Virus record (IMG/VR): IMGVR_UViG_3300011269_000001
Source: a virus
Reading direction: 5' to 3' (one strand)
DNA: 64,000 nucleotides
The position numbers and the translations under genes were made by a program. The notes beneath the pieces were generated by a model. That model was given only the letters and a program-made list of their open reading frames with translations, did no database searches and was not told where the DNA came from. Each line of letters starts with the position of its first letter. Positions within the stretch are counted from its first letter, which is position 1. Below are positions 1-64,000 of this stretch, piece after piece.

Positions 1-2190
1 ACCGGGAACCAGATTTTTGTCAACAGTACGAACGTCAACTTCAGTTCTGGTATCTTCACCATCACTGCTGTCACCGCGACCACGGTCCAATACACAGAAA
101 CTGCAGCCGACCAAGTCGCGACTACAAACATTGGTACCGTGAGCTTTGACGTTGGCGGTCAAGCTACCCTCCAGGGCAGCACCGTGGTGCTCAATGACAT
201 CGCCCGGGCAAATGCCACGACCGGATTGCCGGCAGCATTCCAGCTGACCGTTAACATCAAGGCCCTTGGGAACCAATTCTGGTCCGCAGATACTCCGACC
301 AACAGCGGCGTAGCTGTCAGCACGACCTTGACCTGGTATCCGGTCACCCTGGCCTCGGGCCTGAGCTTCTACCCCATCGATACCGGTAACAATACCATCG
401 CGCAGATTGTCACCACAGTCAACAACCTCGCTGCGGTCGCAAACAGCACCGTGCCTCTGACCGGCGTCGCGGTTGGTGACGGAACCGTAAATAACGGCCA
501 GATTGCCTTTGCCAGCTACGAGGCTTCGCCAAACGGTAACGGGAACGTGGCTCCGAATCCCTGGTATCAGATGTCTGATTCCATCAACTATGTTCTGTCG
601 ACGGTCAATCCCCCGGATACGAATACCGACTACACCTTTACCTTCAAGGACCCGGTCACCGCGTCTTTGGCCACAAACAGCGACTGGATAAACGAAGACG
701 TCCGTCTAGTACCTCTGACGACCTTGAACATTGTCAATTACCTGAACAATAGTGCCGTCGGTGGTCTGTTCGCCAGCGCGGAAATCAGTGCCTCGAACCA
801 AGGTTCTTCGCCGCAGATTGCATCCTTGACTCTGGGCTCTGGTGGCAGCGTCCAGGTCCAGGGCGGAAGCGCAAACACAGCCAGCTCAAGCGTGAAGGGT
901 AATGCCGTCGGGGTCGCGAGTCAATTTGCCGTGGCTACTGTCGCGGCTCAGGACGCTCTGGGTCTCAGCGGCAAGATGTGGATTAGCGTTGAAAATAGCA
1001 AGGCAGTGCCTAAGGACGTCATCGACGCCAATACGACTCTGACCAGCATCGACGCCCTTGGTAACTTCGTATTCAACGCTGCAGGAACCAAAGCCTGGAC
1101 CTGGGCGAATACTGGCGCCGCGGTAGTCAATGCTTTTACCTGGCAAATTGAGAAGCAGGACGCTTTCGTGGCCTACGTTTGGACTCAGGCCGGCACGGCT
1201 CCGGCCCTGGCCGGGGTGCAGGAAGGCGACTGGGTCATTATCACCGGTTCTTATTCAAACCTAAATAGCCGAAATACGGGCACCTTCAGAATCATCCGCA
1301 TTGACGACACTGCCAAGATTTTCTGGGTCGACAATCCGAACGTTCTGGAAGCCATCAGTCAAGTGGACTTGAAGTTCGTGAAGTACAACAGCATCATCCC
1401 CGGCGACACTCTGACCATTAACACACCTCTATGGGGTACAGCTAACATCGGCTCCTGGATTGTCGCCAGTATTGACCCCACGAACCAATGGGCTTTCGCG
1501 GTCTCGGTGGCTCAAAAAGCTACCACGGCTCAAGGCGCTGTCGCTGCCCTGGGAACCAGCTCATCTCTGGTCCAAGTTATCGAATTCGCGGCAACCCGCT
1601 TCATCAAACAGATTGTGGCCATTACCCCGAATCAAATCGACGGAACTCTGGCAGACGTCAAATTCGCGGCTCCTTCGTACTTTACGAAAATCAGCGCCAA
1701 CAGCGGTACTGTCATCCGGGCTCTGGATAAGCTCAATTTTCCGACGACTATTGCCACGGGAATCGACGGCTATAGCCACGCCATTGGCCTCATCGGTCAA
1801 GTCAACAAGGTCGCCTACGGTGACCCCGCGGACCCGGCCACGTACCCAGGCATTATTGCCGTTGGGGCTTCGGTGAACATCCTCGGGCCTCTGGTGAAAA
1901 GAATCGTAGTTTCCTTGAGTATCAGAGTCCGAACCGGAGTTTCAACCACGGACATCATCAATAAGGTGAAGTCTGCCGTCGCCGCAGTCATCAACAAACA
2001 AGGCATTGGACAACCGGTGGCTATCAGTGACATCGTCACGGCCGCTGGCCAGGTTAACGGAGTCTTGGCAGTCACGATTCTTAGCCCAATCTTTGCCTCT
2101 GGGTCTGACCTCATTAGTGCTCAGCCCTTTGAAAAGACTCTGGTCTTGAACGTCGACACCGACGTCCTCGTGAGTCTAGTCGGCACCTAA
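1..2190 (+). CDS. Baseplate J-like/wedge protein, C-terminal part (5' truncated by the window)
   Basis: Frame is open from base 1 (TGNQIFVNSTN...). C-terminus 'YPGIIAVGASVNILGPLVKRIVVSLSIRV...IINKVKSAVAAVINKQGIGQPVAISDIVTAAGQVNGV' has the baseplate-J C-terminal pattern. Lies in the tail module. Confidence 0.75.
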   Translation, partial: TGNQIFVNSTNVNFSSGIFTITAVTATTVQYTETAADQVATTNIGTVSFDVGGQATLQGSTVVLNDIARANATTGLPAAFQLTVNIKALGNQFWSADTPTNSGVAVSTTLTWYPVTLASGLSFYPIDTGNNTIAQIVTTVNNLAAVANSTVPLTGVAVGDGTVNNGQIAFASYEASPNGNGNVAPNPWYQMSDSINYVLSTVNPPDTNTDYTFTFKDPVTASLATNSDWINEDVRLVPLTTLNIVNYLNNSAVGGLFASAEISASNQGSSPQIASLTLGSGGSVQVQGGSANTASSSVKGNAVGVASQFAVATVAAQDALGLSGKMWISVENSKAVPKDVIDANTTLTSIDALGNFVFNAAGTKAWTWANTGAAVVNAFTWQIEKQDAFVAYVWTQAGTAPALAGVQEGDWVIITGSYSNLNSRNTGTFRIIRIDDTAKIFWVDNPNVLEAISQVDLKFVKYNSIIPGDTLTINTPLWGTANIGSWIVASIDPTNQWAFAVSVAQKATTAQGAVAALGTSSSLVQVIEFAATRFIKQIVAITPNQIDGTLADVKFAAPSYFTKISANSGTVIRALDKLNFPTTIATGIDGYSHAIGLIGQVNKVAYGDPADPATYPGIIAVGASVNILGPLVKRIVVSLSIRVRTGVSTTDIINKVKSAVAAVINKQGIGQPVAISDIVTAAGQVNGVLAVTILSPIFASGSDLISAQPFEKTLVLNVDTDVLVSLVGT

Positions 2191-2193
2191 CAG

Positions 2194-2200
2194 CAATCTT
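2194..2200 (+). promoter_or_regulatory. CAATCTT putative late-promoter box
   Basis: Intergenic, 22 nt before the ATG at 2223. The same motif recurs before 7 other + strand genes. Confidence 0.65.
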
Positions 2201-2222
2201 CATAGTTTGAAGGGAACCACGA

Positions 2223-3563
2223 ATGGGAAGTAAATATTTTAGAGGTTCTGCGACAGGCCCAGGAGCGATGTTTGCGCTCTGCGAAGCTATTCGCACCGGT
2301 TTCACGGACACTCAGGTTATGTGGACGCTGTTTGACAACGTCAACGGCATAGCCGGCAGCTCTAAGCGCATCTTCAAGGCCCCGGCGACAGCCATCAGAC
2401 CCTTCTACATCGAGGTCTCGGAAACAGGTACCGTGGGCTGTGTCCGATTTCGGGCCTGGGGAGATTGGGACCCAGCGACTCACACCGGTGCCCATGGAAC
2501 AGCGGACGACGGTGGCGCCACCAGTGCTGCACAGCGTGGCGGTATCTTTGCCCAAGACGCGACCTTCGGATACGACCTCTGCTTCCATGATAATGGGCTC
2601 GTGGCCTGTTCTCACACTACTTTCGACTCTGCAAGCTTTGTTGGCATTCTTGACAATGCCTCGTCTATTCCCTCGCACATGAACGGTATTGCTATCCTGC
2701 AAAGTGATATCATAGCCGGAGCAACGTCGTTCCCGACGCAGGGAATGGTCAACGTACTTTTCCCAGGCCAGGACTTAATTATCATTGGATTGACTGGTAA
2801 CTCGGGAGATGCTCGATTCGGCCTCAAGGAGAGAGTTAAGATAACGGCAGTTAGCGCCAGCGCTCTTACCATCACGGCGACAACGAATGCCTACAAAGCT
2901 GGTTCAATAGCCGGATTTGACCCTCTTCCTCTTGGCTGTACTATCCAACTCAATGCCGCGGGACAACGGGTAGGCATTCAAGGTGTAGACCCTCCTGGAG
3001 CGCAGGGCATTTTCTTTCCATATCGCCTAGATGGTTCGACTTCTGGTACCAGCGACTCAAGTCGCGTCTGGTCTTTTACATTTGACCTTTCTCCGGCGTC
3101 CGGAAGCGACCTCTGGGGAAAGACTTATAGATTAGGCAATCTTCCCGTGTTTCAGGTCGGCCGTCTGTGGGGACAAAATTTGGGTTCTGTACTTGGCTTT
3201 GAAGCAAGCAGAGGGCGTCTGCCGCCAACTGCCGGGCACTTCCGTACTACTACGCAGGCACTTACGGACAGAATCAGAGTCGGCGCAGACAATTGGTTTC
3301 GAGTCATTTCACCCGCAGGCGCCGGCGGTACAGGCTGGGCTGACATCGGCCTGGCCGTGGGCCCGCGACCCGGTGCTGAAGTTGCCAACGTCGGTGGCGT
3401 TGATTGGCAAGGTGCTCTGGCTCTCGACTTCGCGGCTCTGGCCGACGTTACCGGAGGCCTGAAACGGTCTTTTGACAACAAGCATTGGCTCGGACCGAGG
3501 TCATTTTTCAACAACATGGCCTGGCATACTAGATACCAAGGCCCCAAGAAAAGGACTTTTTAG
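2223..3563 (+). CDS. Virion structural protein (tail/baseplate-associated), function unknown
   Basis: 446-aa G/A/T-rich beta-type ORF in the tail module. Confidence 0.55.
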   Translation: MGSKYFRGSATGPGAMFALCEAIRTGFTDTQVMWTLFDNVNGIAGSSKRIFKAPATAIRPFYIEVSETGTVGCVRFRAWGDWDPATHTGAHGTADDGGATSAAQRGGIFAQDATFGYDLCFHDNGLVACSHTTFDSASFVGILDNASSIPSHMNGIAILQSDIIAGATSFPTQGMVNVLFPGQDLIIIGLTGNSGDARFGLKERVKITAVSASALTITATTNAYKAGSIAGFDPLPLGCTIQLNAAGQRVGIQGVDPPGAQGIFFPYRLDGSTSGTSDSSRVWSFTFDLSPASGSDLWGKTYRLGNLPVFQVGRLWGQNLGSVLGFEASRGRLPPTAGHFRTTTQALTDRIRVGADNWFRVISPAGAGGTGWADIGLAVGPRPGAEVANVGGVDWQGALALDFAALADVTGGLKRSFDNKHWLGPRSFFNNMAWHTRYQGPKKRTF

Positions 3564-3572
3564 GAGTACGCT

Positions 3573-4052
3573 ATGGCGATTTACACAGCTCAATTCAGAC
3601 CCACAGACGTCGGCATTGCTGGTATATTGGGATTTCCAATCTTCCAGAAACTCAGCGATGGCTCTGTCCCCACGAACCCGGCTCCGACTGTTTTTACGGA
3701 AATTGGTCTCGGTCTGTACAAATTTACTTACGTGGCAGCTGAAGAAGTTGCTTTTGTTCTCGACGGTGGGGCGGCGATTCCAAACACCAGCCGATACGTA
3801 AGCGGAGTTCTATCTCCTGTCGACACCAACCTTGACGCACCGGTCAGTGTGGTTCAGGCTACGGTTACTCAACTCCGGCGCCTGAGCGAAGGTCGCTGGA
3901 AAATTTGGACTACGGGTCCAGACGCCAACAAGCTCGTGCTCTACAGTGCTGACGGCTTAACAGTTCTTCAGAAGTGGAACCTCCTGGACAACCTCGGAAA
4001 TCCGACTACGTCTAATATCTTCGAGCGCGTACCTCAGAGCTTGATTCCATAA
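3573..4052 (+). CDS. Small virion structural protein
   Basis: 159 aa with AGGAG RBS. 'FTEIGLGLYKFTY' Ig-like strand pattern. Tail-module context. Confidence 0.55.
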   Translation: MAIYTAQFRPTDVGIAGILGFPIFQKLSDGSVPTNPAPTVFTEIGLGLYKFTYVAAEEVAFVLDGGAAIPNTSRYVSGVLSPVDTNLDAPVSVVQATVTQLRRLSEGRWKIWTTGPDANKLVLYSADGLTVLQKWNLLDNLGNPTTSNIFERVPQSLIP

Positions 4053-4067
4053 AAGGAATAATTCTTC

Positions 4068-5918
4068 ATGACTGACTTTGTTTACGACGTAACCGCACAG
4101 CCTATAGGTAAGATTGACGGACAGACGGTCTCTGTTCCGGCCAATCAAGCTCTAGTCGCAGCTGAATGGAACCAAACGGCACAAAACATTCTCGACTTAC
4201 GCAATGCGATTACCAATGGACGTTGGCATGCGCTTCAAAATTTCCCAACTGCACCACTCTCGGGAGTGGGGCAAATTTTCCTGAGAATGAGCGGAACGCA
4301 ATTGCAGGCTAGTATTGCCGGTGGAGCTTACGCCAGCATTGGACCAGCAACGGCTACAAACGTCCTGGACTATGGAGCTGACCCGATGGGCATCATTGAC
4401 AGCTCGCTCGCATTCAACAACGCGCTGAGTATCGGCCCGGGAACTCGCGTACAGGTACCTGCGGGTACGTACAAAATCAGCAATCCAGTTTTCATCAAAT
4501 ACGCGACGACTCTCGAACTACTTCCGGGCGCTCAGCTGAACTTGAGTGCGGCGCTTCGAATCGATGAGGACATGGGTCAATTGCTCGGCTGGTATCAGGG
4601 CGAAGGAATCACTTTTAACCTCGACCTTCCCTCGCGGCCAATACTGAAATGGATAGGCGCTGCAAATAGCTACATGATTGGCGTGATGCAAACCTTCACG
4701 CCTCCGAACGATGGACTCGCGCAAGGCGTGAAAGGATTGACCCTCGACGGCAATGGAGTCGCAGGCATCACCGGAATCAAAGTAGGCGCGTCCCAGATTT
4801 TAGGCGGAAATCCTTCAGCGTGGACACGTTTAGAGAATATTCAGCTTGTCAATGTCAAAATCGGAGTCGATGGAGTTGGTCAGCAACACACTTATCGCGA
4901 CATTCACATGCACAACTACGGTGCGGCAACGAACGCCGCAGGCTCGGTTGGTTTATTGATTGCATCCCGTGTGAACACAACGACAACGGCGCTCTTCATT
5001 CAACGCTGCACAATTGAGAATTTCTTGACCGGTGTACAGTTTGGGAGTGGAGCAATCGGAGGTGTTGCGGTTGCCGTGTTACGAGATTGCGTGATTGAAG
5101 GATTCGGGTCGTCTTCTACTCCTAGTAACGGCGCGGTTGCTATCACTATTCAAGGGTCCGGCTCGGGACCTTACTATATCGAAAATAATTACTTTGAAAG
5201 CGGAGATGATGCGACTCATGCGAACACTTGCCTGCAGATTGGCTCGACTGCGGCCGTCCCCGGCATCGTGCACTTTTACCGAAATCGTGTCGCTGGCTTC
5301 GTCACGTCGGTTGAGGGGATTTCTTGGCCTGGCTTCTTTATTCGTGAAAATGACATATATAGCGTATCCGGTGCAGTCAATGCAAACAGCGTTCGCTTTC
5401 GAAATACAAACAGTGGTCTCGCAGGCCAGGCGAAGATTAATGGTGAGTGGAAGAGTAACTGGTCCGATCAGACACTCGTAGTCCCCGATTTAGCAGGGAC
5501 TGAGGCTAACCTGTGGCGCGGCTTCCGAGAATTCGAGCGAGCTAATTCGACGCTTGACCCAATCAACGCAGTCCCATTTCCTACCGTGATGCGAAACATG
5601 CATCAGGGGACTGACAACACAATCGCAATCGCGCTGAATGCGACATTCAACCTACCCACCCCGTTGAATGCGGGTGCTGCGATTGAGATTGTCAATGCCG
5701 GTTTCGGAGGACGGGCGCGCTTCTTCCTGCGCGGCATCCTCGGCTCCCGCCTTGTCGATGGACCTTACGAAGATGGCTCAGTGGTCTTCTCAAACGTGCA
5801 GGGGACTGCGAATAAGGTTAATGTCTATTGGAATGCGGGTGCTGGCTTCTACCAGATTGAGAACAAGCTTGGCGGCGGCTCCACGTCCAAGTTCGCGATT
5901 AAGTATGAGGAGTGGTGA
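4068..5918 (+). CDS. Tailspike/depolymerase, pectate-lyase-like parallel beta-helix
   Basis: 'NVLDYGADPMG..DSSLAFNNAL...VQVPAGTY' beta-helix cap motif, followed by Asn-ladder repeats (IENF, IENNYFE, IRENDI). Confidence 0.75.
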   Translation: MTDFVYDVTAQPIGKIDGQTVSVPANQALVAAEWNQTAQNILDLRNAITNGRWHALQNFPTAPLSGVGQIFLRMSGTQLQASIAGGAYASIGPATATNVLDYGADPMGIIDSSLAFNNALSIGPGTRVQVPAGTYKISNPVFIKYATTLELLPGAQLNLSAALRIDEDMGQLLGWYQGEGITFNLDLPSRPILKWIGAANSYMIGVMQTFTPPNDGLAQGVKGLTLDGNGVAGITGIKVGASQILGGNPSAWTRLENIQLVNVKIGVDGVGQQHTYRDIHMHNYGAATNAAGSVGLLIASRVNTTTTALFIQRCTIENFLTGVQFGSGAIGGVAVAVLRDCVIEGFGSSSTPSNGAVAITIQGSGSGPYYIENNYFESGDDATHANTCLQIGSTAAVPGIVHFYRNRVAGFVTSVEGISWPGFFIRENDIYSVSGAVNANSVRFRNTNSGLAGQAKINGEWKSNWSDQTLVVPDLAGTEANLWRGFREFERANSTLDPINAVPFPTVMRNMHQGTDNTIAIALNATFNLPTPLNAGAAIEIVNAGFGGRARFFLRGILGSRLVDGPYEDGSVVFSNVQGTANKVNVYWNAGAGFYQIENKLGGGSTSKFAIKYEEW

Positions 5919-6000
5919 TGCCTCTCTCGCATGGTAAGACCGCAGAAGCGATAATAATCTCGATTCAGTTGCAGAACCAAGTCTAACCCAAAAGTGCCTA

Positions 6001-7158
6001 GTGCCTATTTTTCCCCTCACATTTCCGACCAGCAGCAGCCTGGTTGGACCGAGTATCGTTGTCAAGGGCTTTGCTCCAGGCGGGTCGCCTAATACCGGAG
6101 GCATGGGCGGAATTTTAACACCGACCCCGGTATTGATGCTCGTCAATGTAGTTCCCTTTACAACGGGAGAAGTGCGGGCGCGATTTTCTATTCCTCCGTT
6201 GGCCGCTAGTAGCATCGGGGTAAACGATGCCCTGAATATCGCCAACTATACGCTTACCGGTCCCACGACAGCAGTCATCATCGGCGCTTCTGTTGTAGAC
6301 ACAGATTTGAATAGCATTGACTTATCCATCAAGTCACCGCTAGCACTCGGAACCTGGACCCTGACCGTTGCCAATATTCAGAACCCCACGGGTATTACCT
6401 TGACGGCACCGTTCAGCATCACCTTCCAGGTCACGTCCGTTGGCCCGACTGCGACCGTGAACCTTGGCGCAGTTACAGATTCTCCAGAGGACATCATCCG
6501 TCGGCATTTCAGTCCGGCTATGAAAGGCAAGGCCTGGGATTCGGTCATCGCCGGATTGGCCACGGGCGATAAAAGTAACTTTGACAACGCCGCGAGCATT
6601 TTCGACCAGTTGTTCATGAGCAGTGCCAGCGGGATTTACCTGGACCGTCGAACCGCGGACTTTGGCATTCAAAGACCTCAGAACGTCGGCATCGTCGACG
6701 ACTTGTATAGAAAATTTGCAATCAAGACGAAAACTAAACAACTCGTCATCGAGGCCATGTTGGAGATTCTGGAGGTTTTCTATGGTCCAGACGCTCTCCG
6801 AGCCAACACAACCACGACCCTGACTGAACCCTTCACCCTAAATGACGGCGATGACCTGCAACTGCTCATCGACGAACAGATTCCGGTGCAGGTAATCTTT
6901 AGAGACAGGGATTTCGGCCAGACTCCGTTTGCCAAGGCCATTGAAGTGGCGGCTGCCATCACCAGAGCCTGCAGAGCCCAAGGCACCAGGGCCTATGCAA
7001 TTCCCTTTGTGGACCCAGTACAGGGTGGCAGTAACAGAGTGAAGCTTTATAGCGGAAAATTGGGTCTAGGTTCTTTTCTCCGGGTCACCGGTGGGAAGGC
7101 GCAGGATTTTTTGTCTTTTCCGACGCAGATAAACAGCGTCTATACGGTAGTGTTCTAA
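6001..7158 (+). CDS. Baseplate wedge protein (tail protein I-like domain preceded by an Ig-like domain)
   Basis: 'DQLFMSSASGIYLDRRTADFGIQRP...DDLYRK' is the typical wedge (P2 gpI/gpJ-type) motif. Confidence 0.7.
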   Translation: MPIFPLTFPTSSSLVGPSIVVKGFAPGGSPNTGGMGGILTPTPVLMLVNVVPFTTGEVRARFSIPPLAASSIGVNDALNIANYTLTGPTTAVIIGASVVDTDLNSIDLSIKSPLALGTWTLTVANIQNPTGITLTAPFSITFQVTSVGPTATVNLGAVTDSPEDIIRRHFSPAMKGKAWDSVIAGLATGDKSNFDNAASIFDQLFMSSASGIYLDRRTADFGIQRPQNVGIVDDLYRKFAIKTKTKQLVIEAMLEILEVFYGPDALRANTTTTLTEPFTLNDGDDLQLLIDEQIPVQVIFRDRDFGQTPFAKAIEVAAAITRACRAQGTRAYAIPFVDPVQGGSNRVKLYSGKLGLGSFLRVTGGKAQDFLSFPTQINSVYTVVF

Positions 7159-7161
7159 ACC

Positions 7162-10002
7162 ATGTCTTTGCTTTTCCTCTTTAACTTCGGTTGGCTTGGT
7201 GCCGGTCCCTCGGCATTTACCTGGGTTATTACCACCAACCCGACCACGAACACAGTCCGCTTCACGACCAACAGCCCAGACGTCGACCTGACTCAGGTCT
7301 TCACCGGGGACTACGTAAATATTTTCGGTCTGGAATTCAATATCAACAACCGTGGCAGCTTCACGATTACCAATGTCCAAGTTTCGTACCCCGCTGGTCT
7401 CCTGACGCAGTTCTTTGAAATTCAAAATCTTCTCGGGGTTTCGGAAACGGTCTTCCAGATACACGCCATCGATATGGTGTTCTTCAGACCCACGAGATTC
7501 TCCATCCAACAAGCTCAGGGGCGAACAGTCGTTGTTTCTCAGAACCGATTCAATACCGTCGACATTGTCCTGCCGGCAACCAGCGCCATCGTCAGCCGAA
7601 CTGCTCTGACCGCAGCTTATCTGCAGCCGGTCATAACTTTGGCTGTCACGAATCTTATCAGAAAATCGAGTGGTGTCGCCACGGCTGATACAGCTTCTTC
7701 GAATACCCTGGCTGTTGGTGACCAGGTGTACATCGATAGCTTTGTTCCGGCCCCGACCCAACCCTTCAGAGACCTCGGGGTTCCTTCGACTAGCGGTTTA
7801 GTCGGTACTTCTGATGCTTCGCTGGCAAGTATCTGGTCCCCGCTCCGGGTTACGGACATCGTCGGCAATTTTAGCCACACTCTTACTCGCTTGGCATCCG
7901 GAAATGTTCTCCTGGCCGGCGGAGCCAACGAGACCGGCGGCGTCTACGGGGGCGAGAGCGCTGTCTGCCAAATCTTCACCATCACCGGAACTGCTGCTGT
8001 AGCCGATAGCAATCAAGCTGATGGTTCTATCAGGACCAGCTACAATTGGCTTGCAGCCACGTCTATGAATGCCACCCGTCAGCTCCATAGCGCGGCACTG
8101 CTTTCTGACGGCAGAGTCCTGGTAACCGGTGGTTTCCGGTTCACTGGTTCGACCTTCTTGAATACAGCTGAACGCTACGACCCTAGCCTTAACAGCTGGA
8201 CGAACACTGGCAATACGATGTCCGTGGCCCGAGCTGGTCATGCCTCCGTGCTATTACAGAATAGCACCATCATGGTCATCGGTGGAGCTACCGGCACGAG
8301 CACTGTCACCGCGACTACAGATATCTACAGCGTCGGACCGAATACTTTTGCTGCCGGGGCGACAATGAATCAGGGCCGCGTCGACCATCAGGCGCTGGTC
8401 CTGAGTGACGGTAGAGTCTTGGTTATTGGCGGTCGAGCATTGACCGGTGGCGGAACCTTCTCTGATGCATTCCATGGATTCGTAACCGGTGACTTGATTG
8501 CCACCTGCGAAATCTACAACGGAACCAGCTGGGCTTTCACCGGAAGTATGGCGCTGGCTCGGGGTCTGCACCAAGCCACTCTGCTCCCTGGTGACAAAGT
8601 CCTCGTGACCGGTGGTCTGGCCTACAATCCGACTCAACTCGGCACCAGACCCGGGGCCTCGACGAACTTCGCTGAAATCTGGGACCCAGCTACGGGGCAA
8701 TGGTCTCAGGCCGGCATCGCCGGAACTTCACGTCACGGTCACACGGCTGTTTATTTGCCAGGCTCTAATAAGGTCCTGATTGCTGGCGGTACAAGCACGG
8801 CCGGTGGTGCTGTTCTGACTCAGACCGAATACTTCGATGTCAAGACCCGGACCTGGAGGGTAGCGCCTGACTTTATCGATGTGGCTCGGTATCCGTGCAA
8901 GTCCGCGATTCTCTTCGGCGACAATGCCTTGCTCACCGGCGGCGACAACGGAACTACGACCTTCAACAACCATCTTCTTTTTGTCCATGATTCTGACAGC
9001 TATAGCAATGGGGGCGTAAACGGTATCGCCGTTGTGTCCGCAGTCCTCTCCGCAACCAGGTTCCAATTTCAGACCACGACCACGGAGCATAGTTCCAGTT
9101 TCGGTGCCCCAGTCAATCGATTCAGCAATACCGGTGGAGCACTCAGCCCGCAGAAGTTCAATATTGCCTCTGCGACCAGGACCTCGAATGTCACTACCTT
9201 GACCCTGGACCTACCGGCAGGATTCCTAACTCATAGCATTCTCGTTGGTCAGTCGATTTACGTCAACAGCTTCAGCGGAAGCTTCACCCCGGGCGTGAAG
9301 ACGGTAACCGCAGTGACCAGCAATACGGTCGTTTACGCAGATACCGGAGCGAACGTAACTGCGCTTCAGGTTGGGTCTGTGAGTATCAATTTTGCCACAA
9401 GCATGCTGGCAACTCCATTCAGGGCTCAGACTTCGCTGGTCAACATTCCTGGCCCATACATCTGGGACCCGAATAGCGGCGCCGCGGTCACGGCCATTGA
9501 ATCCACGACCACAGGCGTTATCAACGCCGGCCAGCAACTTCAACTCCTGAACTTGGTTAGTGCAGCCGCGTTCCCGGACCAGGTCGGGTACGTTATCTTC
9601 GGCTATGCAACAGCTCTGCAGACCCTGCCGGTCAAGTACATCGGTCGCGCGAGCCCAACGTCTCTCATCATTGATTTCAGCTTCAGATTCCCGCAGAACC
9701 TGCCGGTTGGTACCAAGGTCACGTTCTTGAACAACCTCGGTGGTTTTGTGCCGACCGTGGCAAATAAGGTCGGGAGTCTGTACATCACTGCTTCTGCGGC
9801 CGGGCGCGTAGCTGCTCAGGCCAGCATTCAAGCCGCAGTTGCCGCCGGGGTCGGAGTCAACATCACCATCGTGTATCCAGGTGACCGGGGCCTAGGTGCC
9901 GAAGGTTTCCCAGCAACTGGGAAAAAGATTTCCGATAAAGTCTTCGTCTGGGGTTCAGACAGTGTCGACGCAGAATTGGCATTGGATAGGAGCTTGAGCT
10001 AA
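7162..10002 (+). CDS. Baseplate protein with a Kelch-repeat beta-propeller
   Basis: About 6-7 Kelch repeats (R..H.A.LLSDGRVLV.GG...AE.YDP...W). C-terminus 'ASIQAAVAAGVGVNITIVYPGD' resembles a wedge-protein end. In frame with the upstream ORF. Confidence 0.75.
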   Translation: MSLLFLFNFGWLGAGPSAFTWVITTNPTTNTVRFTTNSPDVDLTQVFTGDYVNIFGLEFNINNRGSFTITNVQVSYPAGLLTQFFEIQNLLGVSETVFQIHAIDMVFFRPTRFSIQQAQGRTVVVSQNRFNTVDIVLPATSAIVSRTALTAAYLQPVITLAVTNLIRKSSGVATADTASSNTLAVGDQVYIDSFVPAPTQPFRDLGVPSTSGLVGTSDASLASIWSPLRVTDIVGNFSHTLTRLASGNVLLAGGANETGGVYGGESAVCQIFTITGTAAVADSNQADGSIRTSYNWLAATSMNATRQLHSAALLSDGRVLVTGGFRFTGSTFLNTAERYDPSLNSWTNTGNTMSVARAGHASVLLQNSTIMVIGGATGTSTVTATTDIYSVGPNTFAAGATMNQGRVDHQALVLSDGRVLVIGGRALTGGGTFSDAFHGFVTGDLIATCEIYNGTSWAFTGSMALARGLHQATLLPGDKVLVTGGLAYNPTQLGTRPGASTNFAEIWDPATGQWSQAGIAGTSRHGHTAVYLPGSNKVLIAGGTSTAGGAVLTQTEYFDVKTRTWRVAPDFIDVARYPCKSAILFGDNALLTGGDNGTTTFNNHLLFVHDSDSYSNGGVNGIAVVSAVLSATRFQFQTTTTEHSSSFGAPVNRFSNTGGALSPQKFNIASATRTSNVTTLTLDLPAGFLTHSILVGQSIYVNSFSGSFTPGVKTVTAVTSNTVVYADTGANVTALQVGSVSINFATSMLATPFRAQTSLVNIPGPYIWDPNSGAAVTAIESTTTGVINAGQQLQLLNLVSAAAFPDQVGYVIFGYATALQTLPVKYIGRASPTSLIIDFSFRFPQNLPVGTKVTFLNNLGGFVPTVANKVGSLYITASAAGRVAAQASIQAAVAAGVGVNITIVYPGDRGLGAEGFPATGKKISDKVFVWGSDSVDAELALDRSLS

Positions 10003-10434
10003 ATGAGCAGGCCTAAAATAATTGTTGGCGCTCACGTACTCTGCTCCATCAACGGGAAGCTACTCGGCCAGGTAACTAGCTTCCGGTGGACCTCCACGAC
10101 CACCAAGAAGGCCATCTACGCCCTGGACCTGGGCCAGCCTTATGAATTGGCGCCTACCATAACCCGAATCATCGGGACTCTGGGAATTCTGAGAACTCTT
10201 GGTGACGGCGGGGCCGAAGGGCCGGGAATTACCCCTTCTGTCGAGGATGTGCCCAGGGAAAGATATTTTACCATTCTCCTCACGGAACGAGGCAGTGATA
10301 CGGTCCTTTTCAGGGCTGACAATTGCAGCGTCCAGGAACAGAGTTGGGACATCCCGACGAGAGGTCTTGTCACCGGCACCATAATTTTCGAGTCCTTGAC
10401 CTGGGAAAACGAGACGAAGTCAGTTCAAGCCTAA
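10003..10434 (+). CDS. Tail-tube-fold protein (tube or tube initiator)
   Basis: 143-aa all-beta protein, 'INGKLLGQVTSFRW...AIYALD...PYELAP...CSVQEQSWDI...TGTIIFE' tube-like pattern. Confidence 0.6.
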   Translation: MSRPKIIVGAHVLCSINGKLLGQVTSFRWTSTTTKKAIYALDLGQPYELAPTITRIIGTLGILRTLGDGGAEGPGITPSVEDVPRERYFTILLTERGSDTVLFRADNCSVQEQSWDIPTRGLVTGTIIFESLTWENETKSVQA

Positions 10435-10440
10435 GGCAAG

Positions 10441-10447
10441 CAATCTT
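10441..10447 (+). promoter_or_regulatory. CAATCTT putative late-promoter box
   Basis: Intergenic, 14 nt before the ATG at 10462. Confidence 0.6.
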
Positions 10448-10461
10448 TAAGGTAATCCCCA

Positions 10462-13065
10462 ATGAGCATTCTCCGACAATTCAACTTTTTAGGTCAAGAG
10501 CGCATCGACGTTTCTCACTTCCGCAGCCTGGAATCCAGTATCGCCGCGGACGTGGATGTCCTGGCGGGCCGAAGCCTGGCTGCAAGCAAGCCTTTGGTGG
10601 TCAGGGGTTTCAACATCGCCATGGCCGGGGCCATCGGAGCCCTGGCAACCACCCTCCAAGTTGTTGTCGCAGATGGGATTTTCTTCAACATCAACGCCAC
10701 TGAATCAGGGACCTTCTTCTGGGTGCCGTCCACGAGAGCGCCTGAGACCCTCAATTCCACGAACCCGAACGTAACCGGGAGCTTTACTGCCAACCAGACG
10801 AACTATATCGGCGTGGACCTGATTCGCAGTGCTGACGTTACGACCTCTGACCTGGCTAAGTTCCTTGACGCCGGTACTCTGTTGGAAATCAGCAAGAATG
10901 TGCCGCTCGGCAGGACTCTGAATTATCGTTTCGTCATCAGCACCAGTGCTTTCAGCACGCAGTCGAATATCTGCCCCATTGCTCAGGTTGTGACGAATGC
11001 CTCCAACATCGTCACCAGCGTCGTTGACGCCCGGAACCTGATGTACAGACTCGGCTCTGGTGGTGACTTCCCGAACCGACGCAATGCATTCACGTTCCCA
11101 GGAGGTCGCAACGAAGATACGGTCAGTGATTTTTTTGCCGGCGGCGACAAAGCCAACCAGGGATTCAAGGACTGGGCCGACATGGTCATGACCCGAATCT
11201 GGGAAATTGGCGGCGGTGAGCGTTGGTACGGACCCACGGCAGACCGTAACGTCAAGATGACCCAGAATCCGGCTACAGTTTTTGCCAGCTCCGGGGACAA
11301 CTTTGAATTCGTCGGTGGAAACCTGCACTGGCAGGGTCTGCGAATCGACTTCGACAACAGTAACAACCCCGGTACGTTCAGCAACGACATCGCCAATCAG
11401 ACAACCAACAACCCGGGACAAACAGACTTGGCGGCCGGACAATGTATTTACGTTGATATCGACCGAACTCAGACCCTGACTGGCGGTTCTGCTCTGGTTG
11501 CTGTCAAAGGAACTCTTCAAACCCTCGGTACGCCGGTGATTCCTGGCTCCAGGTTTATCATTGCCTGGCGTGACAGCAACGGTGTCTTTACTCGCGACAA
11601 TCGATTCGCTGTCAATACAGCTTTCGCCCCGGCGACCACTACCAGCTTGGGTGCAGTACAGCTCAGCTACGCGGCCGGCACCCCGGCAACCCCGACAGTG
11701 GCTCCGCTTGATGCCAACGGCAGCATCTCCAACACGGCCACGGGTGGCAACAGTTTCGGCTTCAGTGGTACCGGTTTCGGAACCGGCCCTGGAATTAGAG
11801 GTACTGGTGGAGCTACAAGTGGCCCCGGTGGTCTTTTCACCGGTGGTGGTCCCAATGGCATAGGCGCCACATTCCAGGGCACTGGCACTGGCGCTGGTCT
11901 AACCTCGACCGGTGGCGTTACCAATGCTCTCGGTGGTTCATTCTTAGGTGGCGGCACTACAGGTACCGGGCTTCAAGCTACCGGCGCTACCAATACGGCT
12001 ACGAATAGCACAGGTGGTTTGGGAGCATCGATTATTGCAGGTGCGAACGGTCCACAGCCGGGAGGCAACGCGGCCGGTGCAATCGGCGCTATTGCACTGA
12101 CTACTACAGGCGGCACCGGCAACAATGGTGGCAGTGGTTCGGGAGGTACCGGCGGCATCGGTGGCTCAGGCATCTCAAGTGCTGGTGGAGCTGGCGGTCA
12201 AGCATTCACGGGTGCAGGTGCTGCAGGTAACGGTGGTGCTTCCATTACCGGTACCGGTGGCGCCGGCGGTCTGGGAAATACAGGAAGTCCTGGAGGTACC
12301 GGTGGTCCAGGATGTAGCTTCACCGGCGGTATCGGAGGAAGCAACAGCGTTAATAGCGGATTTCCTGGTGGCGTAGGAGGTCTTTTCCAAGGTGGTGCCG
12401 GTGGTGGTACTAGCGCTGGCGCCGGTGGACACGGCATCCAAAGCACTGGCGGTACCGGTACCGGAGCAGTCCATGGCGCCGGCGGTCTTTTCACCGGCGG
12501 CGGCACAACGGGCGTAGGTATCATTGGCATCGGTGCCGGCGGCTCCCTTGTTGGTCAAGCGGGGCAAGGCGGATTATTTATTGGTGGCACCAATGCAAGC
12601 GGCATCCAGGCTACTGGCACGGGTACAGGAGTTGGCGCCCTGATTGCGGGTGGCGGCGGTATCGGCAGCTTCACTGTACCGGCCATAACCTCCCAAGGTT
12701 ATATTTCGCTGACAGGAACCAACCCCGCAAGCACCCAGGCATTTACCAACTCTGCCACGGGAAAGAACATTGCTAAGGCATTGTTGAAAATTTCAACGAA
12801 CCCGGTGACCATTTTGGACGGGTTCAACATCACCAGTGTTTCGGCGTCAGTTTCTAACCTGACCATCAACTTCGCCAGCAACTTCGCCAACGCTCACTAC
12901 ATGCCAACCATGATGACAAGTCAGCTTGCGATTTCCGCAAATGTTCTCTCACAGACAGTCGGCACCTTGGTGCTACAATTCTACAATACCAGCACCGGTG
13001 TTGCAGTTGACATCACCACCCTGGCGTCTTTCAATATCTTCGTCACCGTCCACGGCGCTCAGTAA
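10462..13065 (+). CDS. Tail fibre/baseplate protein with a long glycine-rich region
   Basis: N-terminal baseplate-attachment-like domain, about 300 aa of GGxG repeats, and a C-terminal fibre-tip-like beta domain. Confidence 0.7.
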   Translation: MSILRQFNFLGQERIDVSHFRSLESSIAADVDVLAGRSLAASKPLVVRGFNIAMAGAIGALATTLQVVVADGIFFNINATESGTFFWVPSTRAPETLNSTNPNVTGSFTANQTNYIGVDLIRSADVTTSDLAKFLDAGTLLEISKNVPLGRTLNYRFVISTSAFSTQSNICPIAQVVTNASNIVTSVVDARNLMYRLGSGGDFPNRRNAFTFPGGRNEDTVSDFFAGGDKANQGFKDWADMVMTRIWEIGGGERWYGPTADRNVKMTQNPATVFASSGDNFEFVGGNLHWQGLRIDFDNSNNPGTFSNDIANQTTNNPGQTDLAAGQCIYVDIDRTQTLTGGSALVAVKGTLQTLGTPVIPGSRFIIAWRDSNGVFTRDNRFAVNTAFAPATTTSLGAVQLSYAAGTPATPTVAPLDANGSISNTATGGNSFGFSGTGFGTGPGIRGTGGATSGPGGLFTGGGPNGIGATFQGTGTGAGLTSTGGVTNALGGSFLGGGTTGTGLQATGATNTATNSTGGLGASIIAGANGPQPGGNAAGAIGAIALTTTGGTGNNGGSGSGGTGGIGGSGISSAGGAGGQAFTGAGAAGNGGASITGTGGAGGLGNTGSPGGTGGPGCSFTGGIGGSNSVNSGFPGGVGGLFQGGAGGGTSAGAGGHGIQSTGGTGTGAVHGAGGLFTGGGTTGVGIIGIGAGGSLVGQAGQGGLFIGGTNASGIQATGTGTGVGALIAGGGGIGSFTVPAITSQGYISLTGTNPASTQAFTNSATGKNIAKALLKISTNPVTILDGFNITSVSASVSNLTINFASNFANAHYMPTMMTSQLAISANVLSQTVGTLVLQFYNTSTGVAVDITTLASFNIFVTVHGAQ

Positions 13066-13077
13066 GAGGTAGTCTGA

Positions 13078-13632
13078 ATGGCGGCTCTGACCCTCGACCA
13101 GCTGCGAAAAATAATGTCCAATCTTCCACGGCCAAAGGCTGAGCTTTATCTTCAGCCTCTCAATGATGCCATGGAAGAAGCAGGGGTCAACACGAAACCC
13201 CGCCAGGCGGCCTTCCTGGCCCAGTACGCGCACGAGACCGTTGAACTGCACTATCTTGAGGAAATAGCCTCCGGCGACGCCTACGAACCAACCAGCAAGG
13301 ACCCTGGGGCACAGAGAAGGGCTCACAGACTCGGAAACACCCAACCCGGGGATGGTCGACGTTTCAAGGGCCGAGGTCTGCCTCAGCTGACTGGCCGCGC
13401 CAATTACCAGGCCTGCGGAGATGACCTTGGCGCGGACTTCATCTCTCATCCTGAGCTTGCAGCTACCCCTGAATGGGCCTTTAAGGTCGGGGCCTGGTAC
13501 TGGAATCTGAAGCACCTCAACGACTGGGCTGACAAAGGTGACTTTCTGAAAATCACCCTTCTTATCAACGGCGGCTACAACGGCCTTGAGTCCAGGAAAA
13601 AATATTTCAACCGTTGTCAACAGGTTCTCTGA
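13078..13632 (+). CDS. Endolysin, glycoside hydrolase family 19
   Basis: Motifs FLAQYAHET, FKGRGLPQLTGRANY and INGGYNGLESR. Confidence 0.92.
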   Translation: MAALTLDQLRKIMSNLPRPKAELYLQPLNDAMEEAGVNTKPRQAAFLAQYAHETVELHYLEEIASGDAYEPTSKDPGAQRRAHRLGNTQPGDGRRFKGRGLPQLTGRANYQACGDDLGADFISHPELAATPEWAFKVGAWYWNLKHLNDWADKGDFLKITLLINGGYNGLESRKKYFNRCQQVL

Positions 13633-13635
13633 ACA

Positions 13636-13642
13636 CAATCTT
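13636..13642 (+). promoter_or_regulatory. CAATCTT putative late-promoter box
   Basis: Intergenic, followed by the AGGAGG RBS and the ATG at 13662. Confidence 0.65.
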
Positions 13643-13661
13643 AGAGTAGGAGGAAGTTCCC

Positions 13662-14072
13662 ATGGCAGGTCGCGAGATAGCAGCACTCGGAGCAACTTTT
13701 ACAGCCGACGGCACAGCTAACGGGTATATCTCCGTGGCTTCGACAACGGGCTTCTACGTCAAGGCGTTTGCAAACCTCAGCGATACCACGGGCCGCAGTG
13801 CCAGGGTTCAAATCACTCAGATTCTATCCGCAACTCAGCTCGGGGTCCGCATTTTTCCGCAAGTGGTCCCCCTGAGCCAAGGTAACCCGATAACTCCTCC
13901 GGCCGGAGGTCCAGGCCCAGGCAGCGCTCCGCCTCCTCCCGCGGGCATTACCTATCAATCCGGTCCGAATTACGGTCGAAGCGACGTCAGCGCCTTTACT
14001 CTGGCCAACGGCTCGCGCATCGACATGGAAGCTCAGTTCATTTACAACCCGAACGACCAACCGTTGCCGTAA
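13662..14072 (+). CDS. Hypothetical, probably virion protein with a Pro-rich insert
   Basis: 136 aa, strong RBS, preceded by the late box. Confidence 0.55.
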   Translation: MAGREIAALGATFTADGTANGYISVASTTGFYVKAFANLSDTTGRSARVQITQILSATQLGVRIFPQVVPLSQGNPITPPAGGPGPGSAPPPPAGITYQSGPNYGRSDVSAFTLANGSRIDMEAQFIYNPNDQPLP

Positions 14073-14074
14073 GG

Positions 14075-14629
14075 CTACGGATTGACCTTCTTCGCCTGGT
14101 AGAGATTCTGGGCTGCATCGATTCCCCGCTCAGCGAAATGAACGTGATTCTGGTCAGCATCGCCGTAGACGAAGAATGACCAATGATGGCCAAGCTCGTG
14201 CATGAACATGAACATGCCGAGTTGGACGTCTACTTCCCCTGAATCGAAGGTCTCGCCCATCAGGCATTGGCCCCCAACCCATTTCAGGCACTGCTCCCCG
14301 TTACCCCAATATCCCTCGGTCCCGTGTGTGTCGACGACCCAGACGGTGCTCAGAGTCTTGAGTGAATCCTCGAAGCGGTTATAGGCCCCCATGAGGAGGA
14401 GAGAATATTTGATAGGCGGTAGAGGCTCGTCCAAGACGCCATTGGTCATGCGTACGAACCCATGCCCAAATTCAAAGGCCAGGGCCGCGTTCGTCTCAAC
14501 TGCCGCACAGTCAATGGGTCGAGTCGCGTGGACAGGCGCTGCGAACTGCGTGACGTGGCAGGTGAAAGGCTCGACCCCTCCGCCGCAAGCAGACAGGAAC
14601 AGAACGGATGTAAGTAGAAGTGTTTTCAT
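14075..14629 (-). CDS. Lipoprotein with a zincin metallopeptidase motif
   Basis: Signal peptide with lipobox LSA-C (MKTLLLTSVLFLSACGGG) and HELGHH motif. Confidence 0.7.
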   Translation of the reverse strand: MKTLLLTSVLFLSACGGGVEPFTCHVTQFAAPVHATRPIDCAAVETNAALAFEFGHGFVRMTNGVLDEPLPPIKYSLLLMGAYNRFEDSLKTLSTVWVVDTHGTEGYWGNGEQCLKWVGGQCLMGETFDSGEVDVQLGMFMFMHELGHHWSFFVYGDADQNHVHFAERGIDAAQNLYQAKKVNP

Positions 14630-14796
14630 GCCCAGGTCACAATCCCGCGACGGGTGCCATTCAGGTCGAGTACCTTCAGGGAGAAAATGTCGCGAATTTC
14701 CTCAGGTAAGACAGAGTCTGTCTTGGCGGCCTCAATGAAGGCCCCGAGCCAGGGGTAGATGTCGGCATCTGTGTTGTTCACAATCATGATTTCCAT
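14626..14796 (-). CDS. Small hypothetical protein
   Basis: Likely start MEIMIVNN. Stop overlaps the next start (ATGA). Confidence 0.45.
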   Translation of the reverse strand: MEIMIVNNTDADIYPWLGAFIEAAKTDSVLPEEIRDIFSLKVLDLNGTRRGIVTWA

Positions 14797-14828
14797 GATT
14801 CGCTTCTTAGCCCAGGAAAATATTTTTG

Positions 14829-15095
14829 TCAAGCACTGAGAGCATTGATTGCCAAGAGACATGCACCAGAAGAATCCGCGCACGCGGGATGTGCACATAT
14901 TTCGAACTCAGGACATACTCGACCCATCTTAGCGATTTCGGAGAGCACAGTCCGCAGTGCGCGGATTTCTGCCGCCATAGTGGGGATGTCTCGACAGACT
15001 TGAATTTCATCTTTGCTTGCCCGTGCGTGCTTAAACCGAGCGCTATTGAATACTCGGTTCGCCCGCTCGACAATTTCGTCTAGGTCGATTCTCAC
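14829..15095 (-). CDS. Hypothetical protein (Cys-rich C-terminus)
   Basis: 88 aa, coupled to the neighbouring gene by a 4-nt overlap. Confidence 0.55.
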   Translation of the reverse strand: MRIDLDEIVERANRVFNSARFKHARASKDEIQVCRDIPTMAAEIRALRTVLSEIAKMGRVCPEFEICAHPACADSSGACLLAINALSA

Positions 15096-15457
15096 GGGAA
15101 GAAAACTTCCAGATGCTTCTTATGCTGAAGGGCCAGGTCGATGCTGTGCTTGGTTCCGCGGGACCTGCCGTCCCAGAATGCAATCACGCCATCCGCGGCC
15201 TTGACCATTTCTTCATTCCGGATGTAGCCGGCGGACTTGCCATAGCGGTTCCAGTCAGCGGGAAAAATCTGAGTCGGAAACCCTATTTTCTTGGCCTCAA
15301 CGATTGACCAAGTGTCGACACCCGCAGCTCCGCCGCTGATGATGGTCACATCCTCGACCACTCCAAAGGCCTCCAACAGGAGCCGTGAAAGCTTGAAGAC
15401 GATGTAATCAATCTTTTCGGCCGGCCAATTGCGGCTCCCGACGAAAGCAATTTTCAT
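15092..15457 (-). CDS. SLOG-superfamily protein (YspA/DUF2493-like)
   Basis: MKIAFVGSRNW...IISGGAAGVD...ADWNRYGKSAGYIRNEEMV...IAFWDGRSRGT. Confidence 0.85.
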   Translation of the reverse strand: MKIAFVGSRNWPAEKIDYIVFKLSRLLLEAFGVVEDVTIISGGAAGVDTWSIVEAKKIGFPTQIFPADWNRYGKSAGYIRNEEMVKAADGVIAFWDGRSRGTKHSIDLALQHKKHLEVFFP

Positions 15458-15696
15458 CTGAAGTCCCCATCGTCAATTCTCTTGACTGCCACGATGGTGC
15501 ATTCGTACACCATCGGGCCGCCGTAGAGTTTGCCGTAGTAAGAAGAGCCCATATACGTAGGAGCAGCCGACCAAGAAGTCAGAAGACCTTCGTACGTGGA
15601 GTCCCCGATTTTGAAAGGAAAGGGCTTGCCTTCAACGAGTTTCTCCAACTCCTCGGTAAAGCCCGGGGCCTCGACGTCAGTGATGCGGATAATCAT
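15454..15696 (-). CDS. Hypothetical protein
   Basis: 80 aa with ATGA overlaps on both sides. Confidence 0.55.
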   Translation of the reverse strand: MIIRITDVEAPGFTEELEKLVEGKPFPFKIGDSTYEGLLTSWSAAPTYMGSSYYGKLYGGPMVYECTIVAVKRIDDGDFR

Positions 15697-16028
15697 CGGC
15701 GAACCTTCTTCTTGGATTTCCGCGCTTCTCGCTTCAACTTGTCGAAGAACTTCTCGTCCTTGGCCAGGTAAGCCTCGTTGAGAGCTTCCAAGGCTTTTGA
15801 CAAATCTTCCTTGAGTCGTTCGATTTGTTGACGAGTTTCTTTCAAGGTTCCGAGCGTCTGTTCGTACCGATTGCGCTCAAATTTCCAATCATCGAGGTGT
15901 CTCTCAGTGAGGTCTTTGTGCTCCCTCTGCAGGTTTTGGTGAGTCCGAGAATATTGGATGAAGACTTCCGCCAGCCAGGTCAGCACTCCGACACCAATTT
16001 CTTTGAAAAGGAACAGTAGATGTATCAT
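15693..16028 (-). CDS. Hypothetical protein (hydrophobic N-terminus plus coiled coil)
   Basis: 111 aa, translationally coupled to neighbours. Confidence 0.55.
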   Translation of the reverse strand: MIHLLFLFKEIGVGVLTWLAEVFIQYSRTHQNLQREHKDLTERHLDDWKFERNRYEQTLGTLKETRQQIERLKEDLSKALEALNEAYLAKDEKFFDKLKREARKSKKKVRR

Positions 16029-16564
16029 CGGAGTGCACCGGAGCGCTTGAGTTTCATCATCTGGGCATGAATCGCGGACCGTTTTGGGGTCCGGAGTACA
16101 TCGACAAAGAGCTTACCGTCTAGGTGCTCCATTTCGTGCTGCAGAATATGAGCCCTGAGGCCGTTTGTTTCCCGGGTCACCAGGTTGAAGTTCTCGTCCC
16201 GGTACCTGACATCCCATTTTGGGTGTCGGAGGATATCTTCGAAAATACCAGGAAGGCTGAGACAACCCTCGCGAAGCAACGTGCGCTCGCCAAAGACTTC
16301 CTTCATCTTTTTCCCCTCGGGTAGCACGACCTCGGGGTTGACGTAGAATTCCGGACCCTCGCCAACGTCCAGGGCTAATACGCGCTCAGAGATTCCGACC
16401 TGAATTGCTGACAGCCCGACACCCTTGCGGGCCTTCATCAGGTGGTAAAGCTCCAGGAGGAACGACTTGCCTGGAGCGCGTTCCAGCGGTGCACTGAGGT
16501 TCTTCAGGATTGGGTCAGGGTAATAGCGAAGTTTCAGCATGTGAGTTTCCTTTCCGACGAACAT
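16025..16564 (-). CDS. def: Peptide deformylase
   Basis: All three PDF motifs present: GVGLSAIQ, EGCLS and QHEMEHLDG. Confidence 0.95.
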   Translation of the reverse strand: MFVGKETHMLKLRYYPDPILKNLSAPLERAPGKSFLLELYHLMKARKGVGLSAIQVGISERVLALDVGEGPEFYVNPEVVLPEGKKMKEVFGERTLLREGCLSLPGIFEDILRHPKWDVRYRDENFNLVTRETNGLRAHILQHEMEHLDGKLFVDVLRTPKRSAIHAQMMKLKRSGALR

Positions 16565-16573
16565 TTGCAGGTC

Positions 16574-16810
16574 TCATTGGATGTTTCCGATGACGGGTTT
16601 GTCCCCGAAGTGTATTTGAAAGTACTTCAGGAAGTCAGCCTGGTAGCGTTTTTCTTGTCCGTCCTTGCGAACAACAAGGTCGATGGTGTGGGCATTGCTG
16701 AGGTCCGGCCAAAGCATCTTCATTTTTTCCTGAAGAAACTCCACCCATTCAGATTCGGCCCAGGCCGACTTGGGATAATCGTTTTTATTGGGCCGAAGAG
16801 TACGGTTCAT
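16574..16810 (-). CDS. Hypothetical protein
   Basis: 78-aa ORF that fits the operon. Confidence 0.5.
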   Translation of the reverse strand: MNRTLRPNKNDYPKSAWAESEWVEFLQEKMKMLWPDLSNAHTIDLVVRKDGQEKRYQADFLKYFQIHFGDKPVIGNIQ

Positions 16811-16829
16811 GATGATGGCTTTACGCTCA

Positions 16830-16836
16830 CAATCTT
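16830..16836 (+). promoter_or_regulatory. CAATCTT putative late-promoter box upstream of the HNH gene
   Basis: Followed by the AAGGAGG RBS and the ATG at 16865. Confidence 0.6.
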
Positions 16837-16864
16837 ATGTATAGAACCACCAAAGGAGGTTCAA

Positions 16865-17350
16865 ATGAATTGTAGCAAATGTGGCCAAGAAAAACAAGAG
16901 AAGGCATTCGCCACCTTCAGAACTCGTAAAGGAGAGTTGCGTCGACGGGGCGTCTGTTGGAAGTGCCGTGGTCAATATGCCGAAGAGAATTTTGAACGCC
17001 TGCAAGGATGGAGGCACGATTTCAATAAAAAGAACAAGACCAAAAGGTACGACCGGGTCAAAAGACTTAAGTTTGAGGCCAAGGCGTACGTCGACGACAT
17101 CAAAGCCAATAATCCATGTGTCGATTGCGGTGAAAAGTTTCATCCGGTGGCGATGGACTTTGACCATCCTCGGGGAGGTAAAACGATGGGTGTTGCTCAA
17201 CTTGTCGGTTCAGGGTACAAGCTCAATTTGATTAAAGCTGAAATCGCAAAGTGCGAATTGGTATGCGCCTGCTGTCATCGCGTCCGGACTTGGAAGCGTG
17301 GAGAAAATTTGGCACCTAAGAAAGCCAACACAAAGTGCATTCTCCTCTAG
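16865..17350 (+). CDS. HNH homing endonuclease (antisense insertion)
   Basis: True start is MNCSKCG (RBS AAGGAGGT). Motifs CxxC...CVDCG...MDFDH...KCELVCACCHRVRT. Confidence 0.85.
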   Translation: MNCSKCGQEKQEKAFATFRTRKGELRRRGVCWKCRGQYAEENFERLQGWRHDFNKKNKTKRYDRVKRLKFEAKAYVDDIKANNPCVDCGEKFHPVAMDFDHPRGGKTMGVAQLVGSGYKLNLIKAEIAKCELVCACCHRVRTWKRGENLAPKKANTKCILL

Positions 17351-18551
17351 TGCGAGAAATCGCCGTATAGAGCCAACGCCGGCCCTGGGTTGTGAAAAGT
17401 TTGATACTGGGCTCCATGGCCACGAGGACCAGCGGAAACTCAGAACCCTGGCTCTTATGGGCCGTCAGGCAGTATCCAAAGTTTGCGTGCAGGTACGGAG
17501 GATAATAATCATCTTGGTCCCCGGGCCAGTGAGCCCAGGCCGCTTTCCGGCAGGCGCGGTGGATGAATTTGTCACTGTACTCATCGGCTAGACCCAGGAC
17601 TTGTTCCTCGCTGATGATTGCCTTTAGATTATCTTCTAGCTTGATGGCGATGAACTTCATCCCCATTTCGATGCCCTTGTTCCAGTCCCGGACCCGGAAA
17701 CTTTCGGCCACGGTCTCGGTGATTTCCTGCAAGGTGACAACCTCACCATTGAAACGGTCCAGGTCGTAGTTGTTCCTCAGGACCAGAAGCGGCTCGTTGA
17801 TGGAAATATCCTTCAGCCCACGGGCCCGACGGACTTGGGTATTGACCATGTGCCGGGTTTCATTCCGATGGCAGATGACGGCGCCGCCGGCAGACCAGGT
17901 CTGGAGTCCCTTCTCGGTTAACTTCTTCTCGCTAACCGCCGGAAGCTCCATCAGGGCATTGGTAAAGTCTGTGTTTTCCCGGACCGCCATGCTGATTCGG
18001 ATGATGGGATTATCCAGGGCCTGACGGACAACCTCGGTCATGTGAACTTTGATATTGGCCGGGAATTCGGGTGCCAAGATGCTGAATGGGTCTTTTTTAT
18101 CCTTGACCACCGGTGGCAACTGGAATCCGTCCCCGATGGCCACGATGTTCAAATGCTTTTCCTGGCAGGCCCGGAGAATGTCTTTCCAGATATCTTGACT
18201 GACCATTGAGGCTTCGTCGATGATGAGTAGATTCCCAGGCGGGGTCTGGATGTCGTCCCGGACCGAAAAGCGGACATTGCCCTTGTCATCTTCGCTTGGC
18301 CAGTAGAGCCATCGGTGGATGGTCATGGCGTTAACCGGCGCCACTTCTTTGACTCGCTGACTGGCTTTGCCGGTCGGGGTCACGACCAATAGATGTTCGC
18401 CGAATTCCTCGGCTAAGACCTTGAGTAGAGTTGTTTTACCGGTGCCGGCATAGCCGTTGATGACAGCTACGTCGCCACCGAATTCCGACTTCCTGATGAG
18501 TCGAATAGCCTGAAGGGCTTCTTCTTGCCCGGCTGTGAGTTTCAGGTCCAT
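17316..18551 (-). CDS. SF1B helicase, Dda/RecD-like
   Basis: GYAGTGKT, IIDEASM, GDGFQLPPV, TAHKSQGSE and LYTAISR. Confidence 0.93.
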   Translation of the reverse strand: MDLKLTAGQEEALQAIRLIRKSEFGGDVAVINGYAGTGKTTLLKVLAEEFGEHLLVVTPTGKASQRVKEVAPVNAMTIHRWLYWPSEDDKGNVRFSVRDDIQTPPGNLLIIDEASMVSQDIWKDILRACQEKHLNIVAIGDGFQLPPVVKDKKDPFSILAPEFPANIKVHMTEVVRQALDNPIIRISMAVRENTDFTNALMELPAVSEKKLTEKGLQTWSAGGAVICHRNETRHMVNTQVRRARGLKDISINEPLLVLRNNYDLDRFNGEVVTLQEITETVAESFRVRDWNKGIEMGMKFIAIKLEDNLKAIISEEQVLGLADEYSDKFIHRACRKAAWAHWPGDQDDYYPPYLHANFGYCLTAHKSQGSEFPLVLVAMEPSIKLFTTQGRRWLYTAISRTRGECTLCWLS

Positions 18552-18844
18552 CAGAATTCTGATTTCACTTCGGCAAAGGTGTCGTTCGCAATTTGCGTAA
18601 ACTTGCGTTGAGCGTGGAAGAGACCCGCTGCCAATTCAAGAAGCAATTCTTCTTTTGGGACAACCGTGATGGAAAACTTAGAATCCACCCAGCGTTCTGC
18701 ACCCAGAGAATCAAACCCGTCTTTGACTTCTACGGCCAAGAAGTTTTGAGGCTCGGATGATGGGAGCGGCTGTGAAATCTGAACGATTCGAACCCGACGA
18801 TTTTTCCAAATGACTTCCGGTTTGAATGAAAATGTGCCGTTCAT
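18551..18844 (-). CDS. Hypothetical protein
   Basis: 97 aa, coupled to neighbours. Confidence 0.55.
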   Translation of the reverse strand: MNGTFSFKPEVIWKNRRVRIVQISQPLPSSEPQNFLAVEVKDGFDSLGAERWVDSKFSITVVPKEELLLELAAGLFHAQRKFTQIANDTFAEVKSEF

Positions 18845-19287
18845 TTTTGCACCTTCTTGCTACCTTTCTTCTGTGCCCAGCGCTCCGCCCGCTGACGACG
18901 ACGTTCGACTTCAGCCGGATTAGACTCCAAGAGTATAGCAGAAGGTGTCGGCCGAGCCGCTTTGACCGCGGCTTCCCCGAGTTGCTTCGGAGTTGCGGTA
19001 AATAATTTCTTGACAGCGGCCTTGGCCTCGGGGGTTTGCTGGGCAGCGAGATTCTTATCTCCTGTGACTTCCAACATCAGCCGAGCCAGCTGTTTCTTGG
19101 CCTGGCCTGGGATGGAACCTTCGTCCAGCTGCTTCTGAAGTCTGGCCAACTTTTGTTCGTTGGTCAGGATGTCGTACGCGGCTTGGCGTTCCTTCGCTCT
19201 CTCACGCCGTGCAACTTTGTCCGGGAACTTACAGTGCCCGTTCCGGGCGTTCTTGCCCTTGGGGCCTTTGATTTCAGTGGCTAACAC
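18841..19287 (-). CDS. Basic hypothetical protein
   Basis: GTG start with AAGGAG RBS, K/R-rich. Confidence 0.6.
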   Translation of the reverse strand: MLATEIKGPKGKNARNGHCKFPDKVARRERAKERQAAYDILTNEQKLARLQKQLDEGSIPGQAKKQLARLMLEVTGDKNLAAQQTPEAKAAVKKLFTATPKQLGEAAVKAARPTPSAILLESNPAEVERRRQRAERWAQKKGSKKVQK

Positions 19288-19339
19288 AACGACTCCTTGG
19301 TAAAGGAAAGCTTCCTAAGACCAATTCTCAGTCAAGTAC

Positions 19340-19368
19340 TCCTTACCATGGGCCGAAGATTTTGTCCA
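19340..19368 (-). promoter_or_regulatory. Host sigma70-type promoter (TGGACA-N17-TAAGGA with extended TG)
   Basis: Intergenic with correct spacing. The -10 is imperfect. Confidence 0.35.
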
Positions 19369-19369
19369 A

Positions 19370-19693
19370 TTATGGCAGTAGTCCGGTTGCGAACAGATAA
19401 TAGATAGACGCTAGCTGGTAGGCGGTCAGCAGGGCGAAGATGCCGATGGCAACCCAAACTGCTCGGTGGGCATAGCACCGGTCTTGGTTAGCCCAAGCGA
19501 ACGCAGAACTGACCAGGACGAGAGTAGCCTTCAGGCCCACGAAAGCAAACGGGGAAATATTGTAGGCCCAGCGCATCAGTGGATTCAGTTCATGAGCCAC
19601 TCCGGAAATCAGAACCCAGAGTGAAGTCACCAAGTCGACGAAGTTTAGAGTTGCGAGGATGAAAATCTTCCAAGTCATCGAAAGCCGTTTCAC
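19370..19693 (-). CDS. Membrane protein, DUF5658-like
   Basis: Three TM segments with LNFVDLVTS...ELNPLM...F..LK pattern. Confidence 0.7.
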   Translation of the reverse strand: MKRLSMTWKIFILATLNFVDLVTSLWVLISGVAHELNPLMRWAYNISPFAFVGLKATLVLVSSAFAWANQDRCYAHRAVWVAIGIFALLTAYQLASIYYLFATGLLP

Positions 19694-20115
19694 GACTTTC
19701 CCTCGTCAATCAATTCCTGGCGGTCTGCGATATCGGCCTGGGTCTTGGGCGTCGGGTTCGTCGAAACTCCACCATACGGGCCGTATCGGTTGATATATTC
19801 ATCCATGTTCTGTTTGCCGGCAGGGTTCATACTGTGAACGTTGGGACGCTTGGGTGGCCAGAGATTGTTCTCGCCCATCCACTTCACGAAGTCATAACCG
19901 GTCGGAAGATTGTCGTGACAATGGCATTTGCAGTCCTGATAGCAACCACGGTTCGCACACTCAGAACAAGGTGGCCCGAGGCCCATGTCGTGGTCGAGGC
20001 TCATTTCATCGAACCTCACACCCGAGGACATAAGTTTCTTGGCCTCATCAACACTATGAGCCCAAATCCAGCCAGCTGGTGCTATGCGAACGTCATCTAG
20101 CCAGAGTTTGTTCAC
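19690..20115 (-). CDS. Cyclic-phosphate-processing receiver (cREC) domain protein with a Cys-rich insert
   Basis: LWLDDVR...SLDHDMG...TGYDFVKW...VHSMNPAG. Confidence 0.8.
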   Translation of the reverse strand: MNKLWLDDVRIAPAGWIWAHSVDEAKKLMSSGVRFDEMSLDHDMGLGPPCSECANRGCYQDCKCHCHDNLPTGYDFVKWMGENNLWPPKRPNVHSMNPAGKQNMDEYINRYGPYGGVSTNPTPKTQADIADRQELIDEGKS

Positions 20116-20118
20116 TTG

Positions 20119-20355
20119 TTACCTGCCATCAGCTGCAAGCCGAGTGTACACGTGTCGGTCAAGTTCTGCAATTCTCAGATTCGCAGAATGCAAATTCTTC
20201 TCTGAATTGAAGTACTTCCGAAGAAGCCACTTGACGTCTCTGGCGTTAATCATCGTGCAACCCATGTCGATGAGGCCGTGTATTTCTCTTAACCTTCGCT
20301 CTGTTGAGGTTAGACCTTCGTGCCAGGGCTTAGAACTTTTTGACATGGGCGCCAT
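20119..20355 (-). CDS. Hypothetical protein
   Basis: 3' part of ORF 20119-20430. Start moved to limit overlap with the upstream gene. Confidence 0.45.
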   Translation of the reverse strand: MAPMSKSSKPWHEGLTSTERRLREIHGLIDMGCTMINARDVKWLLRKYFNSEKNLHSANLRIAELDRHVYTRLAADGR

Positions 20356-21322
20356 TCTCGATGACCGCGCTGGGTGAGACTTCGATGAATTCAGCGACTT
20401 CTTGAAGTTCGTGCAGGTCTCTTGCACCACTGTAGCTCATCCCCGAGCGGACGCCGGCCATCAACTTGGCCAGCTCTTCAGCCACAGGGCCTTTGAATGG
20501 AACAAATACTTCTTCACCTTCTACGTACATTGGATTCTCGTCGCTTGCTGCCGCGCAGCCTCGGTACAGCTTTACGCCTTCCCTCACACTAAGATTGGGG
20601 GCTTCGAGACAACCGGCTAATAGCTGTCCTAGCATAACTGCGTCAGCACCCGCGGCCAGGGCCTTCACAATGTCGCCGCTGTTTCGGCAGCCGCCGTCGG
20701 CAATCATGTAGACTTCCCGGTTATTCTCTCGAAATTCTCGCATGACCTTGGCACATTCAAAGATTGCTGTGAGCTGAGGGACACCGTGCCCGGTCTGGAT
20801 TCTGGTTGTGCAAACACTCCCGGGACCGATACCAACCTTGATGACGTTGGCTCCAGCGTACCAAAGACTCATGAACGCCTCTGGGGTCGCAACGTTGCCT
20901 GCGATGATGGTCTCGAAGCCCAAGGCTTGAAGCTTGCGGATAGTTGAAATAACTTCTCCGTTATAACCATGGGCCACGTCCAGACAAATAGCCAATTGGC
21001 CATGTTCTCTTCGCCACCAAGAAGCGACTCCTAATTGGTACTCCCCGAGGCCCACCGACGGAATGACTCCGCCAAGAATCTCCTGGTCAATTTCACGAAT
21101 ATTGCGGTAAAGCACCCCGGCACCACCGGCTTTGGCCATGGCCGTGGCCATCTCCAGGCCGGTGACGGTATCCATCGGCGCAGAGATTATGGGCAGGCTC
21201 AGAATGATGTTCCCGACCCGGGTATGGGTTGAGACTTCGTCCCGGCTGCGTACCGTGGAATAATGAGGAACGAGGAGAACATCATCGAAGGTCAGACCTC
21301 GACCCTTCCTGAAGGTTGCCAT
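20330..21322 (-). CDS. IMP dehydrogenase/GMP reductase family protein (no CBS domains)
   Basis: [31 protein letters not shown] (catalytic Cys), IADGG and [10 protein letters not shown]. Confidence 0.92.
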
Positions 21323-21330
21323 CGGAATTC

Positions 21331-21795
21331 CTACGCTTTCGACAACTGTTCGACGTCACGAAAGATTTCCGTGAGTTCTTGCGTGAGTTCTTGCTCCGTT
21401 ATTCTCATGCTATTTGCAGCTGGAGGCGGGTCGGGTCGATTCTTTGCAGCTTCAAGAGCAGCGCCAACCATTTCAGGAATCTCTCCGATGAAGGTCTCGT
21501 CCTCGCCCATTTCCGCGGACTCCCGCTCGGCGATTTCTTCCTCGGCAACGCAAATTGGGCACTCGTGCCCGTAGTCTTGTTCTCGCCAGCCTGGAGGCAG
21601 ACCGACACCTTCATCCAGAATGGCCACGCCACGCTGCTGTTGTTCTGAAATCGTACCATCTTTGAAGATTCGAAGCGGCACCCCGCCCTGAGCAAAGATG
21701 AAATCCAAAATTTTCTTGTCGACGGCTTTCACATTCGGAAACGAAGCTGACTCGAAATTGCAACGGTCACAAAAAATCAAATTATAGGTACTCAC
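21331..21795 (-). CDS. Zn-finger hypothetical protein (CxxC...CxxC, acidic tail)
   Basis: Likely GTG start (MSTYNLIFCDRC) after an AAGGAAGG RBS. Confidence 0.6.
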   Translation of the reverse strand: MSTYNLIFCDRCNFESASFPNVKAVDKKILDFIFAQGGVPLRIFKDGTISEQQQRGVAILDEGVGLPPGWREQDYGHECPICVAEEEIAERESAEMGEDETFIGEIPEMVGAALEAAKNRPDPPPAANSMRITEQELTQELTEIFRDVEQLSKA

Positions 21796-21873
21796 GGCTT
21801 CACGACCTTCCTTTTGAGACATCTTCGACAAACAACTAAGGTTCTGGCGGGAACCCTTATCTCTTTGATGTCC

Positions 21874-21882
21874 ATCATACCA
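21874..21882 (-). promoter_or_regulatory. Extended -10 promoter TGgTATGAT
   Basis: Consensus TGnTAnnnT in the gap upstream of 21795. Confidence 0.5.
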
Positions 21883-21904
21883 CAACAGCTGCCTCATCAA
21901 GTGG

Positions 21905-22198
21905 CTAGAATTTATTCAATTTGTTGTACAGTCCCGTGGGCACGGTGGTGATGGCTTCCAGTTCAAGTTCCCAGCGGTCGCCGGTATGTTTCATCTTGAG
22001 GGTTTGAAAGAGTACGTTGCCGCAATAACCCAGCATGGGGTTGTCGACCAGGGCTCTGAGCAGTTCAAATTGGCGAATGCCAGCTTCCATGCTGCCTTGA
22101 GCACAGGTATCATTCAAGAGGGTGACAATAAATCTGCTCTGTTCCTCGCTGATTTCAATTCTTTTTGTTTTGCGGTCAATCACAGCTCTAACTCCCAC
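21905..22198 (-). CDS. Hypothetical protein
   Basis: 97-aa ORF in the operon. Confidence 0.55.
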   Translation of the reverse strand: MGVRAVIDRKTKRIEISEEQSRFIVTLLNDTCAQGSMEAGIRQFELLRALVDNPMLGYCGNVLFQTLKMKHTGDRWELELEAITTVPTGLYNKLNKF

Positions 22199-22920
22199 GC
22201 ATCAAGGTCCAAGTATTGAGCTTCCAGGAGTCTCTTGGCGGCTTCGCGCCACCGGGTCTTCTGTTCATCGGTCAATTGTTTCCAGTCGAAACCGTCAACA
22301 CAGAGAGCCAATTCGGCGGCTCTGTTCTCCAGGGCCTCGGGTCGATTCTCAAAATCTAGGGTGCCGGCGGAACGGACCGCGGCAGTGGTGATGCGGGACA
22401 ATTCAAACCTGAAATTGGTTGCCAGGTCGCGGAGCGCGTTGTAGGCCAGTTTCTTGGTGCCGCAGAGTTCACTGCTCATCCGCATCATAGCCACCCTGAT
22501 GACACGCCGACTGGGTTTACCGTCTCGAAGCTTCTCTGCGGGTTTGACGACAGCACAATTCCGTCCATCAAGAAGATTGCCTTCGGGCAAATATACGATG
22601 AGTCCGGCCTTTGGCGCTTTCTCGTTGATGATTGCCAACGCCGTGTCCTGCAGGGACGAAGGAAGCATGAAGTAGAAACGATTCGGGACAAAGGTCAGGT
22701 TGCTGGTCGCATTGGCGTAGAGGAAATGCTTGCCGCTCTTGTTGATAAACTCGTTGCGGAGGTCGGCCTTGCTGACTTTGACTTCAACTTCAATGCATTC
22801 ACTTGGGCTAACGCCCAGGACGTCAGCGTTCCAGCGGCCAGCTTCGGTACAGACTATCGGCATTCTTTTCCCGTACCTGAGCCAACACATGGCCTCGTTC
22901 TTGAGGACCTCGGATTCCAA
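22180..22920 (-). CDS. PD-(D/E)XK nuclease-fold protein, MmcB-like
   Basis: CTE...ADVLGV...EVEVKVSKADL...PNRFYF. Confidence 0.75.
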   Translation of the reverse strand: MESEVLKNEAMCWLRYGKRMPIVCTEAGRWNADVLGVSPSECIEVEVKVSKADLRNEFINKSGKHFLYANATSNLTFVPNRFYFMLPSSLQDTALAIINEKAPKAGLIVYLPEGNLLDGRNCAVVKPAEKLRDGKPSRRVIRVAMMRMSSELCGTKKLAYNALRDLATNFRFELSRITTAAVRSAGTLDFENRPEALENRAAELALCVDGFDWKQLTDEQKTRWREAAKRLLEAQYLDLDAWELEL

Positions 22921-22941
22921 TTGTTCCCCTCCCCAGCAACT

Positions 22942-23136
22942 TTAGTTTTCGTATCGTTCAAAGAGAACGTCAGGATTGGTGCCGTCGTACTCGGGCACAT
23001 CCTCATCGAAATCCACCTGGCCATCAGCTTCGTTAACGAGCGTATCCAGGAAATTTTCCCGGTCCCTCTTGTTTACCTTCGGGAGCGTTTCAATCATGAC
23101 GTCCGTGACCAAGGTCCTGAATTCAGCTTTTGTCAT
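22942..23136 (-). CDS. Small acidic hypothetical protein
   Basis: 64 aa with GGAG RBS and ATGA coupling. Confidence 0.55.
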   Translation of the reverse strand: MTKAEFRTLVTDVMIETLPKVNKRDRENFLDTLVNEADGQVDFDEDVPEYDGTNPDVLFERYEN

Positions 23137-23762
23137 TTGCGGTTCTCCTCCAAAATGGAATGGCTATCGGCCAGGATGTCAAAAATTTTGTACTTCTTAC
23201 CTGAGTAAATCTCGTAGAGCGAATCGTTGAGCGGCTCCCTTAGCTTGAACCGGCCCTTCAACTTGAATCTCCAGCCGTCTAGGATAGCATAAGCGGTGTC
23301 TGCAGAAACCGCGCTGGTCTTTTCGACCTCAATTTCAAGGAAACGCCGCACCAGGCAAGGACCTTCGGCCTGAACATCGTACAGAGCCAGGGTCGTTGAG
23401 TGCCCTGGAAATTTGTACCAGTAGATGTGCGCATCCTTGTGTAGGGTAAAACAGTGTTTCCAGCCGGTAGCTTTCAAGAAAACTTCTACGTCACGGGCCG
23501 TGACACTGCCGGCAAGGTTTAGGTCGACTTCAAGTCTATCGGTGATGCTGTCCTTGGATTTTCGGCATTTGACTGTCAGTGCCCCGGCATTGCCCTGTTG
23601 CGGTCGGTACCTGACGACGCTATCTCCCTGCGTCCAATAATGGTCTGGGGAAACAATGTTTCGGTAGAGTGTAGGGTCTTCGTTTATGGCCCATTGATTG
23701 AACTTCCTGACGTCAATGTTATCCGCGGCCCATTTGAATTCCATTTCCCCATGCTTATCCAT
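23133..23762 (-). CDS. CYTH (triphosphate tunnel metalloenzyme) domain protein
   Basis: N-terminal ExExK (EMEFK), D.YW...VRYR, LTVK, RLEVDL and FLEIEV. Confidence 0.85.
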   Translation of the reverse strand: MDKHGEMEFKWAADNIDVRKFNQWAINEDPTLYRNIVSPDHYWTQGDSVVRYRPQQGNAGALTVKCRKSKDSITDRLEVDLNLAGSVTARDVEVFLKATGWKHCFTLHKDAHIYWYKFPGHSTTLALYDVQAEGPCLVRRFLEIEVEKTSAVSADTAYAILDGWRFKLKGRFKLREPLNDSLYEIYSGKKYKIFDILADSHSILEENRK

Positions 23763-24777
23763 TTGGCTCCTTCAACGCTTTTTGAAGGGCCTGGAGAGCC
23801 TCTTCGGTGAATTCATTCGTCTGTCCCATCGACATCCGCCAGGAGTAAATAGAAGCCCCACAGGCATTGCCGGCCACGAGTTTGACACCGGCTTTCTTCA
23901 AGGCATCAGGGAAAGTGTAAAGGTATTGATTGCTGACTCGGAAGAAGGAAAACATCCCGCCGTCGTTCAACGCCGGCACCCCTGACAGGTCGGTGATGCA
24001 TCCACCAAGATATTGCCTGAAGAGGTCCCCGTTCCTCTGAATTCGCTGGTGGATTGTCCGCATCTCTTCCAGGACGTCAGCGGACTTCGAAGCCCTGAAG
24101 ACCTTAATTAGGTCCCGGAGATATAGCTGAGAACCGAGATTGACTCCGCTGGTGGTTTTCTCGACGTATTGTGCCATCAGGTCCGCAAGGTCCTGCCTAT
24201 TGGTGGAAGCCCAGCCAATCCTCAGTCCGGGAATGCCGAAGAGCTTTGCCGCTGACCAGGTTGATATGCTGTGGTCGGGTTTCTTGCCTCGGAAGCCGTA
24301 AATTGGACTCGCATAAGCCGCGTCCCAGATGTCATAGTGCCGGTTGGCGTCGGGGTACTGTCTGAGACCATCTGGATTGTTTGGCCAGGTAACTACTTCG
24401 ATTCCACTAAGTGGCCGAATTCGGGGCCCAGCACTAAACTGAAGACCATTGAAGTCCGCAATGGTCTGGTACGAAGGCCAAAAATATTCTTGATGATGAT
24501 GAAGGTACTTGCTCTTTTTTGTTTCTTTTAAGGCGTAGACGGCTGCAAAGATAGCCTGTTTACAGCCATTAGTGACGACGACGTGCTTATCCGGCACAAT
24601 GTACTGCAACTGTTCCAGAAGTTCTTTGTGCCCGCGATACGGCGGATATCTGGTAGCAAGGTCTGTCCAGCTAGGGGCCTGGTCGGTGAATGAAAACTTC
24701 ACCGCAACCGGCTCCCCGGCAGCAAGGTCGTATTTTACGTCCCCGTTGCCGCGGACCATTTGCGCGTCGACGTCCAT
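23755..24777 (-). CDS. PLP-dependent aminotransferase, class I/II fold
   Basis: DLAAGEP, VVTNGCKQAI, PNNPDG, DAAY and SAAKLFGIPGLRIGW (PLP lysine). Confidence 0.9.
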   Translation of the reverse strand: MDVDAQMVRGNGDVKYDLAAGEPVAVKFSFTDQAPSWTDLATRYPPYRGHKELLEQLQYIVPDKHVVVTNGCKQAIFAAVYALKETKKSKYLHHHQEYFWPSYQTIADFNGLQFSAGPRIRPLSGIEVVTWPNNPDGLRQYPDANRHYDIWDAAYASPIYGFRGKKPDHSISTWSAAKLFGIPGLRIGWASTNRQDLADLMAQYVEKTTSGVNLGSQLYLRDLIKVFRASKSADVLEEMRTIHQRIQRNGDLFRQYLGGCITDLSGVPALNDGGMFSFFRVSNQYLYTFPDALKKAGVKLVAGNACGASIYSWRMSMGQTNEFTEEALQALQKALKEPNG

Positions 24778-24780
24778 GAC

Positions 24781-25590
24781 TTAGTCGTCTTGCCGAAACG
24801 GATGCCAGAAGAGACTGACACCATAGAACTTCGAAATCTTGGTGTCGATGAGGCTCAGCCATATGATGGGGCCGACGTCGAATTTGCCGAATTGGAAAAT
24901 GGGCAAGGATGCTCCAACGCTAGTCAAAAGAGTACTGTCGCTGATACCAAGATTGGTGAAGATGCCGATTTTCTCGTACCATTTCGGCTTGAGGAAGTAC
25001 GGATTCACGCCCGTGAGTTTGATGTTGACGTTGACGTTGTCTTCAGAGGAAGTCGCGTAGGTGTGCCAGGTCTTATCTTTGTCCTGGGCCACAGCCAAGG
25101 TAAGGCGGAGGGGTCGATTGTTCTGAATGTGGACAAAGGCCTCAGGAGGGTCGGTAAGAGTCCAGCCGTTTACGCCAATGTATCCGAAGTCCTTATCGAA
25201 TTCGACCTTGGTCCGTTCCTTCTCTCCGGGCTTGGTGCCAGGCACCTTTGTTTCCTTGCCGGCGACCGTGGTCTCAAAGGCTTTCTTCCAGGTCACGGCA
25301 ATCGTGTTGACGGTCAGCAGCTGCTCCTTCATCTTCTTCAGTTCCGCGGCTAACTCAGTTAGCTGCTGGTCCTTGCCATTGAGCAGGTCGCCGGCGTTCT
25401 TGACCTGAATGGTGAGCTTTTCAAAGACCCCCTTCTGGACTTCAATGGTCTTGTCCTTCTCCGCGGCAGCGTTCTGTAGGGCGATGATTTGGCGTTCAAG
25501 CTGGTTCTTCTTGAAGGCGGTGTAGCCGATATTCGCCAGCAATGCCAGGAACAGGCAGATGATGAGATACTTGGTTGGGTTCAGATTCAT
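24781..25590 (-). CDS. Membrane-anchored coiled-coil protein with C-terminal amphipathic beta-strands (spanin-like)
   Basis: N-terminal TM helix, about 70-aa coiled coil, and alternating hydrophobic strands at the end (..FYGVSLFWHPF). Confidence 0.5.
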   Translation of the reverse strand: MNLNPTKYLIICLFLALLANIGYTAFKKNQLERQIIALQNAAAEKDKTIEVQKGVFEKLTIQVKNAGDLLNGKDQQLTELAAELKKMKEQLLTVNTIAVTWKKAFETTVAGKETKVPGTKPGEKERTKVEFDKDFGYIGVNGWTLTDPPEAFVHIQNNRPLRLTLAVAQDKDKTWHTYATSSEDNVNVNIKLTGVNPYFLKPKWYEKIGIFTNLGISDSTLLTSVGASLPIFQFGKFDVGPIIWLSLIDTKISKFYGVSLFWHPFRQDD

Positions 25591-26168
25591 TTTCTTTTTT
25601 CCTCGATGGTCATGACTACATCCGCAAACCCGGCTTGGACAGCTTCCTTCGCCGTGAAATATTTTTCCGTCTCACAGTAGTGGCGAATCGCTTCCAGCGA
25701 CTGACCACTGTGTCGCGAGAGTATATCATGGTACCGGCCGTTGTTGGTCCTGGCTTCATCCGCGAGGATGATGACGTCGCTGGTCTTATGGTCGCCTTCC
25801 AGGTGAATCCTGCCGTTGTGAATCATGAACGAGCACTCCGGCGACAGGAATCGGTACTTGCCAGCCTGGAGGATGATGGCGGCGATGCTGTAGACGATAC
25901 CGTAGCCAATGGTTGTGACTGTGTTCTTAGCTGCTTTGATAATATCGTAGAGAGCAAACCCGACCTGCTCAAAGCCACCGTTGCTGATGATGGTCACGGT
26001 GATAGGGCCTGGGGTGCTGTCGAGTATCTGGAACAAGGCAGCGTACCTGTGAACTTTCTCGTCTTCAAGCTCGCCGATGATGTATAGGGTCCGGGTTTCC
26101 CAGTCGAGGCCGGTCTCAAAGCAGTCCCGAATCCGTTGGTAGATTTCATCAGGGCTGTGTCCGCTCAT
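25587..26168 (-). CDS. clpP: ClpP-like protease
   Basis: Start MSGHSP (ATGA overlap with helicase). Motifs ISNGG, GIVYSIAAII (Ser), FMIHNG (His) and YFTAKEAVQAGFAD. Confidence 0.88.
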   Translation of the reverse strand: MSGHSPDEIYQRIRDCFETGLDWETRTLYIIGELEDEKVHRYAALFQILDSTPGPITVTIISNGGFEQVGFALYDIIKAAKNTVTTIGYGIVYSIAAIILQAGKYRFLSPECSFMIHNGRIHLEGDHKTSDVIILADEARTNNGRYHDILSRHSGQSLEAIRHYCETEKYFTAKEAVQAGFADVVMTIEEKRK

Positions 26169-27670
26169 GCGGCTTTCTCCATGAGTTTGTCCATCGGAAT
26201 TTCCTGACCTTTGTACTGTAGCAGAAGGTCGCCGACTCTTTCGTGCATCGCTGCGGTTCCGCGGTACCATGTGGCTCCCAGTTCGTTGCTATGGGTGATG
26301 CAATTCGGGTAATTGCTCTTGGCCACTATAGCATATCCGGTTTCGGAACTTCTACTCTTACAGATGAAGAAAGTGACCAATTTTCTTAATTCAGCAACTG
26401 GGCCCCGGTTGATGCTGATGACGTTGGTCGCCGAGGTCATCGGTCCCCAGGCTTCCAGCGCGTCTTCCATGACCAGGAGTCGGTCTTCGTAGCCTTTGAG
26501 CCCACGATTTATTTTTGAGCCTTCTCGGTTGGTCTGGATGGCCACGAGACTATGATAGTTGTTCTCCAGGGCTAATTGGACAAAGTAGCTGTACACGTAT
26601 TCCATGATGTGGCGATGCTGCATCTGGCCACCCTTAGCCTGCTCAGTAGTCAGCTTGGCAGGATAGTCGATGACGACCAAATCATAGCCTTTTCCGTCGT
26701 TGAAGGCTTGTCGTTCCTGCTGCTTCTTCCGAATAACCCGAGCCACTTCTTCGACAGTCAGCCCGGCCTGATGCATAGGCACGTAGCTGAGATACTTCGA
26801 CATCTTGACAAGGTTGGCCCCAATTCTCATCCATGAAGGTCCGCCGTTGTTCTTGGCGTCCTTATAGAGGCTCAGTAGCTCCTGCCTGTTGATGTTCATC
26901 AACGAGCACCAGAACTTGTCTTTGAGGTCATCCTTGCGTCCTTCGAGACTGATGAAGAGCGCCGACTTCCCGCGGTCGATGTTGTGTCTGGCGACAGTAA
27001 TCATGGCCGTGGTCTTGCCGACGTTCGTCGGAGCCAAAAGCAGGGTCGTGTCGCCAGGCAACAGGGAGCCCTTCTTGTCATCCCCCGGAAGCAGGAGGTC
27101 GTCCATAATCGTCAGCCCGGTAGTCAGGGCATTGGCCCGGTCGGTGATGCTGTCTTCCAGGTGCTGGAAGTCTTTGAAGTCAACCTCGCTCTGGCTGTCG
27201 AAGGAAACTTCCATGTATTCTTTGACAGCCTTGTTAAGAATCTCCACGGCCTGGTCGTAGCGTTCGGCATTGAATCTCTTCACGCTCTCGTCGATGGCCT
27301 CATGGTAGACTCGGCACTTCAGCCAATCGGTTATCTCCGGCTGCAGGGCGTCCAAGGCAAAGTTCTTGTGCTCCTGGTCTGCGACGGCCACTTTCGTGAG
27401 CATCTTCTGCCGGACGGCTACTGATTCGAGCATGAACTCCTGACAGTCCTGCAGCTCATGCTCGTTGGGAGGCCTGCCGACTAACTTTGTAAAGTTGAGC
27501 ATCGCCGTGAGAATCTTGGCGTTGAAAGTGTCCCGAAACCAGGACGGCATTATCTTGTCCTTGGCATGCTGAAAGAATTTCTCGTTCTTGATGAGGTGAC
27601 CGAGGATGGCGTTCTGTTTCCGGTCCGAAAACGGGAGTGCCGAGACCTTCTGTTCGTCTATCTGTACCAT
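26165..27670 (-). CDS. Replicative DnaB-like (SF4) helicase
   Basis: Walker A APTNVGKT, FISLE, VVIDYP, QTNREG and KSR arginine finger. Adjacent to primase. Confidence 0.9.
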   Translation of the reverse strand: MVQIDEQKVSALPFSDRKQNAILGHLIKNEKFFQHAKDKIMPSWFRDTFNAKILTAMLNFTKLVGRPPNEHELQDCQEFMLESVAVRQKMLTKVAVADQEHKNFALDALQPEITDWLKCRVYHEAIDESVKRFNAERYDQAVEILNKAVKEYMEVSFDSQSEVDFKDFQHLEDSITDRANALTTGLTIMDDLLLPGDDKKGSLLPGDTTLLLAPTNVGKTTAMITVARHNIDRGKSALFISLEGRKDDLKDKFWCSLMNINRQELLSLYKDAKNNGGPSWMRIGANLVKMSKYLSYVPMHQAGLTVEEVARVIRKKQQERQAFNDGKGYDLVVIDYPAKLTTEQAKGGQMQHRHIMEYVYSYFVQLALENNYHSLVAIQTNREGSKINRGLKGYEDRLLVMEDALEAWGPMTSATNVISINRGPVAELRKLVTFFICKSRSSETGYAIVAKSNYPNCITHSNELGATWYRGTAAMHERVGDLLLQYKGQEIPMDKLMEKAA

Positions 27671-27671
27671 T

Positions 27672-28685
27672 CTACCTGCCGTATCGCTCGAAGGGATTGT
27701 TAACATGGACGAAAACCTGAGAGTTCGAGGTCTTTGGTGCTGTCAGGAAAAGCTCGTGCACGGCCTCAAGAGTCATTTCCCCGAGGTCCTTGTACGGAGC
27801 CGGTGGACGCATGTCGTAAAGCTCCAGGTCCCCGAATTCAGAAGTCAGCCTCTTGGTCTCGCGATAAGCATCAGGGTCCAAGGCTAGATACAGTTTCTGA
27901 ATGCCGCTGTTTCGAATCAGGTTAATTTGCGGCGCAGAGACAGCCTTGCCCATGGTAGCCACGTTCCCACCGCAGAGATGAGCTTTCAGGGCATCGATAG
28001 GACCTTCAGTGAGGATGCAATGCGGGCTGTTGTTGAGTCTGTCCCCGAACATCAAACACCGGTCCCTCCTGAGGTCCTTTACCGTCAGCGCCTTCGGAAT
28101 GGTGACTATCTTACCATGTTCGTCATCAATCCATTCGGTTTTGCCGATGTACCGGTCCTGCCAGCCAATGACTCGGCCCTGCAATTTCACCGGGAAGATG
28201 ATTCTTCGCCGCGGCGGCCAAAAATGCAGGTCGTAGAACTTGGCTGTTTCCAAGTCGATGCCACGGCCCCGAAGATAATCGGCTCCGGGGGCGCTGAACT
28301 TGTTGTCGATGGGAAGGAAGTCCGGAGGGTAGACCATTGTCGGCGGGTCGAAAGTATCTTCCGGGACTTCGTCTTCGTCGCTGAAGAAGTCCCGGACTTT
28401 GACGTCAAGGAACTCTCCGGCGTTGACAACACCGGGTCCATAGAGCCGGACCTTGATTTCAATGAAGGGCAGCCGTAGGACTTCAACGAGCCCAAATTCG
28501 GGGCGACCCTGAAAGTTGTCAATCTCCCGACAGTACCAGCAGACGAACCTGCCGTCAGACTTTCGGAAGAATAATTTCTCCCGCTTCCGGCACCGCGGAC
28601 AATTCAGGATGAAGGACTTAGCATTCTGCTTATAAGGAACTCCATCCTCGTCCAGGAGTGCCTTCAATGCTTCCGGGTTGTACAT
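27672..28685 (-). CDS. DNA primase (Zn finger plus TOPRIM)
   Basis: CPRC...CWYC, YLRGRGI, RIIFP, LTEGPIDA and LALDPDA. Confidence 0.9.
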   Translation of the reverse strand: MYNPEALKALLDEDGVPYKQNAKSFILNCPRCRKREKLFFRKSDGRFVCWYCREIDNFQGRPEFGLVEVLRLPFIEIKVRLYGPGVVNAGEFLDVKVRDFFSDEDEVPEDTFDPPTMVYPPDFLPIDNKFSAPGADYLRGRGIDLETAKFYDLHFWPPRRRIIFPVKLQGRVIGWQDRYIGKTEWIDDEHGKIVTIPKALTVKDLRRDRCLMFGDRLNNSPHCILTEGPIDALKAHLCGGNVATMGKAVSAPQINLIRNSGIQKLYLALDPDAYRETKRLTSEFGDLELYDMRPPAPYKDLGEMTLEAVHELFLTAPKTSNSQVFVHVNNPFERYGR

Positions 28686-28690
28686 GAGCC

Positions 28691-29809
28691 CTATTCTACA
28701 GGATTGGGCTTCGAAGACAGGGTACCTTCGAGGTCACGGCGCTTCAGTTCCCGGAGAAGAGCTTCCCGGAGTTCTTTCTTTTCTTCAATGGCTGAGAGAA
28801 TAGCTGCCTTGCTCCGGTACGTTTCATCTCCGAACTTATATGTTAGCTGATTCGGACGTTCGAGGATTCCGTGATTCACAGCCAAGGCAAAGACTTCCTC
28901 ATGAGTGTTGATGATGCCTAGGTTATCGTGGAACATGAATTCCCCGACCCGGCCTTTCGGACCAAAACTGCTGTCGAGCATCTTGACTCGGCACTTGTGA
29001 GCAAACTTCTCGGACTTGCCCATCATGTCCTTATGTTCTGTGTCTTCGAGCTTTTCCTCCAGGGCTGTCGTACGACCTTTTTCAGTGTTGTTGGCACCAA
29101 CGTAGACGTAGTACTCGGCGTAATGTTGTGGGGCGAAGCTCAATGCCGGACGAACAGAATCTTGGTAGTCCCAACTTGAGTCTTCAAATTTCTGATATCC
29201 TCCGACTTGCTGCTGGGCACGAATCTGGCAGGTGAAAATGAGCCCGAAGCCGTAATCGCGTTGCACGTCCAGAATCCGGCTCAGACCTTCCTGAATAGTT
29301 AGGGCAGAATCGCCGCGGTTCTGCGTTTCAATCGTATCGGTGTTCAAACTCCGTCGACCACGAACGTTATTGAGACTGTCAATGACGAGAAGTTTCAAAT
29401 TCATTCCCTGCTCAATCAACGGCGGGAACTCATTCTCAACACGGTCAAAAATTTGGGCCGGGTCTCGGGTCTGGTAGACCACGTATCGGTCGTTGTCAAT
29501 ACCCCAGGCCTTTTCCTGAAGCGGAGTCATCTGACCTTCCTCGCGGCGTTCTGTGTCGAACTTGGCGGCAAAGGCTGTCGGGTCGTTCTTGAGCAGCTGG
29601 CCAATCATGGCGTTGCAGATAACGGTTTTACCGCCTCGGGGTGGACCCATGAGCATCATCGTGAAGCCTATAGGCAGCCCCCATCCTTTGCCGAAAATGT
29701 AATTCAAGCTTGGACTCGGGGTCTCAAGCACATTGGCGTGGACGTTTCTTTTTTCCTTTATCGCCCCCTTGAACGAGAGCAATTTCTGCATGAAGTCAAC
29801 TTTGGCCAT
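28691..29809 (-). CDS. RecA/UvsX-like recombinase
   Basis: TPSPSLNYIFG..GLP, GPPRGGKT, FDTE and VIDSL. Confidence 0.88.
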   Translation of the reverse strand: MAKVDFMQKLLSFKGAIKEKRNVHANVLETPSPSLNYIFGKGWGLPIGFTMMLMGPPRGGKTVICNAMIGQLLKNDPTAFAAKFDTERREEGQMTPLQEKAWGIDNDRYVVYQTRDPAQIFDRVENEFPPLIEQGMNLKLLVIDSLNNVRGRRSLNTDTIETQNRGDSALTIQEGLSRILDVQRDYGFGLIFTCQIRAQQQVGGYQKFEDSSWDYQDSVRPALSFAPQHYAEYYVYVGANNTEKGRTTALEEKLEDTEHKDMMGKSEKFAHKCRVKMLDSSFGPKGRVGEFMFHDNLGIINTHEEVFALAVNHGILERPNQLTYKFGDETYRSKAAILSAIEEKKELREALLRELKRRDLEGTLSSKPNPVE

Positions 29810-30335
29810 GTGATTCTCCAGTTGGCACTACCAAGTTTGGGTTCGCACGCCGGATGAAATTATCTGGGAGGATTCTCTTCACGGCAGTATACGCCTTTTC
29901 GATTGCATCCTTCTTCCCGTTGAAGAGACTCAGATAGCATTTCAGGTTGATGACAAGCTCAGTTATCTGTTTGTACCTAGGGTCGAGGGCCACGACGGCT
30001 TCACGTTGGTCTACGCTGCCGCTGGGGTTCTTTTCACTGACGAGGTTCTTCTCTCGGAGAATGCGCGGAGCATCATTGAGAACAATGAGACCTTTGACCT
30101 CACTCTGCTGCTCCTCGGCTATCGCGTGCTCGTATTCTAGCAGGGAGATATACTTTCGCAGGTCCAAGTACGCCTTATTAAAAGTCTTCAGAAGTTCCGG
30201 GGCTCGAACTGCGTTGACGATTGCTACTTCGTCGATTCTCTGCTCCGCCCTGTAGATTTCAAACATCTCAAAGACCAAGGGTTCGAGCCCGTGGAGAGCG
30301 CGAGGTACTCTGATGACGCAGATTTCAGTGGCCAT
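29796..30335 (-). CDS. UvsY-like recombination mediator (putative)
   Basis: All-helical with 'QREAVVALDPRY...L' pattern. Lies between SSB and recombinase. Confidence 0.5.
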   Translation of the reverse strand: MATEICVIRVPRALHGLEPLVFEMFEIYRAEQRIDEVAIVNAVRAPELLKTFNKAYLDLRKYISLLEYEHAIAEEQQSEVKGLIVLNDAPRILREKNLVSEKNPSGSVDQREAVVALDPRYKQITELVINLKCYLSLFNGKKDAIEKAYTAVKRILPDNFIRRANPNLVVPTGESHGQS

Positions 30336-30366
30336 TAAGTATAATACCTGGTCGAGAAATGAAGAA

Positions 30367-30392
30367 AGGGCCAGATATATACACCTGGCCCT
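30367..30392 (-). terminator. Rho-independent terminator after the SSB gene
   Basis: 8-bp stem AGGGCCAG/CTGGCCCT followed by TTCTTCATTT on the minus strand. Confidence 0.55.
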
Positions 30393-30403
30393 CACCCCTC
30401 TCC

Positions 30404-31576
30404 CTACGGTTTCTTGTTCGGGTCCGGGAACAACTTGAGGAATTCTGAAGTGCTCATTCTCAGGGCGTCTGCCATCGCCGGTACCGCGCCTGAAGCCACG
30501 GTCGGTGTTTCAACCTTAGCTTCAGTCTTGGCGGGTTGCTGCGTTGTCTTTGTTTTAGCCGCTTTCTGAGCGAGTGCTTGGTTTAGACTCTCCTGAAGCT
30601 TAATGATGACATCATCCTCGGGGTCAGCGACCGGAACCTCAGGGGTCTTAGTCTCGACCTTCGTTGCAGTTGCGGTCTCAGCCGGGGGCGTGGACTTGGT
30701 CTCGGTTCTTTCCTCGGACCTGGACTCAGCCTTGCTCTCACCTTCGGGCATCGTTGAGTTGAAGATGGCTTCGACAACTTCCTGGGCGCCACCAGACTCC
30801 ACGAGCTGTTTGATTTGCTCATAGGTGACGCGCTTGTTGTCGTTCAGCGTTGCCAGGTCCGGGACATCGCGGTCAATGGCAGCCGCATCCTCGGCAGTGA
30901 GCGGGGCTTCTTTGATGGTCGAGTAGGACTTGCCGTTGATAATCTCGCTGACCATGACCACTTCAACCGAGTACCGGGTCTGGATTCTCTTCCCGGTACG
31001 GCCGAAGTTGAACCACACTCCCCTGGCCGGGTCAAGCGGGTCGATTCCTTCAGCCTGGAGCTTGGAAATCTTGTCGTCGAGGGCTTGCTTCAACTTGTGA
31101 GGAAGGTGGAGAATGCCCCACTCGTTCTTCTCGTTCTTGGCAATGATATGCCACTTGCCGTCGTTGTTGTGCTGCTTAATCCAGGTAAGAAGGGGACCCA
31201 GGCCGGCATCAGCTGCTTCTTCCGAAGCGCCACCTGCTATAGCCCTCTTTTTTAGCTGCTCATACTCATCGCGTTTGACTTCGATGAGGTCGCACTCGGG
31301 GCAGTCTTGGGTGACCATCTTGGTGCGGTAGTTTTCCTTGTAGATACACTCAAAGGTTCTGGGCTGAGGCTTGCCGTCGGCGTTGTCTTTGGGTTGAATG
31401 TAATAGCCCCAGTGATTCCGATAGAAGCGAGCCCATTCGCCTTTAGCGGCCAGAGACTTGACCGGTGGTGAAGGGCGGTAGATATTCGGCTTGTCTTCCT
31501 CTACGTAGAAGTTTTTCCAGCCGGACCGATTGCCATATTTGGGCTTTCCGAAGAAGGGTACAGTTTCAGTTGACAT
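30404..31576 (-). CDS. Single-stranded DNA-binding protein (gp32-like)
   Basis: H...C...CPEC Zn site, 'DPLDPARGVWFNFGRTG...TRYSV', and a low-complexity tail. Replication-cluster position. Confidence 0.75.
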   Translation of the reverse strand: MSTETVPFFGKPKYGNRSGWKNFYVEEDKPNIYRPSPPVKSLAAKGEWARFYRNHWGYYIQPKDNADGKPQPRTFECIYKENYRTKMVTQDCPECDLIEVKRDEYEQLKKRAIAGGASEEAADAGLGPLLTWIKQHNNDGKWHIIAKNEKNEWGILHLPHKLKQALDDKISKLQAEGIDPLDPARGVWFNFGRTGKRIQTRYSVEVVMVSEIINGKSYSTIKEAPLTAEDAAAIDRDVPDLATLNDNKRVTYEQIKQLVESGGAQEVVEAIFNSTMPEGESKAESRSEERTETKSTPPAETATATKVETKTPEVPVADPEDDVIIKLQESLNQALAQKAAKTKTTQQPAKTEAKVETPTVASGAVPAMADALRMSTSEFLKLFPDPNKKP

Positions 31577-31615
31577 TCGAGTATTCCTTTGTGACTTGGC
31601 GTTTGGTTTGGGTTG

Positions 31616-32359
31616 TTAGTTGACGGTGTGGTTGGCGCGGTTTTCTTTGAGTGTTTTTTGGATGGTGGTGAAGGTGGCGATGACGAGTTCTTTGCTGGGT
31701 TGGTCAATTGTAGTGTCCACTCTGACAAAGCGACCGCTCAGGAACTGTCTTCCAAGACGTTCTACTTCCTCTGGTTGAGCGTTCAAGACCACGACCGGAA
31801 CAACGACGCCGGTGGACTCATTGAAAACTGCTGAGTCGAAAGCTTGCTTCTCCATGTAGAGGACGTTGAGGGTCGGATTGGTGGTTTCCACGAACTTTTT
31901 TAGGAAGGTCACCAGTGCTCGGCTGGTGGGGACGATTTGAGATTCAACTCCTCTCGGAACGTCGACATCCCGGAGGTTTAGCTCGGTGCCAATTTCCCGG
32001 AGCTGCTGCAGGAGGACCAGAAGTTGTTGAGTTCCAAATTGGTGAGTGAAACCGATAGTTGGCTCAATCGCTGCCGCGAAGCGCTGATAGAGAGCCTCGG
32101 CATCTACGGTCAGGGATTCGCCTTCGCCGTTGGCAATTTTAGCAAATTCAATACTGCCGGGACCGGTCACGAAAATACCAAAAGCCGCTTTCCGGAGGAG
32201 TTCAGTGTACCGGGATGCAAGACTTTCCAGTCGTTGTTCAGCGGTTCTCTTGGCTGCTTCACGGCCCGGACGAACCTTGAAGCTTACCACGGAGATGTCT
32301 TCGGTGGCGATTCTCTTTGTTTCTTGATACTCTTTCATCAGCGTGCTTAGTGTTTCCAT
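31616..32359 (-). CDS. Hypothetical protein, possibly a degenerate P-loop kinase fold
   Basis: GIFVTGPGS strand-loop without GKT. Confidence 0.5.
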   Translation of the reverse strand: METLSTLMKEYQETKRIATEDISVVSFKVRPGREAAKRTAEQRLESLASRYTELLRKAAFGIFVTGPGSIEFAKIANGEGESLTVDAEALYQRFAAAIEPTIGFTHQFGTQQLLVLLQQLREIGTELNLRDVDVPRGVESQIVPTSRALVTFLKKFVETTNPTLNVLYMEKQAFDSAVFNESTGVVVPVVVLNAQPEEVERLGRQFLSGRFVRVDTTIDQPSKELVIATFTTIQKTLKENRANHTVN

Positions 32360-35300
32360 TTACTTGCTCTCCTCATCGAGCTTCTTCGGCAGTGGTGGTT
32401 GAATCACTTCGACTCCGTCTATGTAGAACGGTCCTTCATCCCGTGAGCGGTATAATACCACAATCGCAATACTTCCTGCTATTGATGTCGCGGGAAGATT
32501 TTCTATTTCGCCAGTTTTTCTGCTCGGCCACATCACGGTTGTGAGTCGGTGGCCGTCAATGTCCAGAGTGATTTCGGCCCGGGTGCATTTCTTGTTGTCT
32601 GTCTTCCTAAAATAATCTTTGCGCTCATCATTGAGAATGTACGCGCAGACCCCGACGGCGATACCACCTTCTGGGACGGGCACAATTTCAGAAAGTCGGT
32701 TCAGGCCGTTATTGCCGACGATTCTATATTTTTGGTCCCGGTACTCGTAGGTCCAGATACCCTTGATTTCTTCCGTGAAACCTTTGGACTTGAGGGAAAG
32801 AATAGAACCAAAGAGTTCAGAAGAGAAGGATGGCGAAACTTTCTTGCAGAGTTGGTATCGGATGAGCGGGGTAGTATTCTGATACAAAGGATTGACGGGC
32901 TTGGCGTTCTTCTTACTTTCGGCTCGGGCCAGAGCAGCTTCGAGGAGCATGAACTTCTCCTCAAAGAGGATATCGGGAGCGAAAAGGCTATCTAGGGAGC
33001 CACTGGCGACGAGCGGGTAAAGATTCCCGCGGTGCAAGCTACTGTGGCCTTTCTTTTCCTTTCCGGTTTCCGCGTCGACGGTCTTGTTGTCTTCCTTGTG
33101 CTTCTTTATTTTTTGGCAGAGGTCTTCGATGTTTGCGTACGGCTTCCCGGCCATCAGCTGCTTGTGAGCGTTTTCCCCGATGCCGTTCAAGAATGACAGC
33201 GGAGCATTGATTTTGTCACCGCGAATCTCGAAGACCTCGCTACTGACATTGATGTCCGGGATGGTTATCAGGTGGCCGCAGTACCGCCAGAACTTGGTGT
33301 CGATTTCATCTTTATCTGCGTGCCGGAGCACAGCAGTCCACCACTCCAGAGGATAATAGTGCTTCAGCCAGGCACAGGCATAGCCGATGGTGACGTAGCA
33401 CATGCTGTGGCTTTTATTGAATCCGTACTGGCCAAAGGTTTCCATACTGTTCCAGAGCTGTTCAGCGGCTTCTTTGCCGATGGTTTCTACAGCCCCGCGC
33501 ATGAATATTGCCCGGTCCTTGATGACGTTAGACATCTGCTTTTTGCTGATGTGGATTCGGAAGTTATTGGCCTCGATTGCCGTGGCCTTGCCAACTTCCT
33601 GGAAGACTTGCTGCAGCTGCTCCTGGTAGACGATGACACCGTAGGTCTCAGGAAATAACCGGTCCAAAATCGGGAAGGAGCCAATTTTGGCTTTATTCTT
33701 GGCTCGGTTGGCAAATTCCACGAGCATGTTGTGTTTCTTGCCTGTCACTGGGTCTTCGACTGGATAGTCCAGAGGTCCCGGACGGTCGAGAGCCGTGAAG
33801 GCGCTCAAGTCTTCAATGCTGTCCAGACCCTTATGTACTTCTCCGTTCTCCACGAAGCTGACCTCGTTGAAGTTACTCAACAGCTGCCGGGCGCCTGGGG
33901 TGTTGAACTGAAAAACTGATTCTGTCTTACTCTCGCACATGTCGTTGAAGACGGCTTGGTCCTCAGGAAGCTTCCAGATATCGTAGAATTCACCGCGGTG
34001 CGGTATCACGCGGATGATAGGCACTCGGCGGTTCTTGATTTCGATACTGGGAAGCTCGTACTTGGGGTTGAGTTTGATTTCTACTCCGCTCCGGGCCTGG
34101 ACGAGCTTGATACAGACGGCAATGTCCTTCAAGCTATTCAGATTCAAGAAGTCAACTTTCAGGGCGCCCATAGCCTCAACGCTGGTGGCCGTGAACTGAG
34201 TCACCCGGGTCTTGTCGATGGTGGTCAGTGGGATGAAGTTGGCGATGGGTTCGTTGCTGATAATGAATCCGCAGGCGTGGCGACCCTTCTGCCTTACCAG
34301 ACCAAGACAACGCTTGATGATTTCCCATTCCTTCGGATAGTTCTGGACAAAATATTGTAGCATGCCATCCTTCTCAATGACTCCCGGTGTCCAGGTCCCG
34401 TCACCGCTTTTGTACCCGAAGACAAAATCATGGTCCGTGATGCCCTGTGGCGGGTCCGGGAGGTCACCGCAGATGGCTTCGATGGTCGGGTCCACGCGAC
34501 CGTATAGGGCCCGGAAGACGTCCTTGATGCTGGACTTGAGCTTCATCGTCGTGTCGGTGCTGATTTGCGCGTAGCAATCCCCAAAACGGTCTCGGAGCCA
34601 GCCTTTGGTCGGGTCTTCTGGGTCCACGAGGATGTCACGGGACGGCAGGTCCTGGTCAATGTCCGGGAACTTACCACTCTGAATACGGTCAAGGGTCAGG
34701 AACCGGTCTCGGCTGAGCCCACGCTCCAGGGGGTCGACGTGGGTGATGTCTAGGACATAAGCCAGAAGCATGCCGGCGGCGCTACCTCGACCCGGTCCAG
34801 CGAGTTCCCCGCGCTTTTCATATTCCCAGTCAATTTCTTCGAGGATGAAAAAGTACGTGAGTAAGTCAATAGTGCCGTTGTAGTGTAGGAGGTCAATCTC
34901 GGACTTCAGGCGGTCGAAGTACTCGGGCTTGTGCCAATCCATGCGGCCGTGTTTTCGAACCAGTTCGATGGTATGTTCAAGGGTATTCGAGGGGTAGAAC
35001 TTAGTCGGGAGAGTGATTCTCGGAGAGAACTTAAAATCCTTGAAGCGACCGGACCAGGCCCAGTTATTCTCTATCCAGTATTCAAAGGTACTCTGGTCGA
35101 CCTTCATCACGTCCCGGAAATAATTCCAGGCCTGGTCGCTGGAGACTCGATGATGCACGTTCGAGAAACGCCAAGCGCCACCGCCTTGTTGAAGGCGAAT
35201 ATCTTGGACAATCTTCTCTTCGGGATTCGCAAAATGCGCATCGTCGCTGATGAGAACCGGGTCACCGTAACGCTGAGCCAATTCAAGCACGAATCTGTTG

Positions 35301-36226
35301 TGCCCTAACTGAAGGTCGCCGTCCGGAGCCCAGGCTCGACATTCATTTTTCAAAAAGCCTTGGCGAATCTCTATCAATTTAATTTCTTTTGGAGGATTCA
35401 GTTCCTGCCATTTGCGGTCTTCCATGATGGCAACCAGCCGATTGTGTTCCAACCTGAACCGCGCCGGGTTATCCACGAAGAGTCGAGCTAGCTTGCCGGC
35501 TTTGATGCCATGCTTCGCATCGCCTTTATGCTTGTCCGTCCGAAAATTCTTCCAATCCGGGAATCTTTGCGTCGTGTCATCCTCGAAAGTGACGAATACA
35601 GCACTGTCGTAAAAGGTATCGCAGACATGAGGGAATACTTCGACGTAGAAATTGCCGGGCTTCACCGATGCTCGAAGGCGTTCGTAGTACTTGATGGCTG
35701 TCTGGAAATCGTTCCGGGCCATCATGTGTCGGTTGACCATACCGATGAGACAGCTACTGGTCATGGTGATGTTTTTGCTTCCCAGCTCTTCGATGTCGCG
35801 CCAGTTGAACAGCGGCTTCTTTTCTTTGCCGTGACGTTCAGCCCTGAAATCAGCAGCGCTCAGAATCCGAGAGCAGGTGCTATAGGCTTCCTCGTCAAGG
35901 AGGTGCATGGTAATATGGCCGTACTTGAAATCTTCGTCCAGGAATTTGCCATCCTTGTCTTTCTGCAAGCCCTTCTCAAGCAAAATAGGACAGTCATCGT
36001 CTCGGAAGTATCCCTCCAGACCCAGGATGGGAGTCAACTTGCCGCGGTACTCCTTGCTGTGGGCCAGGTCATAGACCTTTCGGACAACAGAGAGGGAGCC
36101 GTGGTCAGTGACGGTGATGGCGCCGGTGCCCAATTCAACTTCCTTCTTGGCGAAAGCCTCTGCATTCGAAGCAGAGTCGAAGGAATCAATATGGACGTGG
36201 GGGCTTGGATAGCCGGGGAAACTCAT
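32360..36226 (-). CDS. dnaE: DNA polymerase III alpha subunit (family C, DnaE-like)
   Basis: PHP motifs (HVHIDS, VTDHG, SDDAH), GPGRGSAAG, PDIDQD, GRHACG, KVDFL, YQEQ and FNKSH. Confidence 0.95.
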   Translation of the reverse strand: MSFPGYPSPHVHIDSFDSASNAEAFAKKEVELGTGAITVTDHGSLSVVRKVYDLAHSKEYRGKLTPILGLEGYFRDDDCPILLEKGLQKDKDGKFLDEDFKYGHITMHLLDEEAYSTCSRILSAADFRAERHGKEKKPLFNWRDIEELGSKNITMTSSCLIGMVNRHMMARNDFQTAIKYYERLRASVKPGNFYVEVFPHVCDTFYDSAVFVTFEDDTTQRFPDWKNFRTDKHKGDAKHGIKAGKLARLFVDNPARFRLEHNRLVAIMEDRKWQELNPPKEIKLIEIRQGFLKNECRAWAPDGDLQLGHNRFVLELAQRYGDPVLISDDAHFANPEEKIVQDIRLQQGGGAWRFSNVHHRVSSDQAWNYFRDVMKVDQSTFEYWIENNWAWSGRFKDFKFSPRITLPTKFYPSNTLEHTIELVRKHGRMDWHKPEYFDRLKSEIDLLHYNGTIDLLTYFFILEEIDWEYEKRGELAGPGRGSAAGMLLAYVLDITHVDPLERGLSRDRFLTLDRIQSGKFPDIDQDLPSRDILVDPEDPTKGWLRDRFGDCYAQISTDTTMKLKSSIKDVFRALYGRVDPTIEAICGDLPDPPQGITDHDFVFGYKSGDGTWTPGVIEKDGMLQYFVQNYPKEWEIIKRCLGLVRQKGRHACGFIISNEPIANFIPLTTIDKTRVTQFTATSVEAMGALKVDFLNLNSLKDIAVCIKLVQARSGVEIKLNPKYELPSIEIKNRRVPIIRVIPHRGEFYDIWKLPEDQAVFNDMCESKTESVFQFNTPGARQLLSNFNEVSFVENGEVHKGLDSIEDLSAFTALDRPGPLDYPVEDPVTGKKHNMLVEFANRAKNKAKIGSFPILDRLFPETYGVIVYQEQLQQVFQEVGKATAIEANNFRIHISKKQMSNVIKDRAIFMRGAVETIGKEAAEQLWNSMETFGQYGFNKSHSMCYVTIGYACAWLKHYYPLEWWTAVLRHADKDEIDTKFWRYCGHLITIPDINVSSEVFEIRGDKINAPLSFLNGIGENAHKQLMAGKPYANIEDLCQKIKKHKEDNKTVDAETGKEKKGHSSLHRGNLYPLVASGSLDSLFAPDILFEEKFMLLEAALARAESKKNAKPVNPLYQNTTPLIRYQLCKKVSPSFSSELFGSILSLKSKGFTEEIKGIWTYEYRDQKYRIVGNNGLNRLSEIVPVPEGGIAVGVCAYILNDERKDYFRKTDNKKCTRAEITLDIDGHRLTTVMWPSRKTGEIENLPATSIAGSIAIVVLYRSRDEGPFYIDGVEVIQPPLPKKLDEESK

Positions 36227-36231
36227 TCCGA

Positions 36232-36489
36232 TTAGTCTAACACGGATTGCTTCAATTTGAACGCGAGAGGTTCTTGACGACGAGGGAAAACATTCACGTA
36301 CTGGTCCGGCATCCAACCGTACATGGGAATATTGTTCTCAGTCACCGCCATCCATTTCTGTCCACAGTTGCTGCACTTCAGAAACAAGCCGCCGTCAGAG
36401 AAATTCAGAAAATCGTGATGACAGGGCTCTGGTGCTTTCTTCGGAAGAAGAGCCTTTAGGAGGTCGTTGATTTTACTTTTTGATTTCAT
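36232..36489 (-). CDS. Small Zn-ribbon protein
   Basis: CHH...CSNCG. Confidence 0.55.
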   Translation of the reverse strand: MKSKSKINDLLKALLPKKAPEPCHHDFLNFSDGGLFLKCSNCGQKWMAVTENNIPMYGWMPDQYVNVFPRRQEPLAFKLKQSVLD

Positions 36490-36716
36490 GGCAAATCCTC
36501 TTCCCGGACTTTCATCTTCCGACGCATTTTTCGGATGACTTTTTCGTACTGAGCCTCAACGTCTTCTTCAGTAATCAACAGTGCCTGAGCGATGACCCGA
36601 GACGGGGCACCGTCGGGGTAGCGTTCCAAGAGCTTGTTCAGGCTGTAGTCGAAGCGCTTGACGAAGATGAAGTCTGGGTCTGTTTCGATTCTGATGCGAG
36701 CTTCTTCCATCGTCAT
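36486..36716 (-). CDS. Stand-alone sigma70 region-4-like HTH protein
   Basis: LLERYPDGAPSRVIAQALLITEEDVEAQYEKVIRKMRRKM aligns by eye to sigma4 (L..RY..G.T..EIA..L.IT.E.V.Q...KA.RKLR). Confidence 0.6.
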   Translation of the reverse strand: MTMEEARIRIETDPDFIFVKRFDYSLNKLLERYPDGAPSRVIAQALLITEEDVEAQYEKVIRKMRRKMKVREEDLP

Positions 36717-37838
36717 TTAGAATCCAAAAAAGGGTTTGATGATTTTGTCCAGGGACTTGTCTTTGTCGGTGTGCTCGTCCACGTCAACGGTGAGTTTATG
36801 GCCGACGATATGACCCGGGACCGACTCCCAGATTTTCTGAGAGCAGGCGTTGTGGGTGATACCGATGCTCACGGCATAGGCATCAGGCGGCAGCAAGCAG
36901 CTGTTGGTCATGAAGATAACGCCGTTCGGGAGTTTTGTCTCGGAGTCTACGTGCACGTGGCCGCAGATAAAAAGCCGATGCCGTTTGTCCGGAGCAAGCT
37001 TGCCGTTAATTTCATTGACCTGCCGGCGAACCTTCTCTGTGTCGATGGACTTATTCGGATATCCGGGCGTCACCACCGTGTCGCCATGGGTTCCGAAACC
37101 GCTCATTCCGAAAGCGTCCCAGGTATAGAAAGGCATTAACGGGATGATGACTTCGACGTTGGGAATCTTCGCTGTCATCAGCGCGGTCTTGATGGAGAAG
37201 TAAATCATATTCTCCAGCGAATCCCACTTCTGATTGACGGCTCTGTCCTTGTGTCGGGCCGTATTTCGACCGTGATTGCCAGGGGTGCAAAACACGGTGA
37301 CTTTCTTGAACCGTCCACAGAGGTAAACGACGGCCTGCGTCAGGATGTGGACTGCACGGGAAAACTGTTCTGCCAGAGGAGCCCCATCCCGGGGGTCGTA
37401 GAGATGATTCTGGATGATGTCCCCGATGAGATGAATGAATAGTTGTGTCTCATCCCGATACTGGAGTTTCCATTCAGCCAGGGTCTGGACGATGAAAGCC
37501 ATTCGCCGTGACTCTTCGACGATGCCGTATTTGGTCGGAACTTCCCGCGGGTCCAGGTCTGAGCCAAAGTGTAGGTCAGACCAGATGCCGTTAAGGATTC
37601 GTTCCGTGGGAGTACGCCGGTCCTTCGCCTTGTACTGAGGGACGGCAATTTTGTCCTTGAAAATCTTCTCCAGTTTGTCTTCAATCTGAGACTGGAAAAG
37701 ATTGTTTTGTGCAGCCTGAAGGGTAACCTTCTTATTGACAAAACGCTGATTGACACCGAGGATGTCTTGCGCTTTGTCTTTAAGATAGGCTAAGACCTGC
37801 GCTTCTTGGAAGCGCGTTTCGTCAGCCTTTTTTGTCAT
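36717..37838 (-). CDS. Calcineurin-like metallophosphoesterase
   Basis: SDLHFG, IGDII, GNHG, THGD and GHVH. Confidence 0.88.
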   Translation of the reverse strand: MTKKADETRFQEAQVLAYLKDKAQDILGVNQRFVNKKVTLQAAQNNLFQSQIEDKLEKIFKDKIAVPQYKAKDRRTPTERILNGIWSDLHFGSDLDPREVPTKYGIVEESRRMAFIVQTLAEWKLQYRDETQLFIHLIGDIIQNHLYDPRDGAPLAEQFSRAVHILTQAVVYLCGRFKKVTVFCTPGNHGRNTARHKDRAVNQKWDSLENMIYFSIKTALMTAKIPNVEVIIPLMPFYTWDAFGMSGFGTHGDTVVTPGYPNKSIDTEKVRRQVNEINGKLAPDKRHRLFICGHVHVDSETKLPNGVIFMTNSCLLPPDAYAVSIGITHNACSQKIWESVPGHIVGHKLTVDVDEHTDKDKSLDKIIKPFFGF

Positions 37839-37841
37839 GGG

Positions 37842-38597
37842 TTACTGAGGCTGAGCAGGAGAAGGTTGCGTGGCCTCAGGCGTCGCTTCGGGAGCCGGCG
37901 GAGGAACAAGAGTCAAGCTTGGCTTGGCGGCTTCAGCTGCTGGAGCTGGAGTTGTCTCAGCGGTTGCTGGAGCTTCAGACGCCGGTGTCGCAGTAGCTTG
38001 GGCTTTTGCCTCGGCCTCGGCCTTTGCCTTGGCAAGAACTTCCTCTTGGGCTTTTGCCGCAGCCGCAGCCTCTTCCTTGGCAACTTCCTCAGAACGTTTC
38101 TCATCGACTTCGTAGATTTCGACAACCTCCCACTTACCACCAGGAGGAGTTTCGACCGTGAAGCCTATGCCCTGACCGAGCATCTTCTCGCCAATGGCTT
38201 TGTCGATTTGGCTAAAGCGGAGCTGCGAACGGCCTGGGAAGATAATCTCACCTTCCTTGGTGGTTTCTTTACCAATGAGGAGAGATTTGTCGGTGATTTT
38301 CTCCGAGACCACAAGAATGCCTTTGCCCTTAAGCGTTTCAATCTGGGCTACCTGGGCATCAGATTGTTCCTTCAGGCGATTGCGGCGAGTCTCGATGACC
38401 TGTTGCTGAACTTGCTCCATGCCAACGAGGACGACCACAGCGTCCAGCACCTCAGTAGCATTCATGACCTGGCTGTTGATGTTGCCCAGGCTCTGGTTGA
38501 CTGCGGTGATGATTTGCAATTGGCCTGCTTCAAGTGCATCCAGGCGCTCGATTGCGTTCTTGGTTCGTGCTCTCAGACTCGGATTTTCGTTTCCCAT
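37842..38597 (-). CDS. Coiled-coil protein with a possible GreA-C/FKBP-like domain and A/P/T-rich tail
   Basis: 'IGEKMLGQGIGFTVETPPGGKWEVVEI' resembles the GreA C-terminal 'IGRALLGKKVGD.VEVETPGG...EI..I'. Confidence 0.45.
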   Translation of the reverse strand: MGNENPSLRARTKNAIERLDALEAGQLQIITAVNQSLGNINSQVMNATEVLDAVVVLVGMEQVQQQVIETRRNRLKEQSDAQVAQIETLKGKGILVVSEKITDKSLLIGKETTKEGEIIFPGRSQLRFSQIDKAIGEKMLGQGIGFTVETPPGGKWEVVEIYEVDEKRSEEVAKEEAAAAAKAQEEVLAKAKAEAEAKAQATATPASEAPATAETTPAPAAEAAKPSLTLVPPPAPEATPEATQPSPAQPQ

Positions 38598-38602
38598 TTT
38601 TA

Positions 38603-39526
38603 TTACTCCCCTTGTACACCGCTAGATGCGATGGTGATTGCCTTGGCAATTGTTCCGCCCTGTGCTCGCAGTGCCATGTCCGCGTGCTGGACGTTAATCA
38701 TGTTCTGTTGCTCCGGAGAAATCGGTGGAAATGGCACTATACCAACTCCCGGCTTCGGGCGTGCTGGCGGGGTGATGTTCATCCTGACTTCTTTGCCGTC
38801 TTCAGTCACGACTGTTTTGAAAACCTTTCCGTCTTCAACTTCCACCGCCGGGTCATCCCTGAGGGCTGGGGGAAGTTCTGCTTTGCTCTTGTATCTCCCA
38901 GCGGTACTCTTGGCCTGTTTCCTCGTGGCGACAGGTTTTGGTATCACCTTAGATTGTGTCTGGATTGCAGACTTTCTCAGTGCCGGAGCCGGAGCGACTG
39001 CTCTGGGAGCAGGACGAGTGATGGTAGCGGTCTCAACCTTTTTCAGGGCAGGGGGTGCAGAAGAAGGTTTTGCCGGAGCCGGTGCCAGTGGTGCTACCAG
39101 GTCCGGTCTTTTCAGGACTCGGGCAGCTAGGGCCTTAAGAGCCGCTACTTCTTCCTGGTCGAAAAGCGGTGGGGGCGGGGGTTCGGCTTTCTTTTCCTCG
39201 GGCTTCATACCCAGGAGAACCGCGAGCCGGCCTCGAATAAATTCTCGGAGTTCGTTCTGTACGGTTTGAGAAGATTCCGTTTCCTCTTCGAACAAGTTGT
39301 CCTTAAGAATCAGATTGTAGTACTGGGCAATGTCAAGCCTTTTCTCAACCTCGGACATCTGGTTTTCGACTTCGTCAGCGTACTCAGCGACAACAGCCTC
39401 GGCTTCTTGCTCTTGTGCTTGAGCGGACGTCTGTGGATTTGCTTCTTGAGCAGGGTCAGCCGCATCTAACCCTTCCATGGGGTCTAAGGGCTCAGGATTT
39501 TCTTGATTGAAGTCAAACGGCATCAA
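38603..39526 (-). CDS. Hypothetical protein with an acidic N-terminus and Pro/Ala-rich linker
   Basis: 307 aa, GAGG RBS, own promoter. Confidence 0.6.
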   Translation of the reverse strand: MMPFDFNQENPEPLDPMEGLDAADPAQEANPQTSAQAQEQEAEAVVAEYADEVENQMSEVEKRLDIAQYYNLILKDNLFEEETESSQTVQNELREFIRGRLAVLLGMKPEEKKAEPPPPPLFDQEEVAALKALAARVLKRPDLVAPLAPAPAKPSSAPPALKKVETATITRPAPRAVAPAPALRKSAIQTQSKVIPKPVATRKQAKSTAGRYKSKAELPPALRDDPAVEVEDGKVFKTVVTEDGKEVRMNITPPARPKPGVGIVPFPPISPEQQNMINVQHADMALRAQGGTIAKAITIASSGVQGE

Positions 39527-39549
39527 ATCCTCAGTTCATCAACGCGTGC

Positions 39550-39558
39550 AGTATAACA
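39550..39558 (-). promoter_or_regulatory. Extended -10 promoter TGtTATACT
   Basis: In the 36-nt gap between RNR and the gene at 39526. Confidence 0.55.
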
Positions 39559-39562
39559 CAAT

Positions 39563-41470
39563 TCATTTCAACTCGCATGCATCCCCGGTGCAGGCAAGAG
39601 CTGAAGAGCCGGTGGTGTTGTCATCGTTTTCGTAATTCGACAGCTTTGAATAGTCGATGACTGGAAATCTTTTAACCATTTCTTCATATTCAGCTTTGGT
39701 GATTTCCTGATAGGGAGCCAATTCATATTTCCCGCCGTCGAAGGGGAGGAACGAGACACCGGAGATGTCGTCAAAATGGTCGTAGACCCAGGAGGCAACC
39801 TGAAGCCATTCGGTCTCTTTCACATAGACGGTCATGCTCTGGTTATGTTCACACCAATGCTTTTTTAATTTCAGGTACCATTCCAGCTGTTCGATGGCTG
39901 TGACGTCATGGCGGGTCAAAGCTTTGGCTGGAGCTGCTTCAGGGAATTCAACAACCCAGGTCATCACATCTTCTGGTTTCCAGTCGGGTCTGCTGCCGGG
40001 GCCTTGATTGAGTTCCGGCACGAACTTGACACCCTGGTCCTTCATCATCCGGTACAGAGGGTCGGTGGCACTTATCCGGTACCGGCGGATGTAAAACTTC
40101 GCGTATCGAGTATGGCCACCTGAGGCACAGTTGACCAGTTGACTGACAGAGCCGCTGGGCTTACCGGTGGTAATGGCCGCGGACATGTTTATACCCAAGG
40201 CCTTGCAAGCCTTCCGACACTCGCGAATTGCCACGTCCCGTAGGTCTTCTAGGCGCTCTTCGGTTATCAACTTGGGGTTGTCCATGAGCCCGGTTAGACT
40301 CACGCCCAGAAGCCTTTCTTTTTCGCACATTTCCTTGAAAGAAGGTCTGATGAATGGGAAGTCGGTAAGGCAGGCTTGCATGACGCCCAGCCACACCGAG
40401 CTTTTTACCTTTTCTTGAAGGGTAGCAAAGGTATCGTGGGCTCTGATGACGTTTTCCGTCAGATTACAGAACTCCCCGGTATCTACTCTGAGAATTATTT
40501 CAAAGCATGGATTAGCTCGAAAATATTCGCTCTCTTCGCGACGGGGACTAGACTTCTTTGCCGCAGCCAGGTTGAAGATACCCCGTTCCCCAGAACCGGA
40601 AGCTGCCAAAGCCGTCCACTCGCGCATGAAGGTAATCATGTCCGGCTTGCCAACGTATACGGCACTGTTGTTACTCTGCCGACGCTGCTCCGGGATGGGG
40701 AAATCCTTAGCATGCCGCATTCGTTCGTCGTCAAGGTCCGAGAATGTGGATTCTGCAGCCCGGCGGATGCCTCCAACTTCAGTGACCAAGCCGCACATAT
40801 TCCCGATGTCCAACCACTCGTCGGAATACAGTCGTCTGCCCTGAGCTTTGAGGATGATGTCTCTGGTAAATTGATGCAGGCGCATCAAAGGCTCTGGGCC
40901 GCTGGCACGGCCGCCCATGGTCTTGAGCCTTGCCCCGCGGCGCCTGACGTTGCTGTAGTTGAACTCTACGTCTTTGCCGTCGAACCAAGTTTCCACACCG
41001 ACCCTGAGACTGGTGGCCCATCCTTCCCTACTGTCGCCAACAACATGTGTCCCGACAGAAAATTCTGTGAAGGGTTTTACCGCCGGTATCTGGTCAATGA
41101 ACTGCTTCTCAATGGCAAAACTACAGCCGGTGCTGCACATGAGGATGTAGAAAAGTTCGGATGTACTCACGAGGTCCTGGAAAGCCAGGGCGCCGCAGTT
41201 GTAGCCGATGATATTGTTTTTCTCCAGTGCTGGCCCAGCGCTCCAGAGAGCGCGCATCGACGGCATCACGTCCATGCTCAAGACTGCTTCCTGGGTCTTT
41301 TGCCAGACTTTCTTCGGGACCTTGGATTCGAACTTCTTCTTGAAGAAAGCAAAATACCTTTCGACAGCCTCTTCCCAGGTCTCACGTCGCTGCAGGCCGT
41401 CCTGCCACCGGGAGTAGGTTCGGTAGAATACGAAGAGCTGTGATGGAGAAAGTGATTTCATTCTTGTCAC
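39563..41470 (-). CDS. nrdJ: Class II (B12-dependent) ribonucleotide reductase, monomeric RTPR type
   Basis: RTYSR, PSMRALW, YNC, GGRASGPEPL, NPCFEI, CNLTE, KPSGSVSQL and C-terminal CTGDAC. Confidence 0.93.
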   Translation of the reverse strand: MTRMKSLSPSQLFVFYRTYSRWQDGLQRRETWEEAVERYFAFFKKKFESKVPKKVWQKTQEAVLSMDVMPSMRALWSAGPALEKNNIIGYNCGALAFQDLVSTSELFYILMCSTGCSFAIEKQFIDQIPAVKPFTEFSVGTHVVGDSREGWATSLRVGVETWFDGKDVEFNYSNVRRRGARLKTMGGRASGPEPLMRLHQFTRDIILKAQGRRLYSDEWLDIGNMCGLVTEVGGIRRAAESTFSDLDDERMRHAKDFPIPEQRRQSNNSAVYVGKPDMITFMREWTALAASGSGERGIFNLAAAKKSSPRREESEYFRANPCFEIILRVDTGEFCNLTENVIRAHDTFATLQEKVKSSVWLGVMQACLTDFPFIRPSFKEMCEKERLLGVSLTGLMDNPKLITEERLEDLRDVAIRECRKACKALGINMSAAITTGKPSGSVSQLVNCASGGHTRYAKFYIRRYRISATDPLYRMMKDQGVKFVPELNQGPGSRPDWKPEDVMTWVVEFPEAAPAKALTRHDVTAIEQLEWYLKLKKHWCEHNQSMTVYVKETEWLQVASWVYDHFDDISGVSFLPFDGGKYELAPYQEITKAEYEEMVKRFPVIDYSKLSNYENDDNTTGSSALACTGDACELK

Positions 41471-41787
41471 CGAACCCTTGGTGGACGTCGAAGTTCATAG
41501 GCTTCAAGATAGGCGGTTGCGTTGCGAGACCTTTCGACGGTGATGCCCCGACCAAGATAAGCGTGATTGCAAAACCAATCAGTCACTCCACGAACATATA
41601 GTTTCCGCTGCTCGGGAGGCATCTGGCGCCATTTTTTTACATGTTCGTGGTCAGTGACCATACGTCCTGTGGTCGGGACCTGTTTGCACACCGGGCAAAC
41701 CCCATCCTGTCGTTCGAGGATAGCCAGCCATTCCTCGGCTGTAAGACCATACTTGTTCAGTGTGGTCTTCGACGGTACCTTAACCAT
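41467..41787 (-). CDS. Endonuclease VII-like resolvase
   Basis: KYGLT...Q.GVCPVC...VTDHEH...VRG...CN..LG. Confidence 0.85.
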   Translation of the reverse strand: MVKVPSKTTLNKYGLTAEEWLAILERQDGVCPVCKQVPTTGRMVTDHEHVKKWRQMPPEQRKLYVRGVTDWFCNHAYLGRGITVERSRNATAYLEAYELRRPPRVR

Positions 41788-41797
41788 GACTAGAAGT

Positions 41798-42088
41798 TTA
41801 TCGCTTGCCGCGAGCTTCCAGAATGGAATGCGCGAAGCTGATGCGAAGCCTGTTCATCTTCGTCGCTTCCGAATACTGCTCCCCGGCAAACTTAGCTGCG
41901 TCGCGCTTTTCTTTGAGGTCTTGGTCAGCTTTCTTTGCCGCCAGATTCTCAACTTCATTCATCGCGACTTCGGCAATCCGCTGGCTGATTTCTTCGTCAG
42001 TCATGCCGGCGACGTTCTCTTTGAACTCCACATCCAAGTCAGCCCAAGGGCTTTTGTCTTTTTTCATGCGACGCATTAGAGTCTCCAA
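41798..42088 (-). CDS. Coiled-coil hypothetical protein
   Basis: 96-aa helical ORF. Confidence 0.55.
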   Translation of the reverse strand: METLMRRMKKDKSPWADLDVEFKENVAGMTDEEISQRIAEVAMNEVENLAAKKADQDLKEKRDAAKFAGEQYSEATKMNRLRISFAHSILEARGKR

Positions 42089-42139
42089 TATTCTGTGTAA
42101 TGCATTTTCGTTTCAGACCGAATATAGTCTGAGGACAGA

Positions 42140-42148
42140 AGTATATCA
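42140..42148 (-). promoter_or_regulatory. Extended -10 promoter TGaTATACT
   Basis: Intergenic 42089-42155. Confidence 0.55.
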
Positions 42149-42155
42149 CGAATCC

Positions 42156-42461
42156 TCAGTTCTTCTTCGGAGCTTTTGGCTTCGGGTCCCCGTCATCGTA
42201 GTCGTGGTAATCGACGTCCGGTTCTGAGTACTGGTTCCAGAGAAGGATTTCAAATTTCTCTTGCCAGTCGGGAACTAACAGCCCTCTTCGGTTCAAAAGC
42301 GCCAAGGACCCCTGAAGATAAGAAATCGCCACCAGCTCACCTTCGCCGAGGTCGTATTGCCCCGAGTCTGGGAGAATGCAGGGTCTGGGCGCTTCAAGGA
42401 GTGCTGTCCGAGCAGCTGACTTCAGAAGTAGAACCTCTTGCACCGTTAGTCTTTTGGACAC
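42156..42461 (-). CDS. Hypothetical protein
   Basis: 101 aa, overlaps the SbcC end. Confidence 0.5.
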   Translation of the reverse strand: MSKRLTVQEVLLLKSAARTALLEAPRPCILPDSGQYDLGEGELVAISYLQGSLALLNRRGLLVPDWQEKFEILLWNQYSEPDVDYHDYDDGDPKPKAPKKN

Positions 42462-44581
42462 GAGACCACCCGAGAATGCCCAGTCGATTTGTCGAATTCA
42501 ATGTCGATAAACTGCGAAAAAGATTCTTTAACTTCGGTCATGTGGTCAATCACCAGGATGAGCTTCTCCTGAGCATAGCTGCGAAGAACTTCCAATGCGG
42601 ATTCCTTAGTCACCAGTCCCTGGCCTTCCCCGCTTTCGTCCATTGAGAACCAACCAGGCATGCAACCAGTCCGGCGTTGAATCACGTCCATGAGAGCCAG
42701 GTCGACGATTTGATGCACGCTGGCTTTCATGCCGCCACTGAGCGCCGCTTCGAGTCTACCTTCGTGGCCGCCGACATTCACCAACGGCACGATGGACTTC
42801 TTGAGCGTACCTTTCTGCAGGAGTGATTCGGTCCTGAACCTAATAGTCACATGAGATACGTTCGGTAACCGTCCAAGTCGGGTATTGGCCTCTTCACTGA
42901 TTTCCTGCAGGATTTCGTCGAAAACCAGCCCCAGGAATCCGTTGCGGCCCACCATTTCCACGTAGTCTTTTTCCTGGGCCAAACTCTTCTGCAAGGTCGT
43001 CAGCTTTCCCTGAGCCACAATTACCAATTCTTCCTGAGTCAGGACTTCTTGGGTATTGCGGTCGTATTCTCTTTGCTTCCATTCGTTCCCACCCTTGATG
43101 GCTTCAATCTTGTTTCGGGCATGGGCGATGAAGTTCCCCAACTCAAGCACCTTTGCAAGCCGGCTAGAGACCAAAGCCTCGGCTTCCATTTCTTTTTTGT
43201 ATTTCTCCCGGCGGACGTTCTCAAAGTCAGCTCTCAGCGCAGTCGTCTTTGTGTTCAGCGCGTCAAGGGCTTGGAGCTTTTCTCTTTCAAATCGGGCGGC
43301 CTCGGCGCTAATATCATCATCGAATCGTATCTTCAGGTCTTCAAGCTTCTTGATGTCTTCGTGAGGCTGGAATGCATTTTGCGCAACGGCGATGGCACGT
43401 TGGACCGTGATGGTGAACGGGATAACTACGTTTTGGATGTTGTGAATCTTTGTCTTGAGCTGAGCCATTTCCTCCATGTACTTGGAGATATCCATGGCAA
43501 CATCCTGAGGCCATTCCTGACCGCACGTCGGGCAAAGGTCTTCCTTGACGGCCTTGATTTTGGCTTCAATGGAATGAAGTTCTTTTTCCAGGTGCGGGAG
43601 ACTGGCAGCAATACTGAGGGCTCCGGTCAGTTTCTGCCTCATGTCCTGAATGGCTGCGTCTTCTTTCTTTTTCCGGGCGGTGTCATCAGCCTGAAGGTCT
43701 TTGATTCTTTTGATGATACTCTCCCGAAGAGCTACCAATTCACTCTTGGGCATTACCTGAGCACGTACCTCCCGGGCATCTTTTTCAAGACCGAGGATGA
43801 CCGCGGATAGGTCGTCCATCTTCTTGTTAAACCCGCCCTCGCTAATATTCTGTGATGACAGAACCTTAACCGCCTGCTTGGCTTCTTCGTGTTGGTTCTT
43901 CGCTTCTTCAAGCCTGCGCTGCGCATCCTCCAGGACAGTCACAACCCCAGAATCGTCTTCGAAAATAAGCTGTCCGGTGTTGTTCTTCTTTCTTTCTAGG
44001 GCTTGCTTCTCGCTTTGTAGAGCAGCTTCCAGCTGAGGTAACTGCCTGGTCAGGTTTTTGATTTCTTCTTCGGCTGCGTCCACCGAGGCCTCGAACCGGT
44101 CCAGGCCCACCAGTTGAGATAGGAATTCTTTTTTCTCTGAGTCAGTCTTGCTGAGGAACAGACCTCCGCGGGCCTGTGCTCTATACGTCAGCGCAGCTAG
44201 AACTTCTGGAATCTGACCAAAGACCTTCTGAAAATTCTCGCTGATGGCCCGGGCGCCGGTGATGGTTTGGTCGCCAATCTTGAGAACGTTTTTCTTTCCG
44301 CGGCCAATGACTACGTCACCTTGTGGTGTGCCCAGGCACAAGTAGACCTGCAGGGGCTCGTCAGTAAGCCAAGACTGTAATTCAGTCGCCGGCAATTGAC
44401 CAGGAAAATCCAGGGCGTAAGCAATGGCCAAATTGACATTGCTCTTCCCGGTTCCGCTCGATTCACCGCTCTTGTTGTCGTTGCCTCGGATGAGAACGAG
44501 ACCAGTCTCAGGGAATTTGATGAAAGCCTCTTCCGCGAAACTTCGAAAGGCTTTCATTTTCAGCCACTTGAGTCTTATCAC
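42446..44581 (-). CDS. SbcC/Rad50/gp46-like SMC ATPase
   Basis: Walker A SGTGKS, Zn hook CPTCGQ, signature LSGG, Walker B MDE and H-loop IDH. Confidence 0.93.
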   Translation of the reverse strand: MIRLKWLKMKAFRSFAEEAFIKFPETGLVLIRGNDNKSGESSGTGKSNVNLAIAYALDFPGQLPATELQSWLTDEPLQVYLCLGTPQGDVVIGRGKKNVLKIGDQTITGARAISENFQKVFGQIPEVLAALTYRAQARGGLFLSKTDSEKKEFLSQLVGLDRFEASVDAAEEEIKNLTRQLPQLEAALQSEKQALERKKNNTGQLIFEDDSGVVTVLEDAQRRLEEAKNQHEEAKQAVKVLSSQNISEGGFNKKMDDLSAVILGLEKDAREVRAQVMPKSELVALRESIIKRIKDLQADDTARKKKEDAAIQDMRQKLTGALSIAASLPHLEKELHSIEAKIKAVKEDLCPTCGQEWPQDVAMDISKYMEEMAQLKTKIHNIQNVVIPFTITVQRAIAVAQNAFQPHEDIKKLEDLKIRFDDDISAEAARFEREKLQALDALNTKTTALRADFENVRREKYKKEMEAEALVSSRLAKVLELGNFIAHARNKIEAIKGGNEWKQREYDRNTQEVLTQEELVIVAQGKLTTLQKSLAQEKDYVEMVGRNGFLGLVFDEILQEISEEANTRLGRLPNVSHVTIRFRTESLLQKGTLKKSIVPLVNVGGHEGRLEAALSGGMKASVHQIVDLALMDVIQRRTGCMPGWFSMDESGEGQGLVTKESALEVLRSYAQEKLILVIDHMTEVKESFSQFIDIEFDKSTGHSRVVSCPKD

Positions 44582-44835
44582 TTGTTTTCTTCCATTTCTC
44601 GGTCAAACTTCAGAGAGCGTTCGCGGTGAATTCTCTCAGCATCGGCGGGCCTTGTCAATTTGCGAATCATAACCCCGTTGTCAAGGGTCTCGACAACCTG
44701 GGCCTGAGAGCCTTTCGGAGTCCGCACCAGGACCTTGCCGCAGATGCAATACCGCTGAACTTCGACTTCTTCTGTGCTGAGAAGTCTACGTTCCTTGCGG
44801 CCGCAGCCGGGACATTGGAAATAATACAAAGGCAC
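44578..44835 (-). CDS. FmdB-like Zn-ribbon protein
   Basis: GTG start MPLYYFQCPGCG...CICG. Confidence 0.7.
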   Translation of the reverse strand: MPLYYFQCPGCGRKERRLLSTEEVEVQRYCICGKVLVRTPKGSQAQVVETLDNGVMIRKLTRPADAERIHRERSLKFDREMEENK

Positions 44836-44837
44836 GT

Positions 44838-46610
44838 CTAGGCTCTTTCGTCGGCTTCGTTGACGTTGGCACTGCGAATCCATTCAGCTGTATCCCGGGC
44901 TTCGGTCCTTTCCACTTCTAGGTCTCTCTTGAAAGCCACGGTTCCGCCACAGGTCCCGAGCTGCGAAGCGATGCTGAGGCTGGTCTGGATAGCTACCCTA
45001 ACCGCGGGTACGCTATCCAAAATTCCTCCCTCAAGAGCATCGACATACTTACCTTCAAGGGCGTCGTAGACGGTCTTGGAATTCCTCATGGACTCAGTGA
45101 TTTTGCCGATGATGGTGTCAACCTCTTCGGTCGTGTGACCAGAATTTGAGAAAATGAGTGCCGCAGTCTCTTTGAGAGCCGGAGCCAGGACTTGCTTGAG
45201 GATTTCGGTCTGTAGTGAATGTTCGACCAGGTTAATTTCCCGGGCAATTTTCAAGAGAGTCCAACCTCCACCCGGAAGGGCTCCGTGGTTGATAGTACCT
45301 CGGACTCCGCAGACTGCATCTTCAGCCCTGTCTCTTTTTTCCCGGGTCTCACCGAAGCTCGAACCGAAAACCTTCAGTTTGGCGATGCCGCCGGTGAGCT
45401 TGCCGATGCGTTCCTGGACGAGAGCCTTCTCCAATTCCCCGGACTCGGCTTGAATCTGCTTCTGAAGATTGTCGACCCGCTCCAGGACCAGGATTTCATC
45501 GTTCCTGCCGATGATTGCAGACCGGAAGCGACCGGCTTCGAATGCCGTAACCCCGCCACCAAGCTCGTTCAGTTCTGCGCGCTCCAGCGGAAAATCCAGG
45601 CCGTCAAAAATCTTCGCCCCGGTCAGAGCTGAAAGGTCCTTCAGGAATTCATACTGACCAGTTCGCATAGCACTCAGTGGCGCCAGCAACGGATAGACGT
45701 TGATGCTGTGTGCATCCAGGAAGTTCACGGCAAAGTCGGCCAGAGCAGCCTCACTGAATTTCGTGGCCACGAGGACGACATTGTGCGCATACCCTTGATT
45801 CTGCCAGGCATCGCCGATGCGCTCCAGAAGCAGGACCGCGGTCTGGGTCTGATTGATTGGCCCATGGTAGAGAATGAAGACCGGACGCTCCAGGTAACAA
45901 ACCTGTGCCGCAGGGTCGTTGATGAACTTTTGGTAGAACGGTCCGCAGCAATCCTCATAGCCGATAGGAATCGGGTAACCGTCAATCTTCTCGGCCTCGT
46001 AGTGGCTTTCGCCCGGTAACTCCATGATGGTCACGTTGCCGTCATCACCGACAAGCCGAAAGCATTCCATCACGGCTTCTGCGAGGGCTGTGTCACCGTT
46101 GGCACTGACCTTGGCCACGGACTTGAGGATATTCAAGCCCTCTGGGGTCGTACTATCCGCGGGGATGGAATTCTGCTTGATGGTCGGTTCAACGTACCAC
46201 CGGAAGGCGTCTTCCAGGGTTCTGACAACTCGCTGTGGAGAAATCTTTGGGTTTGCTTGGCAATATTCGCTTATCTTCCGGGTAATGGCCTCTGCGAGCA
46301 CGGTTGCGGTCGTGGTCCCGTCGCCGGCCTCGTTGGCCGTCCGGACCGCAGCATCACGAACCGATTCCATGATGAGTTGCGAGGTGCTGTCATTGAACCC
46401 AAGGTGCCTGAATACCGTTACCCCGTCCTTCGTGACCATTGGCGGCAGTCCCACTTCCTGTCTCTCGATGAGCACCGGCATCCCGCCCGGTCCCAGAGTC
46501 GCCCCCACCATGTCCGCGCAGGTCTTCAGGGTGCTGAGAACTTTCTTCTGCAGCTGCGGACCTTTTACGAACATGTCTTTGCTTACTGACTTTGGCTTCT
46601 GATATTGCAT
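44838..46610 (-). CDS. groEL: Chaperonin GroEL-like
   Basis: TLGPGG, TKDGVTV, AGDGTTTATVLA, ERIGKLTGG, EKRDRAEDA and PGGG. Confidence 0.95.
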   Translation of the reverse strand: MQYQKPKSVSKDMFVKGPQLQKKVLSTLKTCADMVGATLGPGGMPVLIERQEVGLPPMVTKDGVTVFRHLGFNDSTSQLIMESVRDAAVRTANEAGDGTTTATVLAEAITRKISEYCQANPKISPQRVVRTLEDAFRWYVEPTIKQNSIPADSTTPEGLNILKSVAKVSANGDTALAEAVMECFRLVGDDGNVTIMELPGESHYEAEKIDGYPIPIGYEDCCGPFYQKFINDPAAQVCYLERPVFILYHGPINQTQTAVLLLERIGDAWQNQGYAHNVVLVATKFSEAALADFAVNFLDAHSINVYPLLAPLSAMRTGQYEFLKDLSALTGAKIFDGLDFPLERAELNELGGGVTAFEAGRFRSAIIGRNDEILVLERVDNLQKQIQAESGELEKALVQERIGKLTGGIAKLKVFGSSFGETREKRDRAEDAVCGVRGTINHGALPGGGWTLLKIAREINLVEHSLQTEILKQVLAPALKETAALIFSNSGHTTEEVDTIIGKITESMRNSKTVYDALEGKYVDALEGGILDSVPAVRVAIQTSLSIASQLGTCGGTVAFKRDLEVERTEARDTAEWIRSANVNEADERA

Positions 46611-47097
46611 CTTGGTCCTCGTTGACGATGATGGTCCGGTCGTTGGCCCATCCTTGTCCCAAAAAATATCTTTTGCGTCGAACGGAGATTATACCACCTT
46701 CTTGGAACTTTTTCAGGTATCTCTGAGTTTGACTTCGGCTCAACCCCGAGGCTGCAGCAAGTTGTTTATCACTCATGGTGCAGGGATTTCTCCTCCCGAG
46801 AATCATGAGCAGGACTTCTTTTCTATTGACCTCTTTCCCGATTCGGTCGTTGAGAAGGTCAGGGTACATCTTCATGAATGACCAGAGGCTCTTTTGTCTT
46901 TCCTCGTGAGAAGCGAACTCAACTAGCTCCTGGTAAACGACCCTGTCCGGAAGAATTCCTGGCGGGGTCAAGGCCTTCATCCTGAGCCATTGTTCTTCCG
47001 GGGATGGTTCTCCGGAGTCTACAGACCCAACGTAAAAAACTTTCCCGTTTCTGGGGTCCGCGAAGGTAAAAATTCTGCCTTTCCAAGCTTCTGTCAC
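46390..47097 (-). CDS. GIY-YIG-like N-terminus plus winged-HTH protein (regulator or initiator candidate)
   Basis: IFTFADPRNGKVFYVGS and SDKQLAAASGLSRSQTQRYLKKFQEGGIISV wHTH. C-terminal 221 nt overlap groEL. Confidence 0.55.
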   Translation of the reverse strand: MTEAWKGRIFTFADPRNGKVFYVGSVDSGEPSPEEQWLRMKALTPPGILPDRVVYQELVEFASHEERQKSLWSFMKMYPDLLNDRIGKEVNRKEVLLMILGRRNPCTMSDKQLAAASGLSRSQTQRYLKKFQEGGIISVRRKRYFLGQGWANDRTIIVNEDQDAISEAKVSKQRHVRKRSAAAEESSQHPEDLRGHGGGDSGTGRDAGAHRETGSGTAANGHEGRGNGIQAPWVQ

Positions 47098-47104
47098 GGC
47101 CGGT

Positions 47105-47113
47105 ATGGTAGCA
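47105..47113 (-). promoter_or_regulatory. Extended -10 promoter TGcTACCAT, 7 nt before the GTG start (leaderless)
   Basis: Spacing puts the transcription start at or next to the start codon. No RBS present. Confidence 0.45.
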
Positions 47114-47118
47114 CGAAC

Positions 47119-47260
47119 GATGAGGCTTCACCAACACTGAAGCCTCATCCGAAAGAAAAAATAAAACGGTGCTTCACAGTACCTACATCTCTGAAGCGTC
47201 AGTTTATTTTTCCTCTCCCCGGATCTGAAGCCTCAGTTTATTTTTGATGAGGCTTCAGTG
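47119..47260. repeat. Cluster of TGAAGCCTCA direct/inverted repeats (origin or operator candidate)
   Basis: GATGAGGCTTCA 47119-47130 and TGAAGCCTCATC 47138-47149 form an inverted pair. 22-bp direct repeat TCTGAAGC(G/C)TCAGTTTATTTTT at 47190 and 47224. GATGAGGCTTCAGTG at 47246-47260. Confidence 0.85.
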
Positions 47261-47409
47261 TCACTATCTAAATCCTATTATCATGACACATATAAGAAGG
47301 TGATTTTTTGAGTTCGTAGAATTCTGACAGCTTAACAAATTGGCTGCGCCTTAATGGGAAAAATTTTCTTTTTCGCGTCAGAGCCCCGGTTTGGTGTATA
47401 CTCAAAGTC

Positions 47410-48081
47410 TTGAGGTGGATGACAATGCTCGTGAACTTCGTCGGTAGTCCAGCAAGTGGGAAGACCACTACCGCGGCTATGCTCTTTGCTACCCTGAAGG
47501 AAAGAGGATTGGCAGCTGAGTTCATCACCGAAGTAGCTCGTTACTACATCGCTGAAAGAAAGTTTTTTCTGGCTCTGGAGAATTTGGAAATGCCGGTTCT
47601 CTACGACCTAGACCAATGCAAAATCATGGACCGTCAATACAGGACAGAGTACACGATGGTCATCAACGGAGGAAGAGATTCTCTGATTATCAGCGATGGA
47701 AGTCCATTGAACTCTCTTCTCTACATGACTCCGGAATTTCGCCAGAACCCCTTGATTCAAGACCTCGTGGAAAGAACCAAACGGCTAATGGAAGGTCCAT
47801 GTGGTCTACCAAAGTCCCTGACGTTTATCTGTGCCCCGGTAGACCGTGACCGCAACATCCCCGACCCTAACAGAGCCCATGACTTAGAGCAGATTAAGAA
47901 AATCGATAGTCAACTCATTGACGTCATGAATCAAACCGGATTGGGACTGCTGACAGAACCCGGAGTCTTTCTGGAGGCACTTGGGGAATGGAAGGAAGCC
48001 CGCTGGATTTGGTTGACCGGTGACACTCAGCGAAGACTTACCGATGCCTTGGAATGGGTTTACCGAAGGTTATGTGAATGA
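47410..48081 (+). CDS. P-loop nucleotide kinase/ATPase (NadR/AAA_28-like)
   Basis: NFVGSPASGKTT, EFITEVAR and IISDGSPL. TATACT at 47397-47402 upstream. Confidence 0.8.
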   Translation: MRWMTMLVNFVGSPASGKTTTAAMLFATLKERGLAAEFITEVARYYIAERKFFLALENLEMPVLYDLDQCKIMDRQYRTEYTMVINGGRDSLIISDGSPLNSLLYMTPEFRQNPLIQDLVERTKRLMEGPCGLPKSLTFICAPVDRDRNIPDPNRAHDLEQIKKIDSQLIDVMNQTGLGLLTEPGVFLEALGEWKEARWIWLTGDTQRRLTDALEWVYRRLCE

Positions 48082-48233
48082 AAAAAGTTCGTTGCTTTAT
48101 TTGTCAGAGAGTGTTCAAGCATCGGCAACCAGGAATCTGGGTGGCCCGACACTTCCCTAACTGCCCAAAGTGGAAGTACCTGACAGAGCCGCGTCGCCTG
48201 GTTTATCGAAATGGTTCCTGGTGGGATGAATGA
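48078..48233 (+). CDS. 51-aa Zn-finger-like protein (not in the ORF track)
   Basis: MKKVRCFICQRVFKH...RHFPNCPKW...WWDE. ATGA overlaps with both neighbours. Confidence 0.65.
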   Translation: MKKVRCFICQRVFKHRQPGIWVARHFPNCPKWKYLTEPRRLVYRNGSWWDE

Positions 48234-49741
48234 GCATTCTTGACGTTGTTGACCCGGTACGGATGTACATCCGCGGATACGAAGACCGTCTGGGAGAACT
48301 TCAGACCGGTCTCACGTACGTAGACAAGAAAGTCGACTACCTGATTCAGAGGCACAGGCACGCTCACTGGTTCCGGCGAAAGTATGGAGAAGAAGCCTAC
48401 CAGGAAAAGATGAAAACCCTCAAGGCTGAGCGGAAGAAGTGTTTGCTCTTCATCGACGAAGAAGGAATGTGGACTTACTCCGGTCTCAAGTCCTTTGTCG
48501 AGTCCATTGTCCGATCCGACGAAATCCGTTCCCAAATCGAATATCCAGAGCCAAAACTCATGGCCTGGGACGCCAAGCCCGTGAATGAGAGGTATCCGTA
48601 TCAGTTCACGGCCACCGAGAAAATGCTCCACCACCGTCACTGTGCCGTGGAACTCGCGACCGGCCTCGGGAAGACTTTTATTATTCTTCATCTGGTGAAG
48701 GAACTCGGTTTGAAGACTTTGGTCATGGCCCCGAGTCTCAGTATCGCTGAGCAGATTCGGGACCTGTTCATTGAACACTTCGGCCGGCGTCGGGTTGGAC
48801 AGTTTTTTGACGGCCGGAAAGAAGTCCACAAGCTCATAACCGTGGGCATTCCGCAGTCCCTGATTAGAATCGAAGAAGATTCCCCGGAGCAGCAGGCCTT
48901 AAGCCAGGTCCAGGTCTTTATTGCCGATGAATCCCATCTCTGCCCAGCACAGACCCTGGCAAACGTCTGCTTTGGGCTTATGAAGGCCGCTCCCTACCGA
49001 TTCTTCTTCTCGGGTACCCAGATGCGAAACGACGGCCTGGATACGCTCCTTGGCGCTATAACCGGGCCAGTCGTTCTTCGCATGACTGTCCGTGAAGGAG
49101 TTGACCACAATCCTCCGTACCTTGCCAAGCCCGTGTTCAGGATGGTCAAGACTTTTTCTCAGTCTCCGTTCCGGGGTCAGGACGTGAATGACATGACCCG
49201 GACGCATCTGTACTACAACCCTGTGGTTGTCAGCCAAGCGGCTTTGATTGCCAACAATTCCGTGGCGGCCTACGGTCACCCGGTATTGATTCTCGTGGAT
49301 GAGATTGAGCAGTTCGTCCAACTTCTGCCTCAGCTCCGGCATCGGGTCGGATTTGCTCATGGGCCTTTGGACGCTGAGAACAAAGGCAAGGTCCCTGACG
49401 CCTATCATGTCAGTGAGCCGAACTTTCTGGTTCGAGAATTTAATAATCTGCGTTTGCCTATCCTCGTCGGTACCAGCTGCATCAGTACGGGTACTGACGT
49501 ACAGGCAGTGAAGACGATGATAAACCTCCGCGGCGGAAAATCAGAAATCGAGGTCCGCCAATCTGTAGGTAGATGTACGAGACTTCATAAGCCCGGAGAG
49601 AAAATAGCCTGCAATATCTTTGACTTCGACGTCGCGAACGTTGAACCGGTGAGCCGGCATGCGAAGTTCCGGAAGAAGGTGTATGAGGAGATTTATGGTC
49701 CCGTGGAGGACGTAGACTGGCGAATGAGTCTGGGAAAATGA
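48230..49741 (+). CDS. SF2 DExH helicase (UvsW-like)
   Basis: YPYQ, ATGLGKT, IADESH, FSGT, STGTDV and QSVGRCTR. Confidence 0.92.
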   Translation: MSILDVVDPVRMYIRGYEDRLGELQTGLTYVDKKVDYLIQRHRHAHWFRRKYGEEAYQEKMKTLKAERKKCLLFIDEEGMWTYSGLKSFVESIVRSDEIRSQIEYPEPKLMAWDAKPVNERYPYQFTATEKMLHHRHCAVELATGLGKTFIILHLVKELGLKTLVMAPSLSIAEQIRDLFIEHFGRRRVGQFFDGRKEVHKLITVGIPQSLIRIEEDSPEQQALSQVQVFIADESHLCPAQTLANVCFGLMKAAPYRFFFSGTQMRNDGLDTLLGAITGPVVLRMTVREGVDHNPPYLAKPVFRMVKTFSQSPFRGQDVNDMTRTHLYYNPVVVSQAALIANNSVAAYGHPVLILVDEIEQFVQLLPQLRHRVGFAHGPLDAENKGKVPDAYHVSEPNFLVREFNNLRLPILVGTSCISTGTDVQAVKTMINLRGGKSEIEVRQSVGRCTRLHKPGEKIACNIFDFDVANVEPVSRHAKFRKKVYEEIYGPVEDVDWRMSLGK

Positions 49742-49744
49742 GAT

Positions 49745-50260
49745 GTGAAAAACGCACTTTGTCATCCCGAACGACGACATTATGCCAAAGGCTTGTGTGA
49801 GTCGTGTTGGCGCCGGGAGCGGTACAATCGAAAGCTAAAGGGTTACTACCAGCAAAGATACATCGAAAATTCAGAACAATTTCGGGAGTATTCGCGGGGT
49901 TGGAGAAAAAGGAATCCGGGGGCGGCGAGAGCGAAGGGTACCTTACAGCATCGTTTTGGCAATCTACTCCAAGTATCTAAAAAACGTCGGCTGGAATGTA
50001 CGCTTGCTTTTGAAGATTTTCTAAAGCTCGCAGCCCAAAAATGTACTTATTGTAATGGTTTTTTCGGCGGCAGCAAAACCGGATACGGCCTTGACCGAGT
50101 TGACAACAGCGTTGGTTATACTAGGGAAAATGTGGTTAGTTGTTGTCCCACATGCAATAAAATAAAAAGCGACCATCTTACATTTGAAGAAACCTGTGCC
50201 GCTGTACGTGCTATAATCACAGTACGTCAGGGGAATCAGGTTTCTAATGAGTGTCGATGA
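49745..50260 (+). CDS. HNH homing endonuclease
   Basis: AKGLCESC DNA-binding motif and CTYC...GLDRVDNSVGYTRENVVSCCPTCNKIK. More AT-rich than flanks. Confidence 0.88.
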   Translation: MKNALCHPERRHYAKGLCESCWRRERYNRKLKGYYQQRYIENSEQFREYSRGWRKRNPGAARAKGTLQHRFGNLLQVSKKRRLECTLAFEDFLKLAAQKCTYCNGFFGGSKTGYGLDRVDNSVGYTRENVVSCCPTCNKIKSDHLTFEETCAAVRAIITVRQGNQVSNECR

Positions 50261-51302
50261 ATCAGCAGAGCATTTTCAGGTATTTGCCTCCAATCTGGAG
50301 AAGTGCATTGAGAAGTACGGCCCCGGCGAAGACGAATCCCTCCTGGAGCGCCAACGCCGACAGATAAAGCTCCTCATCAGCCTTGAGACCAAGTTCCGGA
50401 AGGTTCTCCTGGAGCATCGTTGGGGTCCGGGAATCTACCGCCGGTTCGTTCACTTCATTTGCGAGGAACGCCGAAACATTCTCGCCGCCAGGCCCTACTT
50501 CCGGGAACGACAGACGGTTTTCACGAAGTACATCAGCAACGCCCTGAAAAAGAAACGCGACCGGTCTCTGTATCGATTCCGGTTCAATTACATGTTCGTG
50601 CTCTTTGCCCTCCGTTGCTACCGATGGCGGGCCGGTAGCGAAGTCGTCGCCTTGGCGAAGCAAATTGAATCCATCCGTCGGGAACTGATGGAAATGAACA
50701 TGCCCTTGGCTATCAGCCAGACGCGAATTTTCTGGTCCAGCACCCCAAGGTCTCACCTCTCGTATATGGACCTGATTCAGATTCATTGTGCCGGCCTCCT
50801 GGCAGCCATCGACAAGTTCGTGCCCGGGAGCACCCGCGGGATGACTAAGACACAGGCCCTGGAGGAATATCGCAAGTTCCGAGCCGTGGCAATCGGAAGA
50901 ATGATTGGAGACCGTATAGAGCAGTACTCTGAGACTCTGATTCACTTCTACCCTGTCGACAAACGGAAAATATATCGTGCCAATAAACGGCTTCGGCAAT
51001 TTCCGGACCAGATTGACCACGAGGCCCTGTCGCAACTTGTCAACGCTGAAGTCGACAATCCCGCTCACCGAACCAACGCCGCGGAAATTGCTGACTTACT
51101 GGCTTCTGCCTCGGTTCTGAGCCTTGATGCTGAAACTGAATCCGAGCCAGATGGTATAATCAGCAGGTACGTGGACCCGGCAACAGAGGGTGGGGAAAAA
51201 ATAGAAAAAGCAGACGCGATGATTGCCATGCAGGCTGCCATCCAGGACCTTCCTATGATGGAAAAGAAATTGTTGCGGATGCGAGGAGTTTCGTATGAAT
51301 GA
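50247..51302 (+). CDS. Phage sigma70-family factor lacking region 4.2
   Basis: Region 2: RRELMEMNMPLAIS...YMDLIQ...GLLAAIDKF...FRAVAIGRM. Region 3: EIADLL...LSLD. Ends at AIQDLPMMEKKLLRMRGVSYE. Confidence 0.8.
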   Translation: MSVDESAEHFQVFASNLEKCIEKYGPGEDESLLERQRRQIKLLISLETKFRKVLLEHRWGPGIYRRFVHFICEERRNILAARPYFRERQTVFTKYISNALKKKRDRSLYRFRFNYMFVLFALRCYRWRAGSEVVALAKQIESIRRELMEMNMPLAISQTRIFWSSTPRSHLSYMDLIQIHCAGLLAAIDKFVPGSTRGMTKTQALEEYRKFRAVAIGRMIGDRIEQYSETLIHFYPVDKRKIYRANKRLRQFPDQIDHEALSQLVNAEVDNPAHRTNAAEIADLLASASVLSLDAETESEPDGIISRYVDPATEGGEKIEKADAMIAMQAAIQDLPMMEKKLLRMRGVSYE

Positions 51303-51642
51303 GCCTTTGCTGAACGCGAATGCGAAAGTAACCGGCTACATGCAGGTCCTGCCATTTGGGGCCTGGACTGTGGGTAAAGTTCTTGCCCTGGAGCCATTTC
51401 CGACGATGTCTATTGAGAAAGACACTCGCAGTGGTTTTACGACCATTCGCCAGAAGGCTACTCTGACGGGTCTCAGGGTTGTCTTTCCCTCGGAAGATAA
51501 TCGATTTCTTGCCGGCGATACGGTTTTCGTGATGGCAGACAACTACGCCCAGCCATTCGCCAAGAACGTCTATGAGCAGGAAGGAAAGAAGTTCATTCTC
51601 TGTCCCGAGGCTCTCATCCAATTGGTGCGCCGTGGAACCTAA
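51295..51642 (+). CDS. GroES/Cpn10-like co-chaperonin
   Basis: VLALEP...EKDTRSGF (mobile loop)...RVV...AGDTVFV...EGKKFILCPEALI mirrors Cpn10 topology. Confidence 0.6.
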   Translation: MNEPLLNANAKVTGYMQVLPFGAWTVGKVLALEPFPTMSIEKDTRSGFTTIRQKATLTGLRVVFPSEDNRFLAGDTVFVMADNYAQPFAKNVYEQEGKKFILCPEALIQLVRRGT

Positions 51643-52684
51643 GTTCATGGTGACATATCTTGACGTCGGCGACCCGCACGTCAAGGTCACGGAATTGGAA
51701 GAATGCGGGCGCCTGGCGGATGAAGTTCTTGCCCTGGCTCGGGCAAAGAAGGTTGACAAGATTCTAGTGACCGGCGATTGTTTTCATAGTTTTGCGCTCC
51801 TGCGTCAGGAAGTCATTCGCTATTGGAAGGATACTTTCAAGAAGTGGACTCAGCCAAAAGCTATCGAAGGTACTCTCGGGATTGTCTGCCCGCCGGAGTT
51901 TGAAGTCATCATCACGCCCGGGAACCATGATATGACCGGCGACGGCACGACCGCGGACAAATTGAATGCCTTGATGATGTTTGAAGGTACCCCTGGGGTC
52001 ACCATCGTCAGCAGACCCATGGTCATAGACAAGATGCTCATGCTTCCCTACTATCCTGACCCTCGGGAATTCGTGAAAGTCTGCAATCAGTACAAGGATT
52101 GCCTGACCGTGTACTGCCACCAGGAATTTAACGGCTCTGAATATGAGAACGGCCTGTTCTCGAAGAATGGTGTCAACCCTGAGGACATCCCCCAGAGTCA
52201 AGTCATCAGCGGCCACATTCACAAAGCCCAAAATTTTGGAAAGATTTTCTACGTGGGTTCTCCGCGGTGGCTGACGGCCAGCGATGCCAATCAAAATAAG
52301 GCCTTGTGGGTCATAACTCATGGTCCAAATGGGACCGTTGCCAGCGCCACCGCTCACTCTACGGAGGGGTACTGCCGGAAGATAGTCGAAGTTGATGACA
52401 CTCCCGAAAGTCCCTTCAATGAAGCCTCTCTCAACCCAAATCATGAATACGTCATCAACGTTCGGGGACCATCAGCTTGGTTGGAATCTCGCAAACCCCT
52501 GTGGACCGGTCGTGCTCGTCCTCGAATGGTCAATACCGACGTGCAAGTTGCCCGGGTGAAAGAGAGCGAAGGCATTTCGGTAGCCTTTCAAAAGTTCGCG
52601 GCCGCTTACCAGCCAAAGTTCGGGACGGAGCTGGCAATCTTGAAAGCAATGGCAGAAGAAAGGCTGTTTGGCCATGTCGCTTAA
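51632..52684 (+). CDS. SbcD/Mre11/gp47-like nuclease
   Basis: GDPH, TGDCF, GNHD, CHQE, SGHIH and YVGSP. Confidence 0.9.
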   Translation: MEPKFMVTYLDVGDPHVKVTELEECGRLADEVLALARAKKVDKILVTGDCFHSFALLRQEVIRYWKDTFKKWTQPKAIEGTLGIVCPPEFEVIITPGNHDMTGDGTTADKLNALMMFEGTPGVTIVSRPMVIDKMLMLPYYPDPREFVKVCNQYKDCLTVYCHQEFNGSEYENGLFSKNGVNPEDIPQSQVISGHIHKAQNFGKIFYVGSPRWLTASDANQNKALWVITHGPNGTVASATAHSTEGYCRKIVEVDDTPESPFNEASLNPNHEYVINVRGPSAWLESRKPLWTGRARPRMVNTDVQVARVKESEGISVAFQKFAAAYQPKFGTELAILKAMAEERLFGHVA

Positions 52685-53084
52685 TCCACTTAATATTGAC
52701 ATGGAGCGCGCTCTTTCGTCGCTAGTCGACAAGAATGCTCTCCAGCAAGTACAGAGCCTGCGAAAAATGACGGAGTGGACTGGGCAAGTATTTGAATTCC
52801 AGCTCGCTAACCTGAAGCTATGGCCTCTAGTTTTGTTCAAGCACATAGCCACGAACGAGGTTCGGGTTGACACTGACAGCAAGGAAATCACGTTCATTCT
52901 TCAGCCCAAGCCTAAGGCAAGGAAGCCTTCAGACCTGAAGAACAACTTGGCGATTCTGGATTACTCAGTTCGAAAACTTCTCGGTCGTGATTGGCTCATC
53001 AAGGTGAGAATCGGCAATGTGCAAGTCCACCGAGGAGAAAAGTATGACAGAGCAATCTCTGACAGTTCAATCGCAGCCAATTGA
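52668..53084 (+). CDS. Hypothetical protein
   Basis: 138 aa in the operon. Confidence 0.55.
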   Translation: MAMSLNPLNIDMERALSSLVDKNALQQVQSLRKMTEWTGQVFEFQLANLKLWPLVLFKHIATNEVRVDTDSKEITFILQPKPKARKPSDLKNNLAILDYSVRKLLGRDWLIKVRIGNVQVHRGEKYDRAISDSSIAAN

Positions 53085-53655
53085 GCAGCTTCTAAACATA
53101 CGAGAGCAGGAAGCCCACGAGAAGTACCTCCGTGGCGGCGGTGCTCCGTTGGCGCCCTCGACGGCTGGGAAGTTCTTTGAACTATTTCTTCAGGGCCATA
53201 GCTGTGAGGAGATTGCCAAGCTCAACCCAGGCTTTGGTCTCGGCATCGTCGTCAAGGCTCGTCTTGACCACCACTGGGATGACCTCCGTAACGAACACAT
53301 GCTGGAGTTGATGAAGGGCATCCGCAGTCGTGTGCAACAATCACACCTTGAGGCTGTGGTCTTTGCCGCCGACGCCATGGCTGTTTACCACAAGCTTATG
53401 GGTGACAAGTTCAAGAAGTTCTTGCAGACCGGCGACCCGGCTGAGTTGGGAGAGTTCAAAAACGCTAGCTTCAGGACGTACAAGGATTTTGTCGACATGC
53501 TGCTCAAGCTCACGGGACAAGATGGGGCCAAGAAAGCTCCACCGATTGACCCTTACCACAATCCCCAGGCGGTCGAGCAACCAGGCCCCCCAAAGGCCAT
53601 GACGGCAGATGAAGCCCGGATGACCATCAGGGGCTACGTGAAGAGAGTCAAGTGA
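53044..53655 (+). CDS. Putative terminase small subunit
   Basis: HTH 'ELFLQGHSCEEIAK...ARLDHHWD' followed by helices. Immediately precedes TerL. Confidence 0.55.
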   Translation: MTEQSLTVQSQPIEQLLNIREQEAHEKYLRGGGAPLAPSTAGKFFELFLQGHSCEEIAKLNPGFGLGIVVKARLDHHWDDLRNEHMLELMKGIRSRVQQSHLEAVVFAADAMAVYHKLMGDKFKKFLQTGDPAELGEFKNASFRTYKDFVDMLLKLTGQDGAKKAPPIDPYHNPQAVEQPGPPKAMTADEARMTIRGYVKRVK

Positions 53656-55595
53656 GCGACCTGACAGAATCAGATAAGGCCCGGCTAGCCAATGCTGTAT
53701 TCTTTTCCTGTGAGACGAAGGAAGACCTTCAGGATTGGATACGGTGTTACATAGGTCTTGACCTTCCGGATTGTATCGTTGACCCTGAATCAACTTCTTC
53801 CCCGATGGACTTTGTCTGGGAAGTTTACAACGAGAGCCGCAAGAATAAGCCAGCTTTCAGTCGAATTCTGGCCTACAGCTGCCGAGACGGTTTCAAAACA
53901 TTAGGCGCATCGATTCTTGAAGCGTTAATGATTTTGCACATGGGCCGCAGTGGCGCTCACATGGCAGCTACTGAAATTCAGTCTAAGAAAGCTCAGAGCT
54001 ACGTCAAGGACTTTTTCAACAAATCTTTCCTAACCCCTTTCGTTACGGTCCGCAACGACCGCCGGTTGGAATATCTTCGTTTTTTCAATCCAGAGCTTGG
54101 CGAGAACCTGACGCAGGCTCAATGGGAAGGTCTTCCCGAAGCTGTTCGGGAAACGTACGAAAGAATCTACAACTACATTCAAATTGTCATCTGTAATACC
54201 GCCGGTTCCCGAAGCGAGCACGTCCCTTACATGTCCGTGGACGAAATTGACGTCATCCCGACTGAAAACAAGAAAGCCTATGAAGACGCGAAGTACATCC
54301 CTGCTCCTTGGAAAGGAAAGCAACCTATTACCGTTCTGACTTCCACTCGGGAATTCTCGTGGGCTATTGTTCAAAGGGAAATCGACAATGCTGCGAACAC
54401 TGGTCTTGAGGTTCGGCATTGGAACATTATCGACGTCACAGAATCTTGCCCGCCGGGAAGACATCTTCCAGCCGAGCCCAAGATTCCCATCTACTACAGC
54501 CGGGAGAACCTCCGAGCCATCAGCGAAGTTGAGTACGAGAACCTAAACGATGAGCACAAGACCCTTTATGCCCGGGATGAAGGATACGCCGGCTGTCTGA
54601 AGAATTGCAAGCTCTTTGCTGTTTGTCGTGGGCGGCTCGCCACCATGCAAAAGTCCAAGTCCCCACTCTTGAAGGGCATTGACTACGTTCAGGACAAGTT
54701 CAAGGAAGTTTCTGTTTCTGGCGCCAAAGCCCAACTCCTTTGCTGGAAGCCCTCGGACACGGGTTTGATTTATCCGAACCTCAATCGTGAAATCCATGCC
54801 CTTACTGCTGCTCAGATGTGGCAGAAAATAACCGCCGAAGAGTGCGACCCAAATCTGACGAAGCTACAACTCATTCAACTTATGCTCGAACGGGGAATGA
54901 GATTCTTTGCCGGCATCGACTATGGTTTCAGTCACAACTATGCTGTTGTTACCGGTGCCGTCGACGGAGCAAATGCTTACGTTCTCGACGTTATAGCCAT
55001 AGCTGGTCTGGAACTGGACCAGAAGATAGAACATACCCAGAGAATCAGACCCTGGAATCCGACCTGCTTTGGCGACCCCGAAGCTCCAGCGGATACGAAG
55101 ACCTTCAAACGCAAGGGCTTCAAAATGAAGGAGTGGGTCAAATATCCAGGAAGCGTGAAGGCTGGCATTGAAGTTGTGCGGATGAAGCTCATGCCGGCCA
55201 TGGGCAATCCGACCCTTTTCTTCCTGAAGGGCGATGCTGGTGTCGAGTTCTTGTTGAAGATGATGAGCAAGTATCACTTCAAGCTCAATGCCGACGGGAC
55301 TGTCAGCGAAATACCAGCCGAGGAAAACGATGACGAATGTGACGCCATTCGGTACTACATCATGAACGTTTTCGCGCCGAAGGGAAAAATAAAATCCAGT
55401 ATTGAATCCGAAGGCATGGTGCAGACATACGTGGACTCTGAATATCCGGAGGTTCTGGCGGCAAAGCGGGAACAGTATACCGAAGAGAACTGGATGTCCA
55501 AAATCATTGCCGAAAACACCGGCGAGGAAATTCCTGAATCTGAACAACCGACGACTAAGGGGAAGAAGGGAAGTTTCGTCTGGGATATCAGTTAG
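53652..55595 (+). CDS. Terminase large subunit
   Basis: Walker A variant CRDGFKT, Walker B VDEID, LTST, nuclease GIDYG and DDECDAIRY. Confidence 0.88.
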   Translation: MSDLTESDKARLANAVFFSCETKEDLQDWIRCYIGLDLPDCIVDPESTSSPMDFVWEVYNESRKNKPAFSRILAYSCRDGFKTLGASILEALMILHMGRSGAHMAATEIQSKKAQSYVKDFFNKSFLTPFVTVRNDRRLEYLRFFNPELGENLTQAQWEGLPEAVRETYERIYNYIQIVICNTAGSRSEHVPYMSVDEIDVIPTENKKAYEDAKYIPAPWKGKQPITVLTSTREFSWAIVQREIDNAANTGLEVRHWNIIDVTESCPPGRHLPAEPKIPIYYSRENLRAISEVEYENLNDEHKTLYARDEGYAGCLKNCKLFAVCRGRLATMQKSKSPLLKGIDYVQDKFKEVSVSGAKAQLLCWKPSDTGLIYPNLNREIHALTAAQMWQKITAEECDPNLTKLQLIQLMLERGMRFFAGIDYGFSHNYAVVTGAVDGANAYVLDVIAIAGLELDQKIEHTQRIRPWNPTCFGDPEAPADTKTFKRKGFKMKEWVKYPGSVKAGIEVVRMKLMPAMGNPTLFFLKGDAGVEFLLKMMSKYHFKLNADGTVSEIPAEENDDECDAIRYYIMNVFAPKGKIKSSIESEGMVQTYVDSEYPEVLAAKREQYTEENWMSKIIAENTGEEIPESEQPTTKGKKGSFVWDIS

Positions 55596-55603
55596 CCCGG
55601 CGA

Positions 55604-55610
55604 CAATCTT
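55604..55610 (+). promoter_or_regulatory. CAATCTT putative late-promoter box
   Basis: Intergenic, 33 nt before the ATG at 55644. Confidence 0.6.
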
Positions 55611-55643
55611 CTCCGTAGGCGCGAGGAAGCCCGAGACCAAACT

Positions 55644-56633
55644 ATGCCCAATGCCTTCATGAACTTAATTGCCAAGGTCCTGGCGTTCAGTGACGCGATT
55701 TCCAACAGCAATCCGTTGCTCAAAAACGTCGATTGGGACAGAGAGCAACTTGGGATTCCGGTCACGGACCCACGTGCGACTCCGTACACCATCGACCCTC
55801 AGGCTACGTTTCTGGTCTTCAATGGCCAGCGGACTACGGCCATCGACGGTACCACAGCTTTCACGGTTACTCTTTCGTCCCTGGACCCGAGTACTTATCG
55901 TTTCACTGCCGTCAGCGGCACTCCCCCAGGCCTTCGAACCAACAGAAACCTAGCCCTCAATGGTAGCGCCGTTACCATTGCCGTCAACGCCAACCAAACC
56001 GTCAACATCAGCGTTGTTTCGGCAGCAGACTTTACCGGAACCATTGTCGGTGACATTGTCTTCATCCCCGGACCTATCACCGGCGACGCGGCAACTCCTT
56101 TCAGTGCCCTGAATCAGGGCTTCTGGCAGGTCCTGTCCGTTGTCACCAGTAAGAACCTTGTCTTGACGAGGCCCCCTGGCCAGTCTTTTAGTGGGACCTC
56201 CGAAACCCAGACCCTGACGGCGTCTTCTCAGGTCCAAGCTTTCTCGGCTGCTGGAGTCCAGGTTGGTGACATCGTGGATATCACCGCTGGATTCTCGATC
56301 GGGACCCGAACCACGTTTGTGGTCAAGACCGTGACAGCTACGTTCTTTGAAATTGTGGCTTCGACCCCAATTGCTTTGGATACCAGCGTTCTTCCCGGTG
56401 CCACGGGTCTGATTTTCTACACTCTTGGCCGGACGTTCTTGTACATCGAAGTTGACCAGGAAGCTGCCGTCCAGGTGAACAACGATGTGGGTCAAACGCA
56501 GCGGGTAGCACCAATCATTCCCGCAGACCCGTTGAATGTCGGCATCTACATGAAGAAAGGCCCGGCGTACGCCCTTTCGATTGTGAATCGAACTGTTTTC
56601 CCGCTACACGCCCTCGTCATCTCGGCTCTGTAA
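55644..56633 (+). CDS. Virion structural protein
   Basis: 329-aa T/V-rich beta protein between TerL and portal. Confidence 0.6.
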   Translation: MPNAFMNLIAKVLAFSDAISNSNPLLKNVDWDREQLGIPVTDPRATPYTIDPQATFLVFNGQRTTAIDGTTAFTVTLSSLDPSTYRFTAVSGTPPGLRTNRNLALNGSAVTIAVNANQTVNISVVSAADFTGTIVGDIVFIPGPITGDAATPFSALNQGFWQVLSVVTSKNLVLTRPPGQSFSGTSETQTLTASSQVQAFSAAGVQVGDIVDITAGFSIGTRTTFVVKTVTATFFEIVASTPIALDTSVLPGATGLIFYTLGRTFLYIEVDQEAAVQVNNDVGQTQRVAPIIPADPLNVGIYMKKGPAYALSIVNRTVFPLHALVISAL

Positions 56634-56636
56634 ATC

Positions 56637-58847
56637 ATGGCCAAAAAGACTTCCATAGAAGCGGACCTCTCACCGTTCGCTAAAAGCCTCATCGAGACTG
56701 TTGTCAGCAATCGGCCGACCAAGGTGGCTAAGTCTGTAAAAAAGGGCAGCGGCAACATCCAGATGATGATGAATTACCCTTCCTTTGACGATACCCTCAA
56801 CGTCCTGGAGGCAGCGGAATTTAAGAAGCTCGAAGAGGAACTGAATAAGAAAGTAGCAAGTTCCAGTCCTCTTGTGAAGTCGGTTCTTAACGTCCTCAAC
56901 GGACCAGGCAAGGTCAGCATTGAGCGGTTGGCCTTTGAGACAGACCCCAGCCAACACAACATTTACCAGAGTGTCTACCGGGTAAAGCTTCGGCTCCTGC
57001 CCGATGACATCCTGAAGCGAATCAGTATCCAAGACGACCTTGTGGCGTCTATTGCCAACGCCCGCTGCAACCAGGTAGCTGTCTTCGGACGTCCACAGCC
57101 AGACCGCTTCGGAACCGGATTCAAGATTGAAGCTGAGCCCGGGTATATGGAGAAGTTGGACAAGGAAGAGAAGAAAAAACTCCAGGAGAAGATTCGTAAG
57201 GCCGAATTGAGGCTCCTGAATTGCGGTAGCACCACCGGCTGGTCTGACAAAGAGGCCCTGACCTTCAATCAGTTTCTGTTCATCTCTGCCCGCAATGCGG
57301 TCATCTTCGGTCGGACGGCAACGGAAATCATTTTCAAGAAGACCATGGATGGTAATAGGGAATTCCATTCTTTCAGGCCCATCGACGCCGGTACTATCTA
57401 CCAAGCTTCGCCCCAAAGGGAAGCAGTGGAAAGCGTCCGCCAAGAAGCTCGAAAGCTGTTGGAGCAACTCAAGAACCGAAAACTGGAGCCGGAGAAGTTC
57501 GCGAATGACGAATACGCCTGGGTCCAAGTTGTTCACGGTCGTCCGGTGCAGGCTTTCACTCCTGATGAATGCTTAGTCCACAACTTCTATCCGGTCTCTG
57601 ACGTTGAACTTGACGGGTATCCGTTGACGCCAATCGACACGATGATTGCTGCGGTCACGACCCATATCAATATCACGAACCATAATAAGCTCTATTTCCA
57701 ATCCGGTCGCGCAGCCCGTGGCATGATTGTCATCAAGTCGGATGACGTCGACGAGGGAGTTATCTCCAAGATTCGGCAGCAGTTCAACGCCAGCATCAAC
57801 AGTGTTGCCAACGCATGGCGTATGCCCATCTTTGGCGTCGGCAGCGATGATGAGATTGGCTGGTATCCAATCGACAACAGTAGCCGCGACATGGAATTCC
57901 AGTATCTTTCTGATACGAATGCCCGGGTTATTCTCTCTGCGTTCCAGATGAGTCCTGAGGAACTCCCGGGCTACGCACACCTGAGTCGTGGTACCAACAA
58001 TCAGGCTCTCTCAGAAAGTAATAACGAATACAAGCTCGAAGCCCACCGTGACGTTGGCATCAGACCCCTAGTGGGCCAGTTCCAGAACTTTATTAACAGC
58101 CGAATCTTCCCGCTGATTGACGAGGAACTGGCGAAGATTTGTACCATCAAGTTCATTGGCCTCGACGTAGATACTGCCGAAAAGGAAGCCATTAGACTCC
58201 AGCAGGACATGGGCATTCACATGACCATGGACGATGTTCTGGAGCGCGTCGAGAAGAAGCCGCTTGGGAAGAAATTTGGCGGCAAGTTTATCCTCAATCC
58301 TCAATGGCAGGCTGTCCTTGACAAGTATGTGCCCGTGGGCGTCATCATGGAGGAATTTTTTGAAGTCCCAGGCGCCAGCAAAGACCCTCTCTATGCGTAT
58401 CTCCGGGACCCGTTCTATTTCACGCAGGTTCAGAATCTCATGCAGCAACAGCAGCTGCAACAGCAAGCCGAGCAGGCTAAGCAAGCCGCAGCTCAAGGTC
58501 AGCCACTGCCTGGACAAGAAGGCCCCCCTTCGGATAGTGGTGGTGATGGTGGACCGGCGAAGAGTCGTGAGCAGCATGGAGCAGACCGCGAGCAGGTCAA
58601 GGAACAGGGCGAACAAGGCGGCTCTGACCAATCTGCTGGTGACCAAGGTCAGGACCTGACTCGGTCCATCGACCAAATGATTGGACTCCTTAGCAAGAGC
58701 GAAAACCAATTGCCTCCTTCCAAACGACGCCTGATAGCTCAACAACGGAAGCTGGTGACCAGCGCCCTTGAAGCCTGGGAAAAAGATAGCCAGGACACGC
58801 TGAAGGAAATCACCGATATCGCGCTGAAACATCTGCCGAGGAAATAG
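56637..58847 (+). CDS. Portal protein
   Basis: FRPIDAGTI, GYPLTPI, YFQSG...GMIVI, NAWRMPI, RDMEF and AFQMSPEEL (HK97-family portal pattern). Confidence 0.88.
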   Translation: MAKKTSIEADLSPFAKSLIETVVSNRPTKVAKSVKKGSGNIQMMMNYPSFDDTLNVLEAAEFKKLEEELNKKVASSSPLVKSVLNVLNGPGKVSIERLAFETDPSQHNIYQSVYRVKLRLLPDDILKRISIQDDLVASIANARCNQVAVFGRPQPDRFGTGFKIEAEPGYMEKLDKEEKKKLQEKIRKAELRLLNCGSTTGWSDKEALTFNQFLFISARNAVIFGRTATEIIFKKTMDGNREFHSFRPIDAGTIYQASPQREAVESVRQEARKLLEQLKNRKLEPEKFANDEYAWVQVVHGRPVQAFTPDECLVHNFYPVSDVELDGYPLTPIDTMIAAVTTHINITNHNKLYFQSGRAARGMIVIKSDDVDEGVISKIRQQFNASINSVANAWRMPIFGVGSDDEIGWYPIDNSSRDMEFQYLSDTNARVILSAFQMSPEELPGYAHLSRGTNNQALSESNNEYKLEAHRDVGIRPLVGQFQNFINSRIFPLIDEELAKICTIKFIGLDVDTAEKEAIRLQQDMGIHMTMDDVLERVEKKPLGKKFGGKFILNPQWQAVLDKYVPVGVIMEEFFEVPGASKDPLYAYLRDPFYFTQVQNLMQQQQLQQQAEQAKQAAAQGQPLPGQEGPPSDSGGDGGPAKSREQHGADREQVKEQGEQGGSDQSAGDQGQDLTRSIDQMIGLLSKSENQLPPSKRRLIAQQRKLVTSALEAWEKDSQDTLKEITDIALKHLPRK

Positions 58848-58849
58848 CC

Positions 58850-59605
58850 ATGAAGGCTAGGCTTTCTCCCGGTGCGGTCAAAATCATAGAAGATGCTGTC
58901 GATGAAATCTTCAACCGGGCCAAGACCCGGCTTCTGGGTCGTTATGCCGGAGGCAAAACCTTGGCTGTTGGCTTCCTTCATGAACTTACCTTGCCTGGGG
59001 TCTTCGAAGCGGCTGCGGCCGAAGAAGGCGTGAAGCCAAGCGAAGATGTCCTGAATACAGTCCTGAAAATTGCCGGCAACTACCTGGATGCGAGCAAGCT
59101 CCGGGCCAAGGCCAAGATAGTCCACGGGGTCCAGTCGTTCATTACCGGGGCCGCGCATCAGGGTGTACCGGCGAACGTTGAGACGGTGCTCGGGGGCCAG
59201 CTATCAAAGCTCTGGGGCGAAGTCACGAACGATGTCAGCCGAATCATTCAGACTGAGACCACCCAGGCTCGAAACCTGAGCATCATGGATGGTATCGTGC
59301 GGGTAAATGCTGCCGCGGGAGTCGAAGACCCAAACGTATTTTTTGTCGTGGTCCGGGACATTTCTCTCTGCCCTGAGTGTCGGCGTCTTCACTTAAATGC
59401 TGGCGGTACTCCCCGAGTCTATAAACTTTCCGAAGTCGGCCACGGGTACCACAAGCCAGGGGAAGATGACCCGAAGGTCGGGGGATTGCATCCACTTTGT
59501 CGCTGCGTGCTTACGACTCTTATGCCTGGCTACGGGTTCAACAAGGATGGCATGGTCGAATACAAAGGCCCAGGCCATGATGAGTACGCCAAACAGAACA
59601 GCTAG
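58850..59605 (+). CDS. Head morphogenesis protein (SPP1 gp7/Mu F-like)
   Basis: RIIQTE, CPEC and LHPLCRC. Confidence 0.8.
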   Translation: MKARLSPGAVKIIEDAVDEIFNRAKTRLLGRYAGGKTLAVGFLHELTLPGVFEAAAAEEGVKPSEDVLNTVLKIAGNYLDASKLRAKAKIVHGVQSFITGAAHQGVPANVETVLGGQLSKLWGEVTNDVSRIIQTETTQARNLSIMDGIVRVNAAAGVEDPNVFFVVVRDISLCPECRRLHLNAGGTPRVYKLSEVGHGYHKPGEDDPKVGGLHPLCRCVLTTLMPGYGFNKDGMVEYKGPGHDEYAKQNS

Positions 59606-59781
59606 CTGATTATCTTAGTCTGAGTTCCCTTGTTAGAGTTGTATGCCACTAGATACCCGTTTCGTTTCTGGGGGTCCACGGTAACAACTCCCGACGTCGT
59701 GTAAATAACCACCGTGCCGTTTTCGACAACTACGCTTTTCACATTTGCCATGGCAAATTCTTTCAGAAAAAATTGGACCAT
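59602..59781 (-). CDS. 59-aa hypothetical protein (not in the ORF track)
   Basis: MVQFFLKEFAMANVKSVVVENGTVVIYTTSGVVTVDPQKRNGYLVAYNSNKGTQTKIIS*. Fills the gap after 59799. Confidence 0.5.
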   Translation of the reverse strand: MVQFFLKEFAMANVKSVVVENGTVVIYTTSGVVTVDPQKRNGYLVAYNSNKGTQTKIIS

Positions 59782-59798
59782 TGCCGCGAGCCAGCGGT

Positions 59799-60254
59799 TT
59801 AGATGGTAGCTTTCTGCATTTTGACGTGACTTTCGTCGTAGGTGACGTCGAGAACGTTCTCGCCGGCCCCATCGACGTTGATATCCGGAAGCTTCCTCGA
59901 CCAGGTAGAAACCCCTTCCTCTACAGAAATAGTCCCGTCAAGGAAGTCGCCGTTGACCACGACTCGGCTTTCGGCTGCATCGCGGAGGAATTTCGGCGCC
60001 AGCGCCACGGCGCCATCGCCATTGATTCGAAAGGCTCCGGCTGGTCGAACCATTTCCCGGCCATCGCTTCGGGTCTCAGTCACCCGGTAGACGCTGCCGG
60101 TTATGGCTCCGTCGTCGTGCTCACGGTTACTGGATTCCCAGAAATAGGCCTTACCTTTGACCGTGTAGGTATTTTGGCTCTTGGTGGAAATCAGACAAGC
60201 CGCGGTCCATTTCCGGAGGGTTTCCGCTGCGGCGCTAGAGTAGCTGGTGCCCAT
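59799..60254 (-). CDS. Hypothetical early protein
   Basis: 151 aa, AAGGAG RBS, own sigma70-type promoter. Confidence 0.65.
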   Translation of the reverse strand: MGTSYSSAAAETLRKWTAACLISTKSQNTYTVKGKAYFWESSNREHDDGAITGSVYRVTETRSDGREMVRPAGAFRINGDGAVALAPKFLRDAAESRVVVNGDFLDGTISVEEGVSTWSRKLPDINVDGAGENVLDVTYDESHVKMQKATI

Positions 60255-60296
60255 GTACGACTCCTTTAAGTCGAAAAATAAAAATCATCAATAAGT

Positions 60297-60325
60297 CTTC
60301 TACACCCGACTCCTGGAAAAGTCAA
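60297..60325 (-). promoter_or_regulatory. Host sigma70-type promoter TTGACT-N17-TAGAAG
   Basis: Exact 17-nt spacer, upstream of 60254. Confidence 0.5.
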
Positions 60326-60357
60326 GCTCTGTCCAACTTTTTGTTTCATTATAGCGA

Positions 60358-60364
60358 TAATCTT
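60358..60364 (+). promoter_or_regulatory. TAATCTT putative late-promoter box
   Basis: 28 nt before the ATG at 60393. Confidence 0.55.
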
Positions 60365-60392
60365 ACCTCTGCGGGAAGAAGGGGACCGGCGC

Positions 60393-60917
60393 ATGTCGCT
60401 ACTCACACTGCTCAACAGCAAATTTGACCCGGGACCACCGGCTCAATCCGGCATGCTTACTCTATCAGAGAAGCAGGCCCTTGACCAGTTTTTCACCAAC
60501 CTGCTGCCTTTGGCGCAATTCCGCAGAGACGCTATCTCCGACAGCATTTCTGCCCTTTTGGACAACGCGGTCCCGCCCTCGAACAACCTTCCTTCCATTC
60601 TCGGGGCTCCAGCCGCTGGTACTGCCTTCTCCAGCTCGCGCTCTGACCATTCACACGGTTGGGGAGTGCAAGCCGGTTCTGCGATTGCATCGGCTGCGAC
60701 CATTGCTCCCTTTGCCGGCGTTCATCACGTCACCGGGACAGCTGCTATCAACACCATCACCCCGCCCTATGCCGGTTTTACCGGTTCCATTCGCTTGATT
60801 CCAGATGGCCTTTGGACTCTGGCCACCGGCGGGAACATTGCCTTGGCTTCGACCGCGGTAGTCAGTCGAGCCCTAACGGTCACTTTCGACGGTACCTCCT
60901 GGTACCCGAGCTACTAA
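60393..60917 (+). CDS. Virion decoration/fibre-like protein
   Basis: C-terminal beta domain (VHHVTGTAAINTI...GGNIALAS...FDGTSWY). Late box upstream. Confidence 0.55.
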   Translation: MSLLTLLNSKFDPGPPAQSGMLTLSEKQALDQFFTNLLPLAQFRRDAISDSISALLDNAVPPSNNLPSILGAPAAGTAFSSSRSDHSHGWGVQAGSAIASAATIAPFAGVHHVTGTAAINTITPPYAGFTGSIRLIPDGLWTLATGGNIALASTAVVSRALTVTFDGTSWYPSY

Positions 60918-60922
60918 AGACA

Positions 60923-60929
60923 CAATCTT
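60923..60929 (+). promoter_or_regulatory. CAATCTT putative late-promoter box
   Basis: Followed by the GAGGAG RBS and the ATG at 60953. Confidence 0.65.
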
Positions 60930-60952
60930 AATTCCTTAGAGGAGAGAAACAA

Positions 60953-62782
60953 ATGGCAAACGATTTCGTCAAGGTCGCACCCGATAGTACCGGTAAAGCG
61001 GTCCAGACCTTTCTTAACACTGTCGGCGGCACCCCTGTTGAAGCTCAAGGTATTGCCCTTGTCGATTCCGGAAGCGGTAGTGCTATTGCTTCCTCGACAG
61101 CCGCATTGACGGGAACCGAAATGGGTCTCGCGGTCCGACTCATTCCTAGTACAACTTTGGCTCAGCTCGTGCAGCAAGGCGCTCCGAACGCGGTGGCGGC
61201 TAACGGCTGGCCGACAAAGTTGACGGACGCTACCGGCAACATTGCCAACGTCTTCCAATTCCACAACGCTGACAATCAGGCCCTCGGCGCTTCGTCTTTC
61301 GGTTTGAACACCGGTGGCGTGGCTCAGCTCCTGAACGCCGGTGGTCGTGTTGACCGTCAGCGTGAAACCGGGACTGATAATGCCCCGGCGGCTGGCATCG
61401 CCTCTGGGTCTCAGCAACTGGCTTCGCCGATTTCCATCACTTTGGCTCAGGTGGTAACCGGCAACGTGGCTTCTCAGACTGTCAACGTCTCAGCTATCAG
61501 CGGTACGAACCGTGGCGCTGCCTGGAATATCCAACCCGGGACTGTGCTCTTAGTGGAGCCGGGCCTGGCTGCAGCTGAGGCCGTGGTTGTTACCGCGGTC
61601 GCAACCGGCCCTGCCCGAGTGACCGGTATCTTCTTGAACAGTCACTTGAATAACGGTGCTGTGACCACAGCTGCGTATAATCAAGCTCGTGATGCCACGG
61701 CCCCGGATGGTTCTACCGGTCAAGGCTTTGCGGCCGGCGCAACATTCCTTTTCAATGGTACCTTGAATACCGGTGCCGGTGGATGGGAAAGCGAACGAAG
61801 CGCCGCCGGTGAACAAGATGGTGCAACCGGCGTCGGTACAGCGGTTGCCACAGAATACTTGTTCAATAGTGGCGGTCCTCTGTTGACTGGCGCTGTTACA
61901 CCCAGTCAGTTAGGGTATGACCGAGCCCGCAATCTTCAGGGCAAAGGTCGAGGAACCTCTACTCTGGCCCAGGCCGGTACTCTGGCCGTTGGTTCTACGT
62001 CCTTGAACCTGGCTGCGGTTGTTGGCTTGATGCCTGGTTCTCCGATTATCATCGAACAGGGCCTGGCAAACGAAGAAGTTGTCTACGTTGCTACTACGGC
62101 AACTCTGCCACTGACTGCGACGGCAGTTCCTCTTGCTTCTCCGACTGTCGCCACCCACGCTAACGGCGTCGCTGCAGCTTGGGATATTTATGTCAATAAA
62201 GGCCCGGGCATCGCCGGATTCCTGGCAACTGGTATCGCCATCGCAGAAGAGGCACTCTGGGACCCCGTGTCCAACCTCTTCTACCTGGAGCGTTCTGCGA
62301 CCCAGGATGCGGTCAGCGGCCAGAACGTTGTCATGGAGAACCCGGCTCTTTGGAACGGTGCAACGTTTGACCGTGGCCGTAGCGGTTCTGCTGCTACTCT
62401 TGCGGCTCAAAGCGCTACCGGTTCTGAACTGACTACGACTCCAGGTAACTGGACTGTTGTCAGTACCCCTGCGGCTAATACTCAGGCGTCTGCGATTAAG
62501 GCTGCTGGTGCTGCCGGTGTCCGGCACGTTTGCAACTCGATTTCAGCAAGCTTCGCCGCTGGCGCGACGGCTGGCGCCGCAATCTTGGTGAACCTCTTGG
62601 ACGGTGCTGCGATTGTGTGGAGTCAATACTTGACAGCTCCAGTGGGCGATGTTCGAGCCATCGACATCACTGGTTTGAATATCGTCGGTTCTGCGGCAAC
62701 GAGCATGACCCTTCAGTTTGCGGCAGCTGGTGGCTTGACTACCCTTGAGTCTGTGACCATCGGCGGATACGACTCCATCTAA
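60953..62782 (+). CDS. Virion fibre-like protein with internal repeats
   Basis: 609 aa, A/G/T-rich, with recurring aromatic-x-R-x-R-like motifs. Confidence 0.6.
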   Translation: MANDFVKVAPDSTGKAVQTFLNTVGGTPVEAQGIALVDSGSGSAIASSTAALTGTEMGLAVRLIPSTTLAQLVQQGAPNAVAANGWPTKLTDATGNIANVFQFHNADNQALGASSFGLNTGGVAQLLNAGGRVDRQRETGTDNAPAAGIASGSQQLASPISITLAQVVTGNVASQTVNVSAISGTNRGAAWNIQPGTVLLVEPGLAAAEAVVVTAVATGPARVTGIFLNSHLNNGAVTTAAYNQARDATAPDGSTGQGFAAGATFLFNGTLNTGAGGWESERSAAGEQDGATGVGTAVATEYLFNSGGPLLTGAVTPSQLGYDRARNLQGKGRGTSTLAQAGTLAVGSTSLNLAAVVGLMPGSPIIIEQGLANEEVVYVATTATLPLTATAVPLASPTVATHANGVAAAWDIYVNKGPGIAGFLATGIAIAEEALWDPVSNLFYLERSATQDAVSGQNVVMENPALWNGATFDRGRSGSAATLAAQSATGSELTTTPGNWTVVSTPAANTQASAIKAAGAAGVRHVCNSISASFAAGATAGAAILVNLLDGAAIVWSQYLTAPVGDVRAIDITGLNIVGSAATSMTLQFAAAGGLTTLESVTIGGYDSI

Positions 62783-62809
62783 TAATCCTGCTTCGCTAGA
62801 CTAGGACCT

Positions 62810-62848
62810 AAGAGCCCGACTTGCTTTCCGTCAGTCGGGCTCTTTGTC
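62810..62848 (+). terminator. Rho-independent terminator
   Basis: 12-bp perfect stem AAGAGCCCGACT/AGTCGGGCTCTT followed by a T-rich tail. Confidence 0.75.
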
Positions 62849-62858
62849 TATCTGGCAG

Positions 62859-62865
62859 CAATCTT
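62859..62865 (+). promoter_or_regulatory. CAATCTT putative late-promoter box
   Basis: Directly after a terminator, 28 nt before the ATG at 62894. Confidence 0.7.
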
Positions 62866-62893
62866 TCCTTAAGGAACCCAGGAGCTATCCAGT

Positions 62894-64000
62894 ATGGCGT
62901 CTACAGGAATGGTACTTGACGGCGTCCTCGCGTCCGAGGCCATTGACAGCTCCGGTGAAATCCTCGACATCAAAGGCGCAGACATTTCCGACCTTGTTGA
63001 GGGCAAAGGTATTCTCAACTGGGAACACAACGGAGACCAGGGCAGTCAGGACATTGTTGGGAAAATAATCTACGCCAAGAAAATATTTTCCGAGAAAGAC
63101 TGCGACAACGACCGGGAGCTTGAGTTCTATCATAAGGTCAGGTTGCCGTTGATTTACGGCATCGGGCGCCTCTTTGACGGTTCCGGTCATCCGAATGCAG
63201 TAGCTCTGGCCGCTCAGATTCGCGACTACCTGGCCAATGACGAGCCCATCATCGTCGGCTTTTCCATCGAGGGTTCAACGCTCGAATCCAAAGACAAGAG
63301 ACTGCTCAGGACCGTGTGTCGGAAGGCGGCTCTGACGGTCAAGCCCTGTAACAAATCCTGCGTTGTCGGCGTCGTGGAAGACCCCAACGCCCCGAAGGGC
63401 TTCAAACAGAAACCAGATGACAGCCTGAAGCTTAACGAGCACCCTAATTACACTCGACTCGGCGGCTCTGAGTTACAGTTCAATCCGGTTCTGGATGGTG
63501 ATGTCCTCCAGCGGGCATTGGCCAAAGTTGAATCCGTCCGGAAGGCTCTTGAAGCCGGGAACTATAACGTGGCTCCTTCGGCTATGACCGGCGGCGCTGC
63601 CCTTCAAGTCGAAGACCGAAGTCTGCACCTGGCTCATCTCCGCAATCAGGCCCGGGCAGCACTTAGGGACTGGGACCGGAAGACGCCGTTTCGTGAGGTC
63701 CTGAAGCACAAGCTCCCAGAGGCCAGTGACGATTTCATCGACCGATTCTCGAACCTCGTCGATAATTACACGATGAAGCTCAGGAAGGCTCAGGAATCTT
63801 TTTCCAAGTGCATGGAATGCTCAAAGCCGCCCAGATACGAGGCCCGGTGGGCTGAAGGCATGGCCAGGGTCTGGTTCTGCGAAGACCATTGGCCTCAGTG
63901 GGAAGAAAAGCACCAAGACGACATCGACTTTGTCCGGAAGCTGACTGACGCCCGGGTCGGAAGTAAGTATGGTGAGGCTCCTGGGGAAACTCTTCAGAAA
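62894..64000 (+). CDS. Prohead (capsid maturation) protease, 3' truncated by the window
   Basis: MASTGMVLDGVLASEAIDSSGEIL...LNWEH...IVGK...VGFSIEG...ALTVKPCN, HK97-type protease motifs. Open to the window end, so absent from the ORF track. Confidence 0.85.
   Translation, partial: MASTGMVLDGVLASEAIDSSGEILDIKGADISDLVEGKGILNWEHNGDQGSQDIVGKIIYAKKIFSEKDCDNDRELEFYHKVRLPLIYGIGRLFDGSGHPNAVALAAQIRDYLANDEPIIVGFSIEGSTLESKDKRLLRTVCRKAALTVKPCNKSCVVGVVEDPNAPKGFKQKPDDSLKLNEHPNYTRLGGSELQFNPVLDGDVLQRALAKVESVRKALEAGNYNVAPSAMTGGAALQVEDRSLHLAHLRNQARAALRDWDRKTPFREVLKHKLPEASDDFIDRFSNLVDNYTMKLRKAQESFSKCMECSKPPRYEARWAEGMARVWFCEDHWPQWEEKHQDDIDFVRKLTDARVGSKYGEAPGETLQK

Follow-up and report, generated by a model that had tools for sequence, protein, structure and literature searches.

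The stretch of DNA analysed here, a window of 64,000 nucleotides, is part of a complete circular virus record of 164.9 kb. Two genes that lie 13.5 kb apart on opposite strands are the subject of this study, one encoding a sigma70 factor and the other a small protein with a helix-turn-helix (HTH) motif (Table 1). Both open reading frames (ORFs) exist with the sequences quoted in an earlier note on this DNA, which had proposed them as the parts of a split sigma factor. Among cultured phages, only Myxococcus phage Mx1 (OR576727.2; PMC10720576) has relatives of either protein. It shares the gene set, the gene order and the promoter box with the phage studied here, and its sigma factor and small protein are 41% and 47% identical, respectively.

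Table 1. Genes, protein segments and promoter boxes in the 64,000-nucleotide window
Feature	Position	Strand	Remarks
CAATCTT candidate late promoter box	2194..2200	+	29 nt before ORF 2223
CAATCTT box	10441..10447	+	21 nt before ORF 10462
CAATCTT box	13636..13642	+	26 nt before ORF 13662
dnaE, DNA polymerase III alpha	32360..36316	-	lies downstream of the small gene as its constant neighbour; Mx1 annotation
Small protein	36486..36716	-	76 aa; family-specific N-terminal part and 4.2-like HTH
HTH of small protein	36522..36611	-	aa 36-65; in register with sigma70 570-599
Acidic recognition helix	36549..36572	-	aa 49-56 of small protein
UvsW-like helicase	48230..49741	+	upstream of sigma; beside sigma in 41/41 loci
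Sigma70 factor, group-1-derived	50247..51302	+	351 aa; regions 1.2 to 4.1, without region 4.2
Region 4.1 stump	51186..51287	+	two helices, aa 314-347 of sigma; likely docking site
SbcD / gp47-like nuclease	51572..52684	+	downstream of sigma; phrog_100 E 1e-27
CAATCTT box	55604..55610	+	40 nt before ORF 55644 (gene preceding portal)
CAATCTT box	60923..60929	+	30 nt before ORF 60953
CAATCTT box	62859..62865	+	35 nt before ORF 62894

As a single query the sigma ORF had no Pfam match. Profiles of the sigma family follow SigA/RpoD colinearly, beginning in region 2 and reaching the end of region 4.1 (E 5e-15 to 4e-13). The match at E 5e-15 was obtained with a divergent subclade and has E. coli residue 566 as the last residue aligned; on T. 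aquaticus SigA the sigma match ends at residue 387. The AlphaFold (AF2) model of the protein (pLDDT 86) has only sigma70-family chains as top structural matches and aligns with residues ~93-567 of E. coli sigma70, i.e. regions 1.2-4.1 (VIA Z 12.1, 285 residues aligned, and an rmsd of 16.8 that is to be read in the light of domains that hinge). Homology of regions 1.2, 2 and 3 to the sigma70 family is present in the large protein. The earlier note, which spoke of a sigma2-3 gene stopping at the start of region 4.1, was right about regions 2 and 3, but region 1.2 and all of region 4.1 are also kept and the stop lies at the end of region 4.1.

The lack of the -35-reading HTH, also pointed out earlier, extends to the whole family. 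None of the 119 distinct C-termini collected from viral and metagenome loci carries a region 4.2 HTH; they stop no more than 27 residues from the profile end, and the 119 homologues share the same end point. Two things could have made the truncation merely apparent: a false stop due to sequencing error or frameshift, or relatives with an intact region 4.2. Such an error is excluded, because all 119 distinct relatives end before the -35 HTH and contigs of three other studies have no base change or indel across the stop. Since region 4.2 is missing throughout, the large protein is, as judged from its sequence, a sigma70 derivative and not a canonical member of group 1 or 2. At the columns of the region 2.3 tryptophan pair, which serves in melting, the sigma family has no Trp and carries a conserved A-I-G-R-M instead. 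The 4.1 stump is strongly constrained despite the loss of region 4.2, its normal packing partner: L335 is conserved in 98%, K341 in 100%, L343 in 93% and G347 in 99% of the family, and the columns equivalent to sigma70 R541 and R554 are hydrophobic in most members. This stump is the likely docking site for the small protein.

The family of the small protein comprises 443 representatives at 50% identity. Its AF2 model (pLDDT 93) consists of four helices. The member in this genome stays below every Pfam cut-off, and Pfam revealed no other sigma4 in the genome. Many sigma4 structures have an HTH that aligns with residues ~30-70 of the small protein, for example residues 386-435 of T. aquaticus SigA with amino acids 29-76 (VIA Z 2.3, rmsd 4.6, 48 aligned); these matches begin only at residue 29-34 and all have a Z of 3.0 or less. 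The first 28 residues are family-specific and match no sigma4, and what had been described as an isolated region 4 is a 4.2-like part rather than the whole region. Part of the second 4.1 helix may be replaced by helix 26-32. A faint likeness between residues 18-35 of the small protein and 9-26 of the sigma factor (E 0.1) was taken as chance.

The profile and fold comparisons with sigma4 that the earlier note had called for gave a divided answer. With hhalign, the HTH matched the E. coli sigma4 set at E 6e-4 and the LuxR set at E 4e-4, the best sequence match in the PDB is NarL, and Foldseek against the PDB returned no match at E 0.001. Sigma4 and LuxR-type ancestry are thus indistinguishable by sequence. 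NCBIfam and the Atlas lean towards sigma4. Among 150 family members, 24 matched TIGR02937 and 10 matched NarL, and Sigma70_r4 is found in 63-83% of the members of the Atlas neighbours at 0.94, a value that falls to 0.79 or less once sigma4 clusters are taken out. The top match in BFVD is a sigma4-labelled protein of an uncultured phage (E 0.03).

The acidic recognition helix seen earlier in this one protein proved to be conserved family-wide. Its mean net charge is -3.1, with -2 or lower in 128 of 150 members, as compared to -1 to +2 in 26 control recognition helices (E. coli sigma4 and LuxR). In six E. coli sigma factors the charge of this helix is 0 to +2, and such a basic -35-reading helix is absent from the small protein. 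The -35 specificity residues of sigma70 are R584, E585 and R588 (PMC2613000). In the small protein, 70-85% of members have Glu or Asp at the columns equivalent to R584, R586 and R588; normal -35 reading is therefore unlikely.

The candidate -10-only promoters with CAATCTT, which the earlier note had in view, were supported. In 79 sigma loci, which are not independent of each other, CAATCTT ranks first among 7-mers before plus-strand genes (53 seen, 6.7 expected). Of its plus-strand copies, 17 of 44 in this genome and 11 of 25 in Mx1 stand 8-60 nt before a gene start, where ~5% would be expected; of the minus-strand copies, 0 of 30 do. The boxes precede virion-arm genes, and the pre-late arm that holds the small gene is without them. 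No -35 partner word upstream of CAATCTT rose above shuffled sequences (7 versus 7.2), and information upstream is limited to the five bases next to the box, with 0.4-0.5 bits at -5 to -2. The shortest distance from box to start codon is 13 nt, which is also the commonest in Mx1. If CAATCTT is placed at -13 to -7, A-11 and T-7 are retained and the transcription start falls on the ATG, which suggests leaderless mRNAs from these boxes. That the phage sigma factor reads the CAATCTT box is likely.

Several observations bear on whether the two proteins are partners. Their end points are complementary: the sigma factor ends at SigA 387 or E. coli 566-567, and the match of the small protein begins at SigA 386 or E. 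coli ~566. Together they would cover sigma70 from ~93-567 (sigma factor) and ~566-603 (small protein), with the latter range subject to the ambiguity between sigma4 and LuxR. A predicted complex of the two scored 0.60 versus 0.02 for the best control, with at least 58% of contacts agreeing between runs and a partner pLDDT of at least 75. Among solved pairs 58 of 80 attained the score mark, and among mismatched pairs 2 of 110; only seven of these solved pairs but both mismatched pairs scored 0.60 or under, and the test can also be passed by halves of a split domain through their likeness to solved sigma4 structures. This complex prediction weakly hints that the two proteins may bind each other. 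Of the near-complete virus records, 18 of 18 hold both genes, as do this genome and Mx1; the earlier note had asked for this test of co-occurrence. Co-occurrence and mirror-tree tracking are not specific to the pair: other core genes co-occur equally, and the small protein tracks them with r 0.57-0.66, close to the 0.67 found with the sigma factor. Among inter-protein covariations (40 pairs), the 4.1 stump accounts for 10 of the top 100 where 10.6 are expected, with too few sequences for this to carry meaning.

The earlier note had also considered a free sigma4 at the beta-flap. Since the split lies inside domain 4, the evidence favours a small protein seated on the 4.1 stump of the phage sigma factor and not a free sigma4. 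A related reading, that the small protein inhibits host sigma-dependent transcription by way of the beta-flap or host sigma4 and spares the 4.2-less phage sigma factor, appears improbable. Its acidic, DNA-unfriendly helix and the place of its gene on an arm without late boxes would suit such an inhibitor. The protein seems to lack region 4.1, however, which in sigma70 contributes to the flap-tip pocket, and the model puts it, if tentatively, on the phage sigma factor. T4 AsiA may be compared with such an inhibitor. So may SPO1 Gp33, which blocks the host sigmaA holoenzyme and spares the phage sigma factors (PMC13401047).

The surroundings of the two genes differ. Directly upstream of dnaE, within 1.3 kb and often abutting it, the small gene is found in 43 of 48 loci and in 12 of 12 further loci, and in one rearrangement (L078/L080) it was relocated together with dnaE. 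The 247-aa gene after dnaE matches no family. We consider it rather unlikely that the truncated sigma factor acts alone on -10-only promoters and that the small protein, unrelated to it, is a replication factor of HTH origin, for example an acidic accessory of phage DnaE or of the replisome. The linkage to dnaE and an HTH that is equally LuxR-like speak for a replication factor. Against it stand the exactly complementary end points, the conserved hydrophobic 4.1 stump and the predicted, if faintly indicated, binding to the sigma factor. Moreover, a co-activator gene amid replication genes has a precedent in gene 33 of T4, which encodes the co-activator of late transcription and is situated among replication genes. 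In favour of a sigma factor acting alone are the information just upstream of the late box and an engineered E. coli sigma70 without region 4.2, which has the same anatomy as the large subunit and works at promoters of the extended -10 class (Kumar 1993, reviewed in PMC2613000). Because that protein can work alone, no partner is strictly required by the phage sigma factor. The engineered sigma70 is a laboratory construct that uses TGn-TATAAT, whereas the protein described here is natural and conserved, uses another box and has its W-dyad replaced.

An adaptor that links the late holoenzyme to the phage replisome, and so couples the transcription of late genes to replication with no phage clamp involved, would unite the two strongest signals, predicted docking on the sigma factor and linkage to dnaE. 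In T4, late transcription is as a rule coupled to replication (PMC7892883). We regard this role of the small protein as very improbable, as no phage beta clamp was found and a loose clamp-binding pattern occurs in 0 of 119 sigma factors and 6 of 150 small proteins, i.e. is conserved in neither.

Among the closest known systems is T4 gp55 with gp33 and the gp45 clamp. Both have a late sigma factor without a -35 reader and a single -10-type box (PMC2988020, PMC7892883), and both have a second, small protein that in T4 does not read sequence and here probably does not either. The order UvsW-sigma-gp47 equals the UvsW-gp55-gp47 order of cyanophage ACG-2014j, and T4-like cyanophages share the arrangement helicase-sigma-gp47. 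In contrast, gp55 is essentially sigma2 only whereas the sigma factor here spans regions 1.2-4.1; gp33 is structurally unrelated to sigma4 whereas the small protein has a 4.2-like HTH; and T4 uses the gp45 clamp whereas neither a phage clamp nor a clamp-binding motif was detected here. No match to a T4-like phage was obtained for gp55/gp33 homology by tblastn, PHROGs or fold search, lists that cannot exclude kinship. The T4-like logic of the earlier note is supported by the gp55-like gene position and the -10-only promoters, with docking on the 4.1 stump favoured over a free sigma4. The phage pair functions like gp55/gp33 in this reading, yet is not a member of that system.

Other systems also distribute sigma function over two genes. 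In SigO-RsoA of B. subtilis and Sig7-Sig8 of Tn916 both subunits are sigma-derived (bioRxiv 10.64898/2026.10.01.756105). There the split falls between regions 2 and 4, and both -10 and -35 elements are read, whereas the present break is within domain 4, the 4.2 part seems blind to DNA and 3-25 kb separate the genes. SPO1 gp34 and gp33 share with the present pair a phage late sigma factor without a sigma4 part and a small partner, which is essential in SPO1 (PMC13401047). SPO1 Gp33 inhibits the host sigmaA holoenzyme, and no sequence likeness of the SPO1 pair to either protein described here was found.

On balance, we consider it somewhat probable that Mx1-like phages have a two-subunit late sigma factor split between regions 4.1 and 4.2, with the small protein as a late co-factor. 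We infer that the large subunit would bind host core RNA polymerase and recognise one -10-type box, (C/T)AATCTT, with slight preferences for the bases immediately before it. By docking on the 4.1 stump, the small protein would complete a sigma4-like module in the position of the beta-flap. The acidic helix of the small protein would skip the -35 DNA and contact a basic protein surface, and the protein would act as a gp33-like co-factor of late transcription. A possible precedent is T4 gp33, whose acidic patch meets the basic zinc-binding domain of RNA polymerase (PMC7892883).

How the pair arose is a separate question. The fission of one true sigma70 suggested earlier was not confirmed: sigma4 and LuxR ancestry are equal by sequence, and no adjacent sigma and small genes occur in ~190 loci, the closest being 3.4-3.6 kb apart in two rearranged genomes. 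A fused form was found neither among longer proteins, a weak line of evidence, nor among N-terminally extended homologues. We put forward only tentatively that a fission between 4.1 and 4.2 took place and that the 4.2 half became a separate core gene, gave up -35 reading by way of an Arg-to-Glu recognition helix and now joins the 4.1 stump again as an obligate co-factor of late transcription, which it may link to the phage replisome.

The truncated sigma factor and the small 4.2-like protein are a trait of a large Mx1-related phage family. A search of bacterial genomes gave only phage-sized contigs in bins, with one related contig in a Myxococcales bin. Viral contigs scanned with E. coli RpoD yielded nothing but host-like rpoD. 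In the annotation of Mx1 the sigma factor (WNM70309.1) is "putative" only and the small gene, an 80-aa ORF at 157455-157697 of the minus strand, is omitted, and the paper discusses neither (PMC10720576); in the literature we found no description of a 4.1/4.2 sigma split or of Mx1 transcription. The two proteins probably work together. Known two-subunit sigma factors are split between domains 2 and 4 or have an unrelated partner. If our reading is true, a split inside domain 4 whose DNA-reading half has turned acidic would separate, in a natural system, -35 reading from the polymerase binding of sigma4. The size of the family and the culture of Mx1 on M. xanthus make this directly testable, and tests in Mx1 would be the first to describe how myxophages transcribe their late genes.

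The small gene of the 4.2-like HTH protein is intact in Mx1 (locus L128) as an 80-aa ORF on the minus strand, immediately 5' of dnaE, the DNA polymerase III alpha gene, and is missing from the GenBank annotation of that phage. In two related loci, L078 and L080, the small gene has been relocated together with dnaE by a rearrangement and now lies on the strand of sigma, 3.4-3.6 kb downstream of it; insertions interrupt dnaE in L078. Of 48 loci, only about 5 have the ORF with the zinc-ribbon-like motif between the small gene and dnaE. The 247-aa gene is conserved and follows dnaE in most relatives. A phage beta clamp was looked for and not found.

Features of the window and of the Mx1 record
Feature	Position	Remarks
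247-aa gene	31616-32359	after dnaE; no known family
85-aa ORF	36232-36489	zinc-ribbon-like motif; between small gene and dnaE
SbcC-like gene	42446-44581	
GroEL-like chaperonin gene, phage-encoded, with adjoining 101-aa gene	44578-46610	PF00118, E 6e-37
HNH endonuclease gene	49745-50260	between helicase and sigma
Sigma region 2.3	50877-50936	
SbcD-like gene	51572-52684	
Mx1 small gene	L128:32456-32698	Mx1 record 157455-157697

A second enriched upstream word, TTCGCTATA, precedes minus-strand genes close to the divergence point of the two arms (sigma loci L002-L097); it is a possible early or middle promoter. The divergence point also separates the SbcC-like from the SbcD-like gene, one per arm. 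The chaperonin gene and an adjoining 101-aa gene are kept in 39 of the 41 loci.

The HNH endonuclease gene overlaps the start of sigma and is lacking in Mx1. Those of its PHROG matches that are labelled Srd anti-sigma look like shared HNH-type matches. Some sigma homologues (L089:9950-12229, L090 and L348) are enlarged to frames of at least 760 aa by a stretch of about 400 aa inserted in frame, possibly an intein. Long region 3 insertions are present in the divergent homologues of L370, L371, L097 and L328, one of them with Cys-rich motifs. In region 2.3 of sigma the tryptophan pair is absent and a Gly and Arg pattern is invariant; promoter melting may follow a different mode here.
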